From Candidatus Dadabacteria bacterium (lineage in GTDB: Bacteria > Desulfobacterota_D > UBA1144 > Nemesobacterales > CSP1-2), in NCBI GenBank assembly GCA_963805855.1, contig CAWDVW010000007.1, forward strand, positions 512,001-576,000: a DNA stretch of 64,000 nucleotides, in the 5' to 3' direction. A model generated the notes under the pieces. That model saw only the letters and a program-made list of their open reading frames with translations, was not told where the DNA came from and searched no databases. This document shows positions 1-64,000 of the stretch, in pieces (position 1 is the stretch's first letter; every line of letters begins with the position of its first letter). Both the position numbers and the translations under genes were made by a program.

Positions 1-168
1 AGATACGGTGAACATTGTGCCAACCTTTCTACCTTCCCTCCCCTCACGAGCAATCTCGATGGCTAAAAGAACGACTTTCTCAAGGGTATTAAGATTTATA
101 TTTCTCTTCCCTGAGCATATCCCAGATAAAAACTCCTTGGATGATGTTAAGTTGCCTTCTAAGGTCAT
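1..168 (-). CDS. Diadenylate cyclase (DisA_N/DAC domain, DacZ-like), N-terminal part; runs off the window edge
   Basis: Not in the ORF track. Manual translation from ATG at 168 gives MTLEGNLTSSKEFLSGICSGKRNINLNTLEKVVLLAIEIAREGREGRKVGTMFTVS. LAIEIAREGREGRKVGT is the characteristic start of DacZ-type DAC domains. Confidence 0.75.
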   Translation of the reverse strand, partial: MTLEGNLTSSKEFLSGICSGKRNINLNTLEKVVLLAIEIAREGREGRKVGTMFTVS

Positions 169-434
169 CGTTCCTGTTTACGTAAGGTAGCTTATACAAC
201 TAATTTAAATCATAGTTTAATAAAATAAAGAGCTTAACGAGACAGCATTTTATCTTCTAGGCCCAGCGAATACTTAAGATTGATAATCCAATACCGATTG
301 CCGTCAGTTTTAAAACTATAAATAGCCTAAATTATCCAAGAGGGGGGCAAAAGTCGAGAATCAGATCATGCAGTCATGATCGGACGTTAAATTTGGACTC
401 CACTTTCTCGAAGCCTATTCCTATAATCCAGTAT

Positions 435-1379
<945 letters not shown>

Positions 1380-1465
1380 TCACCGCCACTAATTGATTTC
1401 ATTACCAAGTTAGTTCCCATGACAAAATTACCTATATAAGTTTTATACCCGATTAAATCCCGAAT

Positions 1466-2713
1466 TCAAACCTGATCCATGTTTTCTACAATCTTCTCAC
1501 CAAACTCTGAACACTTAAGAAGGGTTGCGCCTTCGATCTGCCTATGGAGATCGTATGTTACGGTTTTGTCCATGATTGTTTTCTCCAAAGCTCTGACAAT
1601 CAGATCCGCAGCATCTTTCCAACCAAGATACTGCAGCATCATCACACCAGAGAGAATCACGGAGCCAGGATTTACCTTATCTTGGCCGGCATATTTGGGT
1701 GCGGTTCCATGCGTTGCTTCAAATACTGCATTGGGATCCCCTATATTCCCCCCGGGTGCCATACCCAAACCTCCGACCTGCGCCGCGGAAGCGTCGGAGA
1801 GGTAATCTCCATTTAGGTTTGGTGTTGTTACTATATCGTACTCATCCGTTCTTGTCAGGATCTGCTGAAACATGCTGTCAGCAATCCTGTCTTTAATGAC
1901 AATCTTACTATCTGGCATCTTTCCGCCGTGCTTTTCCCAGAGTTCGTCTTCGGTAATGGTCACATCACCAAACTCGTCTTTTGCCAATTCATATGCCCAA
2001 TCCCTGAAGGCACCTTCAGTAAACTTCATAATATTGCCTTTATGCATCAATGTTACGCTTCTTCTATCATACTTGATTGCGTATTGTATGGCTTTTCTTA
2101 CAAGTCTCTTCGTACCAAATGGACTTATCGGCTTAATACCAATTCCTGAGCCGGGTCTTACAGTTACATTCAGGCTTTTACTCAGAAAATCAATTAGCTT
2201 ATTTGCTTCTTCTGAATCACTCTGCCATTCGATGCCAGCATAAAGATCCTCGGTGTTTTCACGGAATATTACTAGATCCATCAATTCTGGTCTTTTAACT
2301 GGCGAGGGCGTACCCTTAAAATATCTGACCGGTCGGACACACGCATACAGGTCAAGCTGCTGTCTGAGGGCAACGTTTAAGCTACGAATACCTCCACCTA
2401 CCGGTGTGGTCAGGGGCCCCTTGATTGCAACGATATACTTTTTTACGCTTTCTAGGGTTTCTGTAGGAAGCCAGTTGCCGGTTTCGACAAATGCTTTCTC
2501 TCCTGCCAGAACTTCATGCCATACAATCTTTTTCCTACCATCGTATGCCTTTTTTACGGCGGCATCGAAAACGATCTCAGAAGCATGCCAGATATCTGGG
2601 CCAGTCCCATCACCCTCAATATAGGGAATAATAGGGTTATCGGGTACAATAAGACTTCCATCGTCCTTCTTGATTTCTATTCTTTGTCCTTCATTTAAAT
2701 TTGTAGCTGTCAT
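1466..2713 (-). CDS. icd: NADP-dependent isocitrate dehydrogenase
   Basis: [52 protein letters not shown]. Confidence 0.97.
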
Positions 2714-2787
2714 GGTAAGAGCTCCTCATAATCATAGATAATCAGAAGTGAAAATCTATATTAAAATAAATTTATTTCAACATTAGC

Positions 2788-5475
2788 TCATATCATTTGC
2801 CTGAGAACAGTCTGCAATATCCCACCGTTACGGTAGTATTCTACTTCAATTGGCCCGTCTAAGCGGCATACTACCTTAAATGTTTTCACGCTTCCATTCC
2901 CATTACGAACTCTAACTGTGATATCCTTACCAGGCGACAGGCCCTCGGAAATTCCAACTATATCATAATCTTCAAAGCCAGAAAGTTGATGCGTCTCCCG
3001 TGATTCTCCCGGCTTAAACTGAAGTGGTAGTACCCCCATACCAATTAAATTGCTTCTATGGATCCGTTCGTAACTTTCCGCAATTACAGCTTTAATACCA
3101 AGAAGCGCCGTGCCCTTAGCAGCCCAGTCGCGCGAGCTGCCAGTACCATATTCTTTTCCACCTATTACTATAAGCGGTGTGCCTTCTTCCTGATATTTCT
3201 CAGAAGCATCATATATGTTCATCTTCTCGCCCGTTGGTACGTGGATTGTCCATCCACCTTCGACTCCCGGAACCAGCAGGTTTCTTAATCTGATGTTGGC
3301 AAATGTGCCACGAATCATGACCTCATGGTTACCTCGGCGAGATCCAAAGCTATTAAAGTCAGGTGGTTTAACGCCGTGTTCAATTAAGAATTTCCCCGCA
3401 GGACCATCTTTCGGTATAGACCCGGCCGGCGAAATGTGGTCAGTAGTAACCGAATCTCCCAGAAGTGCCAGCACCTTCGCAGACTTTATGTCACCGAGCT
3501 TTGGCAATTCACTTGAGAAATCAAAAAAGTACGGGGGCTCCTGTATATAAGTTGATTCAGCGTCCCAGCTGTATAGTCCTCCCTCTGGAGTAGATAAGGA
3601 TTTCCAAGTGCTATCACCCTCGAAGACATGTGAGTATTGAGCTCTAAAGAGCTCAGGATTGAGTGCCCTTTCAACGGTGCTTCTAATTTCCTCTTGTGAC
3701 GGCCAAACATCCTTCAAGTAAACTAGATTCTTATCTCGATCATACCCGATAGGGTCATTATAAACATCTATGTCAACCGTTCCAGCAAGCGCGAATGCTA
3801 CCACAAGCGGCGGTGAAGCAAGGTATGAAAATTTTACAAATGGATGAATTCTCCCCTCAAAATTCCTGTTACCACTTAGAACGGCCACACATGTGAGATC
3901 ATGAGTTTTTATTGCTTGCTCTACTGCTTCGGGAAGTGGTCCGCTATTTCCAATGCAGGTAGTGCAACCGTAACCTACGAGGTTAAAACCCAACTTCTCC
4001 AGGTAAGGAGTCAGTCCTGAAGCTTCGAGATAGTCCGTAACGACCCTCGATCCGGGGGCAAGACTTGTCTTAACTGTCGGTTTAACATTCATACCACGAT
4101 CGACAGCCTTTTTTGCAACCAAACCAGCAGCGACCATTACCGCGGGATTCGAGGTGTTTGTACAGCTTGTAATGGCTGAAATAACAACCGAGCCATTGGA
4201 TAACTGATGCCTTCCATCCGCGATCTCGACCTCAACACTTTTATCAATTTTACCACTATCATCACCCAATCTTGCCTTTAAACTATTCCGATAAGCCTGC
4301 TTTAGACTCTTAAGCGAGACTCGATCCTGAGGTCTTGTTGGTCCTGCTAGTGATGGCTCAATGGTAGAGATATCGAGTTCTATCAGATCGCTATAGAGAG
4401 GTTCATCCATATCATCTGTCCTGAACAAGCCCTGTTCTTTACTATAGATTTCTACAAGCTCGACAAGTTGCCTGTCTCGCCCTGTCATCTTCAAATACCT
4501 GAGAGTTTCTACATCCACAGGGAAAAATCCCATTGTTGCACCGTATTCAGGTGCCATATTCGATATTGTTGCCTTATCCGACAGGCTCAAGTGGCTTAGA
4601 CCAGGACCGAAAAATTCTACAAATTTTCCCACTACACCCCTTTTCCTGAGCAATTCTGTCACCGTCAGCACTAGGTCCGTAGCAGTTACTCCTTGCGGCA
4701 AAAAGCCATTTAGTTTGAATCCCACAACCTCGGGAATAAGCATATAAAGCGGTTGCCCCAACATACACGCCTCTGCCTCTATGCCGCCTACTCCCCACCC
4801 GAGAACGCTCAATCCATTGATCATGGTTGTGTGGGAATCGGTACCAACAAGAGTATCCGGAAATGCTACGGTTTCTCCATTAATCTCACTCGTGCCTACA
4901 ACGCTTGCAAGGCATTCTAGATTAACTTGATGAACGATACCAGTACCCGGAGGCACAACGCGGAAATTATCAAATGCACTCTGAGCCCATCTAAGAAAAG
5001 CGTATCTCTCTCGGTTTCTTTTGTACTCGATCTCCACATTTCTTGAAAAAGAGTCCGGGGTAGCAGAGAAATCTACTTGGACCGAGTGATCAATGACAAG
5101 ATCGACAGGAACGATTGGATTGATTCTGCCCGGATCACCACCCACCTTTTTCACGACCGATCGCATCGCAGCAAGGTCAACAACACAAGGCACACCTGTA
5201 AAATCCTGCAGGATTACACGACCGGGCTTAAACGGTATTTCGTCGGGTTTGTGTTCTTCAGGACTCCAAGTTGAAAGACTATGTATATGATCAGAATTTA
5301 CCGTGCTTCCATCAAAGTTACGAATTAAATTTTCTATGAGTATCTTAATTGAAAAAGGCAACCTCGATATGTTGATTCCCCAATTTCTTTCAAGAAGCTC
5401 GAGAGAGTAGAACGTGACTGTTCCCTGAGTCGTCTTAAATTTTGAATATGTTCCTTGTTTCCAATCTTCACTCAA
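2788..5475 (-). CDS. acnA: Aconitate hydratase A
   Basis: QDFTGVP, GTDSHTTM, SCTNTSNP, GYGCTTCIGNSG, TTDHISPAG, GSSRDWAAKG. Confidence 0.97.
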   Translation of the reverse strand: MSEDWKQGTYSKFKTTQGTVTFYSLELLERNWGINISRLPFSIKILIENLIRNFDGSTVNSDHIHSLSTWSPEEHKPDEIPFKPGRVILQDFTGVPCVVDLAAMRSVVKKVGGDPGRINPIVPVDLVIDHSVQVDFSATPDSFSRNVEIEYKRNRERYAFLRWAQSAFDNFRVVPPGTGIVHQVNLECLASVVGTSEINGETVAFPDTLVGTDSHTTMINGLSVLGWGVGGIEAEACMLGQPLYMLIPEVVGFKLNGFLPQGVTATDLVLTVTELLRKRGVVGKFVEFFGPGLSHLSLSDKATISNMAPEYGATMGFFPVDVETLRYLKMTGRDRQLVELVEIYSKEQGLFRTDDMDEPLYSDLIELDISTIEPSLAGPTRPQDRVSLKSLKQAYRNSLKARLGDDSGKIDKSVEVEIADGRHQLSNGSVVISAITSCTNTSNPAVMVAAGLVAKKAVDRGMNVKPTVKTSLAPGSRVVTDYLEASGLTPYLEKLGFNLVGYGCTTCIGNSGPLPEAVEQAIKTHDLTCVAVLSGNRNFEGRIHPFVKFSYLASPPLVVAFALAGTVDIDVYNDPIGYDRDKNLVYLKDVWPSQEEIRSTVERALNPELFRAQYSHVFEGDSTWKSLSTPEGGLYSWDAESTYIQEPPYFFDFSSELPKLGDIKSAKVLALLGDSVTTDHISPAGSIPKDGPAGKFLIEHGVKPPDFNSFGSRRGNHEVMIRGTFANIRLRNLLVPGVEGGWTIHVPTGEKMNIYDASEKYQEEGTPLIVIGGKEYGTGSSRDWAAKGTALLGIKAVIAESYERIHRSNLIGMGVLPLQFKPGESRETHQLSGFEDYDIVGISEGLSPGKDITVRVRNGNGSVKTFKVVCRLDGPIEVEYYRNGGILQTVLRQMI

Positions 5476-5761
5476 TTTGCTTTAACCATTTTAGATTATA
5501 TTGCCCCGATCACCGATCAGGAAATAAACGTAATTCTAAACGAATAAAAATTACTGGATTTTGCTAAATACTCAAATTATATGATTTAAGAATTCGTAAG
5601 GTTCAAATATAATTGCAAATTAATACTGAGTGTTACAAATAACCATGCACCATTTATTAAATCTGCCTTTAATACAATATTATGGAAAATGAAATTACCC
5701 AGAACTCCGGAGACCTTTACGGAATTGCCTCTCGTTCAGAACAGATTTAAGTTTTATTTTA

Positions 5762-7000
5762 TCATTCGAACCTTTTGAAAGCTAAACAGCCATTAGTGCC
5801 ACCGAAGCCGAAAGAGTTGCTGAGAGCATAATCGATCTTTTGTTCCCTTGCTTGATTGGGCACATAATCTAGGTCACAGTCAGGGTCCGGATTGTCTAAA
5901 TTAATTGTTGGCGGAATTATACCGTGATAAAGTGAAAGAACAGTGAAAGCCAATTCTATCGCCCCAGCAGCTCCAAGTAGATGACCGGTCATCGATTTCG
6001 TTGAACTAACCGGTACATTATAGGCGTGGCTTTTTAATACCTCTTTAATTGCTCGGGTCTCGTTTACATCATTTTGCGGTGTAGACGTGCCATGCGCATT
6101 TATATAATCTACATCTTCGGGGTTTAATTCCGCGTCATTAAGCGCAAGCCTCATGCATCTTATGGGACCGTCAAGTGTGGGTGACGTGATATGATTCGCG
6201 TCAGCGCTCATCCCAAACCCGATCAGCTCGGCATATATCCTCGCTCCACGCTTTTTTGCAGATTCAAGTTCCTCAAGAATTACAGTCCCGCCGCCCTCCG
6301 ACATCACAAATCCATCACGCTCCCTATCAAAAGGTCTGGATGCCCTATGCGGTTCGTCATTTCTCGTTGACAGTGCCCGCATCGCATTAAATCCAGCGAC
6401 AGCGATCGTTATTATAGGTGCTTCTGTCCCTCCTGCTATCATTATGTCTGCATCACCCCTTTCAATCATGTGTGCCGCATAGCCTATTGCATGAGCGCTT
6501 GCAGCGCATGCCGTTGTTGTACAACAATTTGGTCCTTTCGCATTAAAACGGATAGATACCAATCCCGCTGCCATATTTGAAATCATCGATGGAATAAAAA
6601 ACGGAGATATACGATTTGGTCCTTTTTCCAGGAGTACAAAATGAGTGTTAACAAGTGTCTCCATACCCCCAATTCCACTGGCTATAAGTGTTCCAACATG
6701 TGGAGATAGCTCCTCCGTGATCTCAAGATTTGCGTCGTCAAGCGCCAGTTTAGTTGAAGCTATTGCAAAGTGGATGAATCGATCTGCTTTTTTCAAATCC
6801 TTAGCATCCATAAAATCATTCGGGTCAAAATCCAGAACCTCACCAGCAATGTGTGTCTTCAAGTCAGCAGCTACTGGATCAAATTTTTGGATAGTTCGCA
6901 CACCCGATCGACCTTCACATATACCATCCCAGGTCAATTTGTTTCCAGTCCCCAATGGCGTTATCAAACCAATTCCAGTGACCGCAACCCTTCTTTTCAT
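5762..7000 (-). CDS. fabF: 3-oxoacyl-ACP synthase II
   Basis: TACAAS catalytic Cys, NAHGTST, KSMTGHLLGAAG, NSFGFGGTN. Confidence 0.96.
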   Translation of the reverse strand: MKRRVAVTGIGLITPLGTGNKLTWDGICEGRSGVRTIQKFDPVAADLKTHIAGEVLDFDPNDFMDAKDLKKADRFIHFAIASTKLALDDANLEITEELSPHVGTLIASGIGGMETLVNTHFVLLEKGPNRISPFFIPSMISNMAAGLVSIRFNAKGPNCCTTTACAASAHAIGYAAHMIERGDADIMIAGGTEAPIITIAVAGFNAMRALSTRNDEPHRASRPFDRERDGFVMSEGGGTVILEELESAKKRGARIYAELIGFGMSADANHITSPTLDGPIRCMRLALNDAELNPEDVDYINAHGTSTPQNDVNETRAIKEVLKSHAYNVPVSSTKSMTGHLLGAAGAIELAFTVLSLYHGIIPPTINLDNPDPDCDLDYVPNQAREQKIDYALSNSFGFGGTNGCLAFKRFE

Positions 7001-7251
7001 TATTTTTTTCGCTCCATGATAAAATTGATGGCATCTTGGACAGTAACAATACTCTCAGCGTCTTCATCGGCTATTTCAAGCCCAAATTTGTCTTCCATTG
7101 ACATAATGAGTTCAACCAAATCTAGGGAATCTGCTCCTAAGTCCTCAATAAACGATGAGTCCGGAGTAATCTCATCCTCTGACTTACCAAGCTGGCTTGC
7201 TATCATTTTTTTTACTGCGCTCACTATTTCTTGGTCAACCTGAGTTGCCAT
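7000..7251 (-). CDS. acpP: Acyl carrier protein
   Basis: DLGADSLD phosphopantetheine motif; lies between fabG and fabF. Confidence 0.97.
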
Positions 7252-7276
7252 ATTCTCATCCTCCTAAATATATATT

Positions 7277-8020
7277 TTATGTGTATAACCCGCCATTCAC
7301 TCTTATTACCTCACCAGTTATGTAAGACGCATCATCGGACGCCAGGAACATAACTGCCTTTGCTACGTCATGCGGTTTTCCAAATCTCCCAAGCGGAATA
7401 GCCTCGATGTAAGCGTCTTTTATCTTCTGCGAAAGATCTTGCGTTATATCGGTCTCGATGAATCCAGGACTTATCGCGTTTACGGTAATATTCCTTGATG
7501 CAAGCTCTTTAGCCGTTGATTTTGTGAGCCCAATTATGCCCGCCTTGGATGCTGAGTAATTGGTTTGTCCCACGTTACCCATCTCTCCAACGATAGATGT
7601 TATGTTTATAATCCTACCGTATCTCTGTTTCACCATTATTTTTGACGCCGCTTTTGTGCAATTAAAAACGCCTTTCAAATTAACCGAGAGAACTTCGTCC
7701 CAGTCATTTTCCTTCATTCTCAGTAAAAGTCCATCCTTGGTTATCCCCGCATTGTTTACCAGAATATGTAAGCCCCCAAGCTCTTCGGCGACTTTATCGA
7801 TTTCCTCTTGAACACGAGCGAAATCAGAAACATTGAAACAACTTAGTTTACACTTTCCTCCAGAATTTACTATATTATTTGATACTTCTTCCGCTGCCGA
7901 CACGCTTCGGTGATAATTTATCACCACATAAGCACCTTGTGATGAAAGTTCAAGAGCAATCGCCCTACCAATTCCTCTGGAAGCACCGGTAATTAGAGCA
8001 ATCTTATTATCAAAAATCAT
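7277..8020 (-). CDS. fabG: 3-oxoacyl-ACP reductase
   Basis: TGASRGIG, NNAGIT, YSASK, PGFIET. Confidence 0.96.
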   Translation of the reverse strand: MIFDNKIALITGASRGIGRAIALELSSQGAYVVINYHRSVSAAEEVSNNIVNSGGKCKLSCFNVSDFARVQEEIDKVAEELGGLHILVNNAGITKDGLLLRMKENDWDEVLSVNLKGVFNCTKAASKIMVKQRYGRIINITSIVGEMGNVGQTNYSASKAGIIGLTKSTAKELASRNITVNAISPGFIETDITQDLSQKIKDAYIEAIPLGRFGKPHDVAKAVMFLASDDASYITGEVIRVNGGLYT

Positions 8021-8951
8021 TTTCTCTTAACAACTTTAAGCTACTTATATTTTCCACATTTAATACAACCGGATCTGGAATTGATCTTTTAATTAAACCG
8101 GAGAGTGTTTTCCCTGGGCCTATCTCTAAAAATTTCCTTACGCCTATATCGTATAACAGCTCAATCGATTCATACCATTTTACAGGACTTTTAACTTGAT
8201 CAACAAGTATACCTTTTGTCTTTAACGGGTCGGTATTTAGTTTAGCATCAACATTAGTAACAACCGGTATTTTATATCTCGAAATATCGATTTTTTCTAA
8301 ATCTATACCGAGTTTTTCCGCTGCGGGGGCCATGAGTGGACAATGAAAAGGAGCACTTACTTCAAGTGGAATCACCCTTTTTGCCCCATTCGATCTCGCT
8401 ATGTCGGTAGCCCTGTCAACAGCTTCTTTATTGCCAGAAATCACTGTCTGGCTCGGGGCATTGAAATTAGCAGGAGTTACTATAAACCCATTGACAGAGG
8501 CCTCGCTACAGATTTTCTCCACCTCGTGCCTCTGGAGCCCTATGATGGCGGACATTGCGCCAACACCCAACGGGACCGCATTCTGCATATATTCCCCGCG
8601 TTTTCTTACAATCCATACAGCATCTCTAAAATCCATTGCTTCACTCGCAACAAGCGCGGTATATTCACCCAAACTATGTCCGGCAACATAATCCGCTTTT
8701 ATTTCTGTTTCCTCAGAAATCACTCTCAATGCAGCTACGCTAACTGTAACAATTGCCGGCTGAGCATTAATCGTATGTGTCAACTCCCCATAACGGTCTT
8801 CAAAACAGACCCTGCAAAGATCAACTCCCGTTACATCACTGGCCTCTTCAAATGTCGTTCGAGCAATTTTAAATGTGCTGTAGAGATCCTTCCCCATACC
8901 AACATATTGAGACCCTTGTCCAGGAAATACAAATGCTTTCATCGAATTCAA
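8010..8951 (-). CDS. fabD: Malonyl-CoA:ACP transacylase (start may be ATG at 8942)
   Basis: FPGQGSQ, GHSLGEY, VSAPFH. Confidence 0.96.
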   Translation of the reverse strand: MNSMKAFVFPGQGSQYVGMGKDLYSTFKIARTTFEEASDVTGVDLCRVCFEDRYGELTHTINAQPAIVTVSVAALRVISEETEIKADYVAGHSLGEYTALVASEAMDFRDAVWIVRKRGEYMQNAVPLGVGAMSAIIGLQRHEVEKICSEASVNGFIVTPANFNAPSQTVISGNKEAVDRATDIARSNGAKRVIPLEVSAPFHCPLMAPAAEKLGIDLEKIDISRYKIPVVTNVDAKLNTDPLKTKGILVDQVKSPVKWYESIELLYDIGVRKFLEIGPGKTLSGLIKRSIPDPVVLNVENISSLKLLRENDF

Positions 8952-8977
8952 GCCCTTCTTTCATGCCCTTAAAAAGC

Positions 8978-9160
8978 TTAGACTTCTGGTTCTTTTTTAA
9001 ATGTCCTTCCTTTATAGAAGCCACAGCTTTTACAGATCCTATGCGGCGATTTCATTTCACCACAATTTGGGCAAATTGACAAACCCGGACGCGTGAGCTT
9101 ATAATGAGTTCTGCGTTTTGCAGATCTTGACTTAGAAATTTTTCTCTTCGGAAGTGCCAT
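8978..9160 (-). CDS. rpmF: 50S ribosomal protein L32 (zinc-ribbon type)
   Basis: [12 protein letters not shown]...CPNCG...[12 protein letters not shown]. Confidence 0.96.
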
Positions 9161-9176
9161 CTGATTTCTCCAAGGT

Positions 9177-9692
9177 TTATAATTTTACGTTTCTGAGAAC
9201 AGCAAGCTTTGGGTCGATCCATTCATCCTCGCAGGAGCAAGTGGCTGAATTGAGGTTTACACCGCAATTTTGACAAAGACCGCGGCACCGTTCGCCGCAC
9301 AATACCTTCACGGGTAGCGACATTGCGATTATTTCTCTAAGGTACCCACCGATATCAATGTCATTTCCATCATAACTCTCATAATCCCCGATCTCATCCC
9401 CTTCAATCTCAGATCTGTGTGGCAGGAGAGTTAAATTTATCTCCGATTCAAGATTGGACTCAACAGGATCGAGGCATCTTGAACATGGAGAAACTATAGA
9501 AAAACTGACATTTCCCTGTACATGAATTTCATTTAGCACCTTTGAGACATAGAGACAAATCTCATAATCTGAAGATATGCGCATTCCTCCCTTACCCGAG
9601 ACTATATCAGGCGCGTTTACCAACCAGTTAGGCTCTTTAGATAGATTTAGACTTAATCCATCGTTACCAATATCAGAAACCTTAATTTCCAT
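9177..9692 (-). CDS. yceD: DUF177/YceD family protein
   Basis: CSRCL, [18 protein letters not shown], DPKLAVL; directly upstream of rpmF. Confidence 0.9.
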
Positions 9693-9770
9693 CTTGTATT
9701 ATGCTCTAAAGATTAAATATAAAATAATAATATAGCTTTCGGTATTTTCAAGTGTATAGTGAATAAATTA

Positions 9771-10739
9771 CTAAGCCATGTGACAAGAAACCATATGGCC
9801 ACCGCCTGCATCACGCAGGACTGGCTCCTCGTGTTTACACTTCTCTATAGCAATCGGGCAACGTGGATGAAAACTGCACCCGGAAGGGGGGTTTATCGGA
9901 TTTGGCACATCTCCTGAAAGGGTTATCCTTTTTCTTTTTGTCTTAGGATCAGGCAAAGGCACAGAGGAGAGTATAACCTTTGTATAGGGATGTAACGGAT
10001 TCTTGTAAAGCTCTTCGCTTCTTGCCAGTTCCACTATTTTGCCAAGATACATCACAGCGACCCTATTGCTAATGTGTTTTATTATCCTAAGGTCATGAGA
10101 TATGAATAGATAAGTAAGATTAAACTTTTCCTGTAGGGATATAAGGAGGTTTATAATCTGTGCCTGTACTGAGACATCGAGCGCGGAGACAGGTTCGTCG
10201 CAGACGATAAATCTAGGTCGTACCGCAAGCGTGCGTGCAATGGCTATCCTCTGACGTTGCCCGCCGCTGAATTCGTGTGGATAGCGTGTAAGCGCGTCTT
10301 GCTTCAGACCCACTATCTCGATGAGTCGTTTGGTCTCGTCCTTAAAGGATTTTGTAATATCTATACCATGAATAAGTATCCCTTCGCCGACTATGCTTTC
10401 GACCTTCATTCTAGGATTTAGCGAGCCATATGGATCCTGAAAGATTATCTGTACATACCGCCTTAGATGACGCATTTTCGCAGTATTGTATTCCGTTATA
10501 TCGTCACCATCATAGAATATGCGACCTTCAGTGGGCTCTATTAGTTTTATAATTGTCTTACCCAGAGTAGTCTTTCCGCATCCACTCTCACCTACAAGTC
10601 CGAGGGTTTCACCTTTGTAGATATCGAGATCAATTCCATCAACGGCTCTGACAAAATTACCCTTGCCTGAAAATATTCCGGTCCTAACCGGGAAGTACTT
10701 TTTTAGTTTGTCCAGTCTTAAAAGCGCAGGAATATCCAT
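9771..10739 (-). CDS. oppF: Oligopeptide/dipeptide ABC transporter ATP-binding subunit (OppF-like)
   Basis: GESGCGKT, YPHEFSGGQRQR, C-terminal GCSFHPRCP. Confidence 0.88.
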   Translation of the reverse strand: MDIPALLRLDKLKKYFPVRTGIFSGKGNFVRAVDGIDLDIYKGETLGLVGESGCGKTTLGKTIIKLIEPTEGRIFYDGDDITEYNTAKMRHLRRYVQIIFQDPYGSLNPRMKVESIVGEGILIHGIDITKSFKDETKRLIEIVGLKQDALTRYPHEFSGGQRQRIAIARTLAVRPRFIVCDEPVSALDVSVQAQIINLLISLQEKFNLTYLFISHDLRIIKHISNRVAVMYLGKIVELARSEELYKNPLHPYTKVILSSVPLPDPKTKRKRITLSGDVPNPINPPSGCSFHPRCPIAIEKCKHEEPVLRDAGGGHMVSCHMA

Positions 10740-11723
10740 TTATAGACCTTCGATCAATTCTTCGGACCTAAAACATGCCGCATAATGCATTTTATTTACT
10801 TGTTTAAGGGGAGGTTCATTGATCCTACATTTATCTATCACGTACGGACATCTATCTTGGAACCTACACGCCGATGAGAATTCATTTGGGCTCGGTATCG
10901 TACCTGGGATCGCGTTTAGTTTTTGCTTTTGGTCATTCAAGCGCGGGATAGAGTTCATCAGCCCTATTGTATAAGGATGCGATGGTGAATCAAACAGATC
11001 AATTACAGAAGCATGCTCAACGATCTTCCCAGCGTACATAACATAAACATAATCGGCAACCTCCGCAATAATTCCAAGATCGTGAGTTATCAACAGAACA
11101 GACATACCCATCTTTTCTTTGAGCTCATCTATCAATTCAAGAATTCCGGCTTGAATCGTTACGTCGAGCGCAGTAGTGGGTTCATCAGCGATGAGAAGCT
11201 GTGGATGACACGCAAGAGCCATGGCAATCATAACTCTTTGACACATCCCGCCACTCAACTCATGCGGGTAGCTATTCAATCTTTTCTCGGGCGCCGGTAT
11301 ACCGACAAGCTTCAGCAGCTCAATTACGCGTCCTCTTTCTTCCTTTTTTGATAACTTAAGATGGGTCCTTATAGCTTCACCAATCTGATCACTCACCGGG
11401 AAAACAGGGTTAAGGGAGCTTATCGGCTCCTGGAAGATCATGGAAATTCTATTTCCCCGTAGAGCCCTAATGTCTCTTTCCGATAGCTCTAACAGATTTA
11501 CCCCATCAAAGGTTATCTCTCCTCCGGTAATTTTGCCAGGGGGGTCGGGTATTAACCTCATGATTGAAAGAGCAGTTACCGTCTTACCGCAACCACTTTC
11601 TCCCACTACCCCTACAATCTTACCCTCTGGTATACGGAGTGAAACGCCGCTCACAACCTCCACTTTGCTTTTTCTGGTTCCGAATGAAACCTTCAGGCCT
11701 TTTATTTCGAGTGCATTCTTCAT
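10740..11723 (-). CDS. oppD: Oligopeptide/dipeptide ABC transporter ATP-binding subunit (OppD-like)
   Basis: GESGCGKT, YPHELSGGMCQR, DEPTTALD. Confidence 0.88.
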   Translation of the reverse strand: MKNALEIKGLKVSFGTRKSKVEVVSGVSLRIPEGKIVGVVGESGCGKTVTALSIMRLIPDPPGKITGGEITFDGVNLLELSERDIRALRGNRISMIFQEPISSLNPVFPVSDQIGEAIRTHLKLSKKEERGRVIELLKLVGIPAPEKRLNSYPHELSGGMCQRVMIAMALACHPQLLIADEPTTALDVTIQAGILELIDELKEKMGMSVLLITHDLGIIAEVADYVYVMYAGKIVEHASVIDLFDSPSHPYTIGLMNSIPRLNDQKQKLNAIPGTIPSPNEFSSACRFQDRCPYVIDKCRINEPPLKQVNKMHYAACFRSEELIEGL

Positions 11724-11757
11724 ATCAAGCTATAAAACCGATTCCCATGCCATTAAT

Positions 11758-12753
11758 TTATCTTATTTTTGGGTCGATGGCATTCCTAAAACCTTCTCCA
11801 ACCAGATTGAACGAAGTTACAGTAAGAAAAATAGCTGCGCCGGGAAATAGGACAAGCCACCACGCAAAGTCCACATATTTCTTCGATTGTGATAAAACAT
11901 CCCCCCAGCTCGGGGTAGGCGGAGGGACGCCGAATCCCAGAAAGCTGAGAGCCGATTCGACCAAAATCGCTCCTGCTATACCAAAAGTTGCGGCAACAAG
12001 CACCGGTGCTAATGCATTCGGCAACATATGCTTTAACATAACACGAAAATCGCTGCCCCCGAGAGCTATTGCAGCCTCAACATAATCGAACTTCCTCAAC
12101 TTTAAGAAATCGCCTCTTACCAACCGCGCAATTCCAGTCCAACCGGTTGCACCAATCACTATCATTATATTGTAGATGCTCGGATCCCTGAATGCTAGAA
12201 TGGTCAGGATTAGAAAAAAGACCGGGAATGTCATCATGATTTCAAATAGCCTTGAAATTATAAAATCAATCTTGCCTCCGTAAAAACCGGCTATGCCCCC
12301 TAACACAATACCAATAAAAGCAGCGATCCCAATAGCTATAAACCCGATGGAGAGCGATATCCTCGTTCCGTGTATCATCCTGCTAAGCACGTCACGACCC
12401 CTATCATCGGTCCCGAATAGATGAGACATCGACGGAGGTGAAAGTACAGAAAAAAGATCAGTTTGTGTCGGGCTATATTTTATCGGTGGAAATATGGCAA
12501 ATTCTCCTCGGCCGAGATTCTTGGTAACTTTCTCGAAATCAACACCGTAGAGCTCCCGATAATCGAACAACACCGGGAAATAACTTTTGCCGTTCCACCT
12601 GAGAAATATGGGCCTGTTTCCCGCTAAAACATTGTCGCAAATTGCAGTTGCTAATAGAAACAATATTATGATGAAACCGGCCAAAGCAAGCCTGTCTTTT
12701 TTGAATTCTGTCCACGCTGTACCCCAAAATCCAATACTCTTACTCATATTCAT
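11758..12753 (-). CDS. oppC: Peptide ABC transporter permease (OppC-like)
   Basis: HLFGTDDRGRDV, EAA motif (YVEAAIALG), PSWG. Confidence 0.88.
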   Translation of the reverse strand: MNMSKSIGFWGTAWTEFKKDRLALAGFIIILFLLATAICDNVLAGNRPIFLRWNGKSYFPVLFDYRELYGVDFEKVTKNLGRGEFAIFPPIKYSPTQTDLFSVLSPPSMSHLFGTDDRGRDVLSRMIHGTRISLSIGFIAIGIAAFIGIVLGGIAGFYGGKIDFIISRLFEIMMTFPVFFLILTILAFRDPSIYNIMIVIGATGWTGIARLVRGDFLKLRKFDYVEAAIALGGSDFRVMLKHMLPNALAPVLVAATFGIAGAILVESALSFLGFGVPPPTPSWGDVLSQSKKYVDFAWWLVLFPGAAIFLTVTSFNLVGEGFRNAIDPKIR

Positions 12754-13751
12754 CTTTTACCTTCAAAGCTTATTCTTGGGTCAACAAATACATAGGCTAT
12801 ATCCGATATAAAGATTCCGATCAGTGTAAGAAATGCAGTTATTGTTGCAATAGCCATGATTACGGGATAGTCTCTCGAGAGAATTGATTCGAAACCCAAC
12901 TGTCCAATCCCGGGGATAGAGAATATGCTTTCAATTATCACGCTCCCACCAATCATCGCGGGAAGAATGGACGCAACTATGGTAACAATGGGTATTAATG
13001 AGTTTCTAAGCGCGTGCTTCAGTATCACTCTGGATTCAGATAGGCCTTTAGCCCTAGCAGTCCTGACGAAGTCCTCACGAAGTACCTCAAGCAAACTCCC
13101 TTTTTGATACCTCGAAAGATATGCGAAGTCCGCATATGTCAGGCAAATCACTGGTAATGTAATATGCCAGAGAAAATTTAGGGCAATTTTGTAAAATGGA
13201 TAATATTCGGCTCCGGGTGAAATTATCCCGTACACCGGGAAGACATCCCAAAAGTCTCCACCTCCTAGAAAGTATATTAAGACCATCGCAAGCCAAAAAT
13301 TTGGAATCGAATAAAGAGCAAATAAGCAAAACGTTATAATTCGATCTGAAAACCTTCCCTGTCTAATTGCCGAAATAACACCCAGGGGAATAGCAATCAT
13401 ATAGACGATTATGATCGAAATGACATTTAACGAAAGAGTGACCGGGAGTCTCTCGGCTATTTTATCGATTACAGGACGATGATCCTTATAAGATCGACCG
13501 AAATTCAACGTGGCTATTTGACGTAGCCATATCCAATAACGAATGTATATTGGTTTATCTAGACCGTACAATTTCTTGGTCTGTTCTATGATGTCCTTTG
13601 TAATGGATCCTGCTTTTATCCCCTCTTCAAGCTGTAATTTTCTTTCGACTGGGCTTCCGGGGGCAAGCTGAATTACTAAAAATGTTATTAAAGTGATCCC
13701 TAAAAGCGTTGGAACTAACAGAATCAACCGCTTAATTACATAGTCTCTCAT
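12750..13751 (-). CDS. oppB: Peptide ABC transporter permease (OppB-like)
   Basis: YGLDKP, FVRTARAKGL, RDYPVI, DPRI. Confidence 0.88.
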   Translation of the reverse strand: MRDYVIKRLILLVPTLLGITLITFLVIQLAPGSPVERKLQLEEGIKAGSITKDIIEQTKKLYGLDKPIYIRYWIWLRQIATLNFGRSYKDHRPVIDKIAERLPVTLSLNVISIIIVYMIAIPLGVISAIRQGRFSDRIITFCLFALYSIPNFWLAMVLIYFLGGGDFWDVFPVYGIISPGAEYYPFYKIALNFLWHITLPVICLTYADFAYLSRYQKGSLLEVLREDFVRTARAKGLSESRVILKHALRNSLIPIVTIVASILPAMIGGSVIIESIFSIPGIGQLGFESILSRDYPVIMAIATITAFLTLIGIFISDIAYVFVDPRISFEGKR

Positions 13752-13829
13752 GATTTAACATATGGTGTAAAATAACCAGTCATAGTGTTAGTTTTAAACT
13801 GATAATCCGAAAATTAACGATTTAAGGGG

Positions 13830-15494
13830 TCAGGGACTCAATGCCGCTTCTTGCTCGTATTTTCTCAATAGCGGTGGAACAAACCACTCGCGTGGCTCTA
13901 AACCGAGTGGATAGACTACCACACCTTTGAATCTCTTGTTTAATGCTACGGTTGACTTTCGACAAAAGAGAAAGGTGTAAGGTTGTTCTTCATGTACTAT
14001 TTTGGAAAACTTTCTGTACAGCTCAATTCGTTTATCTCTATTAAATTCCGTCCTAGCCTCATCAATTAATCTGTCAGCCTCTTTGTTGCTAAATCCGACA
14101 AAATTAGAACCTTGCTCGAGCTGAGAAGAATGCCAGATCTGATATGGATCAGTCTCAACCCCCATCGACCAACCAAGCGTTACCGCATCAAATTTTCTTT
14201 CATTGAGACGCGTTGTAAAAACCGCCCACTCGGTGTTTCTGATATTCATAAGTATTCCGACCTTATCGAGTTCTTCTTTCAATATCGTAGAAATCTTATC
14301 ACCTGTTTCGGAACCATTTGGGATGAGGAATTCAAATTCAAATTTCACACCATCTTTATCTCTAATTCCGTCGCCGTTGTGATCGACCCAACCCGCCTGA
14401 TCTAACAATGCTTTTGCCTTTCCGGGATCGTAACTATATGGCTCTATTGTTTTGTCATATTCCGGGCTATTAATATAGAAGGGATTAGTAACTATCGTAC
14501 CAAGATTAAATAGGATCTTCTCGAGTATTAGTTCCCTATTTACCAGATGAGACATTGCAATGCGAACACGCGTATCGGAGAAATAGGGCCTTCTAGTATT
14601 CCATCCGATGTAACTGTAGTTAGGGGTAAAATAACTTAACTTATTGAACTTCCTTTTGAAATTTTCTGAATCGCTCTGCCTCGACCACTGTATTGGTGTA
14701 AGAGCCATTAAGTCTAGCTCCTCTCTTTTTAATACCTGAAAAGCGACAGTCGGATCATTAATTATCCTAAAAACAATCCTGTCAAGATGAGGTTTTTCCC
14801 CCCAGTAACCCTGATTCTTTTGCAGTACGATTTCCCTGCCCGTGTTCCAGTTGACAAACTTGTACGGTCCTGTTCCAACCGGGCGTCGTCCAGCCTCGTT
14901 AGTATTAAAATCACCCTTTTCGAATATATGTTTTGGCACAATTGGCATACCTCCGCAGAACTCGAGTGCGAGGAAGTAGGGCCTTGAATACGTAAATTTT
15001 ACTGTCAGCTCATCGACGGCGTCTACACTTTTGATATCCTTATAGTAGTTTCTGAGGTGGGGGGCATCAACTTTAGGATCCATTATTTTTGAGTAGGAGA
15101 AAACAACATCTTGCGAAGTGAATGGAACGCCATCCTGCCATTTTATTCCCTTTCTAATATAAAACGTGTAGGTAAGTTTATCATCGGAAATCTTCCAAGA
15201 TTCTGCAAGGAGCGGAACTATGTCAAGGGTTGCGTTATCCCTCTTTACAAGTGTCTCATAAATATTTCCACTATTAATCATCGACTCATATACGTCTGTA
15301 GCGGTAATCGGATTCAGCGTTGCGGGTTCTGCACCGATATGATAGATCAGCCAATCACCTTCAAATGGTTGTGTTTCCATACTAACCTGGACTTTGTTAC
15401 TTTTCGATTCAGGCTGATCACTTCCGCTCTTACATGAGGTTAGAAAAAGGGGTATAAAAAAGGGCAAGATCAGAATGATCAAATTCTTTTTCAT
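13830..15494 (-). CDS. oppA: Peptide ABC transporter substrate-binding lipoprotein (SBP family 5)
   Basis: Lipobox LTSC, PLLAESW, WQDGVPFTSQDV, PVGTGPYKF. Confidence 0.86.
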   Translation of the reverse strand: MKKNLIILILPFFIPLFLTSCKSGSDQPESKSNKVQVSMETQPFEGDWLIYHIGAEPATLNPITATDVYESMINSGNIYETLVKRDNATLDIVPLLAESWKISDDKLTYTFYIRKGIKWQDGVPFTSQDVVFSYSKIMDPKVDAPHLRNYYKDIKSVDAVDELTVKFTYSRPYFLALEFCGGMPIVPKHIFEKGDFNTNEAGRRPVGTGPYKFVNWNTGREIVLQKNQGYWGEKPHLDRIVFRIINDPTVAFQVLKREELDLMALTPIQWSRQSDSENFKRKFNKLSYFTPNYSYIGWNTRRPYFSDTRVRIAMSHLVNRELILEKILFNLGTIVTNPFYINSPEYDKTIEPYSYDPGKAKALLDQAGWVDHNGDGIRDKDGVKFEFEFLIPNGSETGDKISTILKEELDKVGILMNIRNTEWAVFTTRLNERKFDAVTLGWSMGVETDPYQIWHSSQLEQGSNFVGFSNKEADRLIDEARTEFNRDKRIELYRKFSKIVHEEQPYTFLFCRKSTVALNKRFKGVVVYPLGLEPREWFVPPLLRKYEQEAALSP

Positions 15495-15526
15495 TTAGAT
15501 AGCTTGGTTAGTATGAGGCCTAAGAC

Positions 15527-16279
15527 TCATTCACTTCCTGAAGCCTTTTCGTAAAACGGCTTTAAAAGATCCAGTGGCAGTGGAAATACTATCGTCGAAC
15601 TCTTTTCGGACGAAACTTCAACCAAGGTCTGGAGGAATCTAAGCTGTAGCGCCATAGGGCTCTTTGCTAGAATATCAGCAGCATTTGATAGTTTTGTTGC
15701 TGCCTGATATTCACCTTCCGCATTAATAACCTTGGCCCTTCTTTCTCTCTCAGCTATGGCCTGGCCGGCTATTGCACGCTGCATCTCCTGTGGAAGGTCA
15801 ACGTATTTCACTTCAACAAGCGTCACTTTTATACCCCATGGATCGGTGTGCTTATCTAATACCTCCTGGAGCTGGACATTTAATTTTTCCCTTTCTGACA
15901 GGAGTTCGTCTAATTCAACCTGTCCCAATATGCTTCTCAATGTAGTTTGGGAAAGCTGGGATGTTGCATAGAGATAATTTTCGACCTGAATTACCGCTTT
16001 AACAGGGTCAATAACACGAAAATATACTACCGCATTAACCTTAACGGAAACGTTATCCCTCGTTATTATATCCTGGGGCGGAACGTCCATCGTGATTATC
16101 CGGAGACTAATCTTCAACATCTTATCTACACCAGGGATAATCCATCTAAAACCGGGCATTTTTGGGTCTATAATCCTACCAAGCCTAAATACGACTCCTC
16201 GTTCATATTCATTCAGAATTCTGATTCCTGAAAGAAAAAACAACACAATAAATGCAACAAAAATAAAAATAGGTGTCAT
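15527..16279 (-). CDS. SPFH/stomatin-like (slipin) protein
   Basis: N-terminal [33 protein letters not shown]; paired with nfeD. Confidence 0.92.
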
Positions 16280-16301
16280 GAGTACCTCCTCAAGAAAATA
16301 C

Positions 16302-17645
16302 TTACGCTTTCTTTACTCTTAGTTTGAATCCACCAATCTGTTCCACAACCTTTACCTTTTCCCCCTCCCTTATTGTTTCATCACTCTCCGCATCCCAGTA
16401 TTCACCATGAATAAATATCTTACCTTTATTTTCGATAGTCGTAACCGCCACTCCGACTTCTCCCATAAGACCCTCAAATCCAAGAGATATGGCGGCACGC
16501 TGGGATTTAACCACATAGTATGCTACGAAAGTAAAGAAAAGACCAATTGCTAAGCCCGCGGCAATTACTACATTAAATCCGACTCTCACGTCAGATTCTG
16601 GAGTATCAAAGAGCAGTAGGGCCCCAAGGATAAAGCTCAATATACCTCCGATAGCAAGTAACCCGTAGCTCGTGACATATACCTCGGTAATGAAAAGTAA
16701 AATCGATAGTGTCAGTAGGGCAAGGCCAGCGTAATTGAATGGAAGAATTTGAAGAGAGACAAGACCTAGTAACAGACATATCGCCCCTGCTACCCCCGGA
16801 AAGATCAAACCCGGATTATAAAATTCTATAAATAAGCCAAGCGACCCCAGGGAAATGAGTAGAAAAGCGATATCCGGAGTACTAAGTATATCAACTAATC
16901 TCTGCTTAGCATTCATATTAACCCTGTCTACCATTGCCCCTTTTGTATTTAATATCTTTTTGCCCGTTGGAAGAGTAACCTCTCTCCCATCAATCTCATT
17001 AATCAATTCATTTAAATTTGGAGAGATCAGGTCGATGACATCTTTCTTGAGTGCCTCAGTTGAGGTTATCGAAGCGCTACTTCTTACCGCATCTATCGCC
17101 CATTTAACATTTCTACCACGTTTCTCTGCTATACTTTCGATAAACGACGCGGCGAAATTCTCTATTTTTTCACTCATCTTCTTATCATTTCCGTTTTTTT
17201 CTTTGTCCTCATCCTTACTCTTCTGGCCGCCTCCACTAGGACCTAAGAATACTGGTGCCGCCGCGCCTATACTTGTGCCGTCTGCCATTGCCGCTATGTT
17301 GGCTGACAACGTTATAAAAACACCCGCAGAAGTTGCCGTAGCGCCGCTTGGATAAACATAGACTATTATAGGTACTGTTGAATTTAAGAGGGATTTTACT
17401 ATCTCTTTCGTAGAGGTGAGCAGTCCGCCAGGTGTATCAAGGAGAATGATCAACGCTTCAGATGAGTTTTCCTTGGCACTTTCCATACCTGATCGAATAT
17501 AATCAACCGTAGCAGGATTTATTGTTCCGTCGATTTCAATCAATGTTATTCTCTTTGCGCTTTTAACATCTGAATCCGAAAGGGCAGGATTGATCCCGGA
17601 GATGAGAATGTGTGAAAAAAAAATCAACAATAGATTAGCTACCAT
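16302..17645 (-). CDS. nfeD: NfeD family membrane-bound serine protease (long form)
   Basis: LDTPGG, ATSAG, TSIGAA ClpP-like domain, TM bundle, C-terminal OB fold (HGEYWDA). Confidence 0.9.
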
Positions 17646-17664
17646 ATCAGAGGTTCCTAATGAT

Positions 17665-17693
17665 ATTGTAGCTTTCTAATATGAAAACTGCAA
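17665..17693 (-). promoter_or_regulatory. Putative sigma70 promoter for nfeD-SPFH
   Basis: Minus strand TTGCAG-N17-TACAAT, about 20 nt upstream of the nfeD ATG. Confidence 0.5.
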
Positions 17694-17752
17694 ATTGTCT
17701 GATCGCACTTAACTAACCGTGATAAAACCAAAAATCTAAATAGGAATCAAGC

Positions 17753-17780
17753 TTGTTTTTTCTTTTGTAGTTATTATAAT
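17753..17780 (+). promoter_or_regulatory. Putative sigma70 promoter, probably giving a leaderless mRNA for the TPR gene
   Basis: TTGTTT-N16-TATAAT; ATG at 17788 follows 7 nt later with no Shine-Dalgarno. Confidence 0.45.
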
Positions 17781-17787
17781 TTCACGG

Positions 17788-18424
17788 ATGGCTAAAAAGG
17801 TAAAATTCACTCGGAAAGAAATAAAAAGCCCTGACGAATTTAGAAAATCTATCTCAAGTATAGTCGAATTCATATCGGATAACTATATTAAATTTGTCAT
17901 CGGCGTTGGCATCACCATAATAATCTTAGTAGCCATATTCTCAGTCAGCATTTATCGTGAAAATCAGGATCTAGAGGCTAACTCCAAGTTTCAAACTGCT
18001 CTTGGGCATTACACCGCCAGGGAACACCGAGACCGCTTTATCCGAATTTACAAGCATTATGGATAATTATCCCAATTCAAAGATATCTGACATCGCCCTC
18101 TACTGTATTGGACTCATAAATTTCGAGGATGGAAAGTATGATGAAGCCATTCTCAGACTAAATGAATTTTTAAGCATCGAAAATACTGATACTATATTGA
18201 AAGATGCGGCGAACTATACGATTGGTGTTGCCAACTTCAAGAAAGGTAGCTGGCAACCCGCAATTGATTCCTTTTCTAAGCTCAACTCAGATGAAAACCC
18301 TTATGCAAAACAGGCCCAACTACTTTTGGCCCTGGCATTGGAAAAACAGGGAAAACGAGTCGAGGCAGAGAAAATTTATCAAGAGGTCTTAACAGGTTTT
18401 TCGGCAAACAATTTTACGTTCTAA
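17788..18424 (+). pseudogene. Membrane-anchored TPR protein (YfgM-like) split by a +1 frameshift near 18017; possibly a sequencing error
   Basis: ORF1 (RKEIKSPDEF + TM) and ORF2 (TPR helices) overlap; removing one base near 18017 gives ...HYTAGNTETALSEF... Confidence 0.75.
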
Positions 18425-18569
18425 CCTAAACGCAGCATTACTTTCGTATTGATGAGAATTCGTTGATCTGTTTTGGCTACTTAAGCAAGTTTGACATGAA
18501 TCGGGAGACAGATCTTGTCATTTTTTCTGCTTTGTTCGTCAGTAAGTAATTTTTGCGGAGGATCATGAG

Positions 18570-18929
18570 ATGATAGTTTTGGGTTCAATTTTGATTGGCT
18601 TAGTTGCAGGAATTGCAAGTGGCTTTTTCGGAATCGGTGGTGGACTCGTTATGGTCCCCGCAATTGTATATTTCTTTAAGCTTAGTCAACACCAGGCGCA
18701 GGGAATTTCCCTTGCAGTTCTTACTCCTCCTCTTCTATTGTTCGCAGCCATAAAATATTACAATGAATATAACATTGATTTGCGTATGGCATTATTCATT
18801 GCTCTGGGTTTTGTTGGAGCAGCTTATTTGGGAGCGAAATTGGTTACATATATCCCCGACCCACTCCTAAAGAGGTTATTCGGGGTATTGCTGCTTATAG
18901 TTTCTATAAAGATGATATTGGGAAAGTAA
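18570..18929 (+). CDS. Short sulfite exporter TauE/SafE (TSUP) family protein
   Basis: SGFFGIGGGLVMVP, QHQAQGISL, LKRLFG; 4 TM segments; GGAGG RBS. Confidence 0.85.
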   Translation: MIVLGSILIGLVAGIASGFFGIGGGLVMVPAIVYFFKLSQHQAQGISLAVLTPPLLLFAAIKYYNEYNIDLRMALFIALGFVGAAYLGAKLVTYIPDPLLKRLFGVLLLIVSIKMILGK

Positions 18930-18985
18930 TTTATAAAATTAAAAATTATTTGTCACAACAATAAAAGAATATGAATATTTTTTGA

Positions 18986-19939
18986 TTATTTATTTTTTAA
19001 ATCTAAACCCTTCACTCTATAAAAGGCCTTAACCTCATCCATCAGTCTTTCCAAATCTTCAGGAAGACGACACCAATTGATCTCCTTGTCACTTTTAAGC
19101 CATGTCATCTGGCGCTTTGCAAGCCTTTTGGTGTCACGCTTTGTGAGCTCTATTGCCGTCTTAAGAGAAATCTTTTTGTCAAGATATTGGTTTACCTGCC
19201 TGTAACCTATCGACCGCAATGGCTTCAAAGTAGGTATAAATCCCATACTCCGAATCTTCTTTACTTCCTCGATAAACCCATTTCTGATCATCGAGTCCAC
19301 CCTGTCTTCTATCCTCCTTCTTATCGCATCTCTTTCGTCATAAAGACCTATCTTCAGATAACTGTAGTCATTATCCCGAAATCCATGCTTTTTCTGCAGA
19401 GTCGAAATCTTCTCCCCGGTTAGGTAATAAGATTCCAGGGCGCGTTCGATCCTCACATAATCATTCGAGTGAATTCCCAGCGCTGACTCCGGATCGAGCG
19501 ATTTTAATTTCTCATAAAAATATCCTACACCAAAAGAAGATTTTAGAATCCTGAACCTCTCCCTTATTTCTTTGTTGCTTGCGGCACCAGCAATCAGGCC
19601 GTGGAGAAGTACTCTCACATACAGATATGTGCCCCCCACCACAATAAGTTTAGTTCTATTGTTTGTCAGTTTGCGAATTACTGAATTTGCGTATTGTCTA
19701 AACAATCCGGCGTTAAATTCCTCGTCTGGATCTACAATATCGATTAGGTGGTGATCAACTTGGGTCTGATCTTCCTTGCTCGGCTTTGCTGTTCCTATAT
19801 CTAAGTAGCGATATACCTGCAGAGAGTCAGCACTTAAGATCGCCCCGCCTATTCTCTTTGCAATCTCTACGGCAAGACTGCTCTTACCTATTGCGGTGGG
19901 ACCCAATATTACCAGCAGCCTGGGTTTGTTGCTTGTCAC
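18986..19939 (-). CDS. miaA: tRNA dimethylallyltransferase
   Basis: GPTAIGKS, DSLQVYRYLDIGTAKP, VGGTYLY, AKRQMTW. Confidence 0.95.
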   Translation of the reverse strand: MTSNKPRLLVILGPTAIGKSSLAVEIAKRIGGAILSADSLQVYRYLDIGTAKPSKEDQTQVDHHLIDIVDPDEEFNAGLFRQYANSVIRKLTNNRTKLIVVGGTYLYVRVLLHGLIAGAASNKEIRERFRILKSSFGVGYFYEKLKSLDPESALGIHSNDYVRIERALESYYLTGEKISTLQKKHGFRDNDYSYLKIGLYDERDAIRRRIEDRVDSMIRNGFIEEVKKIRSMGFIPTLKPLRSIGYRQVNQYLDKKISLKTAIELTKRDTKRLAKRQMTWLKSDKEINWCRLPEDLERLMDEVKAFYRVKGLDLKNK

Positions 19940-19995
19940 CGATGTTTGAGGTCAATGTCGTTTCTAATTTATCGTAAAATTAAATGCGTAATAGC

Positions 19996-22113
19996 CTAAT
20001 TAGAAGTTCCTTTGTAGTTTTCTATATCTTCTCCTAATGCTTCCTTTCTACTAAGTCTTATCCTGCCGTCATCATCCTTGCCGATACATTTCACAAGTAT
20101 TTCATCACCCTCTACAACGATATCTGTAACCTTGCCAACCCTTGTAGGCGCCAGTTGCGAAATGTGAACCAACCCATCCTTACCGTGTGACAATTCAACT
20201 ATGGCCCCGAAATCAAGAACACGTTTTACTCTACCAAGATATATCTTGCCAACTTCAATTTCTTGTATGATTTCTTTTATCATCCTCTGTGCAGTTTCGC
20301 ATCCCTCTGGATCTGTAGATGAAACGCTAACAGTCCCCGAGTCATCGATATCAATATTAGCACCAGTTATTTCGATTATTTTCTTTATCATTTTACCACT
20401 GGGACCGATCACGTCCTTTATCTTTTCTGGATTGATCTGAAATGTTAAAATTCTGGGAGCGTAGACCGATATATGATCTCTCGGTTCGGAGATAACTTCG
20501 TTCATCTTACTTAATACGAATAGTCTCGCTTCTTTAGCCTGCTTCAGCGCATCTACTAAAATTTCTTTTGCGACACCCGTGACCTTAATGTCCATCTGAA
20601 GTGCGGTCACACCATCTTTAGTTCCTGCTACCTTAAAATCCATGTCGCCTAAATGGTCTTCATCACCGAGTATATCAGAGAGGATCGCAAATTGATCACC
20701 TTCCTTAATCAATCCCATTGCGATACCACTAACAGGAGCGCTGAGCGGGACACCTGCATCGAGGAGAGATAGCGACGCCCCACAAACGGTAGCCATAGAT
20801 GATGATCCATTAGATTCAAGTATCTCGGATACCACTCTTATGGTATATGGGAATTTATCCTTTGGCGGAAGAACCGGCAAAAGAGCCCTTTCGGCGAGGG
20901 CTCCATGACCAATTTCCCTTCTCCCAGGTCCTAGCCTCCCACTAATCTCTCCCACGCTAAAAGGAAGAAAGTTATAATGGAGCATGAACCTTTTAGTTAA
21001 ATCGCCTTCCAGTGAATCTATCCTCTGCTCATTATAGGCCGTGCCTAAAGTAGTACTGACTACTGCTTGAGTTTCACCCCTAGTAAATAGGGCCGATCCA
21101 TGCGCACGGGGCAAAAATTCTATTTCTGCACTTATATCCCTGATATCTTCATACCTTCTGCCATCTACCCTCTTTTCGTCCTTTACTATAAATTCTCTGA
21201 CAACGCCTTTTAACACTTTCTCGAAGGCATTCGTTATCTCATTTTCCATTCCTGGAAAGTCAGTAGATACAGTTTCAATAGTTTCGTGAAGTATAGATTT
21301 TATTTTCTCCTTTCTTTCGATCTTTGAGGTAGATACTAAAGATTCGACCAGGCGATTTTTGACAAACGATAGTACACCCTCGTTGATCGATTCAGCCACA
21401 GCCGATACAGGTATTTCCCTCTTTCTTATATCCAATCCAGTTAATAGTTCTTCTTGAATTTCGATAAATTCCTTTACGCGCTCATGGGCAAACATAAGTG
21501 CTTCAACTATTTCAGCTTCAGCCACTTGATCGGCACCGCCCTCAACCATCACAATTGCTTTGCTTGTACCCGCGACTACGATGTCTATATCGCTTTGTCG
21601 AAGTTCAGACCTTGTTGGATTGCAAATAAACTCACCCCCTATTCTCGCTACACGGACCGCAGCAATCGGGCCGTCGAAGGGTACGTCCGACACCACGAGT
21701 GCAGCCGATGCTGCCGTGACAGAGAGTACGTCGGGTGTATTTTCGGGGTCTGCCGAAAGCACTGTAACTATCATCTGAGTTTCATAACAGAATTCTTTCG
21801 GTATAAGTGGTCTTATCGGTCTGTCGATTAGTCTTGAAATCAGGATTTCGGTCTCGCTTGGCCTTCCTTCCCTTCGGAAATAACCCCCAGGGATTCTACC
21901 GGCGGCATAAGACTTTTCCTGATAATTTATGGTTAACGGTAGAAAGTCTTCCCCTTCGACCCGGTCCTCCTCGGCTACCACCGTAGCCAAGACCACGATA
22001 TCCCCATGGCGAACTAAAACAGCTCCACTAGCTTGTTTCGCGAGCTTTCCAACCTCGATTTCGAAATTCTTTCCCAGTACTTGTTTCTTAACGCCTTTAA
22101 AACCAATATTCAA
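19996..22113 (-). CDS. pnp: Polyribonucleotide nucleotidyltransferase
   Basis: IPGGYFRREGRP, RREIGHGALA, SNGSSSMA, DMDFKVAGT, KH and S1 domains; TTG start with AAGGAGG RBS. Confidence 0.97.
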   Translation of the reverse strand: MNIGFKGVKKQVLGKNFEIEVGKLAKQASGAVLVRHGDIVVLATVVAEEDRVEGEDFLPLTINYQEKSYAAGRIPGGYFRREGRPSETEILISRLIDRPIRPLIPKEFCYETQMIVTVLSADPENTPDVLSVTAASAALVVSDVPFDGPIAAVRVARIGGEFICNPTRSELRQSDIDIVVAGTSKAIVMVEGGADQVAEAEIVEALMFAHERVKEFIEIQEELLTGLDIRKREIPVSAVAESINEGVLSFVKNRLVESLVSTSKIERKEKIKSILHETIETVSTDFPGMENEITNAFEKVLKGVVREFIVKDEKRVDGRRYEDIRDISAEIEFLPRAHGSALFTRGETQAVVSTTLGTAYNEQRIDSLEGDLTKRFMLHYNFLPFSVGEISGRLGPGRREIGHGALAERALLPVLPPKDKFPYTIRVVSEILESNGSSSMATVCGASLSLLDAGVPLSAPVSGIAMGLIKEGDQFAILSDILGDEDHLGDMDFKVAGTKDGVTALQMDIKVTGVAKEILVDALKQAKEARLFVLSKMNEVISEPRDHISVYAPRILTFQINPEKIKDVIGPSGKMIKKIIEITGANIDIDDSGTVSVSSTDPEGCETAQRMIKEIIQEIEVGKIYLGRVKRVLDFGAIVELSHGKDGLVHISQLAPTRVGKVTDIVVEGDEILVKCIGKDDDGRIRLSRKEALGEDIENYKGTSN

Positions 22114-22134
22114 CTAATTCCTCCTTGAAGTTAC

Positions 22135-22404
22135 TTACTTTCTTAATCCAAGTTTTTCAATTAAAGCCTGGTATTTTCCCGGTTGCTTCTTCTTCAGGTA
22201 ATTGAGCAATTTTCTACGTTTTGCAACGAGGGAGAGAAGCCCTCGTCTCGAACTCAAATCCTTTGATGCAGATTGCAGATGACTTGAAAGTCCCTTTATT
22301 CGACTCGTCAATAAAGCAACCTGTACCTCAGACGACCCTACGTCTTTGTCGTGTAAACCAAAGTTATTTATCAAACTCAATTTTTCCTCTTTCTCTAACA
22401 CCAT
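22135..22404 (-). CDS. rpsO: 30S ribosomal protein S15 (89 aa from ATG at 22404)
   Basis: [39 protein letters not shown] before 22404. Confidence 0.95.
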
Positions 22405-22489
22405 ATTTGCTCTCCTTAATACATTTTCTCTGAAAAAGTTAACTATCGACAAATAATCTTACTAATATTATAGAATAGTCAAATTGAAT

Positions 22490-23404
22490 CTATGAATTAA
22501 AAACCCTCAAATGACTGAAGATAATTTGCTGATCCTCAATTTTGCTGAAATCACGAGAACTGAATCTGGCCTGCGATACAGAGATAAGATCAGTATTATC
22601 ATAAAAAGCTAACCTTTCACCAGCTTCAAACTCAGGGATGTTCGACAAATCAAGATAAGATTTACGAACCTGTTCGCCATTCCTGATTCTAATGGACGTA
22701 TTCTTCGCCACATATACATGCTTAAGGTGGGAAAGAGCCCTGTCTATTGGTATTAGATTTAACTCTCCACGCATTATTTCCTCTATCGTAATTGTATCTT
22801 CAATCTTGAAATTCCCGCTCTTTAATCTTCTCAGATCAACCAAATGGCCCCCATATCCTAATTTGCTCCCAATGTCTGCAGCTAGGACTCTCACATAAGT
22901 ACCTCGAGAACATTTGACAAAAAATTTCAGTAACGGGGACCGAAAGTCCAAAATTTCTAATTCCGCTATCTTAACCGCACGAAGGGGCCTCTGCACCTCA
23001 ATGCCATTTCTCGCCAGTTCATATAATCTCCTACCTCTCTGTTTCAGGGCTGAATACATCGGCGGTAACTGCATTGGTTCATTCTTAACACAGGCGAAAG
23101 CAGTCTCAATATCATTTAAACTTATTTCATCTAGCTCCTTCACATTGGTTATTTCCCCCGTCTCATCCATGGTGTCAGTAGTTACACCGAGTTTCAAAGT
23201 AGCTTCATACTCTTTATAGGTTTCATCTAGAAATGGAATGACTTTTGTTGCATTATTCAAACATACCGGAAGAACCCCGGTGGCAAATGGGTCAAGTGTA
23301 CCCGTGTGGCCCGCGCGCCTCGCTTTCACAATTTTCTTTATATCGTGCACAACGACGTGTGATGTTTTGCCCTTGGGCTTGTCTACAAGTAATATTCCGT
23401 TCAT
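22490..23404 (-). CDS. truB: tRNA pseudouridine(55) synthase
   Basis: GHTGTLDPFATGVL, PPMYSALK, CSRGTYVR. Confidence 0.96.
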   Translation of the reverse strand: MNGILLVDKPKGKTSHVVVHDIKKIVKARRAGHTGTLDPFATGVLPVCLNNATKVIPFLDETYKEYEATLKLGVTTDTMDETGEITNVKELDEISLNDIETAFACVKNEPMQLPPMYSALKQRGRRLYELARNGIEVQRPLRAVKIAELEILDFRSPLLKFFVKCSRGTYVRVLAADIGSKLGYGGHLVDLRRLKSGNFKIEDTITIEEIMRGELNLIPIDRALSHLKHVYVAKNTSIRIRNGEQVRKSYLDLSNIPEFEAGERLAFYDNTDLISVSQARFSSRDFSKIEDQQIIFSHLRVFNS

Positions 23405-24390
23405 GTCAATTGTTCGGTTATAGAACTATAAATCCGATGTTTTACATCATTCAATGAACCCTTAAGCATGCATCCAGCCGATCTTTTGTGGCCTCCACCG
23501 CAAAAGGTCTCCGCTACCGTCGCTACGTCGACTTCTCCCTTGGATCGCAGACTAACCTTCCAAAAGGATTCTGAATGATTAATCTTCTCCAATTCATTAA
23601 ACAACACAGCAACTTCTACACCCTTTACACTACGAGGATAATTTACAATTCCTTCGGAATCTTCACCAGTAGTACACGTCCTGTTAAACATTTCCTTGTT
23701 AAGAATTACGGAAGCAATACGCCCGTTTTCTAAGAGTTCAAGTGTCGAGATCGCTAGGCCTATCAACTGTAATCTTTCAGGACTTTCACTCTCATATAGG
23801 GCTTGAGATATATCTGATGGGTTTGCTCCATGTTCCACCAGTTCAGCTGCGACCCTGAAAGTTTCCGGGCTTGTGTTCGAGTACCTAAATGAGCCTGTAT
23901 CTCCAACTATTGTTGTGTATAGGTTAGTAGCTATGTCTGGGTTGATCTCCAGGTTAAGCTCCCTTATTAGTAAATGGACTATCATTCCTGTTGATGAGAC
24001 AGCCGGATCGAGAAGGTATAAATCGGCGGTAGCCCGAGTAGTTTGGTGATGGTCTACGATAACGGATGTTCCGCAAGTGTTTTTATTCATAAAATTTAAA
24101 AATTCCTTTCCTACCCTAGAGACATCGGTGCAGTCCAGGATTATGGTACAATCAAAACTACCTCGCACATTCGTCAACGATTTAATCACCGATCTTGAGC
24201 CCGGGAGAAAGTCTAAGACTTTGGGAACGCCGTCCTTATTATAACAAACGACCTCTTTCTCAAATCGTGTGAGGACTAATCCAAGGGCAAGCATTGAACC
24301 TAACGCATCAGCGTCCGGCCTCTCATGGGAAGCGATAAGAATGCGTTTTGAATTTTGGATAACCTCTACCACTCTGAATAGATTATTCAT
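23401..24390 (-). CDS. nrnA: DHH/DHHA1 bifunctional oligoribonuclease/pAp phosphatase
   Basis: HERPDADA, VDHH, DTGSF, SLRS, GGGH. Confidence 0.9.
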   Translation of the reverse strand: MNNLFRVVEVIQNSKRILIASHERPDADALGSMLALGLVLTRFEKEVVCYNKDGVPKVLDFLPGSRSVIKSLTNVRGSFDCTIILDCTDVSRVGKEFLNFMNKNTCGTSVIVDHHQTTRATADLYLLDPAVSSTGMIVHLLIRELNLEINPDIATNLYTTIVGDTGSFRYSNTSPETFRVAAELVEHGANPSDISQALYESESPERLQLIGLAISTLELLENGRIASVILNKEMFNRTCTTGEDSEGIVNYPRSVKGVEVAVLFNELEKINHSESFWKVSLRSKGEVDVATVAETFCGGGHKRSAGCMLKGSLNDVKHRIYSSITEQLT

Positions 24391-24733
24391 CTTTAGTTTT
24401 CCTTAAGAGTTCATCAACCCTGTAACCCTCTTGCAGAGCCTCGTCAAATTCGAATTTGAGGTCGGGAATCCGTCTAATCCTAAGCCGCTTGGAAAGTTCC
24501 CTCTTGATATAACTCGAGGCACTTTGGAGCCCCTCCATTATATTCTGCTTGTCAATCTGATCACCGATAACCGTGAAATAAACCCTAGCAAATCCAAGGT
24601 CGTCGGTTAATTTTATGCCGGTGAGAACAACAGGCTCAATCCGAGGATCCCTTACATTACCCTTGATTAACATCTCGGATATCTCTTTTAGAATCATATC
24701 ACCCACCCTGAGGCTGCGTTTACTGCCCAACAT
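24383..24733 (-). CDS. rbfA: Ribosome-binding factor A
   Basis: RVGDMI...RDPRI...RRIPDLKF; standard operon position. Confidence 0.93.
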   Translation of the reverse strand: MLGSKRSLRVGDMILKEISEMLIKGNVRDPRIEPVVLTGIKLTDDLGFARVYFTVIGDQIDKQNIMEGLQSASSYIKRELSKRLRIRRIPDLKFEFDEALQEGYRVDELLRKTKDE

Positions 24734-24745
24734 CGGACTGATCTC

Positions 24746-25036
24746 CTAGAAAAAAATTATTTCCAATTCTCGACTTACCATATGAGCAATCCCAGTCGAT
24801 TCTATAAATCCAGATACCTGATCCAAAATCGAATTGACATAGTTTTTCTCGTTACTAACTATTGTGATTCCAAGAGTGGCCCTCTGCCACATATCCTGAG
24901 AATCTACCTCGGAGATTGAAACGTTCGAGAATCGCGATTTGGTTCTATGGATCAGACTTTTGAGAAGTTGTCTCTTTCCTTTGAGGGATCTATTTCCATC
25001 CAAGTAGAGCTCAATTCTGAGAACACCTATAACCAT
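24746..25036 (-). CDS. DUF503 (YlxP-like) protein
   Basis: SLKGKR, NVSISEV, QDMWQRATLG; between infB and rbfA. Confidence 0.88.
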   Translation of the reverse strand: MVIGVLRIELYLDGNRSLKGKRQLLKSLIHRTKSRFSNVSISEVDSQDMWQRATLGITIVSNEKNYVNSILDQVSGFIESTGIAHMVSRELEIIFF

Positions 25037-25046
25037 TTCTTTAGAG

Positions 25047-27653
25047 CTATAGCTCTTGTTTAATCTCTTCTAAATCATAAAACTCAAGCGTATCGCCGAC
25101 TTTGATATCATTGAAGTTCTCGATCCCTATCCCGCACTCAAATCCAGTCTGAACTTCTCTTACATCATCTTTAAAACGCTTAAGCGAGCTTATTCTTCCC
25201 TCGTATATCAAAACGCCATCCCTTACCAGCCTTACCTTATTTCCCCTGGAAATCTTTCCGTCTGTCACAATACAACCCGCAATCGTGCCAATCTTTGATA
25301 TGCTGAAAGTAGCTCTAACTTCGGCATGAGCCGAAACCCTTTCCTTGATTACTGGTTCTAGGAGTCCCTCCATTGCTTTTTTTATTCTATCAACAGCATC
25401 GTAAATAATTGTGTGAAGCTCTATGGAAACCCCTTCTCTTTCAGCCAAACTTAACGCGTTTACATCCGGACGCACATTGAAGCCTAAGACTATGGCATTC
25501 GACGCGACTGCAAGCGTTACATCCGTTTCATTTATTGCACCGGCGCCTGAATGCACGATATTCACACGACATTTATCTGTAGATAGTTTTGATACTGCAT
25601 CCTTAATAGCCTCAACAGAACCCTGTGTGTCTGCCTTAATTATGAGAAGGAGTTCTTTTACTTCCTCTTTTTGAATCGATTCGAATAGGTCTTCGAGCGA
25701 AAGCTTTCTTTTTGAAGCCGTCAATCGTTGTCTTTCTTTAATTTCCCTGTGTGTTACTAACTCCTTAGCTGTTTTTTCATCTTTTACTACGTACAATCTT
25801 TCCCCGGCACTAGGAACTCCCGAAAGACCCATCACTTCTACTGGCAATGACGGGCCCGCAGAATCTTTTTTATTTCCTTTATCATCGATAAGGGCTCGTA
25901 CCCTTCCATAGGCCGTACCTGCAACGACGTAATCGCCAACCCTTATAGTGCCTTCGTTTACAATTATCGTCGCTAACGGGCCTCTCCCTCTGCTCAGTTC
26001 GGCTTCTATCACTGCACCATTCGCTCTTTTATCCTCAATGGCTTTCAATTCCATTACATCTGCCTGTAATAACACCAAATCCAATAGCTCCTTAATCCCA
26101 ACATTATTTTTTGCGGAGACTCCGGCAAACAATGTGTCACCACCCCATTCCTCCGGCATCAAACCAATATCCGATAATTGTCTTTTAACCATATCCGGAT
26201 TTGACTCGGGCTTATCAACCTTGTTGATAGCTACAATAATCGGTACACCAGCTGCCTTTGCGTGGTTTATGGCTTCGACAGTCTGGGGCATTACTCCGTC
26301 ATCTGCGGCAACGACTAGGATAACTATATCAGTTACATTAGCACCTCGAGCCCTCATCGCAGTAAAAGCCTCGTGCCCCGGAGTATCTACAAAGACGACC
26401 TTTCTTTCGTCAACGCTCACACAGTAAGCTCCAATGTGCTGGGTAATTCCTCCGGTTTCCTCTCCAACAACGTTTGTCTTCCTTATGGTATCGAGAAGTG
26501 TTGTTTTTCCATGATCCACATGTCCCATAACCGTTACAATAGGCGGACGTGAGACATATTCACCCGTTACTTCTTGATCACGTTCAAACAGCAGTTCATC
26601 TTCCTCAAATTTATCTAATGTAACTTCGAAACCGAGTTCTTCTGCTACGATGGCGGCTGTTTCATGATCAATTGATTGGTTTACGGTATATTTCGCACCC
26701 AGATCCATCAACCTTTTGATAACTTCACCTGCCTTGACTCCCATCTTCTTTGCCAACTCCCCGACGATTATAGTATCCCCTAACTTTATACTTTTCTTAA
26801 TGGGTTTTGTTGGGAAAGGTATTATTTCTGCGGACGGTGCTTCATATTTACCAGGTTCAATATCTTTCGCGTAACCTTTGCGCATTGTTGAACCGGGTTT
26901 CTCCCTCTGGAGACTTCCTTGCGCAAACCTTACCCTCGATCTGCGATCTTCAACAAGGTATTCCCTTTTTCTTCCCGGGAGTTTAGTTTTAAACGCCCTG
27001 CGGAGCTCTTCAAGTGTATCTTCATCAATTATTTCTTCTCTTTTAGGTTTTACTTTACGTCCCTTCTTTTTTACTTTTGCCTCTTCGTCTTTTTCCCTAA
27101 CTTCTTCAACCCTTTTTGTTTCTTCTTTAGCCTCCTCCATCCGAAGTTCTCGTTCTTCCGTCTTTTCGGGACTCACTTCCCCACCAGTTTCCGGTTCCGG
27201 CATCGGCCGTTCTTCCATGATTTCAGTTTCAATCTCCTTTGTTTCCTCAGATGCCTGTTCAGTAGCTGTTAATTGAGTTTCTACCGGTGCTTTCTCTGTA
27301 GTTTTGCCCACCTCTTCTTCAATTAATTGAGCGGCTTTGACCTCAGGTTCTTTTGCCTTTTTCTTTTTCCTTAAAATGACGGAACTACCCTTTCTCCTCT
27401 CTACAACCTCTTCGCCGCTGTCTGAACGGAAGACCGTCACCTTTTCATCGGTCTTTTCAGCTTCTTCGGCTGACGATGATAGGTCCTGCGTATCCGCCGT
27501 CTTAAGATTTTTCTTTATTTTTTCTGCATCTTCACCTGAGATAGAACTCGCATGACTTCGAACTGAAATTCCAAGTCTATTCGCAATCTCGATAACCTCT
27601 TTATTTGATAAACCCAATTCTTTTGAAAATTCGTAAACCCTTACGTTTGCCAT
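25047..27653 (-). CDS. infB: Translation initiation factor IF-2
   Basis: [31 protein letters not shown]. Confidence 0.98.
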
Positions 27654-27823
27654 AACTTTTATACTCTACTCTTTAACCCATCTGCTTAATTTGCTTAAAT
27701 TTTTTATAAGATACCAACTAAACTAATACTATTCAAAAAGCTTTAATATAAACCAACCGTAATCGATCCGTATAATTTAGCTCAAAATCACGAAATTCAT
27801 GATATCGAGACATCTTTACCTAA

Positions 27824-29122
27824 TCAGCTTTCCTCAGGCTCGGCCGATGGATGTTCAGGAACAGACAACTTGTCGAGTTTATCCTTGAGAGCGATTCTAG
27901 CTGCAGTCTGAATTTTCTGGGCCTCCTCGTCGGTCTTTAAACCTGCCACTTTGACCAACGTATCGCGGTCCGAGAATGCAATATCTTCTAAAGTGTGAAA
28001 TCCCTCGCTATACAAAAGATTGGCAGTTACCTCTCCAACGTTCGGCAATGTCATAAGGAGTGAAACTACCTCTTGTTGTTCTTTTTTAACCTGCGATTCG
28101 GTCTTTATATCTATCTTCCACTGTGTAAGTTGCGAAGCAAGTCTGACATTCTGACCCCTTCTACCTATCGCCAATGAAAGCTGGTCATCATCCACTATTA
28201 CTTCCATAGATTTATCGCTTTCGTCAATTATGACCTTACTCACAATTGCCGGGGAAAGAGAATTACATACAAACTTGGCGGGATCCGTTGCCCAGGGCAC
28301 TATATCAATCTTTTCTCCCCTTAATTCTTGAATGATATTCTGCACCCTTGACCCTCTCATGCCAACACATGCTCCGACAGCATCCACATCAGAATCATTC
28401 GAATAAACTGCTATCTTTGTACGGCCCCCTGGATCTCTTGAAATCGACTTTATTCCGACAATACCCTCACTTATTTCAGGAACCTCAGCCTCAAAAAGCC
28501 TGCTGACAAAGCTTGGATGTGCACGGGAAAGTATAAGTTGTGGGCCACGCTTTGTTTCTTTTATGTCATAGAGAATCGCCCTTATTCTTTCCTTTGGCTT
28601 ATAGTATTCTTTTGCAACCTGATGCTCGTATGGAAGAATGGTTTCGGTCCTCCCGAGGTCTACGATTACGTTTTTCCTCTCAATCCTTCTAACTATTCCA
28701 CTAACGAGTTCGCCTTTTCTGTTAATAAATTCTTCATATATAACCTTTCCTTCTGCTTCCTTTAACTTCTGCAATATCTTTTGCTTCGCATTCTGAATTG
28801 CAATTCTGGTAAACTCCGGATTTATTTTTACTCCTATCAAGTCTCCGACTTCTGACTCTGGATCAAGTGCCCTTGCTTCTTCGACACTAATTTCAAGTTC
28901 GGGGTCTTCGACTTCTCTTACTACGGTTTTAAATTCAAATAACTCGACCTCTCCTTCCTCATCGTTGAAATGCACTTCAAGCTCTTTCTCTTTGCCTTCT
29001 GTGCGAAATAGCCTCTGTGCCGCCGAGAGCACCGCTTCTTCGACTGCTCTCACTATTTCATCCCTCTCGATCCCTTTATCCTTTCCAACCGATTCCATAA
29101 CTCTGCTTAGTTCCGTAGCCAT
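27824..29122 (-). CDS. nusA: Transcription termination factor NusA
   Basis: GACVGMRGSRV, LSLAIGRRGQNVRLA; S1 and KH domains. Confidence 0.97.
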   Translation of the reverse strand: MATELSRVMESVGKDKGIERDEIVRAVEEAVLSAAQRLFRTEGKEKELEVHFNDEEGEVELFEFKTVVREVEDPELEISVEEARALDPESEVGDLIGVKINPEFTRIAIQNAKQKILQKLKEAEGKVIYEEFINRKGELVSGIVRRIERKNVIVDLGRTETILPYEHQVAKEYYKPKERIRAILYDIKETKRGPQLILSRAHPSFVSRLFEAEVPEISEGIVGIKSISRDPGGRTKIAVYSNDSDVDAVGACVGMRGSRVQNIIQELRGEKIDIVPWATDPAKFVCNSLSPAIVSKVIIDESDKSMEVIVDDDQLSLAIGRRGQNVRLASQLTQWKIDIKTESQVKKEQQEVVSLLMTLPNVGEVTANLLYSEGFHTLEDIAFSDRDTLVKVAGLKTDEEAQKIQTAARIALKDKLDKLSVPEHPSAEPEES

Positions 29123-29133
29123 ATGTTATCCCC

Positions 29134-29613
29134 CTAAAGCTCTAATTCTAAATTGGCTTTCTCGATATCATAAAATGGAATATCATAAACTTCACCCTCT
29201 ACCTGAATCGATGCAACATCATCATGAAAATCGATTAAATGGCCAATAAATACCCTTCTTTGATATAGATTTTCTTTAGTTTTAATTTTTACCTTCTTCC
29301 CTTTAAATCGTTTAAAGTCCTTTGAATCCTTAAGCACTCGATTCAAGCCGGGTGAAGATACCTCGAGGGTGTATGAATACGGTATTACATCATGCAAGTC
29401 TAAGAGAAAACCAAACTCACGACTAATATCAGCGCAATCTTCAACTGTTATACCATTTTCCTTATCTATGAAAATTCTGAGTACGCTCCCCCGACCACCG
29501 CCCGCATATTCTATATCGACTAGTTCGAGCCCTTTTTCCTGCAATATCGGGTCTAACAAATTCTTAATTGTTTCAATTAGATCTGGTTTCTCAAAACGCA
29601 TGCGCGCACTCAC
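29134..29613 (-). CDS. rimP: Ribosome maturation factor RimP (start may be ATG at 29601)
   Basis: LRIFIDK, YTLEVSSPG, IEKANL. Confidence 0.94.
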   Translation of the reverse strand: MSARMRFEKPDLIETIKNLLDPILQEKGLELVDIEYAGGGRGSVLRIFIDKENGITVEDCADISREFGFLLDLHDVIPYSYTLEVSSPGLNRVLKDSKDFKRFKGKKVKIKTKENLYQRRVFIGHLIDFHDDVASIQVEGEVYDIPFYDIEKANLELEL

Positions 29614-29631
29614 ATTTATCTTTTTTAATTC

Positions 29632-29660
29632 AAATAAAAATGCGGGTAATATACCCGCAT
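29632..29660 (-). terminator. Intrinsic terminator-like hairpin in the rimP-nusA-infB leader (attenuator)
   Basis: Perfect 9-bp stem ATGCGGGTA/TACCCGCAT (29640-29660) followed by a T-rich tract on the minus strand, just upstream of rimP. Confidence 0.7.
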
Positions 29661-29893
29661 CGTTTTAAAAAGTTACCTAATTTCGATTAATTGAGCAAAT
29701 CGAATAGTTATATAAAGGATATAAATATTCTAAACTTTCATTAGACTTAAGTCGCATTCCTCTATAGTCATACAATTAAATGGTGGCGTCGGTTTGGTAA
29801 ACCAAGTAAACAAAAAAGAGGGCTGAAAGTTGATCTCTCTATTCTAAAAATTGAATTTCCATCTTAAAATTGTTATATGTAATGCTTTAAGGG

Positions 29894-30397
29894 TTGACTA
29901 AAATGGACCTCATAAGAAGAATGATTGGTGCTTCAAAACTTGATATAAACCTGTACGATGAGGTTGAGACCAACCCGGATCTTACAAAAGAAGCCTTCCT
30001 AGCTGTACTACTTGTTTCAATTTGCAATGGGATAGGAATGATAGGTATATCGGGCTCAATTGGCATAATAACTGGCCTGGTATCTTCAATTATAGCCTGG
30101 GTCTTATGGAGTGTTATAATTTACGTTATTGGAGTCAGGGGGTTTGGGCATTCCTCAGATCTGGGAGAACTCCTCAGATGTCTAGGCTTTGCTTATTCAC
30201 CCGGTATTTTAAACATTTTCATGCTGTTGCCATTTATTGGACATTTCGTTCCCTATATTACGTCGATTTGGGTATTTCTAACCTTCATAGTGGCTATAAG
30301 GCAAGCACTCGACTGTGAGACATCCAGAGCAATCCTTATTTCAGTACTGGGATTTCTAGCGTATGTAATCATTCGCTTCTTAATATTTTTCATTTGA
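29894..30397 (+). CDS. YIP1-family membrane protein (start possibly ATG at 29903)
   Basis: YDEVE...T.EA, LLRCLGFAYSPG, AIRQALD; several TM helices. Confidence 0.75.
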   Translation: MTKMDLIRRMIGASKLDINLYDEVETNPDLTKEAFLAVLLVSICNGIGMIGISGSIGIITGLVSSIIAWVLWSVIIYVIGVRGFGHSSDLGELLRCLGFAYSPGILNIFMLLPFIGHFVPYITSIWVFLTFIVAIRQALDCETSRAILISVLGFLAYVIIRFLIFFI

Positions 30398-31006
30398 TCA
30401 TTCGAATTAGAAAAGCTGAATCGGCACCACGCCTCTATCTTTCGAATCACCCGAATCCACTCAAAAATCCTACCGGTAACAAGATCGCGCACATTATGAA
30501 TATGTGCACGACAAATCAACAACAGGAGCCTGTCTCTGGGGTCAGGCGTGAATAAATGAGTTATTTTTGTTTTTGATCTTCTTGTCTACTGTTTGTTGAA
30601 GGGTCTTTGCTGCTTGCCTCATCATGAACTTCATTCTTCTTGTCTTGTTTGCTTTCGTTTAAGAAGATCAATTCTTTGAGAGATAGCTGGGGATCGCCAC
30701 AGTGGAGGCTATACTGAGCACTTCGATCATACTCAGTGCAGGCTAGCCAAAGTACGATGACGAGAAAGACTACGAAATTAAAGGGTTGCTCCCTTTTTTC
30801 CATTCTTTCAGGTGAAATAACTCTTTTCGGTGCGAAAAGAGCAGTGCTTGCGCCTTATTGTCTCACGAACTTGATCCTCGATAAAGTCGTCGGGGAGAAG
30901 TTTCTCGAGGCGTAGTCGCATAATTTTTTCTCTTACCCCTTTTGACTTTGGCATTGGTCTCATGCTATGTTTGATAGATACTCCAACTTATAAAGGAAGG
31001 AAAAAA

Positions 31007-31486
31007 ATGAAAGGCAACAAAAAGTTACTGGCAGTGCTCAACCAACTCCTCGCGGATGAGCTCACTGCCATCAATCAATACATGGTGCACTCAGAGATGT
31101 GCGACAATTGGGGCTACGATAAGCTCCACAAGGCCATTGAGGCACAAGCAAGGGACGAGATGCACCACGCTGAGTGGCTTATCCAGCGTATCCTCTTTCT
31201 AGAGGGCACGCCGATTGTCTCAAAGCTGAATCCGATCAAAATCGGCACAACTGTCCTTGAAATCATTACGGGCGACCAGAACGCTGAACTTTCAGCCGTG
31301 CATGCTTACAATGATGCCATAGCCCTGGCGCACGAAGTGGGGGACCAGGCTAGTGTTGACCTGTTGACCCGCATTCTCAAGATGGAAGAGGATCATGTGG
31401 ATTGGGCAGAAATGCAACGTGAGCAAATCGGGCAGATGGGTCTCGAGAATTACCTCACCAATCAAACAAGGGGCGCTACAGATTAA
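31007..31486 (+). CDS. bfr: Bacterioferritin (159 aa from ATG at 31007)
   Basis: MKG...ELTAINQY, DEMHHAE (heme Met retained), EEDHVDW, MGLENYL; AAGGAAGG RBS. Confidence 0.94.
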   Translation: MKGNKKLLAVLNQLLADELTAINQYMVHSEMCDNWGYDKLHKAIEAQARDEMHHAEWLIQRILFLEGTPIVSKLNPIKIGTTVLEIITGDQNAELSAVHAYNDAIALAHEVGDQASVDLLTRILKMEEDHVDWAEMQREQIGQMGLENYLTNQTRGATD

Positions 31487-31769
31487 CTTCTCTGCATGCA
31501 TTGGAAAAGGACGATAGTTATCAGCGTACTTTAAACATCGCGGCCCAACACTGCATGCACCCGACACAGCTACCGCAGCTACCGCCTCGTCCCAGCGAAT
31601 GCTCATGTTATTCCGGGAAGTCTTGCCCGCGAAGAATCCCTGGGATCGATAATAAGAAATTAGAGCAATGAGAGAAGATAAAGTCAAACAGCCTTCTTTA
31701 TGGAATTGAGATAGAAATAAGTGGTTATGGGATTATCGGTGGCAAACGGATCCGTCAAGAGATGGGCAG

Positions 31770-31878
31770 GAGATCGCCGCGGCGGAGTCTATACCGCACA
31801 CTTCAATTGACTCAGTACAGGTAGGGCGAAGTACAATCACAAGAAAGAGGAGATTGCTTCGCGCCGCTCGGAATGACA
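31770..31878. repeat. Two degenerate short palindromic REP/MITE-like elements
   Basis: GAGATCGCCGCGGCGGAGTCTATACCG...GGCGAAG (31770-31831) and GAGATTGCTTCGCGCCGCTCGGAATGACA (31850-31878) resemble the widespread GAGATTGCTTCG...CTCGCAATGAC intergenic repeats; lie between convergent genes. Confidence 0.5.
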
Positions 31879-31901
31879 GAGGGTAGCTGAGTGAAAAAGG
31901 G

Positions 31902-33956
31902 CTATATAATATCGTTTTTCAGAATAAGGAGTAACCTCTCTAAAGTTTTAATCTTCTCATTGGCATTAAATTTGCCAAACCTGAGCTCCAAATATTCCTC
32001 TGTCAAGGCTTCAAACGTATCGGATGCTGAATTTTCATCTGAGCTTACGGCTTTAGCAAATTCTCTTGGCGTCATCGAATCGTGTTTAGTAAACCCTTTT
32101 TTGGATAACATATAGAGCGCTTTTTTGTAAATTGAAGAGGCTCTTTTCTCAGTGTCGCTTTCTCGAAACCCGGGCAGTCTTGTGAATACGGGCGTTTTCA
32201 AGAATAACAAGGCGGTAAAAGCCAAAATGCCTAATGCTATTAACCATCTTTTATCAACTAAGTGTTCACTAAAACTCTTGTTTTGTAAGTTTCTCTTTTG
32301 CCAGACCCACTTGCTCCTCAGATGCCTGAAAAATTGATTTTGATCCTTTTGATCATAATCTATTACATACCTACTCCAACGGAATCTCAAGTAATCCAAG
32401 TATGAACTAAAGAAATAAAAGGCACCCCTTTCCGCATCCGGGTCCGCACTCTCTGGTGTTGGGTCGAAACTAACCCAACCATATGTCGGGAAGTAAACCT
32501 CTACCCAGGAGTGGGCATCGCTTTCTCTTATTAAAAAAAAGTCGCCGAGTGCGTTCCACTGACCATCAATGAATCCATTGACGACTCTTGAAGGGATACC
32601 CAGAACCCTAAGCATAACCGTCATGGATGTAGCAAAGTATTCACAATGTCCAGCCCTATTTTCGAAGAGAAAATCATCTAACGGGAATTCGCTGGTTCCC
32701 CTTTCTAGGGTTCTCGTATATTTTAAATTGTTTTGAAGATAATTTTTGATAGAAACCACCCTATCGTATGCATTGGTTTTGTCTTTTGTCAACTGTTTTG
32801 CAAGATCTTGAATTTTTTTATTTAGAATTGGTAGTTGGAGATAAATATTCATTATTTCAGCAGGATATACCCCTTGGTCGGCTCTCAGGGCATAGGCCTC
32901 CGGGACTTGCAAATCTGAGTATGCTAAATATTTGAGCTTATACGATGTGTTGTTCGGAAGAATGTAGGAGTCATTTATCTCAGTGATCATACGTCCCTCC
33001 AGGCCCTGAAAGCCAACAGGAACATTAGCTGAAAATAGAATGTCCGTGTCTATCGGTTCAGTTAATATCTCCTGGGCTAATAACTCATTTCCCGAGCGCT
33101 TTACCATTGTTTCTCCATCGGATTTTTTTCTGATGGTTTGATAGTTGCGATTACTGGCTCTCCAATGAGTTCCATCAAATTGATCAAGCGCTATGCCTCT
33201 CCAATAAATAGGTCTTGGAACACGTTTGATCTCCTTGTTTAAAATCATTACCCGCATCACGGGTGAATTATCGAACTTAATTTGTCCAACCTGCCCTAGT
33301 TTTACTTCATCTGAGAATCCGGTCCTCAATGATTCGGGTCTGATAAAATTACTCATAAAAAAACCTGTTCTAATTCTTGGGACAGAAATAAAGATCATTG
33401 CAGTAAATACTAAAACGCAAATTCCGATCAAAGCAGTGGTACTTAAAAATTTTCCAGTAACAAAGTTAGGATCCTCCTTACTAGAAGTAACACGAGATTC
33501 TTTTGTGATATTAAGAATAACCATTGCGGAAAGAGATACTGCTACATACGCCACGAATGCAACTCCATAGCCAAAATTGATAGCAACTACAGACCCAGCA
33601 ATGAATTGAAAGAAACTTAGTATGTAGATTTGTACAATGTCTCTTATTGCCTTCCTTGCGAGGAGTTTAATGATCTGGGTATAGATTAAGAAAATTAAAA
33701 TTGCCTTAAAGACTTCGACCCCTAGAACAAAGAAGCTCATTAGAACATAGACTACAAGCGATATAGCGAGGAATGTGGAGAGGCTTTCGTTGATATAGTA
33801 TTGTCTACGACTCTTTGAATTTATGAAACTAAATGTTAACGCTGCTACAAAAACAATGGCGGATAGCTCGTCAACCGCCCCCGTAATCCATATGGAAAAA
33901 AATCCTAACAGAGCAATCAGATGCGTGAACAGAACCTGTGCCCGCGATAGGTTCAC
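31902..33956 (-). CDS. DUF3488/transglutaminase-like membrane protein (TgpA-like)
   Basis: N-terminal TM bundle; GHCEYFAT, AHSWVEVY and FDPTP supply the catalytic triad; C-terminal TPREFA. Confidence 0.88.
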   Translation of the reverse strand: MNLSRAQVLFTHLIALLGFFSIWITGAVDELSAIVFVAALTFSFINSKSRRQYYINESLSTFLAISLVVYVLMSFFVLGVEVFKAILIFLIYTQIIKLLARKAIRDIVQIYILSFFQFIAGSVVAINFGYGVAFVAYVAVSLSAMVILNITKESRVTSSKEDPNFVTGKFLSTTALIGICVLVFTAMIFISVPRIRTGFFMSNFIRPESLRTGFSDEVKLGQVGQIKFDNSPVMRVMILNKEIKRVPRPIYWRGIALDQFDGTHWRASNRNYQTIRKKSDGETMVKRSGNELLAQEILTEPIDTDILFSANVPVGFQGLEGRMITEINDSYILPNNTSYKLKYLAYSDLQVPEAYALRADQGVYPAEIMNIYLQLPILNKKIQDLAKQLTKDKTNAYDRVVSIKNYLQNNLKYTRTLERGTSEFPLDDFLFENRAGHCEYFATSMTVMLRVLGIPSRVVNGFIDGQWNALGDFFLIRESDAHSWVEVYFPTYGWVSFDPTPESADPDAERGAFYFFSSYLDYLRFRWSRYVIDYDQKDQNQFFRHLRSKWVWQKRNLQNKSFSEHLVDKRWLIALGILAFTALLFLKTPVFTRLPGFRESDTEKRASSIYKKALYMLSKKGFTKHDSMTPREFAKAVSSDENSASDTFEALTEEYLELRFGKFNANEKIKTLERLLLILKNDII

Positions 33957-35968
33957 TTTATCTCTCCCAGGTACTTAATTTCCAGATCACGGAGTCTTTT
34001 TATCTTATCTCTGCTGCGGGCTGCATTCTCAAACTCGAGCTTATTCGCAGCAAGTTTCATTTCCTCCGTAAGTTTTTTAATAAGGCCCGGAATCTTTTCA
34101 GGAGTAACATCTAATATCTCACCCTCATCATGCTTAGGAACGGTGAAATAGTCTGCTTCGTATATGGAAGCGAGTATATCGCTTATACCCTTCTCGATAC
34201 TCCTCGGTGTGATATGATTTGACTTGTTAAATGCCAATTGAATTTCTCTTCGTCGGCGGGTTTCATAAATTGCCCTCGACATCGAATTCGTAATCGTATC
34301 TGCGTACAATATGACCCTTCCCCGTATATTCCGGGCAGCTCGGCCGAAGATCTGTACAAGGGATGTTTCAGAACGCAGGTATCCTTCCTTGTCCGCATCT
34401 AATACGGCAACAAGTGACAGCTCAGGTATATCAAGCCCTTCGCGCAGAAGATTGATGCCTATTAGAACATCAAAAACCCCAACCCTTAGGTCTCTTATAA
34501 TTCTAATCCTCTCCAGTGTTTCAATGTCGGAATGTATATACCTTACCCTTACACCGAGTCGTCTATAATATTCGGCCAAATCCTCTGCCATGCGTTTGGT
34601 AAGAGTAGTTATAAGGACCCGATCAGACATTTCTATCGTCTTTTTTATTTCCTCTAGGAGATCGTCTACCTGGTTCTCTGCCGGTCGTATTTCGATCTCA
34701 GGATCAGCTAGTCCGGTGGGGCGTATGATCTGCGGAACAACCTCCGTGTCACAATTAGAAAGTTCATATGGCCCGGGAGTAGCCGAGACAAAAATCACCT
34801 GATTGATCTTATCCTCAAACTCAGAGAAGTTAAGCGGCCGGTTGTCGATAGCGGAGGGAAGCCTAAAGCCGTGCTCCACCAGAGTTAGCTTCCTGCTCCT
34901 GTCACCCTCATACATTCCCCTAAGCTGCGGGACTGTTTGATGACTTTCATCTATTATAAATAATGAACCCTTTGGAAAATAGTCCAACAGTGTCCAAGGA
35001 GGTTCGCCCGGTCTCCTCCCCGATAGGTGTCTTGAATAGTTTTCGATCCCCGGGCAGAAACCGATTGTAGAGAGAAGTTCGAGATCATAATTTGTTTTTT
35101 CCTCGATTCTTTTCTTTTCCAAGGTCATGCCCCGAGATTCAAAGTAGCCTATTCTCTCTATTAGCTCTTCCTTTATACCTTTTATTGCACGAATGACCTT
35201 CTCCGTCGGCGCAACGTAATGCGTGTTCGGATATATGATCGCTTTTTTTATTTTTCTTATCGTTCTCCTTGTTAATGGTTCAATCTCCTTTATTGATTCG
35301 ACATAATTACCAAAAAATTCCACCCTTAACGCTATCGACTCCTCATGTGATGGAAAGAGCTCTACCGAATCGCCTCTGACAGTAAAACTACCTCGGTAAA
35401 ACTCGTTTTTGCTCCTCTCATAATGGGCATCGGCAAGCTTCCTAAGAAATTCGTCCCTCTCGACATCCATTCCCTCCTCAATTATGGTAAGCATGCCGTA
35501 ATAGTCCTCGGGAGAGCCTATACCATAAATACACGAAACGCTTGCAACTATAATTACGTCTCTTCTATCGAAGAGCGATGAGGTTGCCGCGTGTCTTAGT
35601 CTATCGATATGCTCATTTATAGATGCATCCTTCTCTATATATGTGTCGGTTTGGGGTATATAGGCTTCGGGCTGATAGTAATCATAGTAGCTGACAAAGT
35701 AATGCACCGCATTTTCTGGAAACAGCTCTTTGAGTTCTCCATACAATTGTGCGGCAAGTGTCTTATTATGTGCAATAATTAATGTTGGCTTGTCCAGATT
35801 AGCGATTACTTTCGCAATGGTAAATGTCTTACCACTTCCTGTGACTCCTAGCAGTACTTGATGCTTAAAACCCTTAAGGACGCCTTTTGTAAGCTTATCT
35901 ATGGCTGACGGCTGATCACCTTTAGGAGAGAATTCCGTCTTAATTTTAAAGAGATTTGACACAATCAC
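33953..35968 (-). CDS. uvrB: Excinuclease ABC subunit B
   Basis: GVTGSGKT, YYDYYQPEAY, DESH, INLLREGLD, C-terminal UVR domain. Confidence 0.98.
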   Translation of the reverse strand: MIVSNLFKIKTEFSPKGDQPSAIDKLTKGVLKGFKHQVLLGVTGSGKTFTIAKVIANLDKPTLIIAHNKTLAAQLYGELKELFPENAVHYFVSYYDYYQPEAYIPQTDTYIEKDASINEHIDRLRHAATSSLFDRRDVIIVASVSCIYGIGSPEDYYGMLTIIEEGMDVERDEFLRKLADAHYERSKNEFYRGSFTVRGDSVELFPSHEESIALRVEFFGNYVESIKEIEPLTRRTIRKIKKAIIYPNTHYVAPTEKVIRAIKGIKEELIERIGYFESRGMTLEKKRIEEKTNYDLELLSTIGFCPGIENYSRHLSGRRPGEPPWTLLDYFPKGSLFIIDESHQTVPQLRGMYEGDRSRKLTLVEHGFRLPSAIDNRPLNFSEFEDKINQVIFVSATPGPYELSNCDTEVVPQIIRPTGLADPEIEIRPAENQVDDLLEEIKKTIEMSDRVLITTLTKRMAEDLAEYYRRLGVRVRYIHSDIETLERIRIIRDLRVGVFDVLIGINLLREGLDIPELSLVAVLDADKEGYLRSETSLVQIFGRAARNIRGRVILYADTITNSMSRAIYETRRRREIQLAFNKSNHITPRSIEKGISDILASIYEADYFTVPKHDEGEILDVTPEKIPGLIKKLTEEMKLAANKLEFENAARSRDKIKRLRDLEIKYLGEIK

Positions 35969-36105
35969 CCGACCAAAATTCTAATTGAATTGTATAACTG
36001 TGTAAATAATACCCATCGACTTGTGCTAAGTCGGGCAAAGAAATAGCTAACGGCTATAGCCCTCAAGAATTATACTCCGTTGAATGGTGAGAAGGTCGAA
36101 ACGGC

Positions 36106-36525
36106 TTATTTATGTTTCTTCTTAAATTCAGTGAACCTGATTTTGTGTAGCTTTTCCCTTTGCTCCGGTGTCAGTACTTCTCTTATTTTTAACAACATAT
36201 CTAGCCTGAGTCTTTTCAATTTTGTCTTTAAGTGCACCACCTCATCATTTAGTTCGAGAACTTCATCCCTGCTTGAATTTGGGTCTTCGATCTTCGATCG
36301 GAACTCTGATTGTTTCTGTTTTAGTTGTGAATTCAAGTCTGCTATTTGGCCTTTATTACTGTTGAATATTTGCTCTATGAGGTTGACTTGATCCTCTGTT
36401 AAATTAAGTTCCTTGACAACTCCGGCATCTTTCCACCACTTGGCACTCCCATAGCCACCATGACTGTAAGCGTTTAGTGAGTAAAACAATATTAAAGATA
36501 AAATAATGAAGTAAGTCTTTTTCAA
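36106..36525 (-). CDS. Spy/CpxP/ZraP-like periplasmic protein
   Basis: Signal peptide and two LTxxQ motifs (LNLTEDQ, VLTPEQ). Confidence 0.8.
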   Translation of the reverse strand: MKKTYFIILSLILFYSLNAYSHGGYGSAKWWKDAGVVKELNLTEDQVNLIEQIFNSNKGQIADLNSQLKQKQSEFRSKIEDPNSSRDEVLELNDEVVHLKTKLKRLRLDMLLKIREVLTPEQREKLHKIRFTEFKKKHK

Positions 36526-36528
36526 TTC

Positions 36529-37020
36529 CTATCCTCCCTTGTTGTTATCATTGTCAACCTTCCAAAGCCCATAGATCTCCAACATGTCCGCACTGTCGAA
36601 AGAGATTGTTCTGTCAACTTCGAATAGTAGCTTTTCGTCCTCTCTGTCCTTCTCCGTATACTTAACTACACGATTTTCCGTGGTCACATATACAATTGCA
36701 ACCACAAATATAATGAGGAATAGAAACACAACGGATATATACGACCAATTCGGCACCCGGTAGTTAAATAGATTGAATAACGATGGCTTACGGCCTACTT
36801 CCCGATGACCCGATCTTTCCCAAAACTTTGTTATATAATCGTCTTTTGGTTCGATCCCTTCCCACTTATCCAATAACTTCCATTCCAGGTCTGCGAATGA
36901 CAGAAATTCATTACATTCGTTGCACACGTCCAAATGAGCCTTCAACTCGTTCATCCGTGACTCGTCTAGGTCATCGATAGTGTAATCGAGTATCAAGCTC
37001 TTAAAATTCTCACAACTCAT
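36529..37020 (-). CDS. Zinc-finger (ZAS) anti-sigma factor, single TM
   Basis: MSC...HLDVCNEC (HxxxCxxC), one TM; overlaps the ECF sigma gene. Confidence 0.85.
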   Translation of the reverse strand: MSCENFKSLILDYTIDDLDESRMNELKAHLDVCNECNEFLSFADLEWKLLDKWEGIEPKDDYITKFWERSGHREVGRKPSLFNLFNYRVPNWSYISVVFLFLIIFVVAIVYVTTENRVVKYTEKDREDEKLLFEVDRTISFDSADMLEIYGLWKVDNDNNKGG

Positions 37021-37594
37021 TTTCTCCCCTCTCTTCCAAAATTGGTTTTAATTTTTCGATCAGTTTCATTCTCCCTCTATGAATATAAGTCTTAACAGCA
37101 CCCACGGTGCATTCTATTACACCGGCTACCTCATCATAGGACAACCCTTCGTATTTGCAAAGAATAATCGAAATCCTCTCTTTCTCAGGTATTGAATTTA
37201 ACGCTTGAAAAATGCTATCCTTAATGTCCCTTCGGTTGATCAAATCATAACCACTCGGCGAATTCGAATCTCCGATATCTTGCCTATTCTCCTGAATTTC
37301 ATCTAAACTCACTTTATTCATCCTGCCTCTTACTTTTATTTCAGTTAGGCACACATTCGTAGCAATCTTATAGAGCCATGTGGAAAATTTAGCCTGCGGT
37401 TTGTATTCTTGCACCGATCGGTAAACCCTTAAAAAGACTTCTTGGGCTAAGTCTTCTGAATCATTTCTATCATTAGTAAAACGATATATATAATTCATAA
37501 TAGACTTGTAGTGTCTTTTCATTAATTCTGTGAAAGCACTGTCATCCCCTGATTTGACTCTCCTCATGAGCTCGATATCAGTTTCCATCTGCAT
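37010..37594 (-). CDS. ECF sigma-70 family RNA polymerase sigma factor
   Basis: EDLAQEVFLRV, FSTWLYKIATN, GLSYDEVA...GAVKTYIHRGR. Confidence 0.93.
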   Translation of the reverse strand: MQMETDIELMRRVKSGDDSAFTELMKRHYKSIMNYIYRFTNDRNDSEDLAQEVFLRVYRSVQEYKPQAKFSTWLYKIATNVCLTEIKVRGRMNKVSLDEIQENRQDIGDSNSPSGYDLINRRDIKDSIFQALNSIPEKERISIILCKYEGLSYDEVAGVIECTVGAVKTYIHRGRMKLIEKLKPILEERGENEL

Positions 37595-37616
37595 GCAGAT
37601 TAGATTTTATATTTTA

Positions 37617-37643
37617 GTAACTAAAAATCAAAGAAAATGTTAC
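37617..37643 (-). promoter_or_regulatory. Candidate autoregulatory ECF promoter
   Basis: Minus strand GTAAC-N17-GTTAC about 22 nt upstream of the ECF gene; resembles the AAC/GTT ECF promoter pattern. Confidence 0.45.
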
Positions 37644-37913
37644 GGATCTATTAAACATGTTATTTAACTAGGTATAATAAGCACGGAACGAAAAATTTGC
37701 CAGATACCTACAAACATTCTTAGATTTCCTTAACCACCAATCGATTCGTTATCATGTGATTCACCAATTGATAATTATTTTTGAGGCAATCAGTATGGCA
37801 AAAAAAGTAGATTAACAATGACAAACCCATTGTTTAGCATAGCTCAGAATTAGATTTAATTGAACTATTTCAGTGTCAAGGACTCATACAACCCACGTTC
37901 AACCGGAGAACAC

Positions 37914-39539
37914 ATGAAAAAAAGAGCCTTAGGTAATGACTCGACTAACTTTGTACGATTTGATGCGCCTGAAAACCTATCCACCCCAGATCGGACCGAA
38001 GATGCCTTACAGTCTCCCATGATCTCCAAATCCAGAAGAATGTTTGTCACCATGGGGCTAATGATCGGAATGTTTCTAAGTGCACTTGAAGCTACGGCTG
38101 TTAGCACCGCAATGCCTACTGTTGTCTCAAGTCTGGGGGGCCTGAGCATCTACAGTTGGGTCTTTTCCGCCTACGTTCTGACCTCGACTATTTCGCTTCC
38201 CTTCTGGGGAAGACTGTCAGACCTTTATGGGAGGAAAAGGTTCTACATTATCGGCATTGCCATATTCCTTATAGGATCTGCACTCTCGGGACAATCAAAG
38301 TCCATGAATGCTTTAATTTTATTTCGTGCACTTCAGGGATTCGGCGGCGGCGCGCTTTTGACCTTGGGAATGATAATCGTCGGAGAAATGTTCTCACTAA
38401 AGGAAAGGGCAAGGGTGCAGGGTCTTTTCGGCGGTGTTTGGGGCCTCTCTAGCATTGTCGGACCAATTCTAGGAGGCGTTATTACAGATCAGTTTTCGTG
38501 GAGATGGGTTTTTTACCTTAATATTCCCTTCGGAGTCATCGCCGTATTGGTAATATGGTTTGCACTCAAAGAAAACACAGTTACTAACAGGAAAGTATTT
38601 CTTGATATTAAGGGAGCGACAGTATTAACTGCACTTGTCTCACTTTTTCTAATTGGTCTGACACAGATCGGCAAGGGGGACAGCTTACACTATCTGGTTG
38701 TAACTCTGATGCTGGTATCATGCATCCCTTTAATGTGGCTATTTATCAAAACACAGAAGCTTGCGAAAGATCCAATCCTCCCACTCGAATTGTTTTCAAA
38801 CCCATTTTTCAAGACCTCCGTCATTACCGGCTTCCTCGTGGGAATGGCAATGTTCGGGTCAATATCATTCATACCTTTATTTATTCAAGGGGTAATTGGA
38901 ACGAATGCTACGCAAGCGGGCACCATTCTTACGCCATTGTTACTGAGTTGGGTTTTTTTCTCAAGCATCTCCGGGAAATTAATGCTTCGATTTGGTTATC
39001 GACAGATCATTATAATTGGCACTGCTCTATTATCTATTGGATTTTTTCTTCTCAGCGGTATGAGTAAGGATACATCGCATAGTGGTACTATCGTAGTATT
39101 GCTTATCCTTGGGACAGGAATGGGTATGATCTTCATTCCTTTGCTCCTTGCCGTTCAAAATTCCGTTCCTAGATTTAGGCTCGGAATCGCTACCTCCGCA
39201 ACTCAATTCTTCCGGTCCATGGGTGCTACAATCGGAGTAAGTGTAATGGGAATGGTCCTGAGTACCACCATGCTATTTGGAACCGGCTCACTTTCAAAGT
39301 CATTTGAGGCCTCGGAATTGCACTATCTAAAGAATCCAGATTTGATTGTGAACCCCGAAGCAAGGAGTTCATTATCCCCTGAAATCCATAATGCATTAAC
39401 CCAGCTGTTAGCTAGCTCACTAAGAAATGTATTTTTAACCGGATTATTCATCGCAGTAGTTGCCTTTATTTCTGCATTCCTCATGCCTAAGGGAAGGTTC
39501 ATAGACATGAGAGAAGAAGAAAAGAAATTGTTTAGTTAA
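37914..39539 (+). CDS. MFS drug:H+ antiporter (DHA2/MDR, 14 TM)
   Basis: WGRLSDLYGRK, FRALQGFGGG, GPILGG..T...SWRWVFYLNIP; ATG at 37914 has a GGAG RBS (track start is 37860). Confidence 0.9.
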   Translation: MKKRALGNDSTNFVRFDAPENLSTPDRTEDALQSPMISKSRRMFVTMGLMIGMFLSALEATAVSTAMPTVVSSLGGLSIYSWVFSAYVLTSTISLPFWGRLSDLYGRKRFYIIGIAIFLIGSALSGQSKSMNALILFRALQGFGGGALLTLGMIIVGEMFSLKERARVQGLFGGVWGLSSIVGPILGGVITDQFSWRWVFYLNIPFGVIAVLVIWFALKENTVTNRKVFLDIKGATVLTALVSLFLIGLTQIGKGDSLHYLVVTLMLVSCIPLMWLFIKTQKLAKDPILPLELFSNPFFKTSVITGFLVGMAMFGSISFIPLFIQGVIGTNATQAGTILTPLLLSWVFFSSISGKLMLRFGYRQIIIIGTALLSIGFFLLSGMSKDTSHSGTIVVLLILGTGMGMIFIPLLLAVQNSVPRFRLGIATSATQFFRSMGATIGVSVMGMVLSTTMLFGTGSLSKSFEASELHYLKNPDLIVNPEARSSLSPEIHNALTQLLASSLRNVFLTGLFIAVVAFISAFLMPKGRFIDMREEEKKLFS

Positions 39540-39703
39540 GAAGCCTTAATAATTGCTCAGACCGTCAATCGTCTAAAAAAAGAATTGTTATTATAGATTT
39601 GGTTTTATGATTGGAAGCGACCGAAAATGAAGAGAGATAATTGCCAGTCTACTATTTCTAATATCATTTGCTTGAGGCCGTTATAATAATAATGAGAGTG
39701 CAA

Positions 39704-39873
39704 AAGGGTTTAATCCGAATTTGGTTGAACATCCCCGTTGGCATTGAAAGCTTTAATTATATTGACCCGGCCTTGGAGAATCGTATGATCACTTGTGCCA
39801 AGCCGGGTAAAGATGCGCAACACTTATGGGTCAAGGAGATCCATCAAACATTCCCAGTGAATGACGATCCCTT
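39704..39873. ncRNA. Candidate rod-like structured RNA (6S-like?), strand unresolved
   Basis: Nested complementary segments by eye: AAGGG/CCCTT, TTTGGT/ATCAAA, GTTG-GCATT/GATGC-G-CAAC, ACCCGGC(C)TTGG/CCAAGCCGGGT; no covariance-model support. Confidence 0.25.
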
Positions 39874-39974
39874 AGGGGAATATAGACCAACCGACAATCA
39901 TTCAATTCAAGAAGCATCTCAAAGCAAATCTCCTTGACAAGCAACAATTCCTTCGGATTTCTTTTAGTTAATCA

Positions 39975-41504
39975 ATGATGAAAAAGGGAATAGTATATCT
40001 CATTGGTGCTGGTCCGGGAGATCCGGGACTACTAACGCTAAAGGGCAAGAAATTCTTGGCGCAGGCGGAAGTAATAGTATACGACCACCTGGTAAACCCA
40101 GAGCTGCTTATATTTGCTAGAGAAGGAGCGGAGATTATATATGTTGGAAAAAAAAGAGGCCATAAGGAGATTCCACAAAAAGAAATAAACAGGCTGATCA
40201 CCAACAAAGCACTGGAGGGAAAAATCGTTGCAAGGCTCAAAGGCGGAGACCCATTTATATTTGGAAGGGGGGGCGAGGAAGCGGTTGAACTTTCAAAGCA
40301 CGGTATTCGGTTTGACGTAATTCCGGGTGTATCATCTCCCATAGGGGTGACGTCGTATGCCGGGATACCGCTTACACACAGAGATTATTCATCATCGTTT
40401 GCAGTGGTTACAGGCCATGAGGGCCCAAAAAAGGTAAAAACTTCGCTGCCTTGGGAAGCCCTGGCCAAGATAGGCACACTGGTATTCCTTATGGGAGTTG
40501 AAAAACTGGAACAGAATATGAAAAAGCTAATCGAGATGGGGAAGTCACCTAAGACCCCAGTGGCCATTATAACTTGGGGCACTCTCCCAAATCAATCAAC
40601 GCTCACAGGAACTATAGGGAATATCGTTAGCTTATCAAAAGAAAAGAAAATATCTTCACCGTCGATCATCGCGGTCGGCGACGTGGTTAATTTAAGAGAT
40701 AAGATAAATTGGTTTGAATCAAAGCCCCTCTTTGGTAAAACGGTTCTGGTGACTAGGGCCATAATCCAGGCAAAAATATTTGCCGAACTCCTAGAAGAGG
40801 AAGGAGCACAGGTAATTGAGTTTCCCACTATCGAAGTGGTACCTCTCAGGACTTGGACCAGAATCGATAAGGCCATTGAGAATTTAGACCGCTACAATTG
40901 GCTTATTTTTACGAGTGTAAACGGGGTAATCTTCTTTTTCCAAAGGCTCAGGCAAAAGCAAAGCGATGTAAGGGACCTCAAGGGTATAAGGATCGCAGCC
41001 ATTGGAGAACAGACAAAAAATGAGATTAACAAGATGGGTATTAATGCGGATTTGATTCCTGAAGAGTACAGGGCTGAAGGTTTAATAAAGCTTTTTGAGA
41101 AAATCAATGTTAAGGGAAGTCGGGTTCTTATACCCAGGGCAAGGATAGCAAGAAAAATACTTCCAATGAAACTCAGAAACATGGGTGCCAGTGTCGATGT
41201 ATTTCCCGTCTACGAAACCAAGATGCCTGGAAAATTGAAAATAGATAAGGTTAGAAAGTTGCTGCGGAACGGTTTCATAGATGTTATAACATTTACAAGT
41301 TCATCGACTGTTAAAAACTTCTTTTCAATGATTGGAAGGGATAAAAAAATCATCTCGCGATCGACAATTGCATGTATTGGACCAATAACAGCCGAAACGA
41401 TAAGAAGTTATGGAATCGAACCTGAGATTATTTCAGGAACATACACGGTTCAAGGACTTACAAAAGAAATTGCATCTTATTTCACCGCCAGACAAACAAA
41501 GTAA
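39975..41504 (+). CDS. cobA: Uroporphyrinogen-III C-methyltransferase/synthase fusion (CobA/CysGA-HemD)
   Basis: GAGPGDPGLLT, RLKGGDPFIFGRGGEE, then a HemD domain (VLVTRA, FTSVNGV, FTSSSTV, CIGPITA). Confidence 0.93.
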   Translation: MMKKGIVYLIGAGPGDPGLLTLKGKKFLAQAEVIVYDHLVNPELLIFAREGAEIIYVGKKRGHKEIPQKEINRLITNKALEGKIVARLKGGDPFIFGRGGEEAVELSKHGIRFDVIPGVSSPIGVTSYAGIPLTHRDYSSSFAVVTGHEGPKKVKTSLPWEALAKIGTLVFLMGVEKLEQNMKKLIEMGKSPKTPVAIITWGTLPNQSTLTGTIGNIVSLSKEKKISSPSIIAVGDVVNLRDKINWFESKPLFGKTVLVTRAIIQAKIFAELLEEEGAQVIEFPTIEVVPLRTWTRIDKAIENLDRYNWLIFTSVNGVIFFFQRLRQKQSDVRDLKGIRIAAIGEQTKNEINKMGINADLIPEEYRAEGLIKLFEKINVKGSRVLIPRARIARKILPMKLRNMGASVDVFPVYETKMPGKLKIDKVRKLLRNGFIDVITFTSSSTVKNFFSMIGRDKKIISRSTIACIGPITAETIRSYGIEPEIISGTYTVQGLTKEIASYFTARQTK

Positions 41505-41512
41505 AAATTAAA

Positions 41513-42236
41513 GTGGCTAGATTTCCGATCAGTAACAGGAATATATCCAATCGACAGGTAATCATTACGGGCTCCGATTATAGGCATATTGTCAAGGTGC
41601 TAAGATTAAAACCAGGCCACGAAGTAGTGCTCTTTGATGAAACATCCTTTGAACATGTCGGCAAGATAATTGAGATCAATAAAACGCAGATAAGGGTGGA
41701 GATACTCACCTCCACCAAGGTTAATGTCGAATCCAACACCGAAATAACCCTTTTACAGGGCATACCAAAAGCAAGTAAGATGGACTTTATCATTGAGAAG
41801 GCAACGGAGCTAGGAGTTGATTCTATAGTACCGGTTGTAACTGAGAGATCCCAAGTGAGAGAAACGAAGAAGGCTTTGAGATGGCAGAGAATTGCATTAG
41901 AAGCTTCGAAGACAATGTGGTAGGGTGAAGGCTCCTAAAATTCACGAGGTTATTGGGTTTGACGGCTGTGGAATCTACTGTCGTGATAGCGACTTAAGAC
42001 TTATATGTTATGAGCATTCTAAAACTAAGTTAAGTGATTACATCAAGAACATATCACAACCTCCTAAGACTGTTACAATATTCATAGGCCCGGAAGGAGG
42101 TCTTTCGGAATTTGAGATAAAATTAGCCATGGAGTGGGGATTTTCACCTGTTGGTCTTGGTCCAAGAATACTAAGGACTGAAACAGCCAGCGTTGTTGCC
42201 GTCGCTTTAATTCAACATATTCTGGGGGATATTTAA
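41513..42236 (+). pseudogene. rsmE: 16S rRNA m3U1498 methyltransferase split by a +1 frameshift near 41910; possibly a sequencing error
   Basis: ORF1 has HIVKVLRL...KATELGV and ORF2 has IGPEGG...LGPRILRTETA; removing one base restores EAS(K/R)QCGR. Confidence 0.88.
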
Positions 42237-42316
42237 TTAGCGAAGCCCCCTACCCTGCTGCAGGAAGTCTCGGATTCCATAAAATTTAACTTCGTTCAGT
42301 GATTCTCTGAACCAGT

Positions 42317-43774
42317 TTAATTAGTCTCTCTTTTTTCTCCGTACGCGACCTTTTTATATATTTCTTCATCCAACCCTCCCCCCTCAAATCTATCGTCGAG
42401 CTCCGCGATCTCCTGTATCAACAAGGCCTTTTCCTTTTCAATATCATTCAAGGTCTCCTTGCTTTCGTTTCTATCAAACCCCTTCCCTTTGAAAATAAAT
42501 GCGTATAGTATCCCACCCCCGACAACAAGCAAAACCACGCCAACTGCCGCCCACTTGGCGATTGATTCACGATCAAACGATTTATTAATAGTTACCACTA
42601 TTGAGGAGCCAGATTTTAGATTGCTGCCAGTCCACTGAACAAACTTTTCATTTTGAATATCTACGACATCACCTCCACTAAGACCCTCCACAGTCACCTT
42701 CTCATCCAAATCAGAAACAAGAAGTAAGAAACTATCAGTGGGATAATTCACCCTGTCTTCGATCACATTTTTCCCGGATTTAAATGGAATTGTATACGTG
42801 TAAACTACCCTGCTAACACCTGGCCAAATCGGAGACGTATCCGAAAATCCGGATTCGGTTTGAACAACGTTTTCACTCGTAATACCATGGATGAACTGAA
42901 TATTGCTAGCATCACCGGGTAGATGAAACTTTAAGGTCTCCCTTTTACCATCAACCACCTCAGAACCGACGTATATCTTCTTATCTTTGTTTTCAAACAT
43001 CAGTAATTCTGCAACCGAAATCGAGTCCGTAGCGACCTGTAAAATCATATGAGCTTGTTTTATTATTATTTCACTGTCGCTTTCGGTTGGTTCATATACG
43101 GGTAGCTCAGTAGTCTTCGTATCCTCATCCGGGTAAAAAACCAACTTATCCGTTACATATTCGGTGCCCCTATAATTTAGGGTAATCGTATAGCTACGGT
43201 TCCAGGGTAAATCTCTGAATTCAAAAGCTCCATTTTTGTCTGTCATAAGTTTCTTTTCATCCGTAACACGATCTCCTAACATTTCACGCAGGGTGAGTTC
43301 GATTCCACCCGTGAGCTCGTCACTAGTTTTGTTCGTGACACTACCCTTAATATCACCATAATCTTTTGTAGATTGAACGGGCTTCTTAGAAAAAAGATAG
43401 TCTGCAATGACGTCAATGTGAGCTTGCGGAACCTGTAGCGGAGGCATCGGAGGATAGCCCTCGTTTATGGGCATTTTACCCTTTGCCTGGTACACCTGTT
43501 GAGGATTCTCTATCCATTGCTTTATTTCATCTTTACTATATTTGCTGCTGATCCCTGCCAGGTCTGGGCCCACAAATGTACCCCTGCCAATTGTATGACA
43601 ATTAACGCATCGATTTTGGATAAATAGATCCTTTCCAAGATCCGCTTTCTCGGCATCCACCTGAGCAAATATATCCACTCCTAAAAAGACCGTAGACGAC
43701 AGAAGCAAAAATGCGATCGTCGAGATAACAGACAAATTATTTATTCCTTTCAAATTAGGCACCTTAGCTGACAT
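42317..43774 (-). CDS. Membrane-anchored monoheme cytochrome c with an Ig/carboxypeptidase-regulatory-like beta domain and a SHOCT/CcmI-like tail
   Basis: Signal/TM, CVNCH, GPDL, PPMPP (candidate Met ligand), C-terminal TM, then ELDDRFEGGGLDEEIY; the true stop may be at 42286 if the T5 run at 42351-42355 is one base too long. Confidence 0.8.
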   Translation of the reverse strand: MSAKVPNLKGINNLSVISTIAFLLLSSTVFLGVDIFAQVDAEKADLGKDLFIQNRCVNCHTIGRGTFVGPDLAGISSKYSKDEIKQWIENPQQVYQAKGKMPINEGYPPMPPLQVPQAHIDVIADYLFSKKPVQSTKDYGDIKGSVTNKTSDELTGGIELTLREMLGDRVTDEKKLMTDKNGAFEFRDLPWNRSYTITLNYRGTEYVTDKLVFYPDEDTKTTELPVYEPTESDSEIIIKQAHMILQVATDSISVAELLMFENKDKKIYVGSEVVDGKRETLKFHLPGDASNIQFIHGITSENVVQTESGFSDTSPIWPGVSRVVYTYTIPFKSGKNVIEDRVNYPTDSFLLLVSDLDEKVTVEGLSGGDVVDIQNEKFVQWTGSNLKSGSSIVVTINKSFDRESIAKWAAVGVVLLVVGGGILYAFIFKGKGFDRNESKETLNDIEKEKALLIQEIAELDDRFEGGGLDEEIYKKVAYGEKRETN

Positions 43775-44291
43775 CTTTTAGGCCGATACCGCACCTTGAA
43801 CAAAAAAGATCCCCTGCGCTGTATTGCCTCCCACAATTCATACATGTTAGATATTTATTTTTATCGTTGTTCTGTTTTCGGGCTTTCAAAATTTCCTCTT
43901 CGATTTCATTTTCTTCCGGTAACTTTGACTTCCTTATTGCCGTTATCTCTTTTTCTAATTCATCTTCTAACTCCGTAGAATGTACACCTTTACCAATTTC
44001 ATCTATCTCTTTAAGTACGGACACGGCTTTTGCTTTGTAATCTCGTTTAAGTTCGTCATAATCTTCTCTCGATAGTTTTCCCAGTCCATAATCAAATTCT
44101 ATATCATTTAACGCCGTGTAAAGTAATTCCTTCTCAGAGTTAAGCTTTTTCAACTCTTTTAGAGAAGGGTTTTCAACAGGATTAGATATCTGCTCAATTG
44201 GGTTTTCTACGTCGGCGTTTTTTTTGAAGAAAGGCAAGGTTATAAAGACTGCTGTAAGAATCACTATCGCCAACAAGATAATTATTTCCAA
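43764..44291 (-). CDS. CcmI-N-like membrane protein with a C-terminal zinc ribbon
   Basis: N-terminal TM, LYTALNDIEFDYGLGKLSREDY, CMNCG...FCSRCG; downstream of ccmF. Confidence 0.75.
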   Translation of the reverse strand: MEIIILLAIVILTAVFITLPFFKKNADVENPIEQISNPVENPSLKELKKLNSEKELLYTALNDIEFDYGLGKLSREDYDELKRDYKAKAVSVLKEIDEIGKGVHSTELEDELEKEITAIRKSKLPEENEIEEEILKARKQNNDKNKYLTCMNCGRQYSAGDLFCSRCGIGLKDVS

Positions 44292-44357
44292 TTTGACATT
44301 CCTAGCTTTCTGGAACTATTCAATAATAAGGATTAAAATGGCAATGAGAGGAAATTT

Positions 44358-46358
44358 CTAAACTTCTGCCGTCATGTCCTTTGATCCTATGCTATATCTG
44401 GCAAGTACTTCCTGTTCCTTTTTGATGGGAGTAGGCCACATAATAACGATTGCCCCCAAAAGTAGAACCACGCCGCCGGCCCAAATCCACGATATCATTG
44501 GATTTATTAAAACCCTGAAGCTAGCGCTACCATCTTGAAAATTTGAAAGTATTACATAGAGGTCATGTGTAAACGAAGAAAGAATTGCAACCTCAGTTTC
44601 TTGATTAATTTCACGATTTCCGGAGTAAATATACACATTCTTTTCTGGAACTATTTCTCCGACCTTTCTCTCGCCATTAAATACTGAGAGGCTAGCGGCT
44701 GTCACATGTTTCGCATCTGTCGTATACTGGTTGATATTTCCAAACCTCAAAGTGACATCACCAACACTCATAGATTCCCCTGGCTTCAGTGTTGCCTCTT
44801 TTTGCTTAACAAAAACAGATGAGCCAGTCACACCGATCACTACCAAAACAACTCCGAGGTGGACTATGTAACCACCGTATCTCCTGCGGTTCTTGGATAC
44901 GAGTCTCCCGAAGGCTCGCAAATAATTTTCCCCTCTCCTAACCCGGACCTTCATCCCCCTGTAGTATTCTACAAACACGGTTGCGGTCACATACGCGCAC
45001 AGACCGAAGGAAATAAGAGCATAAATGTGTCTGATTCCGAAAACAAATAAGATTACAGATGTCAGAATTCCGGTTGCTACTGGAAACGTGAAATTCCTGA
45101 TTAAATTATCCTTCGACGCCTTCCTCCAGGAAATTAGCGGACCAATTCCCATCAGAAGTATCAATACTAAGCCGATCGGAACGTTCACCTTATTAAAATA
45201 CGGGGGACCGACAAGAATCTTGTTCCGCGTGACTAGTTCGGATATGAGTGGGAATATTGTTCCCAGAAATACGGTAAAAGCAGCGCCCAGAAAAAGAAGG
45301 TTATTAAATATGAAAGCGCTCTCTCTAGATAAAATGGAGTCGAAATGATTATCGCTTTTAAGATCATCTAATCTAAGAATAAACATGGCAAATGAGAAAA
45401 TAAGTATGAAACCTATAAAACCTAAGAAATAGGGACCAATGTCTGACTGGGCAAACGAATGAACCGAGGAAAGTATCCCGCTTCTGGTAACAAAGGTGCC
45501 AAATATTGCCAGGAAAAACGTTAGTATTATCAGCGATAAATTCCACTTTTTTAGCATTCCTCTTTTTTCTTGAATCATTACCGAGTGAACAAACGCCGTT
45601 CCGACAAGCCATGGCATAAATGCGGCATTCTCCACGGGATCCCATGCCCAGTAACCACCCCAACCTAATTCCAAGTAAGCCCACCTTGCACCCAGCAACA
45701 AACCAAGGCTTAAGAATGTCCATGCAAGCAGTGCCCATTTTCTAGATTGTCTTATCCACTCGTCATCCAACTTGCCGCTCAGAAGGGCGCCCATCCCAAA
45801 TGCAAAGGGTACCGTGACTCCAACATAACCAAGGTATAAGGTTAGAGGATGAATGGCCATATAGCCATTCTGCAGAATCGGGTTTAGCCCCCGTCCCTCT
45901 TCAGCGACGAAGGGTAGCTTTTCGAAAGGACTCTCAACAAAGGCTACAAGAAATATGAAGAAGGCCGAAACAGCAGCGAGTGTCGCGAGGACATATGGTG
46001 TGAACCTGCTTCGTCGCCTGTTCTGAAGCACTACAAGGGATGTATATATTGAGAGTATTAGGCACCATAGAAGCAGGGATCCAGCCTGGCCCGCCCACAA
46101 TGCGGTTATCCTGTAAATGGTAGACAGATCGCTACTTGCGTTTAAGGCGACATATTTAAGGCTGAAATCTAGATTCAGGAGAGCATGTATCAACGAGACG
46201 GCTGCTATGATTAGAAGAAAACAGACTGCAAGTGACCCGTTCTCGGCACTTTTGATTAAATCGTTCCTTCTGGTTTTCGCTCCAACGACCGAAGCAAATA
46301 TCGCGTACACGGAGAGTATAAAAGCTAAAAATATAGAAATGCTTCCAGTTTCGACCAT
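44358..46358 (-). CDS. ccmF: Cytochrome c heme lyase CcmF
   Basis: WAGQAGSLLLW, GLNPILQ, WAYLELGWGGYWAWDPVEN, SVHSFA. Confidence 0.96.
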   Translation of the reverse strand: MVETGSISIFLAFILSVYAIFASVVGAKTRRNDLIKSAENGSLAVCFLLIIAAVSLIHALLNLDFSLKYVALNASSDLSTIYRITALWAGQAGSLLLWCLILSIYTSLVVLQNRRRSRFTPYVLATLAAVSAFFIFLVAFVESPFEKLPFVAEEGRGLNPILQNGYMAIHPLTLYLGYVGVTVPFAFGMGALLSGKLDDEWIRQSRKWALLAWTFLSLGLLLGARWAYLELGWGGYWAWDPVENAAFMPWLVGTAFVHSVMIQEKRGMLKKWNLSLIILTFFLAIFGTFVTRSGILSSVHSFAQSDIGPYFLGFIGFILIFSFAMFILRLDDLKSDNHFDSILSRESAFIFNNLLFLGAAFTVFLGTIFPLISELVTRNKILVGPPYFNKVNVPIGLVLILLMGIGPLISWRKASKDNLIRNFTFPVATGILTSVILFVFGIRHIYALISFGLCAYVTATVFVEYYRGMKVRVRRGENYLRAFGRLVSKNRRRYGGYIVHLGVVLVVIGVTGSSVFVKQKEATLKPGESMSVGDVTLRFGNINQYTTDAKHVTAASLSVFNGERKVGEIVPEKNVYIYSGNREINQETEVAILSSFTHDLYVILSNFQDGSASFRVLINPMISWIWAGGVVLLLGAIVIMWPTPIKKEQEVLARYSIGSKDMTAEV

Positions 46359-46359
46359 T

Positions 46360-46776
46360 TTATATATTTTCAGACCTTTTTAAAGAATCTGTGGATTCGT
46401 ACTTGGTGGGACATTTGGCCAACAACAAACTAGCCACAAATACGTTATCCGGCGTATATAGACCCTCAACGACCGCTTCGATGTCATCTTTAAATATATC
46501 AGGAACTATTCCCTTATACTTTACATCCAATGTTTCTTCCCCGTCCGCAATCGTAAACTCTAGACTTCCATCAATCTCATTCCTAATCGATCCGGGAACG
46601 ACCTTTCCCGAGACCCTTACTTTTTGCTGATACACTGAAGGTACCTTATCCTTCAATTCCTGAACGGTAAGATAGTAGATCATCGTATCATTGACACCAC
46701 CGTAAACGAGGTATGCTATAGCAACTGCGATCACAACGATGGCTACTATGAATTTTGTCTTTCCTTTTAGCATCAA
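46360..46776 (-). CDS. ccmE: Heme chaperone CcmE, Cys variant
   Basis: VRVSG.V.PGS, Y.G..PD.F, LLAKCPTKY (CxxxY instead of HxxxY). Confidence 0.93.
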   Translation of the reverse strand: MMLKGKTKFIVAIVVIAVAIAYLVYGGVNDTMIYYLTVQELKDKVPSVYQQKVRVSGKVVPGSIRNEIDGSLEFTIADGEETLDVKYKGIVPDIFKDDIEAVVEGLYTPDNVFVASLLLAKCPTKYESTDSLKRSENI

Positions 46777-46803
46777 TTAACCGTCCTCACTGCAATAAAT
46801 AAG

Positions 46804-46947
46804 CTACCGACCTCCTTCATTTGAATCGAGAGAAGACTCGATAGACTCTAACTGATTTTTCAAGTCATGGTTTTTTCTAATAAGATAATAAACATATAGT
46901 AAAAGTACAATCCAAAAAATTACTTGCGACCAGAAAAGATAAGACAT
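46804..46947 (-). CDS. ccmD: Heme exporter protein CcmD (47 aa, below the ORF-track cutoff)
   Basis: MSYLFWSQVIFWIVLLLYVYYLIRKNHDLKNQLESIESSLDSNEGGR: aromatic TM then a charged tail, exactly between ccmC and ccmE. Confidence 0.8.
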   Translation of the reverse strand: MSYLFWSQVIFWIVLLLYVYYLIRKNHDLKNQLESIESSLDSNEGGR

Positions 46948-46952
46948 CTGCT

Positions 46953-47612
46953 TTACCTTGCCTCCATTAATCTAAGCCTAAGGATATTATCTTTCATGAT
47001 TTCTAGTTCTACTCTATGCTTAAGTATCAACAGGAACAAAAAAGTAAAAGCTACTAGTGTAACGAGCAATGCGACCATCATCTCCGGCGCAATACCACCG
47101 CCACCGGATCCAAATACAACCGGGGAGATTCCACGCATAACTCTCGCCGAAATGTAAACAAGCGGCAAGTCTAAAAACGCGATAATCCCAAAAACAGCGG
47201 CAAATTTTGCTTTCCTTATATCATTACCCGCAGATGAACGCAGTATCATATAAACAATGTAGAGAATCCAGAGAATAAATGTAGTAGTGAGTTGCGGATC
47301 CCAAGTCCACCAAGTCCCCCAGATGGGTTTTGCCCAAATACTACCCGATACTAGTGTAAGCGTAATAAAAACCACACCTATTTCAGCGGCAGAGTAAGCC
47401 AGGATATCCCAGTTACGACTCTCTTTTCTCAGATACTGTATACTTGCAACAAATACGATTACAAATGAAATAGTGGCGACCCAAACGGTTCCCATATGGA
47501 AATAAAAAATTTTTTGGATCGGTCCCATAACCTTCTCGGTCGGCGCGTAAATAAATGAAGCATAGAGCGAACCAATCATTGATATAAAAGTCAGAGCTAA
47601 AAGAAGATTCAT
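46953..47612 (-). CDS. ccmC: Heme exporter protein CcmC
   Basis: [30 protein letters not shown] domain. Confidence 0.93.
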
Positions 47613-48267
47613 GATTAACCCGAGTAAAATCTATATTTATTCAATCTTTTCCTGCTACAAACTCAAAGACTCCAGACCAGATTTCGAATCAATTATATCG
47701 GATGTCATTACAACTTGCAAAGCACAACCCGAATACTCTACTGAACTTCCATCCCGCGCCCATGAACCCGACCTAATTAAGCCGATCATAGATGGCATAG
47801 TCAGAAGGAATAGCAAAATGCGAACTGGTGCTTCAGACAGTTTCGTAATTACGTGAACAGCCATCGCTTCAATAGTGCACGAATAAATAACTGGGATAAA
47901 AATGACACTCAGCTTATTATTCCCTCTCATCATCAGTTCACTCCTAGAAACAACAGCAAATTTCATACCAATATAATATGAACGTCTTCCCAATGTCTTA
48001 GCTGGATACGAATCGGCTTTAATCTGCAAACCTAACTTATTCAACTGTTCCAAAGAGTGATAGGTCATATAGATCATACCTTTTACTCATAGGAAAGGTT
48101 TCTGATATCTTCGAGCTCCATATCAATGATACCCGGGGCCTCAATGGCTTTATCCTCTCCAGTAGTCTGGTAACCCTTGATGAGAGCTTTATGGAAAATT
48201 AGAAGTAGCGGTCGTCAATTTTCTTCTCAAAGTACTCTCCTACTTTTTATGGCTTTGTCAGCCATTA

Positions 48268-48286
48268 ATGTCAGTTTATTTGACAT
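48268..48286. promoter_or_regulatory. Inverted repeat ATGTCA-N7-TGACAT, putative transcription-factor site
   Basis: Perfect 6-bp arms with extra TGTCAG (48256) and CTGACA (48287) half-sites, in the divergent intergenic region. Confidence 0.4.
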
Positions 48287-48383
48287 CTGACAGCTTGACG
48301 CCACGCCTGTATCGTAACATACACAAATCATTATAAACATTAGGCCTCCGTTCGATTCGAGTCTATTATATTCTATCATAAGA

Positions 48384-48425
48384 ATTCATATATGTCTTGA
48401 CATATATGAATCTGCATTGTATAAT
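48384..48425 (+). promoter_or_regulatory. Consensus sigma70 promoter overlapped by a perfect 13-2-13 palindrome
   Basis: TTGACA (48397-48402)-N17-TATAAT (48420-48425); ATTCATATATGTC-TT-GACATATATGAAT (48384-48411). Confidence 0.8.
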
Positions 48426-48474
48426 TCGTTCATATCTGCATAAGCGAATATGATATAAGGGAGGGATAAATAAG

Positions 48475-48795
48475 GTGGTACAAATTATGAAAGGTATTGC
48501 TGCTGTTATATTTATCGCATTGTTGGCTCCTTACGCCGTTGGTGCAATGCTTATTGCCCTTTTAGGCATGATAGTCATTATTGTTTACTTCGGGGTAGAA
48601 GCTATCTCAATATCGAAACGACTAGTAATGAAAACCTTTTTCTGCCCCTTTAAAAGAAAGGTTGTGTCAGCGAAATTCGAGCCCAGTATCTTCACTTTTC
48701 GGCAATACGATGATGTTACTCAGTGTTCGGCATTTAATAGCGGCAAAGTCAGATGCAAAAAGAAGTGCTTGGATCTTCCGCAACTCAGCGCGTAA
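48475..48795 (+). CDS. Hypothetical 2-TM protein with a C-terminal 4-Cys domain
   Basis: Consensus promoter and AAGGAGG RBS; FFCPF...VTQCSAF...VRCKKKCL. Confidence 0.75.
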   Translation: MVQIMKGIAAVIFIALLAPYAVGAMLIALLGMIVIIVYFGVEAISISKRLVMKTFFCPFKRKVVSAKFEPSIFTFRQYDDVTQCSAFNSGKVRCKKKCLDLPQLSA

Positions 48796-49569
48796 ATGAA
48801 GGCGAAAGCACATTGGGCAGTATTGGGGTGGATTTTAAAATAGATTTTTATGATTAATTCGCTCCGCGGAGGGTATAATCATATCTGAAGGCCACCGATG
48901 GATAAGGTCTTAGCATATTTTTTTTGATCACTCGCGCCAGATAACGGTGCCACTTATTTGAGCGACGTAATTCCTTTTTCTAGTATATTACACTTACCTG
49001 CTTGGCTAATTTCATGACGATCAATCAGCTGTTTCTAGTGTAGAATCGGGAACATTGAATTCGTTAAATCCGACATAATCTATCTGCCGAGCCTTAATAA
49101 TACAGCCCATTGCAATAACAATTTTCCCCACGAAGAGGAGGTTTGGATAACGTCTAAGACGAGATGAAATGAGAATAAAAGGAATTAATTTCACCACCTG
49201 TTGTGCTTAGACGTATTTATGTGATTGAAATGTTGGAGTTGTAAAATGTCCTAAAATCTTACACCACAAAGAAGGAGTTATTGACAAGGAATAAGCCGAT
49301 CATCTATAAATTTGCCAGAATTTTAACTCGAAAATCCATATTTAATTCTTTTGTCCCAATGCCCAGCCAAATCTATGAAGTTCATAGCCAATAACTACAG
49401 GAAATCCCTATTCTAACAAACCCACTTTTACCACAATTCTCTTGATATATTTTTAGGTTCCACTTAGATCGTAACTGCGCTTCTGGAATGAATGAGCCAT
49501 CTCATTGGCCTTATTTTTGCACGTATGTCATAAAAATTGAAAATTAATTGTTCATGTGGCGCTCTATAA

Positions 49570-51534
49570 ATGTTTAGCAAAGCCAAGTCTGAGAACCCCA
49601 CTCATCCAAAGAAGGCTGCTTTAATCGGAAATCCTAATGTCGGGAAAAGCTTAATTTTTGGTGCCCTTACCAAAAGATACGTTACCGTTTCAAATTATCC
49701 AGGAACAACGGTCGAGATAACCTCGGGAGAGATGAAAATCGGCTCAGAAACGATTTCTCTTATAGACACGCCCGGGGTTAATAGCCTGACGCCGACGTCG
49801 GAAGACGAAAGGGTTGTTAGAAATATTATATTCGAAGATGACATTAACTTTATAATTCAGGTTATAGATGCAAAAAACCTGGAGAGGGGTCTGTATATAA
49901 CAATTCAGGTTGCAGAAATGGGACTTCCCTTACTCATAGTTCTTAATATGATGGATGAAGCGCAACAAAGAGGAGTCGACATTAACATAGCAAATCTCTC
50001 TCATAAACTTGGGGTTCCTATCGTTCCGACTGTGGCAATCGAAAGAAAAGGAATAGAAGGAATTAAGAACGAACTTGTAAATTCGAGTATCCCTCAACTG
50101 AGAGTTCCTTACTCTCAAGCCATAGAAGGAATGTTAGCAGAAGTGAAACAAATTCTATCAAACCCTCATTTCTCAAGATTTATAGGCCTTTCTATCATAT
50201 CAGGCGACTGCAGAATGGATGAAGACATTATTAACAGAATTCCTAAAGAAAAGCTAGACTCAATTGCTGGACTTGATCCTCTCTCCAAGCTCGGCTCAAG
50301 GGAATATCCTATAAGCTATTTCATCGGTCTGAAGAGGCTTGAGCTCGCAAAAGAAATCGTTCAGAAGGTATCAACTGCCTCTTTTAAATCAGGCAACCGA
50401 ACCCTGGATCTTTTAGGACGGACATCGACTCATCCTGTATTTGGAATTCCTATATTAATTTTGATACTGTACCTCGCATATCTCTTCGTGGGAAAACTGG
50501 GGGCAGGAACATTCGTTGATTTCTTGGAGGTAACCGTCTTTGAAGGATATATAAACCCCTTTTTTAAAATAGTCATACCCAAAATTATTCCCTTCAAGAT
50601 ACTGATTGATTTTCTGGTAGGTGATTTTGGAATAATTACTATGGCGCTGACATACTCACTTGCAATCATTTTTCCGGTAATCTGCACATTTTTCATCTTT
50701 TTTAGTATCCTCGAAGATTCCGGATACCTCCCAAGGCTGGCCATTATGGTTGACAGGGTGTTTAAGTTAATGGGGCTAAATGGAAAAGTTGTACTCCCGA
50801 TGGTACTGGGGCTGGGATGTGACACAATGGCAACCCTTACCACGAGGATGCTCGAGACGAAAAAAGAAAGGCTAATTGTGATATTTCTTCTGGCTGTAGG
50901 AATCCCGTGTTCGGCCCAGCTCGCTGTGGTATTTGCTATGGCCTCTACTCTACCTCCGTGGGGTATTTTCTTTTGGGGAGTAGAAATTTGTGTTGTTCTT
51001 TTCGCAGTTGGCTTCCTCGCTTCTTACTTTGTAAAAGGAGAAAGCCGAGACCTTATTATTGAGGTTCCGCCCATAAGGATTCCACAAATCGGCAACGTAA
51101 TCGTTAAGACTATTGCGCGGCTTGAATGGTATTTGAAAGAAGCGGTCCCGCTCTTTATCTTGGGAACGATAATACTTTTTGTCTTGGATAGGCTCAAGGT
51201 TCTTGGATTTTTACAGAATCTGGCTTCACCGATCGTAGTAAAATTTCTTGACCTTCCTAAAGAGGCCACTAATGCCTTTTTAATCGGATTCCTGAGAAGA
51301 GACTATGGTGCTGCCGGCCTTTTCGATCTTCAACAGAGTGGATATTTGAGCAGCCATCAGGTTTTGGTAAGTCTTGTCACGATTACGCTATTTGTCCCCT
51401 GTGTTGCCAATTTTCTAATAATTATAAAGGAACAAGGGCTCAGAACCGCCCTTATTATAGTTGGGATAGTTCTTTTCATAGCCATTATTGTAGGAGGTAT
51501 GACGAATTGGATACTGTGGAGCCTCGGAATCTAA
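49570..51534 (+). CDS. feoB: Ferrous iron transporter FeoB
   Basis: GNPNVGKS, VSNYPGTTVE, DTPG, NMMD, LEDSGYLPR, gate cysteines (GLGC, IPCSAQ, VPCVA). Confidence 0.95.
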   Translation: MFSKAKSENPTHPKKAALIGNPNVGKSLIFGALTKRYVTVSNYPGTTVEITSGEMKIGSETISLIDTPGVNSLTPTSEDERVVRNIIFEDDINFIIQVIDAKNLERGLYITIQVAEMGLPLLIVLNMMDEAQQRGVDINIANLSHKLGVPIVPTVAIERKGIEGIKNELVNSSIPQLRVPYSQAIEGMLAEVKQILSNPHFSRFIGLSIISGDCRMDEDIINRIPKEKLDSIAGLDPLSKLGSREYPISYFIGLKRLELAKEIVQKVSTASFKSGNRTLDLLGRTSTHPVFGIPILILILYLAYLFVGKLGAGTFVDFLEVTVFEGYINPFFKIVIPKIIPFKILIDFLVGDFGIITMALTYSLAIIFPVICTFFIFFSILEDSGYLPRLAIMVDRVFKLMGLNGKVVLPMVLGLGCDTMATLTTRMLETKKERLIVIFLLAVGIPCSAQLAVVFAMASTLPPWGIFFWGVEICVVLFAVGFLASYFVKGESRDLIIEVPPIRIPQIGNVIVKTIARLEWYLKEAVPLFILGTIILFVLDRLKVLGFLQNLASPIVVKFLDLPKEATNAFLIGFLRRDYGAAGLFDLQQSGYLSSHQVLVSLVTITLFVPCVANFLIIIKEQGLRTALIIVGIVLFIAIIVGGMTNWILWSLGI

Positions 51535-51719
51535 TCTCCTGCCCGTTGTGTGGAGAGGAATTTCATAGGGAGGAGGGAACCGAAAAGTGTATAAGTTGCC
51601 CTATAAGTATAGGAGACTGCCTGTTGATCTGCTGCCCGAGATGTGGATATTCCTTCCCCCAGGAGTCAAAACTTATCCTGTGGCTAAAGAAAATCTTTAA
51701 ACCAGAGGGAAGAGCATGA
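51507..51719 (+). CDS. Small Cys-rich FeoB-associated protein
   Basis: CPLCG...CISCP...C...CCPRCGY; overlaps the feoB stop and the next start (ATGA). Confidence 0.78.
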   Translation: MDTVEPRNLISCPLCGEEFHREEGTEKCISCPISIGDCLLICCPRCGYSFPQESKLILWLKKIFKPEGRA

Positions 51720-52372
51720 AATACGATGAAGAAAGCGATGAACTGCTTGAGCTTATCTGGAAGCTCAGGGAAGAAAGCATCCAAGACGAAGAAACAATCT
51801 ACAAAAGGTCTTGGAACAAAGACGTGAAAAAAGCTATGACATGTGCTCTGGACGCGAATCTTTTAAGTAAGAGTGACGGCAAAATCAACCTTACCACAAC
51901 CGGCGAAGCGAGGGCAAAAATGATAGTCAGGCGCCACCGTCTCGCCGAGAAGCTTCTTAAAGATATACTCCGGGTAGGGTCCATTGAAATGGACTCTACA
52001 GCCTGTGAGCTTGAACATATTCTTGGTCCCGAGGTCACGGAATCTATTTGTGCTTTCCTTGGACATCCCAGGTTTTGTCCACATGGAAAACCGATTCCTC
52101 TAGGAGAATGCTGCGGAATTCTTAAAGAAGAAACTAAGGAATTTGTCGTTCCACTCGCGAAAATAATCCCCGGAGATAGGGCAAAGATAATCTTTTTGGT
52201 ACCCAGGCACCATATAAGATTGCATCAACTTACCAACCTGGGAATCATTCCCGGAGCTGAAATCGTCCTTCACCAAAAACAACCTGCATATGTATTAAGA
52301 GCAGGAGAGACAGATATTGCCATAGATGATGAAATTGCGAGACATATATACGTAAGGAAGGTTTCGACTTAG
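51716..52372 (+). CDS. DtxR/MntR-family metal-dependent regulator with a C-terminal FeoA domain
   Basis: RRHRLAE, ACELEH, LGHPRFCPHGKPIP, FeoA-like LTNLGIIPG. Confidence 0.88.
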   Translation: MKYDEESDELLELIWKLREESIQDEETIYKRSWNKDVKKAMTCALDANLLSKSDGKINLTTTGEARAKMIVRRHRLAEKLLKDILRVGSIEMDSTACELEHILGPEVTESICAFLGHPRFCPHGKPIPLGECCGILKEETKEFVVPLAKIIPGDRAKIIFLVPRHHIRLHQLTNLGIIPGAEIVLHQKQPAYVLRAGETDIAIDDEIARHIYVRKVST

Positions 52373-52466
52373 ATCCATTGGCTACCAAATTCTAGAGGAA
52401 TTTGAAAAAACTAACTGAGTTTTTTCGTTTAAAGCATTGTTAGATAAAAAATATGCCGATCTATTA

Positions 52467-52482
52467 TGGCACATTTATTGCA
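52467..52482 (+). promoter_or_regulatory. sigma54 (-24/-12) promoter of the multiheme cytochrome cluster
   Basis: TGGCAC-ATTTA-TTGCA with exact GG-N10-GC spacing, about 125 nt upstream of ATG 52607. Confidence 0.75.
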
Positions 52483-52606
52483 CTAACTTTAAACAAAGGA
52501 GCGATTTTCCAACATAAAAATTTTAAAAACGTTGTTACCCGTGAAAAAAATACTACAAGAAAAAGAGGTGGTAATTATTTTTTCATATCGTGAAACGGAG
52601 TAAGGT

Positions 52607-53356
52607 ATGCCTCAACAGATAAAATATCTTCTCGCCCTTTCTATTGTCTTAATTCTCATTTTCCTAATTGCCCGCCATTTTCTTATGCCCGCAAGTTTTG
52701 GGCAATACGGTCATTATCGTGCCGATTCATTACAATCTGCAGTATCCAGGGAAATTAAATATGGCGGGGAAACTGCATGCAACGAATGCCATGATGATAT
52801 ATACATTTTAAAAGACAAATCATACCATCGGGGGGTTGCCTGCGAAGTATGCCATGGGCCTGCCTATGCCCATACCCAGGACCCGTATGAGTACAAACCC
52901 CCTGCACCAAGAAAACGCGCCTATTGTCCGTTGTGTCATGGATATAATCCCACAAGACCCACAGGATTCCCACAGATTGACCCTGTAAGACATAATCCCG
53001 GTAAGCCCTGCATTTTCTGCCATAATCCCCATGACCCGGTTCCTCCTGTTACGCCCCAGGAATGCGACCCATGCCACACGCAAATCGCCCGGACTAAAAT
53101 TGTCTCACCCCACGCACCCCTACCCTGTACTCGATGCCACGAAGCGAAGGAAGAGCATAAATTAAATCCAAGGATGGCTTTGCCGGATAAACCGAGGAAT
53201 AGAGAATTCTGTGGACAGTGCCACGCACAGGAGGCAGAAAGTTCCCCTGAAATTCCGCGTGTGGACATCAAAACTCATGGCAACGGTTTTTTGTGCTGGG
53301 AGTGTCACTATCCCCATTATCCTGAAGCCGGCATAAAGGAGGATGAGAAGCAATGA
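52607..53356 (+). CDS. Membrane-anchored octaheme cytochrome c (CbcS-like position)
   Basis: N-terminal TM; 8 CxxCH: CNECH, CEVCH, CPLCH, CIFCH, CDPCH, CTRCH, CGQCH, CWECH. Confidence 0.9.
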   Translation: MPQQIKYLLALSIVLILIFLIARHFLMPASFGQYGHYRADSLQSAVSREIKYGGETACNECHDDIYILKDKSYHRGVACEVCHGPAYAHTQDPYEYKPPAPRKRAYCPLCHGYNPTRPTGFPQIDPVRHNPGKPCIFCHNPHDPVPPVTPQECDPCHTQIARTKIVSPHAPLPCTRCHEAKEEHKLNPRMALPDKPRNREFCGQCHAQEAESSPEIPRVDIKTHGNGFLCWECHYPHYPEAGIKEDEKQ

Positions 53357-54165
53357 ATACTAAAGAGCTTCTTGATAACGTAACAAATAGGAGGAACTTT
53401 CTTAAAAGCCTCCTCATAATTCCCTCCGGGTTTTTTCTTGGCGGTCTTTTTTCTAAAATATTCCCCTTCTTCAAAAAGGCATCTCGTGAAAACACTTCCA
53501 CATTGGAAAGTATTTATGGGAAATACAATCCGAAGGAGCACTACTATGCGATGGGTATTGACATCGACAAGTGCATAGGGTGTGGACGATGTGTAGAGGC
53601 GTGCAAGATCGAAAATAATGTTCCTCAGGAACCCTATTTCTTCAGAACCTGGGTGGAAAGATATACTATTACAGTCGATGGAGAAACGAGTGTGGATAGT
53701 CCTGAAGGTGGAATGCATGGCTTCCCCGAGCCCGTTAGTGAGAAAGAAATCCTTCGCACCTTTTTCGTTCCAAAGTTATGTAATCAATGTGACAATCCAC
53801 CCTGTGTGCAGGTCTGTCCTGTTGGAGCCACATACCAGACAATAGATGGAGTTGTCCTTGTTGATAAAGACTACTGTATAGGATGTCGTTACTGCATTCA
53901 GGCCTGTCCTTATGGAGCGAGATATCTCAATCCTGAGACTAAGACGGCGGACAAATGCACATTTTGTTATCACAGAATCGTAAAGGGATTGCAGCCTGCT
54001 TGCGTAGAGGTATGTCCCACTGGAGCAAGAACTTTTGGAGAAGTAAAACCACGCAACAATCCCCTTGCGCGATTTGTCCGATTCAACAATATTGGTGTCT
54101 TAAAGCCCTATCTTAACACAGAACCCAAGGTCTACTATGCTAATCTAGACAAGGAGGTTACCTAG
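53353..54165 (+). CDS. Tat-exported 4x[4Fe-4S] ferredoxin subunit (NrfC/DmsB family, CbcT-like)
   Basis: NRRNFLK Tat motif; CIGCGRCVEAC, CNQCDNPPCVQVCP, CIGCRYCIQACP, CTFC...CVEVCP. Confidence 0.92.
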   Translation: MNTKELLDNVTNRRNFLKSLLIIPSGFFLGGLFSKIFPFFKKASRENTSTLESIYGKYNPKEHYYAMGIDIDKCIGCGRCVEACKIENNVPQEPYFFRTWVERYTITVDGETSVDSPEGGMHGFPEPVSEKEILRTFFVPKLCNQCDNPPCVQVCPVGATYQTIDGVVLVDKDYCIGCRYCIQACPYGARYLNPETKTADKCTFCYHRIVKGLQPACVEVCPTGARTFGEVKPRNNPLARFVRFNNIGVLKPYLNTEPKVYYANLDKEVT

Positions 54166-55368
54166 TTGGATCCCTTACTTGAGAGACTTGCCATTTCCCT
54201 TAAAGAAGTTACAGGCTTCATCTATCCCAATGAGATTGAGCTCCATTGGAGCATCCTAATTGTTGTTTATCCCTATCTTACGGGTCTTGTAGCAGGGGCT
54301 TTTATTCTGGCTTCACTGGAAAGGGTTTTTAATGTTAAAGAGGTAGAGCCTACTTACCGGCTTTCTCTTCTCACTGCGCTTGCTTTCCTTATTGTCGCGC
54401 CTCTTCCTCTTGTGGCTCATCTAGGACATCCCGAACGGGCCTATGAAATTTTCCTCACACCCAATTTCAAGTCTGCTATGGCTATGTTTGGCTTTGTATA
54501 TGGCTGGTATCTATTAGTTGTTCTTCTCGTGGAATTGTGGTTTGAGTACAGGAAGGATATCGTTGTCTGGTCTAACAAAGAAAGAGGGTTGAAAAGGTTT
54601 ATTTATCTCATCTTAACCCTTGGGGCTTCAGACCTTTCAGAAAGATCTCTTCAGTTTGACAGAAAGGCTGCAAAATTTATAACCATCATAGGCATTCCAT
54701 CCGCTTTCCTCCTTCATGGTTATGTGGGTTTTATCTTCGGCTCTGTGAAGGCGAACCCCTGGTGGAGCAGTGTGCTTATGCCAGTAGTTTTTTTGTTTTC
54801 CGCTATAGTATCGGGGATCGCGCTTGTGATGTTACTCTACATGGTTATTACTCTCTTTCGACGAAAAAGTGTGGATATGGCCTGTATGGATAAGCTCGCT
54901 TCCTTTTTGCTCTATGCAATGATACTGGACTTCTCACTGGAAAACCTTGACTTCATTCACCGCATTTACGAATCAGAAGAATCCATAAAAATACTGTACC
55001 AGCTTTTAATCAGCAAGCTATTCATCAGTATGGTTGTGATTCAGATGCTGTTAGGAACTATAATTCCAATGGTCTTATTGGCATGGACAAAGTTGACGCG
55101 CCTTCCTGATGAGTTAAGGCGTCTTATCTACTTTGGGAGCGCAATTCTTACCCTGATAGGAATTTTTAGTATAAGATGGAATGTGGTTATCGGGGGGCAA
55201 TTATTTTCCAAGAGCTTAAGAGGGCTTACAACGTACAAAATGGAATTGCTCGGAATTGAAGGACTCTTGGTGGCGTTATTCTTTCTAACGCTCCCATTTA
55301 TTATTCTGTACATCCTCGTTGCTCTGTTGCCGCCATGGAAGGAAGCAGAGGTTAAAATTGAAACGTAG
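54166..55368 (+). CDS. NrfD/PsrC-family quinol-interacting membrane subunit (CbcU-like)
   Basis: WSILIVVYPYLTGLVAG, HLGHPER, LHGYVGF, RWNVVIGGQ; TTG start with AAGGAGG RBS. Confidence 0.9.
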   Translation: MDPLLERLAISLKEVTGFIYPNEIELHWSILIVVYPYLTGLVAGAFILASLERVFNVKEVEPTYRLSLLTALAFLIVAPLPLVAHLGHPERAYEIFLTPNFKSAMAMFGFVYGWYLLVVLLVELWFEYRKDIVVWSNKERGLKRFIYLILTLGASDLSERSLQFDRKAAKFITIIGIPSAFLLHGYVGFIFGSVKANPWWSSVLMPVVFLFSAIVSGIALVMLLYMVITLFRRKSVDMACMDKLASFLLYAMILDFSLENLDFIHRIYESEESIKILYQLLISKLFISMVVIQMLLGTIIPMVLLAWTKLTRLPDELRRLIYFGSAILTLIGIFSIRWNVVIGGQLFSKSLRGLTTYKMELLGIEGLLVALFFLTLPFIILYILVALLPPWKEAEVKIET

Positions 55369-55575
55369 AAGTTTTTCAGTTAGGGGCTATAGGAAGCTAA
55401 AGATATATCTGAAAAGTGTGACTTAAAAATCCGTTTGATTTCGTAACGAAATGAAAGGATTCAGGTGAAAAAACATGTATAAATTTCCCGCACGTCTTGG
55501 TTTGATGGTCAAAGATACCGGTTGCACCAAGCTATTAGCTGTATGTTAAAGAAAAGGCAACATGTGATACAAGTT

Positions 55576-57582
55576 ATGCGATCAAATGAGCGATTGTTTC
55601 TCTTAACTCTTTTCTTTTTAATTTTTTGTCCCTTCACAGTTACTTCCGGTTCTGATGAGCTTAAAAGTGAAGACTGCCTTATATGTCACGAGACGATGGA
55701 GCCCTTGGTTGATAAAGGACTCTTAGATGCCTCAATCCATAGTGGTTTCGAGTGCACAGATTGTCATCAGGACGTAACACAGATACCCCACGAAGAAGTC
55801 CCGAAGAAGGTTGATTGCTCTTCATGTCACCCAGAGATTGCGAAAGAATACTCTGAAAGTATACATGGTGAAGCAATAGCGAGGGGTGATCGCGATGCCC
55901 CAATTTGTACGAGTTGTCACGGCTCACACGGCATTCTTCCAAAGAATAACCCTAAATCTCATATAAACCCCTTGAATATTCCTGCGACATGTTCAAATTG
56001 CCATACAAGTGAAAAGATTACAAAGCAGCACCCACTCCCGTCACCGGAATTTATTGAGAGTTACAGTAAAAGTGTTCACGGCCGTGGCGTCCTTGTCAGT
56101 GGGCTAGTTGTCTCCGCGGTTTGTTCCGACTGCCATGGTGCGCATAATATAAAGCCCAAAAGTGACAAAAACTCCGGTGTCTATAGGGCAAATATACCGC
56201 TAACCTGTAAGAAGTGCCATCTTGGAATCTATGATGACTATGAGAGGAGCATCCATGGACAGCTCTGGAAAGAAGGTTTCGAAGCGGGACCAGTGTGTAC
56301 GACATGCCACAAATCCCATCAGATCACAGAGCCTGTGTCAGCTGGATTCAGGCTTCAGATATCTGAGGAGTGTAGTGGATGCCATGAGGCCAGAGCACTT
56401 ACCTATCGGGACACATTCCACGGGCAGTCAACGTCTCTAGGGTTTGTTCAGGTCGCAAAATGCTCAGATTGCCATACCCCTCACCTAAATCTTCCAGAAG
56501 AAAACCCACTTTCATCAGTCTATTCCGGAAATCTCATCGACACTTGCGGCAAATGTCACTCCAATATAAATAAGAAATTTATCACCTATGACCCACATGC
56601 CGATCCTCACGATAAGGATAGATCTCCTCTGCTTTATTACGTAAATACCCTCATGAATTGGCTTCTCATTTCAGTTTTTGGCTTTTTTGGCTTACATCTG
56701 GTTCTTTGGCTTCAGCGCTCAGCCGTAGCAGTAGCAAGGGGCGAGATTCCCACCCACTGGAGCGGCGACAAGTATGTTCGCCGGTTTAGCCTTCCCCACA
56801 GGATTACGCACGTTACTCTTGTCATAAGCTTCCTAGGACTTGCTGCTACGGGACTTCCACTCATGTATAATTACACGGCGTGGGGAAAAATTCTCGAAGG
56901 AATTCTAGGCGGCGTTGAGGTTACAAGGTACTTCCATAGATTCTTTGCAATAGTGACATTGGGTTACATTAGTTTTCATCTCGGTTATATGCTAGACAAG
57001 ATATTTTTAAAGGGCAACATAAGCCTTCTCTATGGTCCTAATTCTATGATTCCTAGGAGTGAAGACATTGTGGATCTCTACAAGAACATAAGGTGGTTCT
57101 TATACTTAGGTCCCCGTCCGAAACTGGACAGATGGACATATTGGGAGAAGTTCGATTATTTTGCGGTTTTCTGGGGAATACCGGTGATAGGCTTCTCCGG
57201 ACTTATGCTCTGGTTTCCCGAGGTCTTTACAAAGATTCTTCCTGGCTACTTTCTAAATGTGGCAATGATAGTCCACGGAGAGGAAGCCCTTCTTGCAGTT
57301 GGATTCATATTCACATTCCATTTCTTCCACACCCATCTCCGACCTGAGAGTTTTCCGTTAGACACTGTCATTTTTACCGGCAAAATACCTCTGGAAAGAT
57401 TTATCGAGGAAAGACCCGAAGAATACAATAGGCTACTCAAAGAGGGAAGGCTTGAAGAAATCATTGTTGAACCGCCATCACAACTTGCTATCATGTTCTC
57501 TAAGTGGTTTGGTTTTGCTGCACTAGGCGTAGGATTGATCTTGATCATCGCGATCTTTGCGACCTTCCTTGCTAATATTTAG
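55576..57582 (+). CDS. CbcL-like fused multiheme cytochrome c / FdnI-HydC-type cytochrome b
   Basis: Signal peptide from ATG 55576 (track start 55522), 11 CxxCH, then a TM domain with RRFSLPHRITH, FHRF, WTYWEKFDYFAVFWG, HGEEALLA, HFFHTH. Confidence 0.88.
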   Translation: MRSNERLFLLTLFFLIFCPFTVTSGSDELKSEDCLICHETMEPLVDKGLLDASIHSGFECTDCHQDVTQIPHEEVPKKVDCSSCHPEIAKEYSESIHGEAIARGDRDAPICTSCHGSHGILPKNNPKSHINPLNIPATCSNCHTSEKITKQHPLPSPEFIESYSKSVHGRGVLVSGLVVSAVCSDCHGAHNIKPKSDKNSGVYRANIPLTCKKCHLGIYDDYERSIHGQLWKEGFEAGPVCTTCHKSHQITEPVSAGFRLQISEECSGCHEARALTYRDTFHGQSTSLGFVQVAKCSDCHTPHLNLPEENPLSSVYSGNLIDTCGKCHSNINKKFITYDPHADPHDKDRSPLLYYVNTLMNWLLISVFGFFGLHLVLWLQRSAVAVARGEIPTHWSGDKYVRRFSLPHRITHVTLVISFLGLAATGLPLMYNYTAWGKILEGILGGVEVTRYFHRFFAIVTLGYISFHLGYMLDKIFLKGNISLLYGPNSMIPRSEDIVDLYKNIRWFLYLGPRPKLDRWTYWEKFDYFAVFWGIPVIGFSGLMLWFPEVFTKILPGYFLNVAMIVHGEEALLAVGFIFTFHFFHTHLRPESFPLDTVIFTGKIPLERFIEERPEEYNRLLKEGRLEEIIVEPPSQLAIMFSKWFGFAALGVGLILIIAIFATFLANI

Positions 57583-57730
57583 AGCCTCTTCGAGAGACGG
57601 AGTTATACTAAATGTTGATAATTAATTTAGAAAACAAAGCACAGTCTTCGATATAAACATAAACTTGAAACGCGGGTATATTTTTGGTGAGACTACTGAT
57701 GAATCTTAGATCCACAAGGGAGAAGTTCAC

Positions 57731-59239
57731 ATGAGATTACCTAGGCTTGTCCACAATTGGTTAAGCTATGCCGGTGCGGCTATAGCGGCTCTGTCGCTAA
57801 TTCTTTTTATCTTCCTATTTGCCCTTCACTCAATCGTTGATACCTCAGGAGTGCCGTACGCCGGGCTGATCATCTTCGTACTTGTTCCGATGATTTTTGT
57901 TTTCGGTATGATACTCATCCCGATCGGCATGTTGCTGGAGTGGCGCCTCTGGAGAACCAAGCGTATAAGATCATTACCGCGGTTTCCTATAATCGACTTA
58001 AACAACCCAAACCAACGGAATGCGACATTCATCTTTTTAGTGGGCTCAATCCTGCTCATACTTCTTGTTACTGTTAGTGGTTACAAAGCCTATCATGTGA
58101 CTGATTCGGTCGCCTTCTGCGGCACGCTTTGCCACAGCGTGATGCAACCCGAGTACACCGCTTATCAGAATTCGCCCCATGCAAGGGTCCGCTGCGTCGA
58201 CTGCCATGTGGGACCAGGGGCGGACTGGTTTGTCAAATCCAAAATGTCAGGACTATACCAGGTTTACGCGGTTCTCCTTAACAAATACCCGAGGCCTATT
58301 CCGGTCCCAATCGAGAGCTTACGCCCTGCCCAGGAAACATGTGAGCAGTGTCACTGGCCCGAGCAATTTTTTGGGGCCCAACAAAAAAGGCTGATCCATT
58401 TTTTGCCTGACGAGAATAATACTCGTTGGGATATTAATCTGCTTATCAAAATCGGTGGGGGCAGCCCTGAGACCGGGCTGACCGAAGGAATCCACTGGCA
58501 CATGAACATTGCCAATCGGGTTGAATATATCGCCACGGATGAGATCCGACAGGAGATTCCCTGGGTAAGAATGACGAATTTGGAAACTGGAGAGGCTATC
58601 GAGTACATGTCAACCGAAAATCCACTTTCAGAGGAAGAAATCGGCAATGCACATATACGGAAGATGGACTGCATGGATTGCCACAACCGACCCACGCACA
58701 TTTTCCGTTCCCCTAGCTACTCGATGAATCTCGCTTTAGGCACCGGCAAGATAGATCCTACGTTGCCCTTCATTAAACAAACCGGCGTCAAACTGCTGTC
58801 TGGAAATTATGACTCCACGGAATTGGCGCTTGGGGAAATTGAGAGTGGGGTCAAAAAATTCTACCGGGACGGAAATTCTGACTTGACAAATCACAAAGAA
58901 GATTTGATTTCCGGTGCAATAGTGGGGATCCAGGACATTTATCAGAACAACTTTTTCCCTGATATAATGAAGGTGCGGTGGGACGTCTACCCGAATAACG
59001 TCGGTCACCTGAATTCCCCTGGGTGCTTTCGCTGTCACGATGGACTTCACAAGACTGCAGACGGAAAGATGATCACGACTAAGTGTACTGCCTGCCATAC
59101 TATCATATCACAGGGAACACCAGAGAATATGGAGTATTCAATGGAACCAGACGGGCTTGCTTTTCGGCATCCCGAGGATATCGGAGAGATGTGGAAGGAG
59201 ATAAAGTGTAGCGACTGCCACACCGGCCAACTGCCATGA
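57731..59239 (+). CDS. ImcH-like NapC/NirT-family heptaheme inner-membrane cytochrome c
   Basis: 3 N-terminal TMs; CGTLCHSVM (CX3CH) plus 6 CxxCH (CVDCH, CEQCH, CMDCH, CFRCH, CTACH, CSDCH); YQNSPHARV, LRPAQETC, GIHWHM. Confidence 0.87.
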   Translation: MRLPRLVHNWLSYAGAAIAALSLILFIFLFALHSIVDTSGVPYAGLIIFVLVPMIFVFGMILIPIGMLLEWRLWRTKRIRSLPRFPIIDLNNPNQRNATFIFLVGSILLILLVTVSGYKAYHVTDSVAFCGTLCHSVMQPEYTAYQNSPHARVRCVDCHVGPGADWFVKSKMSGLYQVYAVLLNKYPRPIPVPIESLRPAQETCEQCHWPEQFFGAQQKRLIHFLPDENNTRWDINLLIKIGGGSPETGLTEGIHWHMNIANRVEYIATDEIRQEIPWVRMTNLETGEAIEYMSTENPLSEEEIGNAHIRKMDCMDCHNRPTHIFRSPSYSMNLALGTGKIDPTLPFIKQTGVKLLSGNYDSTELALGEIESGVKKFYRDGNSDLTNHKEDLISGAIVGIQDIYQNNFFPDIMKVRWDVYPNNVGHLNSPGCFRCHDGLHKTADGKMITTKCTACHTIISQGTPENMEYSMEPDGLAFRHPEDIGEMWKEIKCSDCHTGQLP

Positions 59240-59309
59240 ATCGACTCAGTCAATCGAATTAGGGTCTCGACAAAAACAACGGACTGAGGTTGTAAGGGCT
59301 TGATCACTC

Positions 59310-59969
59310 TTAGGGTGTTATCTCTATTAATCCCTTTCGAATGGCAAATTTTATGAGGTCGGTTCGGGTGTGAATATTAAGCTTTTCCATTATGTGTGTT
59401 CGATGGCCCATCACAGTTTTAACACTCATGTAAAGCATATCAGCGATCTCATTGTTCTTATAGCCCTCTGCAACAAGCTTTAGCACCTGTTTTTCTCTAT
59501 TAGTGAGGCTTTCGTAAGGGTCTTCTTCAATATCTTTATCCTTTCCTTGCAGGTACCCCTCTATCACAACAGGAGCGACCTCGGGATGCAAAAACGTACT
59601 GCCTCTCATCGCTGCTTGAATCGCGGATATAAGCTCTGTACTCGTTGCTTTTTTAAGGACATAGCCAGAAGCACCTGCTTTTAAGAACCTGTATATATAT
59701 TCTTTATTATCATACTGGGTAAGGACAATGATTTTTGTCTTAGGGCAGGCATTTCGTATCTCCAGAGTGGCTTCGAGCCCACCTAGGCCAGGCATAGCGA
59801 TATCCATTAGCACCACATCCGGCTTGACCTTTCGGGCTTTTTCTATAGCTTCCCTACCATCTGTGGCATCGCCCACGACGTCAATGTCTCCGCAACCCTC
59901 TAGAAGCGCCCTTATGCCTTCACGTATAAGGGCATGGTCGTCGGCGATAAGCACCTTTATATTACTGAT
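59310..59969 (-). CDS. NarL/LuxR-family response regulator; likely start is ATC at 59969 (track start is GTG at 59954)
   Basis: IKVLIADDH, VLMDIAMP, GASGYVLK, LTNREKQVL...SVKTV..HR HTH. Confidence 0.92.
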   Translation of the reverse strand: MSNIKVLIADDHALIREGIRALLEGCGDIDVVGDATDGREAIEKARKVKPDVVLMDIAMPGLGGLEATLEIRNACPKTKIIVLTQYDNKEYIYRFLKAGASGYVLKKATSTELISAIQAAMRGSTFLHPEVAPVVIEGYLQGKDKDIEEDPYESLTNREKQVLKLVAEGYKNNEIADMLYMSVKTVMGHRTHIMEKLNIHTRTDLIKFAIRKGLIEITP

Positions 59970-59970
59970 T

Positions 59971-61827
59971 TTAGCTAACCTCCCTTAATGGAACCGTAAC
60001 TACAACCCTTGTCCCAGATCCGGGTTGTGACTGTACTTCAAGCTTTCCATCCAGAAGTAAGACCCGTTCCTTCATTCCGAGAAGCCCAAGCCCCCGGCTA
60101 CCCGACTCTGTACTTGATATACTCCCCAAATCAAATCCAATGCCATCGTCTTCAATCTCTAAACTAATGAAACTATCTTCAATCTCCAGATTAATAATAA
60201 CATTTTCCGCTTGAGAGTGCTTGGCTATATTCGTTATAGCCTCTTGAGCAACCCTAAATAGCACGGTTTCGATCTGGGTCTGAAATCTTTTTTCAAACAG
60301 ATCTCCTTCGTAGCGGAAATTAATGCCCAAGGGCTTGAGGCGTTCTTCTGCATACCACTTTATAGCAGCAGGAAGCCCGAGGTCATCAAGGATAGCAGGA
60401 CGGAGGTCAAAAATCATGCGGTGTGTGCTATCTATAGCACGAAGTGCGAGTTTCCTTGCATTATCTATTTTCACCTCAAGCAACTTAGGTGCGCTCGCCT
60501 CTCTTATTGCTTCGAGGGAAATGAGCATTGCAGCAAGAGTTTGGCTCATTTCATCGTGTAACTCCCTTGCAATTCTCTTCCGTTCTTCTTCCTGGGCTGA
60601 GATTATCCTACGGAGGAGTTCTCCTCGCTTCTCCTCCTTCTTCCTGAGTTCCTCATACAGAGAAAGGGTTTCTTTTGTTCTCTTATCCACCCTCCTCTCA
60701 AGTTCTCCTGTCCAGGCAGCGATTTCGTCCCGGGAATCCTTGAGCTTAATCCTCATTTCATCCAGGGTTTTGCCAAGTTGCCCGATTTCATCGTCTCCGG
60801 ATATAGAAATAGGCTCAAAGAGATTGCCAGAAGCAATTCTCCGGGCAGACATTGTTAAAGATTTAACCGGTGCAATAACGCTCTGAGCTACCCCTAGGGT
60901 TAGAATTAGAGTGACTACAAACAATACGGCGCCAAACGTAAAAAAGCGCCTTTTCATACTCTCCACAGGAGCAAGGGCTTCCCTCTCAGACTGTCTGATA
61001 TCGATTCCCCAAGGGATCTCGGAGAGAGGAGCAAAAGCCATGATCTCTTTTTTTGGCTCATCCTTTACGGCCTTCTCGTGGCAGTTGTGGCATGTTCCTA
61101 CGCTGGGCTGGCCCGTCTTGATAAGTCCTGAAAGAGTTCCGCCATGGTCACTCTCCGTTAGGATGTTTTCCGGTTTCGTAGAGGCTAAAACAAACCCGTT
61201 TCCGTCTACTATTTCGATATACCCTGTCTCCCCAATCTTTACTGGACGGATAACCCTAGCCAATGCAGGTCCGGTAGGGTCAATTTCCCCTCCTACGACA
61301 CCCAATGTTCTTCCATTCTTAACCATAGGGATCAGAGCGAATACCGCCTTTTTTGCTTGAGGCCTTATCTCGAATAAATTAGAAACGATAGGCTTCCCCG
61401 TGAGAATAGACTCTCTAACAGGGGGAAAACCCCCGAAATTTGATTCGGCAAGGGCTGGACGAGGAGGTTCTATCCACAAGAGATGCCCTCTACCGTCAAG
61501 CAAAAACACGTTGGCGAAAATTGACCGCAATAATGCATTGTGAAGAGCGGCTTTCTCCGCTGCCAGGTCTTCGTCTGCCAGATTGACGCCCTTGGAGAAA
61601 GCAACTTCTTGAAGATACATAAGATTCTGCCTGATTAAATCCTCGAGATTGCTCGCAACTGTTTGGGCAAGCACGAGCCGCTCTCGAAGCATTTGGTTGA
61701 CACTGTCGCGCATACTCAAAAAATCCGAGACACCAAGTATTGCTAGTATGGTCAGCACACCAGAGGCGCTGAGTAAGATTATTCTTCTTCGCAGGCTGGG
61801 TCTTTCAAAAAAGGATCTTAAGCCCAT
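59971..61827 (-). CDS. HisKA_3 sensor histidine kinase with a Cache-like periplasmic domain containing CxxCH, plus HAMP
   Basis: Two TMs with CHNCH between them, HAMP (DEIGQLG), ERKRIARELHD, QEAITNIAKHS, DDGIGF, GLGLLGMKER. Confidence 0.92.
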   Translation of the reverse strand: MGLRSFFERPSLRRRIILLSASGVLTILAILGVSDFLSMRDSVNQMLRERLVLAQTVASNLEDLIRQNLMYLQEVAFSKGVNLADEDLAAEKAALHNALLRSIFANVFLLDGRGHLLWIEPPRPALAESNFGGFPPVRESILTGKPIVSNLFEIRPQAKKAVFALIPMVKNGRTLGVVGGEIDPTGPALARVIRPVKIGETGYIEIVDGNGFVLASTKPENILTESDHGGTLSGLIKTGQPSVGTCHNCHEKAVKDEPKKEIMAFAPLSEIPWGIDIRQSEREALAPVESMKRRFFTFGAVLFVVTLILTLGVAQSVIAPVKSLTMSARRIASGNLFEPISISGDDEIGQLGKTLDEMRIKLKDSRDEIAAWTGELERRVDKRTKETLSLYEELRKKEEKRGELLRRIISAQEEERKRIARELHDEMSQTLAAMLISLEAIREASAPKLLEVKIDNARKLALRAIDSTHRMIFDLRPAILDDLGLPAAIKWYAEERLKPLGINFRYEGDLFEKRFQTQIETVLFRVAQEAITNIAKHSQAENVIINLEIEDSFISLEIEDDGIGFDLGSISSTESGSRGLGLLGMKERVLLLDGKLEVQSQPGSGTRVVVTVPLREVS

Positions 61828-61828
61828 C

Positions 61829-62389
61829 TCAATCGTGAATGCTCCTTGCTATTTTAAGTAAATCCTCAACCGACCCGTTAGATCTTAAGACTATCTTTCT
61901 ATCCCCTTGTCTCCAGCTTAGCTGTGTCCACCGGCTTCCTTTCTCCACTACACCGAGTTCTAGCGTCCCTTTCGCTCCACCGACCGAGACTTGAATCTCT
62001 TCGGAATCTCTATTGGGTTCCATTAAATCGACTCCCAACCCTTTGCTTTCATCTGTGTTTGAAATAATTTCGTAAATTACCAAGCTAGGCCTACCATCTC
62101 CTTGTGAAATGAATACCAGTGTTATAATGAGGGAGGGCTTTCTTACCACCCTGATTTCTTCAGGCGGCCAGATGAGATAATCTGGGAAGTATGAGGGAAG
62201 AAATATTTTTAATCCAAGTGAAAATTCAGCTTCTTCTACGCTACTGTAAAATTTGTGTTCGCTTTCCTTTATATATGCGGGGACTTTTTTCAAAATGTAT
62301 AGTGATATCAATACCACACACATCAAGATAGTGATAGATAACACTATTTTCGACATTTCTCTTAAAAAGTAAGTAGCTTTTCCAGTCAT
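61829..62389 (-). CDS. Hypothetical single-TM protein with a periplasmic domain
   Basis: N-terminal TM; YSSVEEAE...LPSYFP and LSW...L.IARS resemble DUF4367-like anti-sigma periplasmic folds; stop lies 1 nt before the kinase start. Confidence 0.7.
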   Translation of the reverse strand: MTGKATYFLREMSKIVLSITILMCVVLISLYILKKVPAYIKESEHKFYSSVEEAEFSLGLKIFLPSYFPDYLIWPPEEIRVVRKPSLIITLVFISQGDGRPSLVIYEIISNTDESKGLGVDLMEPNRDSEEIQVSVGGAKGTLELGVVEKGSRWTQLSWRQGDRKIVLRSNGSVEDLLKIARSIHD

Positions 62390-62437
62390 AACTTTAGGCC
62401 GTTTGCCTTAATTCAAATTGTGAGAGCATCTTAGCGC

Positions 62438-63460
62438 TCATACGACAAAGAATAGCAGCACAATTAGCGAAAAAGCTGTTATACCGAGTCGAATATTTGG
62501 ATACGGAGGTTTATAGATATTCTTTGGGCGTACCAACCTTGTTACTCTGTTCTCGATTCGTACCCTGTGCGAGTGACTCTCAATATTATGAGCTATTGAT
62601 AAGATTCTACCTCTAAAGCCGGACTTTGATATTTGAGAAGACCCACCTGCTTTACCCATCCGAAAAATTTTTACTAAGCTTGAAGCGATAGCAAGCGGCT
62701 TCCCGGTAAACGTTGAAGCAAGATCATCGCAGAGTGTCTCTCGTTCATTTATGATTCTTCGAAATTCAACAAGGACAACCGGATTATAAAACATGATGAA
62801 TCGAAAAGTGAATAATACCCAACCTGTGGCGTTATCCTTTCTCAATACGTGACCCATCTCATGGGCAAGCACCCCTTGTAGCTCTTCAAGGTCGAGAGCC
62901 TCTATGAGAGAATAGGAGATGTTGATGGAACCGTTCGTCAGCCCTTTTGCATATATTATAGGCTCTTTCCCGTTTAATAGGAAAATCCTTGGCACAGCCA
63001 TAGGTAACCTTTGCTCCAGATCTCTTATGACTCCATCAAGTTTAGGAATTGTACCACTCCTATAAAGGGTCTTATCGTCCTCTCCAGCATAGTGATGAAT
63101 TAGTGTCGGAATAGCTTCTTGTACAACAAAAATAAGGGTCACAACTCCCAATAGGACAAGAGCTAAATGCCAAACCAAAATGCCGTCAACCAATCTTAAA
63201 AGTAGCCATTGGTTTATATCGAAGATAGCCATATCTTCACGGAACTCCGAGCTTCCGCGATGAGGATAGATCAGTTGATACAGAGGGAAAGATAAAACCG
63301 GAATCAGTATTACGAGACTACGAAACCTGATTTGTAGGAGCGGACGCTCTTCATGCCATATTTTTAATAATACTTCAATAACAAGGGCTATGATAAAAGA
63401 ATGCAGTACACACTGAAACACATATTGACTAAAACTAAATTCCAAAAAATCCATTTCCAT
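62438..63460 (-). CDS. M56 (BlaR1/MecR1-like) membrane metallopeptidase
   Basis: TM segments, LAHEMGH (HExxH), FYNP, ERETLCDD. Confidence 0.85.
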   Translation of the reverse strand: MEMDFLEFSFSQYVFQCVLHSFIIALVIEVLLKIWHEERPLLQIRFRSLVILIPVLSFPLYQLIYPHRGSSEFREDMAIFDINQWLLLRLVDGILVWHLALVLLGVVTLIFVVQEAIPTLIHHYAGEDDKTLYRSGTIPKLDGVIRDLEQRLPMAVPRIFLLNGKEPIIYAKGLTNGSINISYSLIEALDLEELQGVLAHEMGHVLRKDNATGWVLFTFRFIMFYNPVVLVEFRRIINERETLCDDLASTFTGKPLAIASSLVKIFRMGKAGGSSQISKSGFRGRILSIAHNIESHSHRVRIENRVTRLVRPKNIYKPPYPNIRLGITAFSLIVLLFFVV

Positions 63461-63517
63461 ATTCTATCAATAGACCACCTAAATACCATTTGCCCCAATG
63501 AATATCCACTGAATTTA

Positions 63518-64000
63518 TTATACATTATCCCCTTTTTCGTCCCCAGCAAGTTCTTTATTCTCTTCATTCTTAGTCCAGGATTTAATAACCTCTGCGTATT
63601 CTAAAGGGTGATCTTTTTCCATTCTCTCTCGTGAAATCTTTCCAGTGAATATACTCGGGTCGAATGGAAATACATCGGGGTTAAAATGTGCTCCATACAT
63701 ATGCCAGATAATTATGACGAGAAAGGCAAGCAGAGCCTCATAACCGTGGACAGTTTCCGCTACAGGTATGATCACTCCCGGTAAGAATTTTGTAAAAAAG
63801 ATCGGAAAGTAGAGGACAAAGCCTGAAACGATCATAAACATCCCGCCGAGTACAAGTCCCCAATATTCAAACTTTTGCCTAAAATCGTAGCGACCGAATT
63901 TAGGGTGCTCCTCGGAAAGCCCCATGTAGTATCTAAGCATTCCCACGGCATCGTTGAAATCCTTAAATGTTGGGATTATCGAAGGTCGTACCTTTCTCAG
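63518..64000 (-). CDS. FdnI-type cytochrome b (CbcB-like), C-terminal part; runs off the window edge
   Basis: Open to the window end; RYDFRQKFEYWG, HGYEALLA, WHMY, HFNPDVFP, HPLEY. Confidence 0.85.
   Translation of the reverse strand: MRKVRPSIIPTFKDFNDAVGMLRYYMGLSEEHPKFGRYDFRQKFEYWGLVLGGMFMIVSGFVLYFPIFFTKFLPGVIIPVAETVHGYEALLAFLVIIIWHMYGAHFNPDVFPFDPSIFTGKISRERMEKDHPLEYAEVIKSWTKNEENKELAGDEKGDNV

Follow-up and report, generated by a model that had tools for sequence, protein, structure and literature searches.

The question raised by this locus is whether a co-oriented run of multiheme cytochromes, encoded by an uncultured bacterium from coastal wetland sediments, constitutes a respiratory island for electron export, and how far its parts correspond to the inner-membrane quinol-oxidation systems of Geobacter. 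The window, i.e. the whole stretch of DNA that was analysed, comprises 64,000 nt (GCA_963805855.1 CAWDVW010000007.1:512001-576000), with C7:564,607 on this contig corresponding to window position 52,607. A Geobacteraceae MAG (Oryzomonas sp.) was used as a stand-in for G. sulfurreducens, and names were assigned to its genes here on the basis of heme counts and architectures in the literature. The reading favoured here, at a probability of roughly 0.6, is of a respiratory island in which four inner-membrane quinol:cytochrome c oxidoreductase modules would export electrons through an outer-membrane conduit.

The host is not a Geobacter, as an earlier preliminary description of this DNA had held: its PNPase shares 56% identity with the Oryzomonas enzyme but 95% within its own genus, and NCBI labels the closest named relatives as Thermodesulfobacteriota and more distant ones as Dadabacteria. 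In a heme census of the 3.11-Mb genome, at least three CXXCH motifs were present in only 14 ORFs (of at least 60 aa), 11 of which fall in C7:564,607-602,779 (window 52,607 onward), a concentration at this place that is far above chance. This census did not reveal any small triheme carrier of the PpcA type. The five co-oriented ORFs of the cassette lie where they had been described, and the count of 26 heme motifs across them was confirmed with the CX3CH motif included (Table 1).

Table 1. Features of the cassette, its neighbours and the convergent operon (window positions)
Feature	Position	Strand	Evidence or remark
ccmF	44358-46358		beside cassette
ccmC-like gene	46953-47612		beside cassette
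FeoB ferrous-iron transporter	49570..51534	+	Pfam FeoB_N E 4e-55
DtxR-type iron-dependent repressor fused to FeoA domain	51716..52372	+	Fe_dep_repr_C E 3e-25, FeoA E 6e-11
Predicted sigma-54 type -24/-12 promoter element, TGGCACATTTATTGC	52467..52481	+	126 nt before octaheme gene
Membrane-anchored octaheme cytochrome c, 249 aa	52607..53356	+	8 CXXCH, one N-terminal TM helix
Tat-exported four-cluster-type Fe-S subunit (CbcT-like), 270 aa	53353..54165	+	twin-arginine RRNFL, 4Fe-4S dicluster domains, Fer4_11 E 2e-28
NrfD-family integral membrane quinol-interacting subunit (CbcU-like), 400 aa	54166..55368	+	Pfam NrfD E 2e-43, 8 hydrophobic segments
CbcL-type fusion, 686 aa	55522..57582	+	11 CXXCH, C-terminal PF01292 cytochrome b domain, FdnI-type matches
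ImcH-type heptaheme (NapC/NirT/NrfH superfamily), predicted menaquinol dehydrogenase, 502 aa	57731..59239	+	TM helices 14-32, 45-63, 98-116; CGTLCH at 130; CXXCH at 155, 204, 314, 432, 452, 493
NarL/LuxR-type response regulator, last gene of convergent operon	59310..59954	-	Response_reg E 1e-28, GerE E 2e-19
Sensor histidine kinase, dCache-HAMP-HisKA_3	59971..61827	-	Pfam matches; one periplasmic CXXCH (CHNCH at residue 246, between TM helices 16-34 and 295-313)
Membrane-anchored protein, 186 aa, family not assigned	61829..62389	-	one N-terminal TM helix; DUF4367 sub-threshold
M56/M48-type membrane metalloprotease, BlaR1-like sensor-protease fold	62438..63460	-	Peptidase_M56 E 6e-11, Peptidase_M48 E 1e-8
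Four-helix diheme cytochrome b, 3' part	63518..64000	-	full protein 264 aa, PF01292 E 2e-16

The first three cassette genes resemble an Oryzomonas tetraheme/Fe-S/NrfD cluster. The octaheme protein consists of a CbcS-like tetraheme unit duplicated in tandem, its halves being 33% identical to each other over 87 aa (E 3e-13), with four heme motifs each in register. Against the 4-heme protein of the Oryzomonas cluster it shows 35% identity (35% and 28% for the separate halves), and it is the sole match of that protein in the host genome. The Fe-S subunit and its Oryzomonas cluster counterpart are reciprocal best hits (45% over 272 aa, 246 bits), and the NrfD subunit could be compared with the initial ~50 residues of a contig-truncated Oryzomonas gene (54-72% identity), the rest of which lies off the contig. 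Within four cassette-bearing relatives (G011, G012, G016 and G020), the NrfD subunit is 92-98% identical. CbcS itself was reportedly characterised by Fernandes in 2026.

The CbcL-type fusion and the Oryzomonas 9-heme + b protein are likewise reciprocal best hits (36% over 655 aa, E 3e-115) and fall in one b-domain clade in a quick tree (SH-aLRT 100). The locus tag of CbcL in G. sulfurreducens is presumably GSU0274. The b domains of the fusion and the Oryzomonas protein align helix for helix, the sixth included, with 4 of the 6 helices of the fusion detected by a plain hydropathy scan at its threshold, and the five b-heme His residues are kept in a four-way alignment; in CbcL, helices 1-3 contribute one each and helix 5 contributes two (Joshi 2021). 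Members of the CbcL/MtrH/MtoC family combine a c domain of 3-23 CXXCH with a C-terminal diheme b domain, mostly of six TM helices (PMC6295460).

For the last cassette gene, the published definition of the ImcH family comprises a length of ~495-519 aa, three N-terminal TM helices and a membrane-adjacent CX3CH followed by six CXXCH (PMC6295460 section 11), all of which are found in the 502-aa protein together with the relationship to the Geobacter group. It is the reciprocal best hit of a 503-aa Oryzomonas protein (48% over 501 aa; published identities span 31.5-49% when the Geobacter group is set against others, PMC6295460), and all of its heme motifs are invariant across 17 aligned homologues. 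As a family trait, ImcH oxidises menaquinol and is needed to respire acceptors above about -0.1 V.

An alternative is that these proteins are ordinary periplasmic anchors, NrfH-like for a nitrite or other reductase and Fe-S/NrfD for a sulfur or tetrathionate enzyme, with the clustering beside a conduit being incidental. NrfH is indeed the sole match of the 502-aa protein in a PDB sequence search, and the best NCBIfam matches of the cassette are to NrfH (73.7 bits), TtrB (219.6), DsrO (177.7) and NrfD (56.6), but each of these lies below its curated cut-off (134.2 bits for NrfH), as does the NrfC model on the Fe-S subunit, and the CX3CH and three TM helices of the 502-aa protein are specific to ImcH. 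Grouping with the partner of a nitrite or nitrate reductase, which the preliminary description had named as the outcome that would speak against it, was not seen: no NrfA, NapA or NarG was found in the host genome, where PF02335 matched only fragments within other multihemes (73 and 53 of the 438 positions in the profile). The molybdopterin proteins of the genome are limited to ActB of ACIII and one 533-aa ORF, which is taken here to be NuoG-like. Given also that the modules stay together across families and phyla, the anchor explanation is improbable.

Facing the cassette is a convergent operon that had been described as including another FdnI-type cytochrome b, and this operon is real, with the b gene continuing past the end of the window to C7:576,312, 312 nt beyond it. 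Directly upstream lies the gene for a 9-heme cytochrome c of 356 aa (C7:576,341-577,411), which has a His-bearing C-terminal TM helix and only generic similarity to the Oryzomonas 7-heme protein. On alignment, this last helix of the c subunit corresponds to TM1 of CbcL and the b protein to TM2-5, with the His positions kept; the b protein is 35% identical to the CbcL b domain (E 5e-24) and belongs to a large stand-alone b family (2337 of 3331 candidates at E <= 1e-10). The 9-heme c and 4-TM b proteins form a split module that represents a third lineage within the CbcL superfamily. The preliminary description had assigned four Geobacter-type labels to the region, three of which (ImcH-, CbcL- and CbcSTU-like) were upheld by reciprocal best hits to the MAG and by family features. 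The fourth, CbcB-like, was rejected, as the b protein is not significantly similar to its supposed counterpart in the MAG, the CbcB-like protein (E 0.12), and matches the CbcL b domain instead; a search of the host genome with the CbcB-like query returned nothing at 1e-4. In CbcBA, CbcB is a four-helix diheme b protein without sequence similarity to CbcL, and CbcA is a seven-heme c protein whose C-terminal TM helix gives a b-heme His (Joshi 2021). The NarL/LuxR-type regulator is syntenic, and the 186-aa membrane-anchored protein conserved, in G011, G012 and G016.

The element before the octaheme gene, identified by consensus match alone, is an exact match to TGGCAC-N5-TTGC, which is assumed here to be the sigma-54 -24/-12 consensus. 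Exact sites number 19 in the genome, with 4 in the 45-kb island against 0.27 expected, and all four cassette-bearing relatives have an exact-core site in the interval from dtxR to the octaheme gene. The host genome contains rpoN, and an NtrC-type sigma-54 two-component system is encoded within the island. Candidate sigma-54 promoters precede three operons (the first, the Rieske and the conduit operon) as well as hemA and the 10-heme gene, suggesting that these units form one regulon, perhaps switched by the island's own regulator. A search of RNA runs returned none containing the stretch.

The claim that the region forms one island was borne out at a larger scale than the window, the left half of the variable block (~38 kb, from window ~47.7 kb to the equivalent of ~85.8 kb) being contained within it. 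The block behaves as an island because it is absent, as a ~38-kb indel, from the same-family genome G015, which is collinear on both flanks. FeoB is located near the left edge of the block and is syntenic with the cassette in the four relatives; no copy of it was found in the G015 stretch that is collinear. Together with the DtxR/FeoA fusion, ccmF and the ccmC-like gene, it makes up the iron-uptake and heme-attachment genes that had been reported beside the cassette. Further along, the island encodes a Rieske/cytochrome b complex accompanied by two pentahemes, a surface lipoprotein with 10 hemes, and hemA; several class-I monoheme cytochromes c are also encoded in its interior.

An outer-surface conduit, the absence of which the preliminary description had regarded as fatal to its proposal, is predicted from a porin-cytochrome cluster 23 kb past the window, against which the island ends. 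This cluster comprises an MtrC-like decaheme lipoprotein, a barrel of ~23 strands and 7-heme and 4-heme cytochromes; the surface cytochromes bear lipoboxes, and in this assembly a frame change interrupts the gene for the surface decaheme. The barrel belongs to no Pfam family and has no match to MtrB/PioB models, and its AlphaFold model (pLDDT 80.9, pTM 0.70) is all-beta with 24 predicted strand segments, the top Foldseek matches being porins and usher pores (E ~1e-10). An outer-membrane barrel encoded with periplasmic and surface multihemes amounts to a predicted porin-cytochrome conduit. The barrel family is small (107 clusters) and was found in 13 related genomes, 8 of which are without the three inner-membrane modules of the cassette, indicating that the conduit is independent of these modules. 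Just past the conduit is an IS110 transposase. Porin-cytochrome operons in 'Ca. Dadabacteria' had already been noted in the FeGenie paper (PMC7005843).

Co-location without functional meaning, i.e. the chance accumulation of independent cytochromes in a variable region, could be argued from the block being an indel, from the neighbouring transposase and from the patchy distribution within the family. However, gene order is common to the four relatives, which span three genera, with the five plus-strand cassette proteins 74-98% identical, and in G016 the conduit, Rieske complex, split module, ImcH, CbcL-type and NrfD module are all contiguous. The Cbc4-, CbcL- and ImcH-like genes are present or absent jointly across 41 related genomes, occurring together in the same 5, all of which also have the barrel, and loci of Bacteroidota and Verrucomicrobiota (L059, L068 and L072) likewise combine all four module types. 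With sigma-54 motifs also in common, chance assembly appears very improbable.

The futalosine-pathway genes of the host point to menaquinone, and the genome encodes two A-type (aa3) heme-copper oxidases and ACIII, so that the host, which probably makes menaquinone and respires oxygen, is not an obligate metal reducer. This equipment raises the possibility of inward flow, in which the conduit takes up electrons supplied by Fe(II), by reduced minerals or by partner cells; these would run both downhill, through the Rieske/b complex or ACIII to the aa3 oxidases, and uphill, through the CbcL/MtoC-type modules into the quinone pool. The oxidases and ACIII, the position of the Rieske/b complex next to the conduit and the class-I monoheme cytochromes would all suit such a route, and the CbcL/MtrH/MtoC family is known from Fe(II) oxidisers and reducers alike (PMC6295460 section 10). 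It is nevertheless an unlikely, if serious, possibility, given that ImcH homologues are reported from reducers only (PMC6295460) and that FeoB and DtxR beside the cassette fit the handling of produced Fe(II) at least as well as lithotrophy.

For the favoured reading of electron export, we infer the direction of flow, potential tiers, partners and regulation from homology to characterised systems. Menaquinol would be oxidised by whichever of four modules fits the acceptor potential: the octaheme/Fe-S/NrfD module of Cbc4 (CbcSTU) type, the 11-heme CbcL-type protein, the ImcH-type heptaheme, or the split 9-heme c + 4-TM b module, the last presumably co-transcribed with the M56 protease, heme-c sensor kinase and NarL regulator. 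Modules of the ImcH type would release protons on the periplasmic side and b-type modules would employ two b hemes placed across the membrane. Electrons would then pass to periplasmic multihemes, through the barrel and on to the surface decahemes, with Fe(III), Mn(IV) or other extracellular acceptors as possible final acceptors without oxygen.

The rarity implied by the preliminary description was contradicted by a wider comparison, in which 38 of 80 named loci, from many phyla, had a CbcL-type gene within 3 kb of the ImcH-type gene. ImcH and CbcL types side by side are thus the usual arrangement outside Geobacter and already known, making this a solid but fairly ordinary find; in Desulfuromonas acetexigens, ImcH and CbcL homologues with consecutive accessions are reported to be both expressed on electrodes (PMC12133095). 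New here are the 38-kb indel, the conserved sigma-54 promoters with the island's own NtrC-type regulator, the Rieske/b complex and the adjoining porin-cytochrome conduit, along with a host that has aa3 oxidases, ACIII and menaquinone genes.

Compared with Cbc4/CbcSTU of G. sulfurreducens, the first module has the same gene order of anchored multiheme c, Fe-S protein and NrfD-type subunit, but an octaheme of two tetraheme repeats in place of the tetraheme CbcS, for which no Fe(III) or Mn(IV) reduction defect is reported, the role of Cbc4 itself being unknown (review PMC13591261). The fusion protein shares with CbcL an N-terminal multiheme c domain joined to a diheme b domain that has six helices and five conserved His residues (Zacharoff 2016; PMC6295460), and differs in having 11 hemes rather than 9 and in adjoining an imcH-type gene. 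Similarly, the heptaheme matches ImcH (GSU3259) in its length, inside the Geobacter-group range (Levar 2014; Zhong & Shi 2018, PMC6295460; Pimenta 2023 preprint), and in having three N-terminal TM helices, the last of them followed at once by the CX3CH, and NapC/NirT/NrfH-like first hemes; however, its gene is the last of a five-gene string behind a sigma-54 element, straight after the CbcL-type gene, in a predicted oxygen respirer, whereas in the Oryzomonas MAG the ImcH-type gene stands alone amid unrelated ORFs. The split module is like CbcBA (GSU0593-0594) in architecture only, with a separate multiheme c bearing a His in its C-terminal helix, a four-helix b and a place in a regulated operon, but it has 9 hemes to the 7 of CbcBA and is accompanied by a NarL-type two-component system and M56 protease instead of a divergent BccR-type sigma-54 regulator. 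The conduit differs from Shewanella MtrCAB and Geobacter Pcc/Ext in its gene order (C-like, barrel, then 7-heme) and in a barrel outside any Pfam family, while resembling both in the encoding of a large outer-membrane barrel with small periplasmic multihemes in one operon and in a lipoprotein with two pentaheme halves like MtrC domains II/IV.

Multiheme cytochromes are concentrated in one part of this genome: three or more CXXCH motifs occur in just 14 ORFs of the whole 3.11 Mb, and 11 of the 14 lie within C7:564,607-602,779 of the host contig, starting at window position 52,607. An ORF and motif scan bore out the 26 heme motifs counted in the preliminary description for five co-oriented ORFs (the cassette), and the convergent minus-strand operon with an FdnI-type cytochrome b is present as claimed. 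That cytochrome b is 264 aa at full length, its gene extending 312 nt beyond the window, and upstream of it are encoded a 356-aa nine-heme cytochrome c, with which it forms a split c+b module, and a 174-aa unknown protein. The sensor kinase that is co-transcribed with this module and an M56-type protease carries a CXXCH within its periplasmic dCache domain, which suggests a heme-c redox sensor. Iron-uptake and heme-attachment genes do stand beside the cassette, on its left flank (FeoB, a DtxR/FeoA fusion, ccmF and a ccmC-like gene), and a fused tetrapyrrole methylase/HemD gene, with the cytochrome-maturation genes on one side and an MFS transporter on the other, adds to the heme-related genes around the island. 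No NCBIfam model attained its cut-off for any of the five cassette proteins, and PDB sequence searches returned weak NrfH and 'cytochrome c' matches only. Over 52300-59400, counts of sigma-70 promoters (14 versus 12.9 in shuffles) and terminators (9 versus 6.6) were no better than in shuffled sequence, so no operon boundaries were taken from these predictions. At least half of the words of window positions 52467-59307 were found in eight DNA metagenomes (salt-marsh, mangrove, marsh and soil), and no RNA dataset was listed as holding this stretch.

Coordinates of the electron-transfer genes, promoter elements and related features (bare numbers are window positions; L, locus; C, contig; G, genome)
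Feature	Location	Strand	Remarks
Octaheme cytochrome c, 249 aa	52607-53356	+	8 CXXCH; single N-terminal helix
Fe-S protein, 270 aa	53353-54165	+	Tat motif RRNFL; 4Fe-4S dicluster domains
NrfD protein, 400 aa	54166-55368	+	
CbcL-type fusion, 686 aa	55522-57582	+	11 CXXCH; PF01292 cytochrome b domain at C-terminus
ImcH-type protein, 502 aa	57731-59239	+	three N-terminal helices; CGTLCH; six CXXCH
Convergent operon		-	listed order: NarL-type regulator; dCache/HAMP kinase; 186-aa anchored protein; M56 protease; FdnI-type cytochrome b
Sensor kinase	59971-61827	-	CXXCH is CHNCH, residue 246
Tetrapyrrole methylase/HemD (uroporphyrinogen-III synthase)	39975-41504	+	
Exact sigma-54 consensus, cassette	52467-52481		126 nt ahead of octaheme gene
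Exact sigma-54 consensus, hemA	L002:12812-12826	+	ends 4 nt before annotated GTG start; kept in same-genus G011
hemA	L002:12830-14158		GTG start as annotated
Ten-heme lipoprotein, 828 aa	L002:15099-17585 (C7:590,099-592,585)	+	lipobox IISC, then 12-glycine run
Two pentaheme ORFs (405 aa, 324 aa)	L003:6616-8779 (C7:600,616-602,779)	-	overlap in different frames, junction near 7562-7590
Single 738-aa pentaheme counterpart	L118:3659-5875 (G011)		
IS110-family transposase	L003:11289-12518 (C7:605,289-606,518)	+	just past conduit operon
804-aa protein	L116:5748-8162 (C5:783,748-786,162)	+	8 CXXCH; HEAT and TPR repeats; CcmH/CycH-like TPR region; one of only three multihemes outside island contig region
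ACIII operon, outside window	L117:4543-11765 (C7:54,543-61,765)		pentaheme ActA, 991-aa ActB, NrfD-type ActC, ActD, monoheme, 417-aa protein
CbcL-type gene in two frames (435 aa, 242 aa)	G020:C17:10652-12597 (L113)		break inside b domain

Four Geobacter-type labels had been proposed for these modules; ImcH-, CbcL- and CbcSTU-like are supported by reciprocal best hits and family features, whereas CbcB-like is not. The reference was drawn from a scan of species-representative genomes with an ImcH-like alignment, which gave at least 591 confirmed loci, the best 80 (42-54% identity) being kept; one of these best 80 of at least 591 belongs to a MAG labelled Oryzomonas sp. (Geobacteraceae). This MAG is fragmented, with its NrfD gene truncated by a contig end, and its genes were named from published descriptions, not annotation, so that the comparison stands in for G. 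sulfurreducens sequences. Fourteen control genomes, in which PF03264 matched in E. coli and B. thetaiotaomicron only, were of no help as a reference. The window's ImcH-type protein and a 503-aa MAG protein (CGTLCH and six CXXCH), whose gene is flanked by unrelated ORFs, are reciprocal best hits at 48% identity. It has every published feature of the ImcH family, i.e. a length of 495-519 aa (Geobacter group), three helices at the N-terminus, a membrane-adjacent CX3CH and six CXXCH (Zhong & Shi, PMC6295460), and all seven heme motifs are invariant across 17 aligned homologues of a family so large that 8000 of 8000 scored candidates fell under E 0.001. The 686-aa fusion and a 624-aa MAG protein (nine CXXCH plus a b domain) are likewise reciprocal best hits (36% over 655 aa, E 3e-115), an identity about equal to that reported between CbcL and MtoC/MtrH (PMC6295460), and both fall in one clade of 29 with SH-aLRT 100 in a quick tree search of 66 b domains plus outgroup. 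The b-domain helices and five histidine positions of the two proteins align, in a pattern that agrees with the CbcL description in the accessible part of Joshi 2021. For CbcSTU, a 1.6-kb MAG contig carries genes for a four-heme and an Fe-S protein and the first part of one for NrfD; the Fe-S proteins are reciprocal best hits (45%, 246 bits), and the sole match of the MAG tetraheme in the window's genome is the octaheme. The two halves of the octaheme match each other with heme motifs in register (E 3e-13), so the protein appears to be a duplicated CbcS-like unit, CbcS being, in the available text of a 2026 review (PMC13591261), a tetraheme anchored in the membrane, to which CbcT is the Fe-S donor.

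The CbcB-like label of the convergent cytochrome b was not sustained. In the MAG, a 382-aa seven-heme protein and a 215-aa PF01292 protein, encoded in immediate succession, fit CbcA/CbcB; this CbcB-like protein has no match in the window's genome at 1e-4 and reaches the 264-aa cytochrome b at E 0.12, compared with E 5e-24 (35%) between the latter and the MAG CbcL b domain. Further, the C-terminal helix of the nine-heme partner aligns with CbcL helix 1 and the 264-aa protein with helices 2-5. Given the absent CbcB match, the CbcL match and this helix alignment, the pair is best described as a split member of the CbcL superfamily, like CbcBA in architecture and in nothing more. Within the genome only the 264-aa protein and the 686-aa fusion pass the PF01292 cut-off. 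By BLAST scores the split cytochrome b lies about as far from the CbcL clade as from a second clade, that of the 11-13-heme fusions, and in the quick tree its position relative to clades I and II carries a long-branch warning; its family of stand-alone b subunits is large (2337 of 3331 candidates at E <= 1e-10). An easy mis-annotation is thereby corrected, in that an FdnI-type cytochrome b need not be CbcB when it stands alone next to a multiheme c.

Extension of the contig past the window for conduit genes revealed a Rieske/cytochrome b operon that includes two pentahemes, hemA, a ten-heme lipoprotein, an NtrC-type sigma-54 regulator encoded with its kinase, and a conduit-like operon comprising two MtrC domain II/IV-like pentahemes, a 433-aa protein, a seven-heme protein and a four-heme protein. 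The 433-aa protein matches no Pfam family; its model, built with 37 homologues in the alignment, is all-beta with 24 predicted strand segments (pLDDT 80.9, pTM 0.70), and porins and usher pores head its structural matches at E about 1e-10, consistent with an outer-membrane barrel. Lipoboxes are present on the first pentaheme and the ten-heme protein, the latter being 72% identical in G011. The two pentaheme ORFs are a single ORF in that same-genus genome, and the frame change is either a real frameshift in a surface decaheme or an assembly error. Porin-cytochrome operons in Dadabacteria had already been noted by the FeGenie authors (accessible portion of PMC7005843).

The sigma-54 consensus is TGGCAC-N5-TTGC. 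Besides the exact copy ahead of the octaheme gene, exact or one-mismatch copies precede the Rieske operon, hemA, the ten-heme gene (a sigma-54-like element 116 nt upstream) and the conduit operon, which has two exact copies upstream. These elements are predicted promoters, identified as motif matches, and rpoN is present in the genome. Matches exceeded shuffled expectation in loci L002 (5 versus 0.94; count reached in 0/200 shuffles) and L003 (4 versus 0.69; 1/200) on the contig past the window, and in the window itself (6 versus 2.22; 1/100). Genome-wide there are 19 exact sites, with 4 in the 45-kb island against 0.27 expected. The site ahead of the first cassette gene is kept in all four relatives having the cassette, and none was found in the examined stretch of G015, a genome of the same family. 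The true start of hemA is probably further downstream than annotated. Control of heme synthesis may be shared with that of the cytochromes.

Among 41 related genomes, full-length ImcH-type proteins occur in six (weak partial matches in four more), full-length CbcL-type in five (two further weaker or other matches) and the NrfD orthologue at 92% or above in five, with 32-36% paralogues alone in two more. One set of five genomes has all three inner-membrane modules, and each of the five has the barrel as well; the barrel is found in 13 of the 41, eight of them without the three modules. Gene order is conserved in four relatives (G011, G012, G016 and G020), and G016 has the conduit, Rieske complex, split module, ImcH, CbcL-type and NrfD module in one contiguous run. 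The CbcL-type gene of G020 is in two frames, and its stretch (L113) showed no convergent split-module operon. G015, which is 97% complete, is collinear with the window over ~18,000-47,612 and then reaches the conduit operon within ~1.5 kb; the ~47.7-85.8 kb-equivalent is therefore a 38-kb indel. The collinear region of G015 likewise lacks a ~5.5-kb stretch that contains the IS110 transposase. Identity of the cassette proteins to their G016 counterparts is 74-93%, compared with 70% for PNPase. Between genera, the NrfD subunit is far better conserved (92-98% identity) than the neighbouring cytochromes (74-87%; 55522-59239) or PNPase (70%). Recent transfer of the cassette is not supported, as its distance from pnp is about 30 kb in the host, G011 and G016 alike, and an old resident subject to losses fits at least as well.

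The host is not a Geobacter, as had been surmised, its PNPase being 56% identical to that of the Oryzomonas MAG; placement through this protein does not fix the phylum, since ten named genomes from different phyla all give 50-57% identity. In NCBI, close homologues of the island proteins are labelled Thermodesulfobacteriota; for more distant ones the labels are 'Ca. Dadabacteria' and Binatia. Genes for two A-type heme-copper oxidases are present, as throughout the order in the sample, together with futalosine-pathway genes for menaquinone; an alternative complex III (ACIII) operon appears complete. Outward electron transfer is the best reading of this gene content: menaquinol would be oxidised by one of the four modules, and electrons would pass to periplasmic multihemes, the barrel and surface decahemes. 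The main rival is inward flow from Fe(II), since the host respires oxygen and the CbcL/MtoC family also works in oxidisers (PMC6295460). That the modules instead anchor a soluble-substrate reductase is unlikely, because no such enzyme is encoded; no NrfA and no NapA- or NarG-type enzyme was found in the host genome. According to the accessible part of the Pimenta 2023 preprint, Geobacter ImcH was shown to be electroneutral, with proton release on the periplasmic side, and b-type modules are proposed to oxidise quinol on the cytoplasmic side, which helps in reaching acceptors of lower potential. In the available text of PMC13591261, ImcH serves potentials above -0.1 V, CbcL -0.1 to -0.21 V and CbcBA below -0.21 V; such windows could be extended to the modules here by analogy only.

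A more far-reaching interpretation, tentative and with a joint probability of roughly 0.3, is that the 38-kb block is a self-contained, sigma-54-switched 'plug-in' through which an aerobic bacterium of a streamlined lineage could change over to mineral respiration. To a conduit already owned by the lineage it would add four menaquinol oxidases of different build, a Rieske/b complex, a decaheme at the surface and additional heme synthesis, and it would be gained or lost as one unit. Under the same joint estimate, the compact G016 form (~27 kb contiguous) might be a complete electron-export pathway from inner to outer membrane that is both natural and portable, and the split c+b module under the heme-c sensor kinase a functional counterpart, from a different CbcL-superfamily lineage, of the inducible low-potential CbcBA of Geobacter. 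Conservation is poor in most multiheme cytochromes, which makes mineral or electrode respiration in uncultured bacteria hard to predict; ImcH- and CbcL-type proteins are among the few conserved markers. At this locus they occur in a coastal-wetland lineage that respires oxygen and is not a Geobacter, and they are linked to an outer-membrane conduit by physical position and, judging from the promoter motifs, in predicted regulation. G015 without the block, and G016 and G020 with it, provide a natural comparison.

The rarity of one-locus packing implied by the preliminary description is not borne out, as side-by-side layout is common. Among the best-scoring 80 of at least 591 loci from one pattern search, which are not a random sample, 38 have a CbcL-type b gene at most 3 kb from the ImcH-type gene (29 of the 47 having at least 3 kb on both sides) and 44 have a b gene anywhere in the locus; five of these 80 also contain close relatives (>=40%) of the NrfD module. 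All four module types occur together in loci of Bacteroidota (L059) and Verrucomicrobiota (L068 and L072). An explicit statement of imcH/cbcL adjacency was not found in the literature text searched, outside which Figure 7 of PMC6295460 may show it. In Desulfuromonas acetexigens, according to the accessible part of a 2025 ISME J paper (PMC12133095), ImcH and CbcL homologues with consecutive accessions are both expressed on electrodes, from which we infer adjacency. Since the families and their side-by-side layout are known from the literature, the value of this locus is incremental; what it usefully adds is the indel, the sigma-54 linkage, a conduit next to the island and a host that respires oxygen.

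Follow-up and report, generated by a model that had tools for sequence, protein, structure and literature searches.

A sensor histidine kinase of a Dadabacteria genome carries a CxxCH motif in a predicted extracytoplasmic double Cache domain, where a heme c is very probably attached by the cytochrome c maturation (Ccm) system. For the system as a whole, we lean slightly towards a heme-c redox sensor which reports on its own quinone-linked module and regulates that operon. The gene lies in a DNA stretch of 64,000 nucleotides, called the window below. Features are collected in Table 1, where positions above 64,000 belong to the sequence following the window.

Table 1. Features of the kinase, its operon and the surrounding region (positions relative to the window)
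Feature	Position	Strand	Basis or remark
ccmC, ccmE, ccmF (System I cytochrome c maturation)	44358..47612	-	Pfam
Sigma-54 (-24/-12) promoter TGGCAC-N5-TTGCA of facing operon	52467..52482	+	pattern and alignment
Facing cytochrome operon	52607..59239	+	five products
NarL/LuxR-type response regulator (Response_reg + GerE)	59310..59969	-	Pfam
Sensor histidine kinase, 618 aa, TM1-dCache_1-TM2-HAMP-HisKA_3-HATPase_c	59971..61827	-	open frame, Pfam, hydropathy
HisKA_3, H-box ELHDE (H424)	60394..60585	-	Pfam
TM2, about aa 294-316	60880..60948	-	hydropathy
Membrane-proximal Cache module, about aa 196-285	60973..61242	-	best-conserved part of sensor
R278, candidate heme-propionate contact	60994..60996	-	covariation with motif
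dCache_1 extracytoplasmic domain, aa 43-275	61003..61701	-	Pfam, AF2 model, solved-structure matches
CHNCH, probable heme c attachment motif (C246, C249, axial H250; H247 conserved too)	61078..61092	-	aa 246-250
H228, candidate second axial ligand	61144..61146	-	residue conservation
TM1, about aa 14-36	61720..61788	-	hydropathy
186-aa protein of kinase operon, hydrophobic N-terminal stretch, weak DUF4367 match	61829..62389	-	
M56/BlaR1-like membrane peptidase, kinase operon	62438..63460	-	
FdnI-type cytochrome b, kinase operon	63518..64000, on to 64312	-	
9-CxxCH cytochrome, upstream of cytochrome b, kinase operon	64341-65411		
Candidate operator/promoter of kinase operon	65946-65992		between monoheme gene and small-protein gene

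Hydrophobic windows of 19 residues begin at aa 14-21 and aa 293-304 of the kinase, and because CHNCH is flanked by these two membrane segments it is predicted to be extracytoplasmic. This topology bears out the periplasmic placement, between TM1 and TM2, made in the initial annotation; the coordinates given there (61078-61092) fit CHNCH, but the nine residues quoted with them, GTCHNCHEK, span 61072-61098. C246 and C249 are the only cysteines of the kinase. The dCache_1 profile (PF02743, cut-off 45) is matched at 45.3 bits by the whole kinase and at 48.5 bits by the domain alone, and by 33 of 33 family members at E up to 1; among the NCBIfam families none is matched by the kinase above cut-off. 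The H-box His, the N and G boxes and an adjacent REC-LuxR regulator with acceptor Asp and Lys identify a two-component system, and the HisKA_3 kinase/NarL regulator pair described initially is recovered by Pfam (HisKA_3 in the kinase, Response_reg and GerE in the next gene). This HAMP-HisKA_3-HATPase output with its REC-LuxR partner is shared with NarX/UhpB/LiaS-type kinases, whose sensor domain differs from the dCache_1 found here. The closest titled relatives, with sensors 89% and 78% identical, are from a 'Thermodesulfobacteriota' MAG and a Candidatus Dadabacteria MAG. RNA was represented, in one run, by only two 151-base contigs at depth 2.

The AF2 model of aa 38-292 (58 sequences, mean pLDDT 92) consists of a long helix and two Cache modules. 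C246 ends strand 242-247, the third strand of the membrane-proximal module, and is followed by a low-confidence loop and two strands; H228 lies just ahead of the helix preceding the C246 strand. The Cache fold anticipated at the outset is present, refined to a double Cache with the motif in the membrane-proximal module. The best solved structural matches are dCache domains, many with Z 18-21. The two-module fold is common to the dCache_1 sensors PctA (Foldseek E 3.5e-14), Mlp37 (Z 21.4, rmsd 3.1 over 229 aligned residues), KinD, DctB and the HK1 family, and no heme is named in the titles of the 50 best matches listed; a search of the ESM Atlas returned generic dCache clusters only. The amino-acid-binding motif of PctA-type sensors is not recovered: RPWY of PctA, which we take to be this motif of the distal module, aligns with FPPV in the kinase. 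Unlike in ordinary dCache_1 sensors, conservation sits in the proximal module, where 22 of 90 columns are conserved above 80%, compared to 4 of 86 in the distal module.

Conservation of the CxxCH across homologues, on which the heme proposal had been made to depend, was considered against its background frequency. About 0.0005 motifs per 255 aa are expected by chance from the C and H frequencies of the host genome, and long open frames containing no more than one motif show 0.004. Of 62 homologues of the sensor region, 58 have the motif at the corresponding position; the remaining four comprise one CX3CH, one CxxCR and two sequences without cysteines at this place. A profile built from 33 motif-bearing domains retrieved 308 clusters at E up to 1e-30. 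The representatives (50% identity) of the best 150 of these 308 were checked for the motif, and of the 144 which cover the module 121 have CxxCH, 1 has CX3CH, 2 have CxxC without His and 20 are Cys-less. Because the motif was part of the query in both searches, these shares are inflated. The CX2CH spacing is strict; of 249 rows, 2 are CX3CH variants and 6 have CxxC without His. The second residue of the motif, H247, is also His in 116 of the 121 motif bearers; in the neighbouring multiheme cytochromes (486 motifs) His lies outside the eight commonest residues at this position. A simple bis-His heme leaves this conservation unexplained.

The 43 loci from named genomes obtained by a pattern-limited scan are mostly from Chloroflexota, with Dadabacteria-related genomes, one Binatia and unclassified records. 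Among 120 genomes of the host phylum a single-sequence query matched only 4, all within the host's own family. Assigned by simple motifs, the outputs of motif-bearing sensors are HisKA_3 in 65 cases and HisKA in 15, while 41 are truncated or unassigned; in relatives the same sensor is also joined to HisKA kinases with OmpR/KdpE-looking partners. Stand-alone sensors, sought among proteins of 140-447 aa, gave 6 matches, apparently truncated kinases. Six genomes of the Dehalococcoidia class (G133, G224, G125, G143, G161, G312) have 4-6 paralogues of the sensor family each. In a FastTree tree with motif columns masked (177 of 188 rows after near-duplicate removal, midpoint root), the Cys-less members form one clade of 17 and four small lineages among motif bearers, which suggests repeated loss of the motif in a tree with weak deep support and no outgroup.

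Two further residues were compared between motif bearers and their Cys-less sisters. Arg occupies position 278 in 103 of the 121 motif bearers and in 1 of the 20 sisters, 15 of which have E. H228 is present in 110 of 121 motif bearers and in all 20 sisters; covariation thus does not support it as a heme-specific residue, and it must have a role without need of a covalent heme. Where H228 is replaced, a Cys is found within aa 223-233 in 5 of 11 cases, which are not independent, compared to 3 of 110 elsewhere, and 10 of the 11 have another C, M or H nearby. A Cys near a lost H228 is the pattern expected if an iron ligand were needed at this place. The motif stretch is about 3 residues longer than in the Cys-less sisters (median 30 and 27, respectively). 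In sisters of this form (L022, L027, L028, L090-L096) H228 is kept and positions 250 and 278 are often Glu; these sensors may bind heme b or a metal. In two other members (L037, L039) CRY replaces SDH, and Cys or Tyr could be a heme ligand there in place of H228.

An exported CxxCH in a cell containing Ccm is normally a Ccm substrate. The accessibility to Ccm proposed initially is supported by the ccm genes of the window and by the co-occurrence of the CxxCH form with CcmF. In 301 genomes sampled from the class of one Dehalococcoidia genome, 33 with the sensor family and 135 with CcmF, the latter is found in 21 of 22 genomes whose best family match has CxxCH, in 5 of 11 with the Cys-less form and in 109 of 268 without the family. 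These counts concern System I only, in incomplete and related genomes with at most eight candidates per genome scored. No CcmF match was obtained for one genome with the motif (G144, 1.4 Mb); CcmF is found in 32 of the 35 genomes behind the 43 named-genome loci. Neighbourhoods were examined for genes with two or more CxxCH within 8 kb, at loci with at least 9 kb of cover, shorter ones being dropped. Such a gene is present at 27 of 41 motif loci compared to 3 of 40 control loci, in agreement with the location beside a cytochrome island pointed out initially, and counting ccm, NrfD or cytochrome b genes as well raises the first figure to 31 of 41. Controls were 40 other kinase loci, taken from among 234 HATPase matches of five of the genomes on the basis of score and of available flank; in these same five genomes, multiheme neighbours are present at 5 of 13 motif loci, or at 7 of 13 when ccm or cytochrome b is included. 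Cys-less loci score 7 of 12 as well, so the neighbourhood marks the family and not the motif. The Fisher values are overstated because the genomes are related. Co-occurrence with CcmF, multiheme neighbourhoods, the Cys near a replaced H228 and the covariation of R278 together make a heme c likely and a sixth ligand from the protein plausible.

A conserved CxxCH in an extracytoplasmic Cache fold fused to HAMP/signalling outputs is also what characterizes sCache_heme (DUF3365/Tll0287-like, PF11845), whose members include GSU0582, GSU0935, Tll0287 and the P. azotoformans Cache_heme-HAMP receptor, according to the accessible part of PMC12889525. The initial annotation had likened the kinase to this deltaproteobacterial (Geobacter) chemoreceptor type, a likeness which did not hold: the sensor belongs to a separate dCache_1 family. 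Membership of PF11845 was rejected since 0 of 33 family members matched the profile at E up to 1, profile-profile comparison gave a probability of 13.8%, the module is double by Pfam and the AF2 model, and the motif lies in another hairpin. The same profile was matched in 12 of 120 genomes of the host phylum; in the host genome neither PF11845 nor the control query of that search gave a match. The text available of Deshpande et al. (PMC12889525) describes a single Cache module whose CxxCH belongs to a helical insertion preceding the final strand, whereas in the kinase the motif is at a strand end with two strands after it. PF11845 members of the host phylum also have the motif before the last strand, and a model of one (mean pLDDT 67, best match 5b82) places it in helix 122-128 with one strand following. 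Tll0287, GSU0582 and GSU0935 are not among the 50 best fold-search matches listed. The kinase family is mostly found in Chloroflexota, where sCache_heme is reported to be rare in the same part of Deshpande et al. (PMC12889525).

Geobacter-type heme sensors, two-component proteins included, are already listed in the consulted parts of PMC3831638 and PMC8396549. The latter names G. sulfurreducens proteins with CX2-4CH (GSU0283, GSU0303, GSU0356 and others) which, like our kinase, are of kinase type with a heme c motif. The comparison covers these two traits, and no Geobacter record is among the 43 loci of the pattern-limited scan. A kinase with a heme c motif is not new in itself, then, but the double-Cache heme-c family is apparently undescribed. 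A literature search, in which few subscription journals were covered, gave no account of heme c in a dCache domain, although datasets behind the bioRxiv preprints might include such proteins. The word 'dCache' is absent from the available portion of the follow-up preprint 10.64898/2026.05.25.727664.

The kinase is encoded in an operon with a cytochrome module. A small protein of 153-174 aa precedes the 9-CxxCH cytochrome, and a monoheme cytochrome gene is located further upstream, beyond the end of the window. A 7-9-heme cytochrome/cytochrome b set lies immediately upstream of the kinase at seven other loci (L007, L009, L011, L014-L016, L020). The facing operon encodes an 8-CxxCH cytochrome, an NrfC-like Fe-S protein, NrfD, an 11-CxxCH cytochrome-cytochrome b fusion (CbcL-like by architecture, not by sequence comparison) and a NapC/NirT-type cytochrome. 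This operon is preceded by a sigma-54 site conserved in 4 of 4 aligned genomes. The strict sigma-54 pattern occurs 24 times in the host genome compared to 5.5 expected, and RpoN is encoded. Sigma-54-like sites are also located ahead of the Rieske/cytochrome b6 operon and of genes lying upstream of the monoheme cytochrome, and read-through from sigma-54 promoters may thus reach the kinase operon as well. About 20 kb upstream, a sigma-54 activator is encoded together with its own kinase.

At the kinase operon, within a non-coding block, an inverted repeat TAGGG-N6-CCCTA (G000:C7:577975-577992) overlaps a sigma-70-like promoter, TTGCAA-18-TATATT. The palindrome is conserved together with the -35/-10-like boxes in all 4 genomes aligned (the host, L005, L151 and L006, the last with one degenerate arm). 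The exact repeat occurs twice in the host genome, about as often as with other spacer lengths, so the argument is one of conservation and position, not of rarity. With a scoring matrix built from the very site which it ranks first, the own operon has the top score of the host genome (25.9 bits), 31 other sites score 13-18 bits, and none of ten other island intergenic regions has a palindrome-like site above 5.8 bits. By itself the promoter scan hardly exceeds chance (4 found, 1.8 expected). The palindrome was found in the closest relatives only, not in more distant family loci, and no other operator motif was evident by eye in the upstream regions, covered in part, of 18 loci of the family. 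Its location at the own promoter points to autoregulation.

From these elements the following mechanism can be proposed. The kinase would be exported with its dCache_1 domain outside the membrane, and Ccm would attach one heme c to C246 and C249, with H250 as axial ligand. We regard as evenly balanced whether this heme occupies the proximal module or its mouth, beside TM2, where H228 would probably supply the second ligand and R278 would contact a propionate. With two protein ligands the heme would be a redox cofactor equilibrating with the 9-heme cytochrome/cytochrome b module and, through it, with the quinone pool. A shift in oxidation state or in ligation would be transmitted by TM2 and HAMP to H424 and then to the NarL-type regulator, as in a standard two-component relay. 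The most likely binding site of the regulator would be the palindrome which overlaps the -35 box in front of its own operon; this operon comprises the small protein, the 9-heme cytochrome, cytochrome b, the M56 peptidase, the 186-aa protein, the kinase and the regulator. Judging from these sites, the system would on balance probably exert feedback control on a single quinone-linked module instead of choosing between routes.

Several other explanations have to be weighed against this one. A heme c with an open or labile sixth site, sensing NO or CO in the manner of signalling-fused sCache_heme proteins and with H228 or H247 as distal-pocket residues, is in our estimate unlikely. It would agree with the lack of covariation between H228 and the motif, with the tight binding of NO by the sCache_heme-HAMP protein from P. 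azotoformans (PMC12889525, in its accessible part) and with the distal ligand swap and the NO and CO binding given for GSU0582 and GSU0935 in the portion of PMC8396549 consulted. A likely ligand is nevertheless kept near position 228 in nearly all motif bearers, and what recurs in the neighbourhood are cytochrome modules linked to quinones, and ccm genes. The five residues H228, C246, H247, C249 and H250 might instead form a Zn, Cu or Ni site, or the cysteines a redox-active disulfide, all without heme. The conservation of three His and two Cys within a short stretch, the unexplained H247, the few residues which the motif adds over the sisters, the rows with CxxC but no His, and feoB with a DtxR-type regulator 8-10 kb away would all suit such a site; we hold it to be improbable, since it is the motif form and not the Cys-less form which tracks CcmF, the CX2CH spacing is strict and an exported motif of this kind would normally be taken by Ccm.

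A different possibility concerns the target and not the sensor. The initial annotation proposed that the heme reads redox potential or a gas directly and that the regulator chooses which quinol-oxidase route is expressed; a heme-c redox or gas sensor is likely, but the choice of route is not supported. The kinase pair does lie between two quinone-linked modules, in an order kept in L005, L006 and L150, CbcL and ImcH serve G. sulfurreducens at different acceptor potentials according to the part of PMC6295460 consulted, and repression or indirect control of a sigma-54 promoter would be possible. Sigma-54 promoters require an AAA+ activator and cannot be activated by a NarL-type regulator. The idea is weak for this reason, with such sites before both the facing and the Rieske/cytochrome b6 operons, an AAA+ activator nearby and the candidate operator only at the own operon, and we consider a switch between the island's routes quite unlikely. 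Finally, a small molecule could bind the distal module as in ordinary dCache sensors, the heme being structural or modulating. The canonical fold with an intact distal module and the persistence of motif-less members in several lineages are compatible with it; the poor conservation of the distal module and the absence, in the alignment, of the PctA amino-acid-binding residues make it very improbable.

As to the origin of the family, one separate from sCache_heme would be the simplest reading, and we tentatively suggest, at somewhat less than even confidence, a second and independently evolved heme-c Cache family which reads the potential of the quinone-linked multiheme chain from outside the membrane. 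The covalent-heme motif would then have arisen almost in register, in a different hairpin, in a proximal pocket with a pre-existing conserved His which survives in the Cys-less sisters. A direct sensor of respiratory potential would have been shuffled onto NarL-type and OmpR-type outputs in Chloroflexota and other uncultured lineages. In the available part of its later version, the 2026 preprint of Deshpande et al. presents sCache_heme as the first Cache domain with a covalent cofactor and a stepwise origin of its motif as unlikely; a dCache family whose motif lies elsewhere, and which exceeds its Cys-less sisters by only about 3 residues, would represent a second origin. It would also run counter to the published view, as given there, that the motif is gained only by insertion of a cytochrome fragment. 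The sisters are natural pairs with and without the motif for comparison. The family is sizeable, with the 308 clusters mentioned above (motif checked in the best 150), and often multi-copy in Dehalococcoidia-class genomes. The kinase is a concrete, expressible candidate for extracytoplasmic redox sensing in cells with several quinone-cytochrome modules.

Other features of the region deserve mention. The regulator has no ATG: its first common start is a GTG at 59954, with a possible ATC start at 59969. Behind a GGAGG box the start reads ATG in L006, ATC in the window and L150, and ATA in L005, which suggests use of a non-canonical start codon. The M56 peptidase has no adjoining BlaI-type gene; its pair with the 186-aa protein is also found in L005, L006 and L010, and the latter protein follows the M56 gene in 3 of 43 loci. 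Six CxxCH and a CX3CH motif (CGTLCH) are present in the NapC-type cytochrome (57731-59239, plus strand). feoB and a DtxR/FeoA-domain regulator (49570-52372, plus strand) are located between the ccm genes and the cytochrome operon, a position kept in L150, L153 and L155. Window-relative positions 71907-87897 contain two 5-heme cytochromes with Rieske and cytochrome b6 genes, hemA, a 10-heme protein and 4- and 7-heme cytochromes; part of this respiratory set is contiguous with the kinase operon in L006 and L152. A second kinase, encoded past the end of the window (minus strand, G000:C7:594078-595673 = L157:4078-5673), has CANSSCH, a CX4CH motif, between its membrane segments, a weak match to a four-helix-bundle sensor, HAMP, HisKA and a sigma-54 activator as partner, beside multiheme cytochromes. 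This second pair is a candidate controller of the sigma-54 promoters of the island.
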